The position numbers and the translations under genes were made by a program. Below, piece after piece: positions 1-24,214 of a stretch of 24,214 nucleotides of DNA. Origin of the DNA: Ignavibacteriota bacterium (GTDB taxonomy: Bacteria; Bacteroidota; Ignavibacteria; UBA10030; SZUA-254); contig JACPVN010000148.1 of assembly GCA_016191715.1 (NCBI GenBank), positions 1 through 24,214 of the forward strand. Direction: 5' to 3'. Every line of letters begins with the position of its first letter. Positions within the stretch are counted from its first letter, which is position 1. The notes beneath the pieces were generated by a model that was given only the letters and a program-made list of their open reading frames with translations, did not search any database and was not told the origin of the DNA.

Positions 1-702
1 GAAATCGCTTTACTCGAAGACGAAGTGAAAACATTGAAAGAACGAAAGAAAACGCTCGGCGCAATCAACTTCGAGGCGTTTGCTGAGTTCAACTCGGAGA
101 GCGAACGGCTCTCCTTTCTCTCGCAACAGCGGGATGATTTGATTGAAGCGGAACAAACCCTGTTGAAGACGATTGATGAAATCAACACAACGGCACAGAA
201 CAAGTTTATTGAAACGTTCACACGGATTCGCGAAAACTTTATCACCATTTTCAAGGAATTGTTTGACCCGGGCGATGAGTGCGACTTACGGTTGCAGGAA
301 GATGTTGACCCGCTCGAAGCAAATATAGAAATTATTGCCAAGCCGCGCGGTAAACGTCCGACCTCGATAGATTTGCTTTCGGGCGGAGAGAAAACCTTAA
401 CGGCAATCTCGCTTTTGTTTGCAATTTATCTTGTGAAGCCGAGTCCGTTCTGTATTCTCGATGAAGTTGATGCACCGCTTGATGACTCGAACATTGACCG
501 CTATACGAGAATGATTAAAAAGTTTTCCAACAACACACAATTTATCGTTGTTACGCACAACAAACGAACGATGGAAGCGGCGCAAGCATTGTACGGTGTG
601 ACGATGGAAGAAGAAGGTGTTTCAAAACTTGTTACGGTTCGATTTAATGAACAGGCAAAAGTTCGTTCTGCGACCGTGGCAAGCGGAGTTGCGTTCGGGT
701 GA
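1..702 (+). CDS. smc: Chromosome segregation protein SMC, C-terminal ATPase head (5'-partial)
   Basis: Frame is open from base 1 (EIALLEDEVKTLKERKK...). Signature LSGGEK, Walker B FCILDEVDAPLD (D-loop), H-loop VVTHN, and the SMC-typical LGAINFEA and IEIIAKPRGK segments. Confidence 0.95.
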   Translation, partial: EIALLEDEVKTLKERKKTLGAINFEAFAEFNSESERLSFLSQQRDDLIEAEQTLLKTIDEINTTAQNKFIETFTRIRENFITIFKELFDPGDECDLRLQEDVDPLEANIEIIAKPRGKRPTSIDLLSGGEKTLTAISLLFAIYLVKPSPFCILDEVDAPLDDSNIDRYTRMIKKFSNNTQFIVVTHNKRTMEAAQALYGVTMEEEGVSKLVTVRFNEQAKVRSATVASGVAFG

Positions 703-759
703 TAATCTGTTATTTGGAACTTAGGCACCGAGAACATGTCAAAAAATAATTTCGGCTTC

Positions 760-839
760 TCATTTCCGTGAAAGCGGGAATCCAATGAACGATGTGATGA
801 TGACACGAATGGTTGGATGCCTGCTTTCGCAGGTATGAC
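760..839. repeat. REP-like inverted doublet with dRS3-like ATTCCC-N8-GGGAAT cores
   Basis: 760-784 TCATTTCCGTGAAAGCGGGAATCCA and 814-838 TGGATGCCTGCTTTCGCAGGTATGA are inverted copies (19/25 match). Each arm is itself a hairpin (GAAA or TTTC loop). A T9 run follows at 845-853. Confidence 0.8.
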
Positions 840-858
840 AATTATTTTTTTTTGTTTT

Positions 859-1596
859 ATGCTCAAGTTCTTTATTGATTTCGATGGTACAATCACCAAA
901 CAAGATGTTGGCGATGCGTTGTTTGAAACATTTGGCGGTGAGCAATGTAAAGAGATTATCAAAGAATATCGCGAAGAAAAAATATCTGCCGTCGAATGTT
1001 TTCAAAAAGAAACTGCCGCGTGCGGAATAGTTGAGAAGGTCCAACTTGACCGTTTCCTTGATGTTCAGGAAATAGATGAGACGTTTCGTGAGTTCGTCTC
1101 GTATTGCAAGTCGAACGGATTGGAATATTTCATCCTTAGCGATGGAATGGATTACTACATCAAAAGAATTCTTGAACGCCATGCTCTGGGTGACGTTCCG
1201 GTGTATGCGAACATGTTGAATCTTGAACCGGTACAAGGAAGTTCAGGTGTGATTTTTCGCCCGGAATTTCCATTTACCGACGAAGTGTGTAACCGGTGTG
1301 CAAGTTGTAAGCGAAATCATATTCTTACGCTTGCAGGCGATGATGACATCATTGCATACGTCGGCGAAGGATATTCAGACCGGTGTCCGGTGCGTTATGC
1401 GGATGTTGTGTTTGCGAAAGATGATTTATTAAAGTTTTGTCGGCGAGAAGAAATTCCTCATGTGGAATATCAAACATTCGCCGATGTTGTTAAGTATGTA
1501 GAAAAGATGATTCATAAAAACGGAAAAACAAAAGTTAAATTAAAGAAACGACGGCTTGCAGAACTTGCAAGACGGGAAGTGTTTGCGGGCGGATAA
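859..1596 (+). CDS. MtnX-like HAD-IB family phosphatase
   Basis: HAD motif I FIDFDGTIT, motif II ILSDG, CxxCxxCK segment and GEGYSDRC motif IV. Start moved to ATG 859 because the ORF-track N-terminus MPAFAGMT is translated REP DNA. Confidence 0.8.
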   Translation: MLKFFIDFDGTITKQDVGDALFETFGGEQCKEIIKEYREEKISAVECFQKETAACGIVEKVQLDRFLDVQEIDETFREFVSYCKSNGLEYFILSDGMDYYIKRILERHALGDVPVYANMLNLEPVQGSSGVIFRPEFPFTDEVCNRCASCKRNHILTLAGDDDIIAYVGEGYSDRCPVRYADVVFAKDDLLKFCRREEIPHVEYQTFADVVKYVEKMIHKNGKTKVKLKKRRLAELARREVFAGG

Positions 1597-1599
1597 CAG

Positions 1600-2181
1600 A
1601 TGGACGTTCGTCAGTTTCTTTTTAAAAATAGAAGTTACATCCCGATTCCGTTTCTCATCGTGATGCTCATTTTTGCCAAGCCAACGCTCATCTCAATGAT
1701 GTTTGGATTTATCCTGGTCATACTCGGCGAATATTTCCGGCTGTGGGGTGTTGCCATTGCGGGAAGTGAAACACGCACGACCGGTCCGGTCGGCGGAACA
1801 TTTCTCGTCACGACTGGACCGTTTGCCTATGTGAGAAATCCGTTGTATCTCGGCAATATGCTGATTTACTTTGGTATCGGCACGATGTCGTTTGCATTGT
1901 TTCCGTGGTTGACGGTCGGCGCTTATATATATTTTTATGTGCAGTATTCGTTTATCGTTTCCCTTGAAGAAGAACATCTTGCACAAAAGTTTGGAGATGA
2001 GTATGAACGATACACAAAGTCAGTTCCGAGATTTTTTCCTTCATTGATTCCGTACAAACGCGGAACGAACGAACAACCGGAACTTGATTGGAAACGGGGA
2101 TTTATTTCCGAGAAACGAACACTTCAGGCAATCGTGTTGCTGACGATTCTGCTTATCGTCATCTGGCAGGTCAGAGCGTAG
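1600..2181 (+). CDS. Isoprenylcysteine carboxyl methyltransferase / PEMT family membrane methyltransferase
   Basis: Several hydrophobic helices plus family motifs LVTTGPFAYVRNPLYLG and EEEHL...FGDEYERY...VPRFFP. Confidence 0.85.
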   Translation: MDVRQFLFKNRSYIPIPFLIVMLIFAKPTLISMMFGFILVILGEYFRLWGVAIAGSETRTTGPVGGTFLVTTGPFAYVRNPLYLGNMLIYFGIGTMSFALFPWLTVGAYIYFYVQYSFIVSLEEEHLAQKFGDEYERYTKSVPRFFPSLIPYKRGTNEQPELDWKRGFISEKRTLQAIVLLTILLIVIWQVRA

Positions 2182-2184
2182 CAG

Positions 2185-3312
2185 ATGAACATCATGATTA
2201 TTGCCGGGGAGGCATCAGGTGACCTCCACGGCTCCGGTGTCGTTAGTGAGTTAAAACGCCGTCACCCCGATGCGGAAATTTTCGGTATCGGCGGAGACAA
2301 AATGCAAAGTGCGGGAATGAAACTTATCTATCACATCAACGAAGTTTCGGTGATGGGATTTTGGGAAGTGGTGAAGCATCTGCACGTAATTCGCTCGGTT
2401 GAAAAAACTCTGCTGATGATTGCTCAAACGAAAAAGCCGGACGTGATTTTGTTGATTGATTATCCCGGTTTCAATCTTCGCTTCGCGCAGAAAGTTCGCA
2501 GTGTCGGTTCGAAGATTGTGTATTATATCAGCCCGCAAGTGTGGGCGTGGAATTCAGGCAGAGTGAAAAAAATGAAGGCATTGCTCGATAAAATGCTCGT
2601 CGTCTTTCCGTTTGAAGAAGAGATTTATAAACGAGAAGGAATTCCTGTTGAATTTGTCGGGCATCCGTTGCTCGAAGAGTTAAAGGGGACACATTCTAAA
2701 AAAGATTTTTGTAAGCGGTACGGGCTTGATGAATCGAAACCAATCATTGGTTTGTTTCCCGGAAGCCGTCGGCAGGAGATAGAAAGAATTTTCCCGGCGA
2801 TGCTCGGCGCGGCAAGAATTTTATACGGCTCTGATGAAGCACAAACTGTTGTCGGCGTTGCCTCCGTTTTAGAGATGGAATACATGAAATCATTTTTGCG
2901 GGATGATTTTCCGGTTCAACTTCTTCAACATGCAACCTACGATGCGATGGCGTGTGTGGATGTCGCTCTGGTAACTTCGGGAACCGCAACGCTTGAAACT
3001 GCATTCTATCAAACACCGATGGTTGTCGTCTATAAAACTTCGTGGCTGACGTATTGGATTGGAAGAATGTTAGTGAATGTAAAAAATATCGGCTTAGTAA
3101 ACATCGTTGCCGGAAAGCAAATTGTTCCTGAGTTGATTCAAGGTAAATTAAAGCCGTTCCGACTTGCCGTGGAAGCCGCGGCAATGCTGGAAGATAAGGT
3201 ACGACGTGAAAGGATTATTCAGGAGCTTCGTTTGATTCGGACAAAGTTAGGAACGGCAGGTGCATCCGGTCGTGTTGCCGATACAATTTGTACGTTAGCA
3301 GTGAACGCCTGA
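2185..3312 (+). CDS. lpxB: Lipid-A-disaccharide synthase
   Basis: IAGEASGDLHG, IDYPGFN, YYISPQVWAW, FVGHPL, PGSR, SGTATLE motifs; 375 aa. Confidence 0.96.
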   Translation: MNIMIIAGEASGDLHGSGVVSELKRRHPDAEIFGIGGDKMQSAGMKLIYHINEVSVMGFWEVVKHLHVIRSVEKTLLMIAQTKKPDVILLIDYPGFNLRFAQKVRSVGSKIVYYISPQVWAWNSGRVKKMKALLDKMLVVFPFEEEIYKREGIPVEFVGHPLLEELKGTHSKKDFCKRYGLDESKPIIGLFPGSRRQEIERIFPAMLGAARILYGSDEAQTVVGVASVLEMEYMKSFLRDDFPVQLLQHATYDAMACVDVALVTSGTATLETAFYQTPMVVVYKTSWLTYWIGRMLVNVKNIGLVNIVAGKQIVPELIQGKLKPFRLAVEAAAMLEDKVRRERIIQELRLIRTKLGTAGASGRVADTICTLAVNA

Positions 3313-3321
3313 GGTCGAAGT

Positions 3322-4338
3322 GTGTCGAACCTATTACTCCCATTTTCGTGGCTGTACGGACTTATCATTTGGATTCGCAATCGGTGTTATGACGCCGGGT
3401 TATTCAAGGTCGAACGAGTGAGTGTTCCCGTGATTTCAGTTGGAAATATGACAGCAGGCGGAACCGGCAAGACGCCGTTTGTTGAATATCTTGTTCGATA
3501 TTATTCGGAAAAAGGAAAACGTGTTGCGGTGTTAAGTCGCGGATACAAGAGAAGTTCCGTTGGAACAGTTGCCGTCGGTTCTGATGAATCGAACCGTGGA
3601 AATGCAGAATCACTTGGCGATGAGTTGTTTCAGATTGCCCGAAAGTTTCCGAACGCAACGGTCATTGCCGATGAGAAGCGAATTCGTTCTGCAAAACTTG
3701 CTGTGGGAAAATATCAAGCAGAAATAATTGTGCTTGATGATGGATTTCAGCATCGCTCACTCGGTCGGGATTTGGATATTGTCATGCTTGGTTCTATTCC
3801 GTTGAGAAATATTCCATTACTTCCGGCGGGGTTGAGAAGGGAACCGATGTCGGGATTGAGGCGGGCGAATGTAATTGTTGAGAGCGGAACAGCAGTGCCA
3901 TTGCCTTCCGGTTTTAATTCGTTGTTGAAAATCAGAACAGAAATAAAAGTGAAATGTTTGAAGCAAGTGTTCAGAAACGGTTTGTTCGAGCCAAACGAAT
4001 TGACGGGGATGAATGTCGTCACAGTTTCAGGGATTGCAAATCCTGAACGATTTCACACAACGTTAGAATCTCTTGGTTTGATAATCAAAGAGTTGGTTCG
4101 GTATCCTGACCATCATCGATTTTTGCTTTCGGATTTGATGAAGATTCAAACAGTATTTGAAAAGCAACATGCTGAATATATTATCACAACAGAAAAAGAT
4201 GCCGTTCGGCTGTTGGCGATGAAGGAAGCAGAAACCATGTTTCACGAACGGTTGTTGTATGTAGAGATTGAAATGGAAATCAGACAAGGAAAAACAGAAT
4301 TTCAAAAAATACTTGATTCAATAATGGGTGTTCATTGA
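3322..4338 (+). CDS. lpxK: Tetraacyldisaccharide 4'-kinase
   Basis: VISVGNMTAGGTGKTP P-loop, LSRGY, LDDGFQH, GIANP, PDHH, TTEKDAVR; GTG start. Confidence 0.96.
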   Translation: MSNLLLPFSWLYGLIIWIRNRCYDAGLFKVERVSVPVISVGNMTAGGTGKTPFVEYLVRYYSEKGKRVAVLSRGYKRSSVGTVAVGSDESNRGNAESLGDELFQIARKFPNATVIADEKRIRSAKLAVGKYQAEIIVLDDGFQHRSLGRDLDIVMLGSIPLRNIPLLPAGLRREPMSGLRRANVIVESGTAVPLPSGFNSLLKIRTEIKVKCLKQVFRNGLFEPNELTGMNVVTVSGIANPERFHTTLESLGLIIKELVRYPDHHRFLLSDLMKIQTVFEKQHAEYIITTEKDAVRLLAMKEAETMFHERLLYVEIEMEIRQGKTEFQKILDSIMGVH

Positions 4339-5048
4339 TGCGTATCGCGGTAACAGATAACATGGGAGCCGAAGAAAAATTTTGGCTTTACATCAATTGG
4401 TTAAAAAGCGGCAACCCTGATTTGGAATGGGTAAAGTTATCGTATGTTGACGAGAATCTTTCGGAGATTGAGAAATGCGACGGTGTGTTGCTTACCGGCG
4501 GCGGCGATGTTGAACCGTCACTCTACGATTCAGCATCAACCCACCCGAAAGTGTATGGAGTTGACCACAATCGTGATGATTTCGAGCGACAAGTGATTGA
4601 TGAAACGCTTCGACAGGAAAAGCCGTTGCTCGGAATTTGCCGCGGCTTGCAAATTGCCAATGTACATTTCGGCGGCACGCTGATTCAAGACCTTGAAGAA
4701 ATCGGACATACGGAACACTCGACAAAAGATGAGTATGAACAACGGCATTGGATTGAACTGACGCGCACAGGAATATTATCGGAAACGATAGAGAGATTAA
4801 CAGGAAATGTGAATTCGTTTCATCATCAGGCGGCAGACAAAATCGGTTCGGGATTAGCAGTTGCCGCTCGTTCTGTGGATGGGATTGTGGAAGCAATCGA
4901 ATTTGAAGATGCACTTGCAAAACCGTTCTTCCTGTGTGTTCAATGGCATCCCGAACGGATGAAGGATGCAGAGAATCCTTTTTCAAAAAATATTTTAGAT
5001 AGATTTTTAACAAGTATTAGAAAAAGTGAAACCGCTAAAGCGGTTTGA
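4338..5048 (+). CDS. Gamma-glutamyl-gamma-aminobutyrate hydrolase family protein (peptidase C26, class I glutamine amidotransferase-like)
   Basis: LLTGGGDV, nucleophile elbow LGICRGLQ, VNSFHHQA, VQWHPE. ATG 4338 overlaps the lpxK stop (TGATG). Confidence 0.85.
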   Translation: MRIAVTDNMGAEEKFWLYINWLKSGNPDLEWVKLSYVDENLSEIEKCDGVLLTGGGDVEPSLYDSASTHPKVYGVDHNRDDFERQVIDETLRQEKPLLGICRGLQIANVHFGGTLIQDLEEIGHTEHSTKDEYEQRHWIELTRTGILSETIERLTGNVNSFHHQAADKIGSGLAVAARSVDGIVEAIEFEDALAKPFFLCVQWHPERMKDAENPFSKNILDRFLTSIRKSETAKAV

Positions 5049-5130
5049 TGAGTTGTTTTTTTAGAAAGCCCCAGACTTAAGTCTGGGGTTAAAGACAAAA
5101 AATCTTTCCAAAACCGTTTCAACGGTTTTG
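5029..5130. repeat. Cluster of three REP-like palindromes (A-B-A' arrangement)
   Basis: AAACCGCT-AA-AGCGGTTT (5029-5046); perfect 20-bp palindrome CCCCAGACTTAAGTCTGGGG (5069-5088); CAAAACCGTT-TC-AACGGTTTTG (5109-5130). Confidence 0.8.
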
Positions 5131-5207
5131 ACGGAAGAATTAACAACAATAAACAAGAAGAATTTTTATTGAACAAAACGAAAACATTAATTAAGGAAAA
5201 TACAATT

Positions 5208-7949
5208 ATGGCAAAGAAATATGTTTATACATTTGGAAACGGAAAAGCCGAAGGCACGGCAGAGATGAAAGGACTGCTCGGCGGTAAGGGTGCAAACCTC
5301 GCTGAGATGACGAATATCGGTTTGCCTGTTCCGGCGGGCTTCACGATTTCGACGGAAGTTTGTACGTACTACTACGCGAACAAACGTGCGTATCCTCAAA
5401 CATTAAACGGAGAAATCGTCAAAGCATTGAAGAAAGTGGAGAGAATGATGGGAATAAAATTCGGAAACCCGAAAAATCCGTTACTCCTTTCGGTTCGTTC
5501 AGGCGCGCGCGCCTCAATGCCGGGAATGATGGACACGATTCTCAATCTCGGTTTGAATGATGTCGTCGCTGAAGGACTTGTGAAGAAAACGAAGAACCCG
5601 CGTTTTGTGTATGATTCATATCGCCGCTTCGTTCAGATGTACGGCGATGTTGTGTTGGGATTAAAACCGCAACACAAAGATGAGATTGACCCGTTCGAAC
5701 TTATCATAGAAAAGATGAAAGAAGAGAAAGGCGTACATCTTGATACGGAACTTGATGCAAATGACATGAAGGAACTTGTCCGTCGTTTCAAGAAAGCGAT
5801 TAAAGAAAAAACGGGACACGGGTTCCCTGACGACCCGATGAAACAATTGTGGGGGGCAGTTGGCGCAGTGTTCAGTTCGTGGAATAACGACCGCGCTATT
5901 GCATACCGCAAGATGTATGATATTCCGGAGTCGTGGGGAACGGCAGTGAATATTCAATCTATGGTTTTCGGAAACATGGGTGAAGATTCAGGAACAGGTG
6001 TGGCGTTCACTCGTGATGCGGCAACCGGAAAAAATATTTTCTACGGCGAATATCTCATGAATGCACAGGGTGAAGATGTCGTTGCGGGAACGCGTACTCC
6101 GTTGCCGATTTCAAAATTGGAAAAAGAAAATCCAAGAATCTACAAACAACTTGATAAAATCAGATTAAAACTTGAAAAGCATTATCACGATATGATGGAT
6201 GTTGAATTTACTATTCAGCAAAAAACATTGTACATGTTGCAATGCCGCGTCGGAAAACGGACGGCATTTGCCGCAATCAAGATTGCTGTTGATATGGTTG
6301 GTGAAGGATTGATTTCCGAAAAGGAAGCATTGAACAGAATTGAACCCGACCAACTTAATCAATTGCTTCGTCCGATTTTTGATTTGAAAGAAAAAGCATC
6401 CGCAATTCAGTCGGGCAAATTACTTGCTAAGGGATTGAACGCCGGACCCGGCGCGGCAACAGGACGCGTTGTGTTCAACGCTCCTGATGCCGAAGAGTGG
6501 AAGAAGCGCGGAGAGAAAATTATTCTCACCAGAATTGAAACATCGCCGGAAGACATCAAAGGAATGGATGCCTCGGAAGGAATTCTCACAGCACGCGGCG
6601 GAATGACTTCCCACGCGGCGCTTGTAGCACGCCAGATGGGAAAAGTTTGCGTCGCCGGTTGCTCGGTGTTAAACATTGATTACACGACACATTCGATGGT
6701 TGTGAACGGTAAGACAATCAAAGAAGGAGATTGGATTTCCATTGACGGAACGACAGGTGAAGTGATTGAAGGAAAACTTGCAACGAAACCATCGGAAGTT
6801 GTTCAGGTGTTGGTTGATAAAACGCTCGAACCCAGAAAAGCGCCGGTGTATCAGGCGTACGCTAAAGTAATGAAGTGGGCTGACCAGTATCGCCGTATGA
6901 AAATCCGGACGAACGCTGACCAACCTGACCAATCTGCAAATGCAGTCGCCTTCGGTGCAGAAGGAATCGGGCTTTGCAGAACGGAACACATGTTCTTCGG
7001 TGAAGGAAAAATCGGACCGATGCGTGAAATGATATTGGCTGATACGCTTGAAGCGCGAAAGAATGCACTCGCCAAATTGCTTCCGTTACAGCGCGCCGAC
7101 TTTGAAGGTATCTTTGAAGCGATGAATGGTCGTCCCGTAACAATCCGAACGATTGACCCGCCGTTGCATGAGTTTGTTCCTCATGAAGAAAAGCAACAGA
7201 GAGAACTTGCAAAGCAAATGGGAATCAGTTACGAAAAAGTACGTCAGCGAGTGGAAAGTTTGCACGAGTTCAACCCGATGCTTGGTTTCCGCGGTTGCCG
7301 GTTGGGATTGATTTTCCCTGAAATTACAGAGATGCAGGCACGCGCAATATTTGAAGCCGCGGCAAACGTAAAAGCACGCGGTATTAAAGTTGAGCCGGAA
7401 GTAATGATTCCGCTTGTCGGCAATGTGAAGGAACTTGCACATCAGGAAAAAATTGTCCGGCAAGTTGCAGAAGAAGTTCTGCGTGAGAAGAAGGTGAAGT
7501 TCAACTATCTCGTCGGAACAATGATTGAAGTTCCGCGCGGCGCAATCACAGCGGATGAAATTGCAAAGTCGGCAGAGTTCTTCAGTTTCGGAACGAACGA
7601 TTTAACGCAAACAACGCTCGGAGTCAGCCGTGATGATGCGGGACGATTCCTCACACCGTATGTTGAAATGGAAATTTATCCGAAAGACCCGTTCGAAGCA
7701 ATAGACAGAGCGGGTGTTGGCGCGTTGATGAAAATCGCTGTCGAAAAAGGTCGTTCTGTTCGGAATGATTTGAAGATTGGAATTTGCGGCGAGCATGGCG
7801 GTGAACCGTCAAGCGTCGAGTTCTGTCATCAAATCGGATTGAACTACGTCAGTTGTTCTCCCTACCGCGTACCTATTGCCCGGCTTGCCGCGGCTAAGGC
7901 GGCGCTTGCAGATGAGAAGTCTGTCGAAACCGGAAAGAAGAAGAAGTAA
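5208..7949 (+). CDS. ppdK: Pyruvate, phosphate dikinase
   Basis: [28 protein letters not shown], phospho-His motif [43 protein letters not shown] 5208 follows AAGGAAAA and is preferred over TTG 5169. Confidence 0.97.
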
Positions 7950-7957
7950 CTTACTTT

Positions 7958-7997
7958 CATCACTCCTCTCTTTCATTAGGGAAAGAGAGGAGTGATG
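7958..7997. terminator. Perfect 17-bp stem-loop just downstream of ppdK (terminator or mRNA-stabilising hairpin)
   Basis: CATCACTCCTCTCTTTC-ATTAGG-GAAAGAGAGGAGTGATG. There is no U-tract on the + strand, so intrinsic termination is uncertain. Confidence 0.5.
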
Positions 7998-8047
7998 GAG
8001 TGATGGTTTGACGAAGTAATTATGAATTTGAGAAAAAATACTCAAAC

Positions 8048-8089
8048 TCACTACTCACGAATCACAACTCACCGTTCACTACTTACAAA
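8048..8089. repeat. Degenerate heptamer tandem repeat (TCACNNN x5-6)
   Basis: TCACTAC TCACGAA TCACAAC TCACCGT TCACTAC TTACAAA in the ppdK-queA spacer. Confidence 0.65.
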
Positions 8090-8142
8090 ACACACTAATC
8101 GTGATTGAATTTATAAAAACACAATAGAAGGAAAAGAAAAAC

Positions 8143-9186
8143 ATGAGTATGAAATTATCAGATTTTAAATATCCCACGCCGCGCAACTTGATTGCAAAGT
8201 ATCCGGCAAAGCCGCGTGATTCTGCACGACTGATGGTTATCAATCGGGCAGATGAATCAATTGAAGAGAAGCGGTTCAGTGACATCGTTGATTACTTCAA
8301 GAAAGGGGACTCGCTCGTACTGAACAACACGAAAGTGTTCTCGGCGCGAATGGTCGGGAGAAAGGAAAAAACGAACGCGAAGATTGAAGTTTTTCTCCTT
8401 CGCCAGTTGAATGCGGAAGAAGGAATTTGGGATGTCATCGTTGACCCGGCACGCAAAGTCCGAATCGGTAACAAAATTTATTTCGATGATGGAAAGTTGT
8501 GGTGTGAAGTTGTAGATAATACGACTTCACGCGGTCGCACGGTTCGATTCAATCAAAAAGGAAATTTGTACGGATTGATTGACCGTATCGGATTGACGCC
8601 GCTTCCGTATTACATCAAGCGTGAGCCGGAAGACGCGGACAAAGAGGCGTATCAGACTGTGTTTGCGAAATATATCGGCTCGGTTGCTGCGCCTACTGCC
8701 GCTCTCCATTTTTCGCAACGACTACTGACACAACTTCATGACAAAGGTGTTTCGATTTCGCATGTTCTGCTTCATCTCGGTTTGGGTTCGTTCAGACCGG
8801 TGGAAGTCGAAGACCTTTCGAAACATCGTATGGACTCAGAATATTTTGAAGTTCCGCTCAGTGCCGCAGACGCTGTCAATAAGTCAATCAATAACAAGGG
8901 AAATGTTTTTCTTGTCGGAACGAGTGCGACACGTGCAGTCGAATCGGCAGTGACAACAACAGGTCATCTTAAAATGGCGCGCGGTTGGACGGACAAGTTT
9001 ATCTTTCCGCCGTACGAATTTAAGATTGCCGACAAGTTGATAACCAATTTCCATTTACCGGAATCAACCATGTTGATGATGGTCTGTGCATTCGCCAACC
9101 GCGATTTAATTTTGAAAGCGTACAAGAAAGCAATCAAAGAGAAATGGCGCTTCTACAGTTACGGCGATGCGATGTTGATTTTGTAA
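8143..9186 (+). CDS. queA: S-adenosylmethionine:tRNA ribosyltransferase-isomerase
   Basis: IAKYPAKPRDSARL, NNTKVF, YQTVFA, GSVAAPTA, TNFHLPEST, FYSYGDAM. Confidence 0.96.
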   Translation: MSMKLSDFKYPTPRNLIAKYPAKPRDSARLMVINRADESIEEKRFSDIVDYFKKGDSLVLNNTKVFSARMVGRKEKTNAKIEVFLLRQLNAEEGIWDVIVDPARKVRIGNKIYFDDGKLWCEVVDNTTSRGRTVRFNQKGNLYGLIDRIGLTPLPYYIKREPEDADKEAYQTVFAKYIGSVAAPTAALHFSQRLLTQLHDKGVSISHVLLHLGLGSFRPVEVEDLSKHRMDSEYFEVPLSAADAVNKSINNKGNVFLVGTSATRAVESAVTTTGHLKMARGWTDKFIFPPYEFKIADKLITNFHLPESTMLMMVCAFANRDLILKAYKKAIKEKWRFYSYGDAMLIL

Positions 9187-9192
9187 TCAACG

Positions 9193-9900
9193 ATGTTCAA
9201 AAATAAAAAAGTTGGAGTAATCATTCCCGCCGCAGGAACCGGAAGTCGGTTTGGCGGCGGGGTGGCAAAGCAATTTCTCGAACTGTACGGGAAGACCGTT
9301 CTTTCCGAAACTCTTCATCAGTTTCAGATTCATCCTTCGATTGATTGCATCGGAATTGCCGGTTCGACGGATGGAATTGAACAAATCAAAACACTTGTTC
9401 GGGTTGAAAATATTTCAAAAATTGTATGGATTGGAATTGGCGGAACAGAGCGGCAGGATTCTGTGTGGAACGGACTTCAGGCATTGCAACCTTTTTCACC
9501 TGAACTTGTTCTCATCCATGATGCGGTTCGTCCGTTTGTAAACGGTGAAATTATCGAACGTGTGTTAGAAGCAACAGTGAATCATGGAGCGGCTATTCCT
9601 GCTGTTCATCCGAAGGATACAGTGAAGATTAGCGATGCAAATTTGCTGGTTACCAAAACGCCGCTTCGGCAACAATGTTGGCAGATACAAACTCCACAGG
9701 GATTTGTGTTTAATGTTCTGATGAATGCTTTCGAGCAGGCGATTCGCGATAATTTTTTCGGAACGGATGATGCAAGTTTGGTTGAACGAATCGGCGCGCC
9801 CGTGAAAATAGTTGAAGGAAGTTATGAGAACTTCAAAATCACAACAAGAGAAGATTTAGTGTTCGCTGAACTTCTTGCAAAACAAAGAATGAGTTCATGA
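9193..9900 (+). CDS. ispD: 2-C-methyl-D-erythritol 4-phosphate cytidylyltransferase
   Basis: IIPAAGTGSRFG...KQFL, GGTERQDSV, VLIHDAVRPF, QTPQGF, TDDASL, NFKITTREDL. Confidence 0.93.
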   Translation: MFKNKKVGVIIPAAGTGSRFGGGVAKQFLELYGKTVLSETLHQFQIHPSIDCIGIAGSTDGIEQIKTLVRVENISKIVWIGIGGTERQDSVWNGLQALQPFSPELVLIHDAVRPFVNGEIIERVLEATVNHGAAIPAVHPKDTVKISDANLLVTKTPLRQQCWQIQTPQGFVFNVLMNAFEQAIRDNFFGTDDASLVERIGAPVKIVEGSYENFKITTREDLVFAELLAKQRMSS

Positions 9901-12900
9901 TTCATCAAAAAAGAAAAAATACATTTGTAACAATACTTCGCTTCGTACTACCTGTTGTTTGCTTCGTTCTTGTTTCACTTTGGACGATTCAAAAGAATGT
10001 TCCGATGAGCAGTCAGGCTTTTGTTCCATCACGGTTGAAGGCGACGTTCGCGTATCAAGCCGCAAAATGGTACAACGACCGCCGGGCGTTTCCGAGCGGA
10101 ATAATTCCTGTGGATTGGAAAGAGAAAGCGCTCAATCAAATCGAACAAAACAACCATACTTTTGCTAAGACTTCCGGTGTCACTCAGCTCTCCTGGCAAT
10201 CACTTGGACCGACGAATATTGCCGGTCGGCTTCGTTCGATTGTAGTTGATAAAGACCATCCGGAAACATTGTATGTCGGTTCGGTGAGCGGCGGGATATG
10301 GAAAACGACAAACGGAGGAAGTTCGTGGAGTTCCACTTCAGACTTTGCGGCAAACCTTTGCATCGGAACGATGGTGATGGACCCGACGAACCCGAATATT
10401 ATTTACGCGGGAACGGGAGAAGGATATTTTAATATTGATGCGTTGCGCGGTGCTGGTGTGTTGAAGTCAACAGATGGCGGTGCGAACTGGTCGTTGCAAA
10501 CAAATTTTGCAAATCCACATTCCCGATATTCGTACTACTACATCAATAAACTCGTCATTCGTCCTGATAATCCTAACGTTCTGTACGCGGCGATGATTGG
10601 TGGAATCTGGAAGACGACGAACGGCGGCTCGCTCTGGACAAAACTCAATGTGGGCAACTCGTCTGTGTTCTGTATGGATTTGGTCGCAAATCCTGATTTT
10701 CCCGACATTATGTACGCATCATTCGGTTTATTCATGCCGGGAAATGATGGAATTTATAAAACAACCGACGGCGGCGCGAACTGGACAAAACTGACAAACG
10801 GTTTTCCTTCACCAGTCTCAGGTTACACCCGCATTAGTCTGGCTATTGCACCGAGCGACCCTGATGTTTTGTATGCTTCGCTTGCGGATTCAAATTTTTA
10901 TACACACAGCATCCAGAAATCAACGAATGGCGGCAACAGTTGGTTTGCAGTTTCCTCGCCGTATGATAATTCGGTAACAGTGCGCGGAACTCATCTCGGT
11001 GGTCAGGGATTTTACAATAACACCATCGCTGTTCATCCGAACAATGAAAATATTGTATATGCCGGAGGAATAAATATTTTTCGTTCGAGTAATGGTGGTA
11101 CAGGTTGGACCCGGCTTCTTGATGCAAACGGAGTTTCAAACTTCCATGTTGACCAACACGCTATAGTATTTCATCCAAAGAACCCATCTACAATTTTCTT
11201 TGGAAATGATGGAGGCATCTATAAAACAACAAATGATGGCGTATCATTTAGTTCGCTTAATAACGGATTGCTGGTGACGCAGTTTTATAGTGGCGCGACA
11301 CATCCGACGGTAAATTATTTTTTCGGTGGAACGCAGGATAACGGAACATTGATGAGGTCAACTTCATCTGCCTGGCAACCAATACTCCCAGGCGATGGCG
11401 GTCCGGTGATTGTCAATTATCGAGACCCCGATACTGTTTATATGTCGTATGTCTATCTTTCGATTTATAGATCGGTGTTTGGCGGTACAGGTCCGCAACG
11501 AATGATGCTTGGAATTCCTATTGAAACCGGAACTACCTGGACATCTGACCGATGTTCGTTCATCGCACCGTTAGTAATGGACCCGAACAATCCGAATGTG
11601 TTGTATGGTGGAACATATAGGTTATTCAAAACAGCCAGCGCGGCTGAATCATGGTCGGCAATCACGGATGATTTAACGGGAAGTGGTGCGGGCGGCGTTC
11701 AAACATCTGGCGCAACTATCACAGCAATTGCTATTGCAAAATCTGATTCTAAAATTATATATGTAGGCACAAGCGGTTGGTCAGGCGTTCGCTCACGTGT
11801 AATGATATCAACGAACGGTGGAGGTAATTGGGCTCAACACGATCAAATTCCTTTGCCGAACCGCGAAGTCAGTTCAATCGCTATTGACCCGCTTAATGCA
11901 AACAGGGCGTACGTTGGATATTCAGGGTATGGAACAGGCACAGCAACAACCGGTCATGTCTATATGACAACAAATCGTGGAAGCAACTGGTCGAACATCA
12001 GCGGAAACTTGCCTGATATTCCAGTCAACTCAATGGTTATTGACCCGAAGCAGTTGACGCACGTAATCATCGGGACTGACCTTGGTGTGTTTGAAACCAC
12101 GAACGGAGGAACAACTTGGTCTCAGGAGAACGATGGACTTGCAAACGTCGCTGTTCATGATTTGGACATTCGGGAAGACGGATTTATTCTTGCTGCTACA
12201 CATGGCCGCGGGATGTTTCTTTCTAAAACGGATTTGTATTCGGGGCTTGCATTGTACTTTCCATCCCAAACTGCTTCCAACATTTCGACGAATCCAACAT
12301 TACGCTGGAAACATTCAGACTCTGCAACCGTGTATCGTTTGCAAGTTGCGACCGACCCGACGTTTGCTACCGGAATTGTTTACAGTGATTCAAACTTGAC
12401 TGATACTGTACAGGCGATTTCGGGTTTATCATTGAATTCGACATACTTTTGGCAGGTCAGCATTAAAAAATTGTCAGGAAAAACTTCTTCGTCACCGATT
12501 TGGAGTTTCACAACAATCGGAACGTATCCGCCATCGTTCTTTGCAAGTGTTTCGATTGATTTTCCGAATTATTCTTCTCAAGGAGGTTACTCGACAACGG
12601 ACTACCGGCTTGTAGGACTTCCCGGTTTAAGCAATTTGAGGATTGATAGTTTGTTCTCCGGAACTCATAAAACCGACTGGCAAGTCTATTGGGATAACGG
12701 CGCCGCTTCAGATTATTTGATTGAGTATAACGGAAGTTCAGATTTTCGTTTCTCTTCCGGACGCGCGTTTTGGATGCTGAACAAAGGAGATTGGAATTTT
12801 TCAGGAACACTCAATTCAATGCCAATGAATAATGATGCAGTGGAAATACCGTTACACTCCGGTTGGAATATGATTACGGGTCCATATCCGTTTGCCGTTA

Positions 12901-13814
12901 CTTGGGCAACTATCAAATCGGCAAACAGCGTTACTGAATCATTATGGGGATTTAAGGGAAGTTTCATTTCTTCAACTTCCCTAGAGCCATATAACGGTTA
13001 TTATTTTTTCAATTCTACAAACTTGACTTCTCTGAAAGTTCCTTATGGGAGTTCGCTTGGAAAGTTAGTTGATGAAGAAAGCGAATCGGTGAACGATTGG
13101 CAAGTGAGCATCGGACTTCAAACAAAAACGTATTCTGAGAATGTGGTTTCGTTCGGAGTTGTTACATCATCATCAATCGGATTGGATAAATTCGATGTTC
13201 GCCGACCGCGAACAGTCGGAGAAACTCCTTCGGTTATTTTCTCCCGAACAGAATGGGATGATTTGTACAGCACGTTTGCAACCGACTTCAAACCGGAAAT
13301 ACAGGATTCTCAAAGTTGGAAATTTGAAGTTTTGAATACAAGGAGAAAATCCGTTTCGCTCTCCTTTGATGGAGTGAAAACTATTCCTCGGCAGTTCGAT
13401 GTATTTCTCATTGATGAAACACGCGGCATGAAGCAAAATCTCAGAAGCAATTCCACGTATACTTTTTCATCAACAAGCGATAGACATGAGTTCGTTGTTG
13501 TGGTAGGAAAGAAAGAAACGCTTGCCGGATATCTGAATACTGTTGCACCGAAAGAGTTTTACCTGAGTGATAACTTTCCCAATCCGTTTAACCCGACGAC
13601 GAATTTCGAATTTCGAATAGCCCATTTCGAATTTGTCTCATTGAAGATATATAACCTTGCGGGGCAAGAAGTGGCTTCATTAGTGGAAGAATCAAAAGAA
13701 AGCGGAACGTACATAGTCGAGTGGAACGCAGCGAATCTGCCGTCGGGGGTTTATCTTGCACAGTTCAGGGCGGGAACGTTTTCTTCCTTCAAGAAAATTT
13801 TACTGCTGAAGTAA
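9897..13814 (+). CDS. Secreted Asp-box/BNR (VPS10/sortilin-like) beta-propeller protein with FN3-like domain and T9SS type-A C-terminal domain
   Basis: N-terminal hydrophobic segment; about ten (K/R)(S/T)T(D/N)GGxxW repeats; YRLQVATDPTF...YFWQV FN3-like segment; C-terminal DNFPNPFNPTT...SGVYLAQF...KKILLLK. ATGA overlap with the ispD stop. Confidence 0.8.
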   Translation: MIHQKRKNTFVTILRFVLPVVCFVLVSLWTIQKNVPMSSQAFVPSRLKATFAYQAAKWYNDRRAFPSGIIPVDWKEKALNQIEQNNHTFAKTSGVTQLSWQSLGPTNIAGRLRSIVVDKDHPETLYVGSVSGGIWKTTNGGSSWSSTSDFAANLCIGTMVMDPTNPNIIYAGTGEGYFNIDALRGAGVLKSTDGGANWSLQTNFANPHSRYSYYYINKLVIRPDNPNVLYAAMIGGIWKTTNGGSLWTKLNVGNSSVFCMDLVANPDFPDIMYASFGLFMPGNDGIYKTTDGGANWTKLTNGFPSPVSGYTRISLAIAPSDPDVLYASLADSNFYTHSIQKSTNGGNSWFAVSSPYDNSVTVRGTHLGGQGFYNNTIAVHPNNENIVYAGGINIFRSSNGGTGWTRLLDANGVSNFHVDQHAIVFHPKNPSTIFFGNDGGIYKTTNDGVSFSSLNNGLLVTQFYSGATHPTVNYFFGGTQDNGTLMRSTSSAWQPILPGDGGPVIVNYRDPDTVYMSYVYLSIYRSVFGGTGPQRMMLGIPIETGTTWTSDRCSFIAPLVMDPNNPNVLYGGTYRLFKTASAAESWSAITDDLTGSGAGGVQTSGATITAIAIAKSDSKIIYVGTSGWSGVRSRVMISTNGGGNWAQHDQIPLPNREVSSIAIDPLNANRAYVGYSGYGTGTATTGHVYMTTNRGSNWSNISGNLPDIPVNSMVIDPKQLTHVIIGTDLGVFETTNGGTTWSQENDGLANVAVHDLDIREDGFILAATHGRGMFLSKTDLYSGLALYFPSQTASNISTNPTLRWKHSDSATVYRLQVATDPTFATGIVYSDSNLTDTVQAISGLSLNSTYFWQVSIKKLSGKTSSSPIWSFTTIGTYPPSFFASVSIDFPNYSSQGGYSTTDYRLVGLPGLSNLRIDSLFSGTHKTDWQVYWDNGAASDYLIEYNGSSDFRFSSGRAFWMLNKGDWNFSGTLNSMPMNNDAVEIPLHSGWNMITGPYPFAVTWATIKSANSVTESLWGFKGSFISSTSLEPYNGYYFFNSTNLTSLKVPYGSSLGKLVDEESESVNDWQVSIGLQTKTYSENVVSFGVVTSSSIGLDKFDVRRPRTVGETPSVIFSRTEWDDLYSTFATDFKPEIQDSQSWKFEVLNTRRKSVSLSFDGVKTIPRQFDVFLIDETRGMKQNLRSNSTYTFSSTSDRHEFVVVVGKKETLAGYLNTVAPKEFYLSDNFPNPFNPTTNFEFRIAHFEFVSLKIYNLAGQEVASLVEESKESGTYIVEWNAANLPSGVYLAQFRAGTFSSFKKILLLK

Positions 13815-13827
13815 GAGGAGTTTATCC

Positions 13828-14337
13828 ATGAGAGTATTTTTGAAATCAACATCGTTCAGACTGTTTCTTATCGTTTGTTTCTTCAATTTGATGTTGTCAA
13901 CTGAATCAAGTGCGGAGAACAATCATGCAAGCGTCAGCAACATTCGATTCGAGCAACTTGATGAACGTGTCATCATTACTTATGATTTATCAGGCAATTC
14001 GAGTAATCGTTATGATGTATCCATATTGCTGAAAAAGAAGAGTGACCCGTCATTCGGGTTTGAACCGAAACTTCTGACAGGAAACATTGGTGGTGGCATT
14101 GCATGCGGAGAAAATCTTGCAGTCGTGTGGAGTAATGATGAAGAAATTCCCGATGATTTGAGAAACGGTGATTATTATTTCGTCGGTTACGCTTCAGAGG
14201 TAGAAGAATCTTCAATCAGTCCCTGGATATGGATAGGAGCCGTATTAATTGTGGGTGGAATTGTCTATTTGATTGTTAGCAAATCAAAAGAGGAAACACC
14301 AAACGAATTTCCAACTCCGCCTGGGCGACCGAACTGA
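13828..14337 (+). CDS. Hypothetical exported protein with beta-sandwich-like domain, C-terminal TM helix and Pro-rich tail
   Basis: Signal-like N-terminus ending SSA; SNIRFEQ...IITYDL...LTGNIG...VVW core; TM PWIWIGAVLIVGGIVYLIV; tail FPTPPGRPN; GAGGAG ribosome site upstream. Confidence 0.7.
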   Translation: MRVFLKSTSFRLFLIVCFFNLMLSTESSAENNHASVSNIRFEQLDERVIITYDLSGNSSNRYDVSILLKKKSDPSFGFEPKLLTGNIGGGIACGENLAVVWSNDEEIPDDLRNGDYYFVGYASEVEESSISPWIWIGAVLIVGGIVYLIVSKSKEETPNEFPTPPGRPN

Positions 14338-14378
14338 GGCGTGGTCAATAAATTTTCTTTAATATTTCAATAAAACAC

Positions 14379-14409
14379 TTGATTTTATCAAAAACCTTTC
14401 GTAAGTTTG
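14379..14409 (+). promoter_or_regulatory. Putative housekeeping promoter for the downstream secreted-protein array
   Basis: TTG (14379-81), 20 nt, then TAAGTTTG (14402-09), matching the Bacteroidota TTTG-N19-21-TAnnTTTG consensus. It also reads TTGATT-N17-TAAGTT. AT-rich spacer, 52 nt before ATG 14462. Confidence 0.55.
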
Positions 14410-14461
14410 AACCATAGTTAATAATCTAATTTACTTCCTAATACCATCTCTGGGAAAAACC

Positions 14462-15616
14462 ATGAAAAAGTATTTACCATTTATTTCTGTTTGTCTTTTG
14501 CTCTTTGCATTTGCTTTGATGTTTGAACAGACCGCAACTGCACAGGCGCCGATGAAATTCAGAACATTTCGTGCATCAGATTATCGTTCTCAATCAACTC
14601 CCAAAAGTCGTTCAGGATATATTTTACGAGGACGACTACCCAATGCGGGAAACGTTCGTGACACTGTTTTCTTGAATCGCGGTTTCAGTTGGGAAGCGCC
14701 GGAAGATGGCGGTTTCTTACGCGTAGGACATCGTCATACTGATAGTTCGCGCTGGTACGGTTGGTTTTTCTATTTCCGATGGCATTACAGTGCGCCGGAA
14801 GTACGATATTACATTTTCAGTCCTTCAGCATTAGCGAAGAGTCCGGACTATTTAAAAGTTCGGGGTGAGGTAAGAACGACGACCTATTTCGGAAATGCAG
14901 GCAACGCGCTTACTCAGAACCTCACTGCAATGAAAACCAATATCGCCGCAAGCGATTTGGGAATTACTCCAACAGGGTTTGGTGACCTTGTCTTCAATCA
15001 GGCGAACGGACCGGAAACGATTTTTAATGGAAAGACAATTCGGGAAATTGTAATGTTAGGAGATTCGGCAGTAACATTGGGAAAATTACAAAAAACAAAG
15101 TACCCTTCATCGTTACTTTCACTTGTCAATACTGTGATGGCTCGAATTAACACCGAGTTTTATTCTTCTGTTGTTGAGACCATTAAAACGAAACCGTTAA
15201 TGATACAAGGCGCGAAGTTACTTTCAGCAGTCCCGTATTTGTATTATGACCCGACGCGTCTTATGCCATGGAACAGAAACAGAACACAGGTTCGCATCAG
15301 CAATCCGAACAGTTATATCCCGGCAATGCCGGAAAGTTATTCGTTGGAACAGAACTATCCCAATCCTTTCAACCCAAGTACCGTTCTTAGTTATCCGTTA
15401 TCTGTTACAAGTACTGTGACGTTAACTGTGTATGATGCCGTTGGTCGGGTAGTTGCAAGATTAGTGAACGATGTACAGGATGCCGGAGTTCAAACATCGG
15501 AATGGAATGCAGAAGGACTTGCAAGCGGCGTATATTTCTACAAACTTGAAGCGACAAGTCTCACGCAACCTGATGAATCTTTTGTTCAAATGAAAAAGAT
15601 GTTGCTCTTGCGGTAA
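14462..15616 (+). CDS. T9SS type-A sorting domain protein with uncharacterised N-terminal domain
   Basis: Signal peptide MKKYLPFISVCLLLFAFALMFEQTATA; C-terminal EQNYPNPFNPST...ASGVYFYKL...KKMLLLR. Confidence 0.8.
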   Translation: MKKYLPFISVCLLLFAFALMFEQTATAQAPMKFRTFRASDYRSQSTPKSRSGYILRGRLPNAGNVRDTVFLNRGFSWEAPEDGGFLRVGHRHTDSSRWYGWFFYFRWHYSAPEVRYYIFSPSALAKSPDYLKVRGEVRTTTYFGNAGNALTQNLTAMKTNIAASDLGITPTGFGDLVFNQANGPETIFNGKTIREIVMLGDSAVTLGKLQKTKYPSSLLSLVNTVMARINTEFYSSVVETIKTKPLMIQGAKLLSAVPYLYYDPTRLMPWNRNRTQVRISNPNSYIPAMPESYSLEQNYPNPFNPSTVLSYPLSVTSTVTLTVYDAVGRVVARLVNDVQDAGVQTSEWNAEGLASGVYFYKLEATSLTQPDESFVQMKKMLLLR

Positions 15617-15657
15617 GGACATTTATACAATGGAATGTTAGAGTATTGGAAATATCT

Positions 15658-15816
15658 ATGTAAGAGAAGGCGATGATTCTTCACAAGATTATTAAAAACC
15701 CGTTCATGTGTTTTAAGAGATTAGAACACGGAGCGGGTTTTTGTGCTTTTACAACTAAGCAATGGCTCATTCTTTTTGTTATGCATATTTTATTATGCAA
15801 TTATTCTCAAGCGCAA
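15658..15816 (+). repeat. Conserved leader module copy 1 (SD-like site, ATG, hairpin-encoding N-extension, signal peptide)
   Basis: Clearly homologous to 19946-20125. Contains hairpin 15694-15742 with GAGA loop followed by GTGCTTTT. Confidence 0.85.
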
Positions 15817-17565
15817 GATACTACCCATATTGTCGTTTCTCAAGGATGGAATTTAATTTCCCTACCGATAGAGCCTGCGCAATCAAGCGTGACAGAACTT
15901 TTTCCTAACGCTGTATCGAAAGCGTTTTATTATGATGGGCAGTATATTGCAATGGATACACTGAGACCGGAAATAGGCTATTGGCTGAAGTTTGCTCAGT
16001 CAGAAACAATCATGCTAACAGGCAAACAAATTTCCTGTCATGTGTTTACATTGCGTTCTGGATGGAACCTCATCGGGACGCCGGGCGAACAAGTCGGCGT
16101 GAATGATCTTAAAACTTCTCCAGAGGGAATTCTTGCTACAGGTTTCTACGGATACGATTCTATTGGCTACACAATTGTAGATGATAGTCTTCTGCCTGGA
16201 CATGGATATTGGGTAAAGTCGAGGCAGAGAGGAACAATGCTCATTCCATTTTCTAAATACACACCACCCATCTTAATTTCACCGGCCGATAGCTCAGATT
16301 ACCAAAGTACCTATCCTCTCTTTACGTGGAGTGAAATCCAGTGTAAGAATTTCTACTATCTGCAAGTTTCGCAAGACTCGACATTTACATCTGCCATTTA
16401 TGATGATTCTCTGTTGGATTAATCAAAAAAGCGTGTGTGTTTGTCGTACGGTACATCATATTACTGGCGTGTGGCGGCACGATATGAAGGCGGACTTCGT
16501 GGTGGTTGGTCAAACATCAGGCAACTTACGACCGCAGAACCTTCTGATAGTTTGAGATGGGAGTTTCTTGGATTTCCTCATCAAGGTCGTGATTACACAA
16601 ACCAACTTAGTATCGCTGTCCACCCTGAAAATGATTCAATAATTTATGTTGGAATAGGAAGTAATTTCTCAGCAGGACACCAGGGCAAAATATACAAGAC
16701 AACGAATTTAGGAGCAACATGGGATACGCTTGTTGAGGGAGTAACAGCAACAACCATCGTTATTCATCCACAGAATCCTGACATCGTCTATGTTGGATTA
16801 AGTGCCGCTAATTACACCCCTCCCGGCATCATCAAAACATCCGATGGTGGTACTTCTTGGTCCTGGTCAGATTATGGCATCTATATTGATTGGGAAACAT
16901 TTCCCGTCGAGATCGAAATTGACCTGCTCCATCCTGATACAATGTTCGCAGGCACGTCGTCGTTTTATGCCTCACAAGGTAGGATATACAAGACAACAGA
17001 TGCCGGCAGACGCTGGTTTAGACCAACAGTGAGTGATTCATTAACCGGAAATATATCAGTCATAGCAATTCATCCCGAAACTACATCAATTGTTTTTGTA
17101 GCGAGAGGCGTGATAGGACATCTTTTCCGATCTTCGGATGGTGGGTTTAACTGGAAACAAAATTCATTATCATTTGATACGGCTTCTATTTATGATGTAG
17201 AGTTTGATCCTGTGAATCCAAATGTTTTGTATGCTATCATTACTCCTTATGATTATCCTGTAAAAATTTACAAAACTACGGATGGTGGAATGAATTGGTT
17301 CAATTCAAGTAATGGACTTCCTCAATTACGAACGCATGGGTTTTATGATATTCTTATTAGGCAATGTACCTGTGAAATATTCCTTATTTCAGGTCAAGGA
17401 CTATACCATAGTTCAAATCAAGGAGATTTATGGCGTCCAATTTCACTCCCAAGTAGTAATTGGCTCGAAGGTGCTGCGTTATCAAAAGATGGAACATATT
17501 TATATGTAGCAATATCTAACTCTGGTATTTATCGTACAAGACTTATAACAAATGTATTAGATTAA
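15673..17565 (+). pseudogene. Secreted GWN/GYW-domain + FN3-like + Asp-box beta-propeller protein interrupted by an in-frame TAA (16420-16422)
   Basis: ORFs 15673-16422 and 16435-17565 share one frame. The sequence reads YLQVSQDSTF...DDSLLD*SKKRVCLSYGTSYYWRV straight through an FN3-like domain (cf. YRLQISTTINF...TKYYWRV at ~19090-19210). Six Asp-box repeats follow; there is no CTD. Confidence 0.75.
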
Positions 17566-17607
17566 ATCACAATGTACCAATAACAATCAATAAAAGGATT
17601 ATTTATT

Positions 17608-19903
17608 ATGTCCAATATATTTTTTCTTTGCGGTCGTACCTTCACAATCATGATTATGTTCTATATCTATAGTGTTACCTGTTTTTCTCAAGATGAAATC
17701 ATGCAAGGATATTATCAAGGAGAACAAATAGAATACATAGGAAATCAGATTTGTGTAAAAATACGACCAAACGTAGATGTACAAACCGTGAGTGCTTTGT
17801 TCAGCAACTACGATGGTGAACTCATAAGTAATTTCAACAGCCTCCGCTGGGGTGTTATTCAATTGCCACAAGGTAGCGATATTTTTCCGCTCATTGACAG
17901 TTTGAAACAAAATTTACTCATTGAAGAAGCTGAACCAAATGGGGTTGGTCGTGAGCATTATGACCCTAATGACTATTACTATGGTCTGGGTTATCAGTGG
18001 AGTTTGTACAATTATGGCCAACAACCAACAGGCGGAACACCGGGTGCCGACATAAAAGTACGGCAAGCATGGGATATTACTCGAGGAAGTTCAAATATCC
18101 TTATTGCTGTTCTTGATAGCGGAATACCATACGAACATTAACACATCAATTAGTACATCCAGACTTATCAAATAATGCAAGATTTATTTTGGGTCCGGAT
18201 TTTACAGATCCAATATACAACTCTGATCGCTCGGTGAGGGATAATTCCGGTCACGGCACACATGTTACTGGTATAATAGCCGCTGAAACAAATAACAATA
18301 TCGGCATAGCAGGTATTGCAGGTGGATGTAAAATACTGGTTATTCAGGTCTTTGGATCTGGTGGGATACCTCAAAGTATTTTTGCAAACGGTGTTATTGC
18401 GGCGGCAGATAGCGGTGCAAGAATAATTAATTTTAGTGGTGGCATTGGAGGCAATTACCAGCAAGCCCGCGATGCCGTTCAGTATGCAAATTCAAGAGGA
18501 ACCCTGCTCGTCGTATCAACAGGAAACGATGGGTATGTTGAATATCCTGCACGTTACTCACTTGAATACTCCAATGTCATTGCCGTCGGTTCTACTACGA
18601 AGGATGATGCGGTGGTATGGAATTCAGGGAAAGGGACTGCTGTTTCGGTAACAGCTCCAGGCGGTGATACGAACCCATTTTGCCCCGAAATAGACCCTCC
18701 CGGTGGTTGTATAACTGTTCCCGATGCAGTGAGAATTTATTCCACATTTCCTCCATATCTTGGACAATCTTTTAAGTGGGCGTCAGGAACCTCAATGGCT
18801 GCACCGCATGTATCTGGAATTGCCGCCTTAATTCTCTCGGCACAACCGTGTTTGTCAGTATCTGATGTTCGGTCAATTATAGAATCGACAGCAGATATAA
18901 AGGCTCGCCTGGATGGGACATATATTATGGCCATGGTCGTGTGAATGCAAACAAAGCTATGATGCGCGCATTAATGGACTTTCGACCGTGTCCGCCAAGT
19001 CTTGCTTCTCCTACAAATTGTGAAGTCGTTTCAAATCCGCCAACGCTTACATGGAATTCCGCGCTTTTGTCATCTGGACCAATCAATTATCGCTTACAAA
19101 TTTCAACAACCATTAATTTTACAAGTACGGTATTGGATGTTTCTGGTATCGACACTGGGTCCTATGCTACTTCCGGGTTAGCCAACACAACCAAGTATTA
19201 CTGGCGGGTGATGGCAACTAATGCAGTAGGTTCGAGTTCTTGGTCTGAGTCAAGGTCTTTTTATACCGCACCGCTAGCAGTACCGACTCTCTCCGGGACT
19301 TCGGTGAGAATCGGTAACGATCTTTTTCCTAGACTTTCATGGTCATGGAATAGTGTCGGCTGTGGCGACATGTACACTCTTTATCGTTACATATGCGAGT
19401 CGCCTGCAGATTGCGAAAGTGAACCCCTATTAGGTCCAACAATTGTGTATGCTGGAACCGCTACATCATTCACAGATGGTTTAGCTTTGGGTACACAGCC
19501 CACCTATGCGTTCTACTACGTCACTGCATCGGCTAATGGCGGTCAAAGTACTTCTAATCCATCCAACAAAGTTTCTTATCAACTAAAGTATGCCTCGAAG
19601 TATGGCTCTGACTTGGCAAACCCTCCCGGCACTATTCCAAAAGAAACCAAGATTGATGATTGTTATCCCAACCCATTCAACCCGTTAACTGTTATTCGTT
19701 ATCAGTTATCGGAAGATTTGCATGTGAAGATAACTGTGTTCAATACACTCGGAGTTGAAGTTGCAACTCTCGTTGATGGAGTTATGTCGGCGGGATACAA
19801 GTCGGTCGAGTTCGATGCTACATCATTACCAAGCGGCGTTTATTTTTACAAACTCACCGCCGGCTCTCATTCAGACGTGAAGAAGATGGTGTTGGCTCGA
19901 TAA
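17608..19903 (+). pseudogene. S8 subtilisin-like protease with prodomain, FN3-like domains and T9SS CTD, split by two single-base deletions
   Basis: The catalytic motifs are spread over the pieces: IAVLDSGIP (ORF1), GHGTHVTG, STGN and GTSMAAPHV (ORF2), FN3-like and YPNPFNP CTD (ORF3). Adding 1 nt near 18128 and 1 nt near 18897 gives DSGIPIRTLTHQLVHPDL and ESTADDKGSPGWDIYYGHGRVNA and a 766-codon frame. Confidence 0.8.
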
Positions 19904-19945
19904 GGAAACTTTTAGTAAACAGAAATCGAGAAAATTATTTCAACG

Positions 19946-20125
19946 ATGTAAGAGAAGACAATGATTCTTCACAAGAGTATGAATCCGCCAAAGGCGGACA
20001 AGAACCCGTTTATGTGTTTTAAGAGATTAAAACACGGAACGGGTTTTTGTGCTTTTACAATCTCGAAGCATTGGTTCTTTATTGTTGTTACGTATATTTT
20101 ACTATGCAATTATTCACATGCGCAA
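19946..20125 (+). repeat. Conserved leader module copy 2, with an 18-nt palindromic in-frame insert
   Basis: Homologous to 15658-15816; hairpin 20000-20048; extra AATCCGCCAAAGGCGGAC at 19982-19999. Confidence 0.85.
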
Positions 20126-22720
20126 TGGTCGTGGCAAAATCCAAAACCCACAGGCAATTCCCTTTACCATGTATATTTCATGAATCAAAATCGTGGATGG
20201 ATTCTTGGAGAAAATGGAACATTATTAAAAACAACGGATGCAGGTACAACTTGGATTGATGAACATATTGCACCGGACTATACATTTAAACGAATCTTAA
20301 GTGTTGATGCGGCTAACCTATGGTTGTTAGGATATAAACAAGGTACCGGATATTCTACGATTTATTATTCATCTGATTGTGGAACAACATGGATAGAACG
20401 TTTACAAACTTATACGCTTCCGGATAGCCTTCGCGCATTTTCTGATATCTATTTTAATGATCATCTTCAAGGTTGGTCGGTTGGAGCGGATGGAAAAATA
20501 ATAACTACTGATGACGGTGCCTTGACATGGCAACTGCAAGGTAAGATATATAATTACTCGTTGGAAAAAATACAGTTCTTCAATGATAACATAGGAGTGA
20601 TTAACGGCGGCTTATGGACAACGCAACTTTACCCAGAGCCAAGTGACGAAAGCGTTTCGAGGGGAATTATCCTACGGACGACGGATGCAGGTGCACAATG
20701 GGATACTATCTATCACGACACTATTAACATAGAAAGTGTTTATTTTAGAAATTCTCAACTAGGATGGGCAGTCGGAACATCCTTCTGGATAGATTCCTTT
20801 GACTATGGGCAGGCAAGAAATTTTATTATGAAAACAACAGATGGTGGAATAACATGGGTTATTCAAAGCAGTATTTGGTTACACAGTATTTACTTCATTG
20901 ATGATTACAAAGGATTAGCATGTGGAGACGGAGGTGTTGTTGCAACAACTACTAATGGAGGTGAAAATTGGGCATATAGCATCCCTGGCAGTAGATATTT
21001 AAATGATATAATTTTTAGAGATTCATTAAATGGATATATTATCGGTTCGGAAGGAATCATCCTCCAGTCAAGTAATGGAGGACAATCATGGTTTCAGTAT
21101 GATTCAAAATTTATTAGCGGTATCACGAACGATGTACATTTCATCAACTCGGATACAGGGTGGTTTGTCAATTCCGATATTTACCGAACGACAGATGGAG
21201 GGGGTACGTGGAGCCCTTCCGGTTTATCTGGCGTAAAAAAAATAGATTGTACTGATAGAAATAACTGCTGGGCTTGTGGTAATGGAGGGAAGATTGTATA
21301 TACAAGCGATGCAGGAGCGAGTTGGATACAGCAAACAAGTGGAACAACATCTAATTTGAGAGACATAGAGTTTGCTACACCCCAAATAGGTTGGACTGGC
21401 GAAGGTGGAACGATTATTCTGAAAACGACAACTGGCGGAACTACATGGTTTCCACAAACCACGGCAAACATTGGCGGCTTAGATAAAATAATAATTCAAA
21501 ATAGCCAAAGGGCTTGGCTTTATGGAACGTACGCCAGCGCGGTAACAACAAGTGGCGGTTATCCCTGGAGTCTTCATTCGGGAATATTACCGGTGTTTTG
21601 GCTAAACCCGGATACAGGGTGGGCAAAGGGGCAAGAACTGTACAGAACATTCGATGGTGGACAATCTTGGGATGTTGTAGGTGGGGGGTATGTTTATGTT
21701 TTTTTTGTAAATGCGAATACAGGTTGGACAAGAAGTGTTACAAGCATTTCGAAAACTACAGACGGTGGTTTTACCTGGCAACCAGATTTACAGACTGGCT
21801 CGGTGGCTTGGCTTACAGATATGCATTTTACAGATACTAATCATGGGTGGGCTGTCGGGTTAAATGGTACTCTTATTCATTATGGGTACAATATGCCAAT
21901 GCCTTCCGATAATGATACTGTCGCAATCAGTATAAATCCTGATTGGAATATGATTTCCCTCCCTCTCCGAATGAATAGCACACTTAAAGATTCTGTTTAT
22001 CCGTCATCGGAATCATTTGCATATTTTTATAACAAGGGTTATGCTATAGAAGAAACATTGAAGCTGGGAAGCGGTTACTGGCTGAAATTCCAATCTCAAC
22101 AATTACCGGAACTGAAAGGTGAACCGCTTCATTGTCTCTCTTTCGATGTTCAAAAAGGATGGAATATGATTGGCTCAATTTCCAATCCGGTTCCAGTTTC
22201 ATCTATTACAAGCATGCCTGCGGGTATAAGTGTCTCCCCCTTTTATGAATACAATGGAACAGAAGGGTACCGAATGACTGATACCATCAAACCGGGATAC
22301 GGCTATTGGGTCAAAGTTAGCCAAGATTGTAGATTCACATTTGCAGATTCAACAATTTTTGTTCCTAACGGAAATATCCTCATTGACAGGACAATTGCTG
22401 AATTACCGCCCTCTCCGCCTGAAAGTGAAACCTCAAATCTCAGATCTCAAATCCCAAATCAATTTAGTCTTGGACAAAATTACCCCAATCCTTTTAATCC
22501 ATCAACTGTTATCCGTTATCAGTTACCCGTTAATAGTTATGTAACTCTGATGATATATGATATTCTTGGTAGAGAAATCGTAACCCTCGTTGATGGCATG
22601 CAAGATGCAGGATACAAGTCTGTGAATTTCGAAGCAACAAACTATGCAAGCGGAATCTATCTTTATAAGATTGTTACTGATAAGTATATTGACGTGAAAA
22701 AGTGTCTTTACGTACGATAG
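19961..22720 (+). CDS. Secreted YCF48/Hcf136-like Asp-box beta-propeller protein with GWN/GYW domain and T9SS type-A CTD
   Basis: About 13 TTDxGxTW repeats with F.(D/N)...GW.VG..G.I spacing; WNMISLP..GYWLKF..GWNMIG..GYWVK domain; GQNYPNPFNPST...ASGIYLY CTD. Confidence 0.85.
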   Translation: MILHKSMNPPKADKNPFMCFKRLKHGTGFCAFTISKHWFFIVVTYILLCNYSHAQWSWQNPKPTGNSLYHVYFMNQNRGWILGENGTLLKTTDAGTTWIDEHIAPDYTFKRILSVDAANLWLLGYKQGTGYSTIYYSSDCGTTWIERLQTYTLPDSLRAFSDIYFNDHLQGWSVGADGKIITTDDGALTWQLQGKIYNYSLEKIQFFNDNIGVINGGLWTTQLYPEPSDESVSRGIILRTTDAGAQWDTIYHDTINIESVYFRNSQLGWAVGTSFWIDSFDYGQARNFIMKTTDGGITWVIQSSIWLHSIYFIDDYKGLACGDGGVVATTTNGGENWAYSIPGSRYLNDIIFRDSLNGYIIGSEGIILQSSNGGQSWFQYDSKFISGITNDVHFINSDTGWFVNSDIYRTTDGGGTWSPSGLSGVKKIDCTDRNNCWACGNGGKIVYTSDAGASWIQQTSGTTSNLRDIEFATPQIGWTGEGGTIILKTTTGGTTWFPQTTANIGGLDKIIIQNSQRAWLYGTYASAVTTSGGYPWSLHSGILPVFWLNPDTGWAKGQELYRTFDGGQSWDVVGGGYVYVFFVNANTGWTRSVTSISKTTDGGFTWQPDLQTGSVAWLTDMHFTDTNHGWAVGLNGTLIHYGYNMPMPSDNDTVAISINPDWNMISLPLRMNSTLKDSVYPSSESFAYFYNKGYAIEETLKLGSGYWLKFQSQQLPELKGEPLHCLSFDVQKGWNMIGSISNPVPVSSITSMPAGISVSPFYEYNGTEGYRMTDTIKPGYGYWVKVSQDCRFTFADSTIFVPNGNILIDRTIAELPPSPPESETSNLRSQIPNQFSLGQNYPNPFNPSTVIRYQLPVNSYVTLMIYDILGREIVTLVDGMQDAGYKSVNFEATNYASGIYLYKIVTDKYIDVKKCLYVR

Positions 22721-22795
22721 AATATCGTATGGGTTGAATAAGAAAATCCAACAAATGTAATCCAGAATTTCCACCTATAAGAAAGGACAATAACC

Positions 22796-24214
22796 ATGAA
22801 AAATATGTTAGCATTTACTTTTATCATCCTGATGCTATGTTCTTCTATGTTATATGCACAACAATCTGTTGTTTCCGAGGAACTGAGAAGTGCAATGGTA
22901 AACGCTTCAGAAGCAGAAATGATCGAGGTGCTTATATTTTTTAAAGACACAAAAACTTTCACTCCTCAAGAAAAATCAATTGCTGTAACAGAATCCTTGT
23001 CATCGTGGCTAACTTACCACGCCCGCGCATTAAAAGAATTCGGAAACAGTAAAAGTGCTAATGCGAGAGCAATCGTCTCGTCAGCAGAAAGAAATGGGAA
23101 AGCGAAGCTTGTCAACGATTTGTGGGTAGCAAATGCGATCAGCTGCCGTGCAACCAAAGATATCATTGCATTACTTGCACATTTACCTGATGTAAAGAAA
23201 ATAAAACTGGATAAAATTTTAAAAGTTGGATCATCAAGTTCATATTCAAACAATGCAGTTAGTGAGAAAGGTAAAAAGTTTTTAGGAAATTCAGTCTCAG
23301 TTCCAGAATGGGGTGTTGACTCGATTAAGGCACCTTTGGTGTGGAATATGGGTTACAACGGACAAAACGTGCTTATAGCTGTACTTGATGATGGATTCAA
23401 TTATAATCATCCCGATCTCAAAGACCATATGTGGAATGGTAGTAACTTTACATATGATGGTCAACAATTACTTTATCATGGATGGGATGTTGTAAACAAA
23501 GCGTATGACCCACCTGATAATAATCCAATAGATGGTGGTGGTCATGGTACTCGAACTGCAGGTATCATTGTTGGAGATGGAACGCGTGGAAAACAAACAG
23601 GTGTTGCTCCTGGTGCAAAACTCCTCCTTATTCGAGTTTGGGAAAATATTGGAACATTACAAACACAAGAAAGTTGGTTTTTGGATGGGATTCAATGGTT
23701 TTTCAACATGAAACTTCAAAATCCAACATTCATTTATCCCGATATGATTAATATATCTGGTGGGATTGAATTTGGCGAGAAACCAGATTATGAAATATGG
23801 CGGGACCTATGTTACCAAGTATATAATGCAGGTGTGCTCATCGTTTCAGCAGCAGGGAATTTGGGAACATATGCAGCAACTTCCCTTGGATGTATAGACT
23901 CCGGCAATCAAGAAACGCTTTCATGTCCATTTAGTAGCATGATTGGAGCTCCTTGTGGAAGAGGTATTCCTTATAATATTGAAGTACCGGCTATAATCCC
24001 ATCACCATGGATTCACCCGAACCAACTTCCTCCATTACAGACTGGGGCTGATGATGCAGGTAAAAATTCGGTCCTCGCTGTTGGTGCCATTGGCCAATCG
24101 AATATTATTGAAAATTATTCAGCTCGCGGTCCGGCGAGATGGGGGGATATTCAAAGTCTCTATTCTTGTCAAGAACCTATTGCTTCAAAATATTGGGATT
24201 ATCCGTATTCTCCA
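22796..24214 (+). CDS. Secreted S8 subtilisin-like serine protease (3'-partial; missing from the ORF track because no stop lies in the window)
   Basis: GAAAGGA ribosome site; signal MKNMLAFTFIILMLCSSMLYAQQ; prodomain; EWGVDSIKAPLVW; Asp motif IAVLDDGFNYNHPDL; His motif GHGTRTAGII; oxyanion VSAAGN; YSARGP. Frame read codon by codon, open for 473 codons to the window end. Confidence 0.88.
   Translation, partial: MKNMLAFTFIILMLCSSMLYAQQSVVSEELRSAMVNASEAEMIEVLIFFKDTKTFTPQEKSIAVTESLSSWLTYHARALKEFGNSKSANARAIVSSAERNGKAKLVNDLWVANAISCRATKDIIALLAHLPDVKKIKLDKILKVGSSSSYSNNAVSEKGKKFLGNSVSVPEWGVDSIKAPLVWNMGYNGQNVLIAVLDDGFNYNHPDLKDHMWNGSNFTYDGQQLLYHGWDVVNKAYDPPDNNPIDGGGHGTRTAGIIVGDGTRGKQTGVAPGAKLLLIRVWENIGTLQTQESWFLDGIQWFFNMKLQNPTFIYPDMINISGGIEFGEKPDYEIWRDLCYQVYNAGVLIVSAAGNLGTYAATSLGCIDSGNQETLSCPFSSMIGAPCGRGIPYNIEVPAIIPSPWIHPNQLPPLQTGADDAGKNSVLAVGAIGQSNIIENYSARGPARWGDIQSLYSCQEPIASKYWDYPYSP

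Follow-up and report, generated by a model that had tools for sequence, protein, structure and literature searches.

The two secreted beta-propeller genes of the window, by which we mean the whole 24,214-nt stretch of Ignavibacteriota DNA analysed here, open with a duplicated leader in which a hairpin resembling the ordinary intrinsic terminators found in this genome lies inside the reading frame. We consider this leader best read as a pyrBI-type transcription attenuator that responds to ribosomes and that, in this genus, has had its leader ORF fused to the signal peptide, a reading to which we give a probability of roughly 45%. Synteny and partial sequence similarity indicate that it is probably homologous to a leader found in related genera, and that the window probably carries a derived, gene-fused form of this previously undescribed element. 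The features concerned are the following.

14462 to 15616, plus strand: upstream gene A, encoding a T9SS cargo protein of 384 aa with a Por_Secre_tail match.
15659 to 15816, plus strand: leader copy 1, delimited by alignment, with ATGTAA start-stop, Shine-Dalgarno-like purine run, start codon, hairpin, U-tract and signal-peptide h/c region.
15659 to 15664, plus strand: ATG-TAA start-stop mini-ORF, conserved in 3/3 G000/G002 copies.
15673 to 15675, plus strand: start codon of propeller gene 1 (MILHK...), preceded by GAGAAGG (AGGAG in G002), the sole in-frame start common to all copies.
15673 to 17565, plus strand: propeller gene 1, with leader, 'GWNLISLP' domain and BNR/sortilin-like propeller, and an in-frame TAA at 16420-16422.
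15694 to 15742, plus strand: hairpin 1, 22 bp, with a bulged A at 15706 and a GAGA loop at 15717-15720, spanning codons 8-24.
15738 to 15750, plus strand: U-tract 1, TTTTTGTGCTTTT, directly 3' of the GC-rich stem base.
17608 to 19903, plus strand: S8 protease 1, broken into three ORFs, with fn3 and a T9SS C-terminal domain; leader copy 2 follows it.
19947 to 20125, plus strand: leader copy 2, delimited by alignment, the copy-1 module plus an 18-nt in-frame insertion and a 3-nt insertion.
19961 to 19963, plus strand: start codon of propeller gene 2, conserved.
19961 to 22720, plus strand: propeller gene 2, intact, 919 aa, with YCF48/BNR-like propeller, 'GWNMISLP' domain and T9SS C-terminal domain.
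19984 to 19998, plus strand: small GC hairpin TCCGCC-AAA-GGCGGA, inside the 18-nt insertion of copy 2.
20000 to 20048, plus strand: hairpin 2, 22 bp, with one bulged A and a GAGA loop.
20044 to 20056, plus strand: U-tract 2, TTTTTGTGCTTTT, from the terminator scan.
22796 to 24214, plus strand: S8 protease 2, running past the window end.

Alignment of 15658-15816 with 19946-20125 gave 78% identity over 180 columns, the 18-nt and 3-nt in-frame indels included, and by segment 31/34 positions were identical for the Shine-Dalgarno-like run and start, 57/63 for hairpin and U-tract, and 42/51 for the h-region. The mature parts of the two propellers share 30-47% protein identity, with a different domain order, which upholds the claim of the initial annotation that the genes share leader DNA ahead of reordered mature domains. 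Homology between the copies starts just 14 nt before the ATG, and outside the leaders the gene units resemble each other at the nucleotide level only in 46 nt of the T9SS C-terminal domain. All indels among the leader copies of G000 and its sister species G002 are multiples of three. The start-stop ATGTAA (15659-15664 and 19947-19952) lies 30-48 nt upstream of the stem, and the conserved start 20-38 nt upstream of it. Signal-peptide cleavage is predicted between A47 and Q48 in copy 1 and between A54 and Q55 in copy 2; a Sec signal peptide is implied by the T9SS C-terminal domain of P0002.

Both hairpins fold far better than expected, with minimum free energies of -30 kcal/mol (z = -7.4) for hairpin 1 and -32 kcal/mol (z = -6.7) for hairpin 2, values that none of 200 shuffles attained. 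The folds thus agree with the earlier description of a stem of about 22 bp with bulged A, GAGA loop and U-tract. At the GC-rich stem base the sequence passes at once into U5 GUG C U4 (GTGCTTTT 3' of the stem, with the tail UUUUUGUGCUUUU), and this U-tract is kept in G002, in G001 (same genus) and in every copy of the family leader described below. Three G-U pairs in hairpin 1 make the structure specific to the plus strand, as they become A-C mismatches on the other. The four stem positions that differ between copies 1 and 2 all still pair (A-U to G-U, C-G to U-G, U-G to U-A), and the leader peptide varies (E/K, A/T, M/T, R/K, L/V) while pairing is kept. The swaps thus preserve pairing as the initial annotation had noticed, but they do not amount to covariation: all are one-sided wobble-type changes, which keep pairing in about half of random transitions, and no two-sided compensatory change was found either in the genus-type stem or in the family-type stem. 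The genus-type copies number only 3-4, including that of G002, which is probably a recombinant of copies 1 and 2 and hence no independent sample.

In-frame ATG, GTG or TTG codons occur at codons 1, 12 and 37 in copy 1, at codons 1, 7 and 18 in copy 2, and at codons 1 and 38 only in the G002 copy. In copy 2 all of them are upstream of or inside the hairpin, and translation would accordingly have to begin there, as had been proposed. The bulged A at 15706 is the A of the internal ATG, and in the third copy this codon is ACG; therefore, the upstream ATG at 15673/19961 is the conserved start. It is unpaired in the folds. Sequestration of a start codon within the stem, one of the two modes of action suggested by the initial annotation, was rejected on these grounds, as was a GTG start in the U-tract, which is out of frame in the window. 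The ATG frame is free of stops in 4/4 genus copies, the other frames carrying 1-6 stops, and the stretch from the hairpin to the h-region holds no in-frame start. With the conserved ATG upstream and no such start after it, the terminator appears to lie within a translated leader ORF.

We then compared the hairpins with the other terminators of the genome. There are 67 comparable sites with hairpin and T-tract at most 120 nt after a same-strand stop, with a median of 14 pairs and a maximum of 24, and strong sites (-22 kcal/mol or lower) are intergenic in 45/49 cases. The core CCCG...CGGG stems of the two leaders scored -21 and -18.5 kcal/mol in the genome-wide scan. Like the usual Rho-independent terminators in this genome and its family, the leader has an A-rich 5' flank, a GC-rich stem base and a T-tract (often TTTTTGTG). 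The hairpins are the first terminator-like structures after the upstream genes, gene A and S8 protease 1, at 83 and 102 nt past their stops, a distance within the usual range; terminator scans detected no other such hairpin between the gene A stop and hairpin 1. In contrast to ordinary terminators, the leader hairpin is placed inside codons 8-24 of an ORF with no alternative start, moves with the downstream leader, and with 22 bp is among the longer ones. All the sequence features of a Rho-independent terminator are present within what appears to be a translated N-terminal extension, consistent with the earlier notion of a terminator-like element inside an extended signal peptide. A sigma-70 scan yielded no more sites than shuffles, and for the family box described below TTGAGA-N18-TATTAT is a promoter guess made by eye, on which we base no claim.

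Beyond the copies of G000 and G002, searches recovered no genus-type leader. BLAST recovered only the two known copies from the source genome, which is 81% complete, and at the DNA level only G002 among 101 relatives; a peptide profile run against 277 genomes of the order matched G000 and G002 alone. Words from residues 1-60 had no match among 5.8 billion clustered proteins, a profile gave a single chance match (P0003, a translated repeat array) among 1.84 billion cluster representatives, and two exact-pattern scans of JGI metagenomes gave none. The sole Rfam 15 match in the window, SpF19, reached 26 bits where the gathering score is 60, and the G024, G001 and G028 loci had no Rfam match, in line with the initial annotation, which did not recognise the element as a described one. 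Neither P0001 nor P0002 matched an N-terminal or signal-peptide family in a Pfam scan (E <= 0.01). A reading as an integron attC-like element or a mobile repeat was rejected, there being two copies only and no core-site match by eye. The model built from three genus copies also matches unrelated hairpin-plus-U-tract sites in relatives, whose form, AAAAACCCG..CGGGTTTTTGTGTTT, is that of ordinary terminators.

Gene A has orthologues in G002 (84%) and in G001 (61%). G002 retains the hairpin intact before a decayed, frameshifted gene remnant of 92 aa, an arrangement equally compatible with a plain gene A terminator, and its collinearity with G000 ends exactly at 15816. In G001, a terminator of its own follows gene A; next come a start context, GAGGACGATGAC, as in the window, and then a different hairpin, AAACCCGCAAGCG..CGCTCTGCGGGTTTTTTGC. 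A hairpin is thus retained beside the propeller gene of G001 despite sequence turnover.

A multi-copy leader, with 17 copies in all, was found in four further genera of this family; G024, G028, G004 and G010 are among the genomes that carry it. Its layout comprises a conserved 5' box with an ATG, a hairpin AACCCACTTGCATTCC..GGAATGAGGTGGG, and then GGGTTTTTGTGTTT, GGGUUUUUGUGUUU or TTTTTGTGTTT. The ATG, preceded by AGAGG, was called invariant, yet one copy has lost it; the U-tract GGGTTTTTG is the least variable part of the whole family. The element stands in constant orientation and at a short distance from a signal-peptide gene, 25-90 nt upstream of T9SS cargo or lipoprotein beta-propeller genes, and the genes 3' of it are Por_Secre_tail propellers; G024 has a tandem array of leader, propeller and S8 protease, as in the window. 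In 12/14 copies the frame of the ATG crosses the hairpin without a stop, against 0/14 and 5/14 for the other frames; the ORF of two copies stops inside the hairpin. This leader ORF is separate and 34-49 codons long, with a stop near or overlapping the main start. A separate peptide ending before the structural gene is present, for example, in G024a, G024b, G004_C67a and G024_C149; it is absent in the window, where the ORF continues into the signal peptide. In-frame leader-gene fusions recur among family copies.

The family model, R2, scored 27.4, 23.1 and 19.4 bits on G002, copy 1 and copy 2 (E 0.002-0.08); these were the top three matches in 31.5 kb but are below a genome-wide threshold, and generic terminator likeness may contribute to them. 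In this alignment the family ATG falls on the start-stop ATG of the G002 copy. Window and family leaders have in common the stem base, the U-tract, the small hairpin and the orthologous gene context, and differ in the upper stem and in the reading frame across the hairpin. The small hairpin at 19984-19998 is about 87% identical (20/23) to an optional apical hairpin of the family leader (AATCCGCCAGAAGCGGAAAGAAC in G024_C149). Helices proposed for the 5' box were 77% paired, with no significant covariation, and did no better than shuffles. With 17 copies and no Rfam match, R2 constitutes a new candidate RNA family.

These data suggest how the leader may work. The hairpin would be a genuine Rho-independent terminator, attenuating transcription where the propeller(-protease) unit begins and crossed by a translated frame: a polymerase past the stem and U-tract would terminate unless a ribosome from the upstream AUG already covered the 5' arm, for which it would have to travel about 3-8 codons on copy 1 and about 10 on copy 2. 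The extent of read-through into the secreted-protein gene would thus mirror the rate of translation initiation. Most relatives would keep a separate leader ORF, with a stop at or overlapping the main start; in the genus of the window this stop and the main start would have been lost, turning the leader ORF into an N-terminal extension of the signal peptide. The same hairpin would double as the first terminator after the upstream gene. Once the relatives are included, the translation-coupled attenuator, the other mode of action first suggested, becomes the most coherent reading. The leader, which has at most two His codons, showed no pause signal, no regulatory codon run and no antiterminator pairing, and when the leaders were folded without the 3' arm, the 5' arm had no partner that was conserved. 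A U-rich pause tract was not seen, and the hairpin at 19984-19998, missing from copy 1, could be a pause hairpin in copy 2.

In E. coli pyrBI, the terminator is located inside the leader ORF, and its hairpin is blocked when a ribosome closely follows the polymerase (PMC4824070). The leaders resemble pyrBI in having a putative intrinsic terminator inside what appears to be a translated leader ORF, which is a separate ORF in G024, G028, G004 and G010. They differ in that the window ORF is fused in frame to the signal peptide of the structural gene, that the window shows neither a U-rich pause region nor nucleotide-sensing logic, that the genes regulated would be secreted propellers rather than biosynthetic enzymes, and that there is no sequence relationship. 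The E. coli ampC attenuator, reportedly described by Jaurin et al. in 1981 as a device of growth-rate control, is said to have, ahead of the terminator hairpin of its leader, a ribosome-binding site and an AUG-UAA start-stop. A comparable ATGTAA stands upstream of the stem in the window copies, which differ in having after it a second, apparently productive AUG, whose ORF crosses the hairpin. Attenuators of the trp/his type also place a short translated leader before the terminator, but the leader here has no regulatory codon run and no supported antiterminator, and its ORF crosses the terminator instead of ending before it. At the protein level, the extended signal peptide region (ESPR) of autotransporters likewise puts an extra 25-35 residues before the normal n-h-c region of a Sec signal peptide; unlike the ESPR, the extension here has no Pfam N-terminal match and is conserved as nucleic-acid pairing while the peptide varies.

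The hairpin could also be a plain terminator combined with start-codon drift, which would end the upstream transcript while the ORF, having lost its own start, begins at an upstream ATG and is expressed by residual, unregulated read-through. The distance of the hairpins from the upstream stops, with no terminator in between, fits this explanation, as do the normal start that G001 and G024 keep after the hairpin, the intact hairpin before the G002 remnant and the degraded appearance of window unit 1 itself. It sits badly with G001, where a second hairpin adjoins the propeller gene although gene A has its own terminator, and with the family copies, one of which is 3' of a divergent gene while others lie 200-500 nt from unrelated housekeeping genes. 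The hairpin moreover moves with the downstream leader and not with the upstream gene, as the onset of homology just before the ATG indicates, and the ATG and open frame through the hairpin are conserved across genera. We regard this explanation as unlikely. A post-transcriptional role, in which the stem would act as a brake on elongation or initiation, a stabiliser, an RNase III-type site or, in the family leader, a structure hiding the Shine-Dalgarno sequence, appears more doubtful still. About 22 bp is the length that RNase III needs, the stem exceeds the median of the genome's terminators, and the 3' arm in G028_C19 and G004_C67b has GAGGTG 7 nt before the U-tract GTG, in frame with a perfect lipoprotein signal peptide. 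However, in the window that GTG is out of frame and the real start is unpaired, and the U-tract, which termination alone needs, is the least variable part of the family.

Two further explanations concern the origin of the leader. The family leader might be an independent small gene, yielding either a small RNA of about 110-150 nt that ends at the terminator or a peptide of 35-50 aa (MTEERV...THLHSEQ...WVFVF), with the window copies as fused relics. Its conserved 5' box, its ATG with the preceding AGAGG, its end at a terminator and its several copies per genome are what such a gene would present, but substitutions in the box show no excess at third codon positions (alignment A6, read by eye), indicating that the peptide is not conserved as a peptide. 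The fixed orientation and short distance to a signal-peptide gene, the repeated in-frame fusions and the incomplete pairing of the proposed box helices also speak against it, and we think it very unlikely. Least probable is a DNA-level repeat, a palindrome at which recombination or a mobile element would exchange the mature domains while the leader stays constant. The 4.3 kb between the leaders of G000 are missing in G002, with breakpoints inside the leader, and one of the source-sample contigs over the locus, which are of low coverage, joins 20081 to 15776. Recombination between any 160-nt direct repeat would suffice for this without a dedicated site, though, and the genome has two copies only, the palindrome is imperfect on the other strand because of its G-U pairs, and no recombinase or transposase gene lies beside the leaders in the window.

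Returning to ribosome-sensitive attenuation, we tentatively propose that these leaders form a lineage-wide, undescribed cis-regulatory class of T9SS cargo and lipoprotein propellers, in which an ORF running through a terminator would license transcription by ribosome availability, and which one genus would have merged with the signal peptide. If so, the ribosome that unzips the terminator would also make the exported protein, the terminator being part of a protein-coding signal sequence, and a leader ORF would have been absorbed into a signal peptide. To our knowledge, ribosome-mediated attenuation has so far come mainly from enterobacterial biosynthetic and ampC leaders; it would here reach secretion cargo in an uncultured Bacteroidota-related (FCB) lineage. 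Intrinsic terminators in the first codons of real genes are usually taken for prediction noise, and annotators would gain a reason for the odd 50-residue signal peptides of these genomes. Terminator and U-tract are retained through restructured versions in several genera, always before or inside the start of secreted propeller genes. The sequencing runs that contain the locus are all groundwater DNA runs.

The two propeller genes open, as the initial annotation had proposed, with a common DNA module at 15659-15816 (copy 1) and 19947-20125 (copy 2), which displays 78% identity over 180 aligned columns, including in-frame indels of 18 and 3 nt. Identity reaches 31/34 in the ribosome-binding region and start and 57/63 in the hairpin and U-tract, and is lower, 42/51, in the hydrophobic core segment. 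Beyond the leader, the gene units resemble each other at nucleotide level in one place only, a 46-nt segment within the T9SS C-terminal domain, and the mature parts of the proteins share 30-47% identity at the protein level, with a different domain order. The signal peptides of the window copies (15811-15816, 20120-20125) and of relatives all end in A|Q or S|Q, Gln being the first mature residue, a pattern that fits the 'Q-rule' of signal peptidase I substrates in Bacteroidetes. Leader homology between the window copies ends exactly at this Gln codon. The source of the window is a groundwater metagenome bin of low coverage (3-5x depth) and 81% completeness. Propeller gene 1 is broken by one in-frame TAA at 16420-16422 (15673-16422 and 16435-17565 lie in the same frame), and S8 protease 1, located between the two propeller genes, is split into three ORFs (17608-18141, 18189-18944 and 18941-19903); at a coverage of 3-5x, these could be signs of a decaying gene unit or assembly errors. 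Each module encloses one hairpin:

15694-15742, + strand: hairpin 1, 22 pairs, one bulged A, GAGA loop
20000-20048, + strand: hairpin 2, 22 pairs, one bulged A, GAGA loop

Their folding energies are -30 and -32 kcal/mol (z about -7), and both are directly followed in 3' by UUUUUGUGCUUUU. On the opposite strand, three G-U pairs would become A-C mismatches, indicating that selection acts on the + strand RNA. The suggestion that the stem differences preserve pairing as covariation proved weak. Across copy 1, copy 2 and the single copy of the sister species G002, 16 stem pairs are invariant, five vary on one side only, through wobble changes, and the loop-closing pair is broken in G002; no two-sided pair change was found among these three copies. 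Moreover, the G002 copy is not an independent sample, its 5' half resembling copy 1 and its 3' half copy 2.

A start upstream of or within the hairpin had been predicted, and the upstream alternative held. Propeller gene 2 bears a T9SS C-terminal sorting domain and therefore needs a Sec signal peptide, and in every copy the segment separating the hairpin from the hydrophobic core lacks an in-frame ATG, GTG or TTG. The stem-internal ATG of the window copies is replaced by ACG in the G002 locus (L025), so that the only start common to all copies is the upstream ATG (15673, 19961), preceded by GAGAAGG in the window copies or AGGAG in G002. Because this common start is unpaired and lies upstream of the stem, by 20 nt in copy 1 and 38 nt in copy 2, start-codon sequestration is not supported. 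On this anatomy, translation would have to cross the hairpin in the window copies.

Set beside the hairpin-plus-T-tract sites of the whole source genome, the window hairpins look like ordinary terminators. A genome scan returned 523 such sites, and their intergenic share rises with site strength (45/49 at -22 kcal/mol or lower); the median distance past a same-strand stop is 66 nt. The 67 strong sites located within 120 nt after a stop have a median of 14 pairs and a maximum of 24. For the window hairpins, the distances from the stops of the upstream genes are 83 and 102 nt, with no other hairpin-plus-T-tract site detected in between by the genome scan. R1, a covariance model of the three genus-type copies, also matches unrelated hairpin-plus-U-tract sites in related genomes, of the form AAAAACCCG...CGGGTTTTTGTGTTT, which from their form alone appear to be ordinary terminators.

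In G001, a third species of the genus, the orthologue of gene A (the gene upstream of copy 1) has its own terminator, and the same start context, GAGGACGATGAC, is found ~110 nt beyond. This context leads to a different hairpin, AAACCCGCAAGCG..CGCTCTGCGGG, then UUUUUUGC, followed by a normal SD-GTGATG start and the signal peptide MKFLRVFLFLMLFFCGELHA|Q, with the frame from the upstream ATG still open and in phase. The canonical gene A terminator of G001 is AAAAATCCCGTGTATTT..AAATACGCGGGATTTTTTTTT (L084 2690-2745, G001:C542); nothing is found at its position in the source genome and G002, where the intergenic spacer is just 56 nt.

In G024, a relative from another genus of the family, the closest homologue of the second propeller gene (47% identity) is again followed by an S8 protease. 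The 540 nt of intergenic DNA ahead of this homologue recur 4.2 kb away, and the duplicated segment ends precisely at a hairpin with GGGTTTTTGTGTTT, 30 nt ahead of a normal start. BLAST and R2, a covariance model of this multi-copy leader, retrieved 17 copies of ~110-150 nt in four genera of the family, and none in 118 sampled genomes of the order's eight other families:

L124 3550-4216 and 7830-8408 (G024:C175): G024 leader loci
L127, L128, L136, L137, L142, L143, L146, L150, L151, L155, L156, L159: further leader loci

The relatives carrying it are metagenome-assembled genomes labelled Bacteroidota/Bacteroidetes or Chlorobiaceae. The consensus comprises a 5' box ACACAAAGAGGTGTCTTAAAATGACAGAGGAACGTGTAATGATAAA, a hairpin AACCCACTTGCATTCC...GGAATGAGGTGGGTT, whose tip optionally carries a small GC hairpin, and a tail TTTTTGTGTTT. 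Copies lie 25-90 nt upstream of signal-peptide genes; among the downstream products scanned, 7/10 bear a T9SS C-terminal domain and 4/10 are BNR/YCF48/SBBP-type propellers, one of them a lipoprotein. Upstream genes are unrelated and 200-500 nt away, one copy even following a divergent gene, and the hairpin of these relatives therefore belongs to the leader of the downstream gene rather than to the upstream gene. An Rfam scan gave no match for any family leader copy, and this leader is a candidate new cis-regulatory RNA family.

An ATG is invariant wherever the box is present, with AGAGG ~10 nt upstream. Its frame is stop-free to the end of the U-tract in 12/14 copies, compared with 0/14 and 5/14 for the other frames; it is kept by tip insertions of 33 and 18 nt and by a 24-nt box insertion, and broken by a 1-nt deletion (G010_C4) and a 53-nt insertion (G024_C196). 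In seven copies the leader ORF spans 34-49 codons and stops 17-53 nt past the first U, beside or overlapping the main start, while in four others (G028_C19, G004_C67b, G007_C486 and G010_C8) it reads on in phase into the signal peptide, the arrangement seen in the window's genus. Since the leader peptide is poorly conserved, it is probably the act of translation that matters.

The window element is probably homologous to the family leader. Their propeller gene contexts are orthologous, and both share the stem base (AACCC[A/G] ... [T/C]GGGTT) and the U-tract. Between the 18-nt 'insertion' of copy 2 with its flank, AATCCGCCAAAGGCGGACAAGAAC, and the optional tip hairpin of G024_C149, 20/23 positions agree, and the 5' arms of G001 and G024a match by eye at about 17/19. 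With R2 run without filters, G002, copy 1 and copy 2 were the top three matches in 31.5 kb (27, 23 and 19 bits). The three hairpin types show no sequence relationship in their upper stems, each of which is self-complementary, suggesting helix-level turnover under selection for a hairpin beside a U-tract. The window element would be the derived tip within a broader family of leaders that has not been described.

As for function, the element is best described as a putative terminator-type attenuator absorbed into the signal-peptide coding region; of the original reading, the terminator-like, translation-crossed element was retained, start sequestration was not supported, and the covariation proved weak. 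In such ribosome-mediated attenuation, the terminator would lie within the translated leader, and read-through would need a ribosome close behind the polymerase. In E. coli, terminators in the first 100 bp of an ORF work efficiently, the first ribosome having not yet caught up, and a nearby ribosome represses the terminator (PMC4824070); the pyrBI terminator lies inside its own leader ORF (PMC4824070). The window hairpins span +21 to +83 and +39 to +96 relative to the start codon and, given these E. coli data, should by default stop most transcripts, including those arriving from the upstream gene, with fast initiation at the upstream AUG predicted to increase read-through. Neither a pause signal nor regulatory codons nor an antiterminator turned up in the leader analysis. 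These functional statements draw on anatomy and on the comparison of copies that are few and related to one another.

The most serious rival, with perhaps a real but minor share of the probability, is a plain terminator overlapped by accident: the ordinary form of the hairpins and their distance from the upstream stops would fit, to be set beside the separate gene A terminator of G001 and the downstream-gene leaders of the relatives. A post-transcriptional role of the stem is rather unlikely. In L153 (G028:C19) and L156 (G004:C67), a GTG lies within the tail, 7 nt past the GAGGTG of the hairpin 3' arm, and opens the frame of a perfect signal peptide of the lipoprotein type (MFKAASIFVALLIIFIITGC and MFFTKSYFIVLLVILISIGC), so that the hairpin could hide the ribosome-binding site of these two genes; in the window the start is unpaired. 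That the family leader is an independent small gene is less likely still; its peptide is poorly conserved. A profile of the leader peptide of the window copies had one match in 1.84 billion representatives, P0003 (213 aa). With its four CFKPLQRGAGFL repeats, this 'protein' seems to be a DNA repeat array in translation and not a relative.

That the leader exists as a recombination site is very improbable. Exchange between leaders has probably left traces. Window positions 3370-15816 align collinearly with G002 (81% identity), and the alignment breaks off precisely where leader 1 ends; from there on, the G002 sequence resembles the mature start of propeller gene 2. The source genome has two leaders separated by 4.3 kb, G002 a single hybrid one, a difference explained by recombination between the leader repeats. 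Behind the G002 leader lies a 92-residue remnant (L025 1369-1647 (-), G002:C41), in which two frameshifts compensate each other and a stop comes early; the gene after it encodes a different propeller, and the hairpin is intact. One contig from the source sample (run X1, depth 3.2) joins window position 20081, in the 3' part of leader 2, back to 15776 in leader 1, with variant letters at 15808-15828. It may stem from recombination, from a tandem or circular arrangement between the two leader repeats, or from a chimeric assembly.
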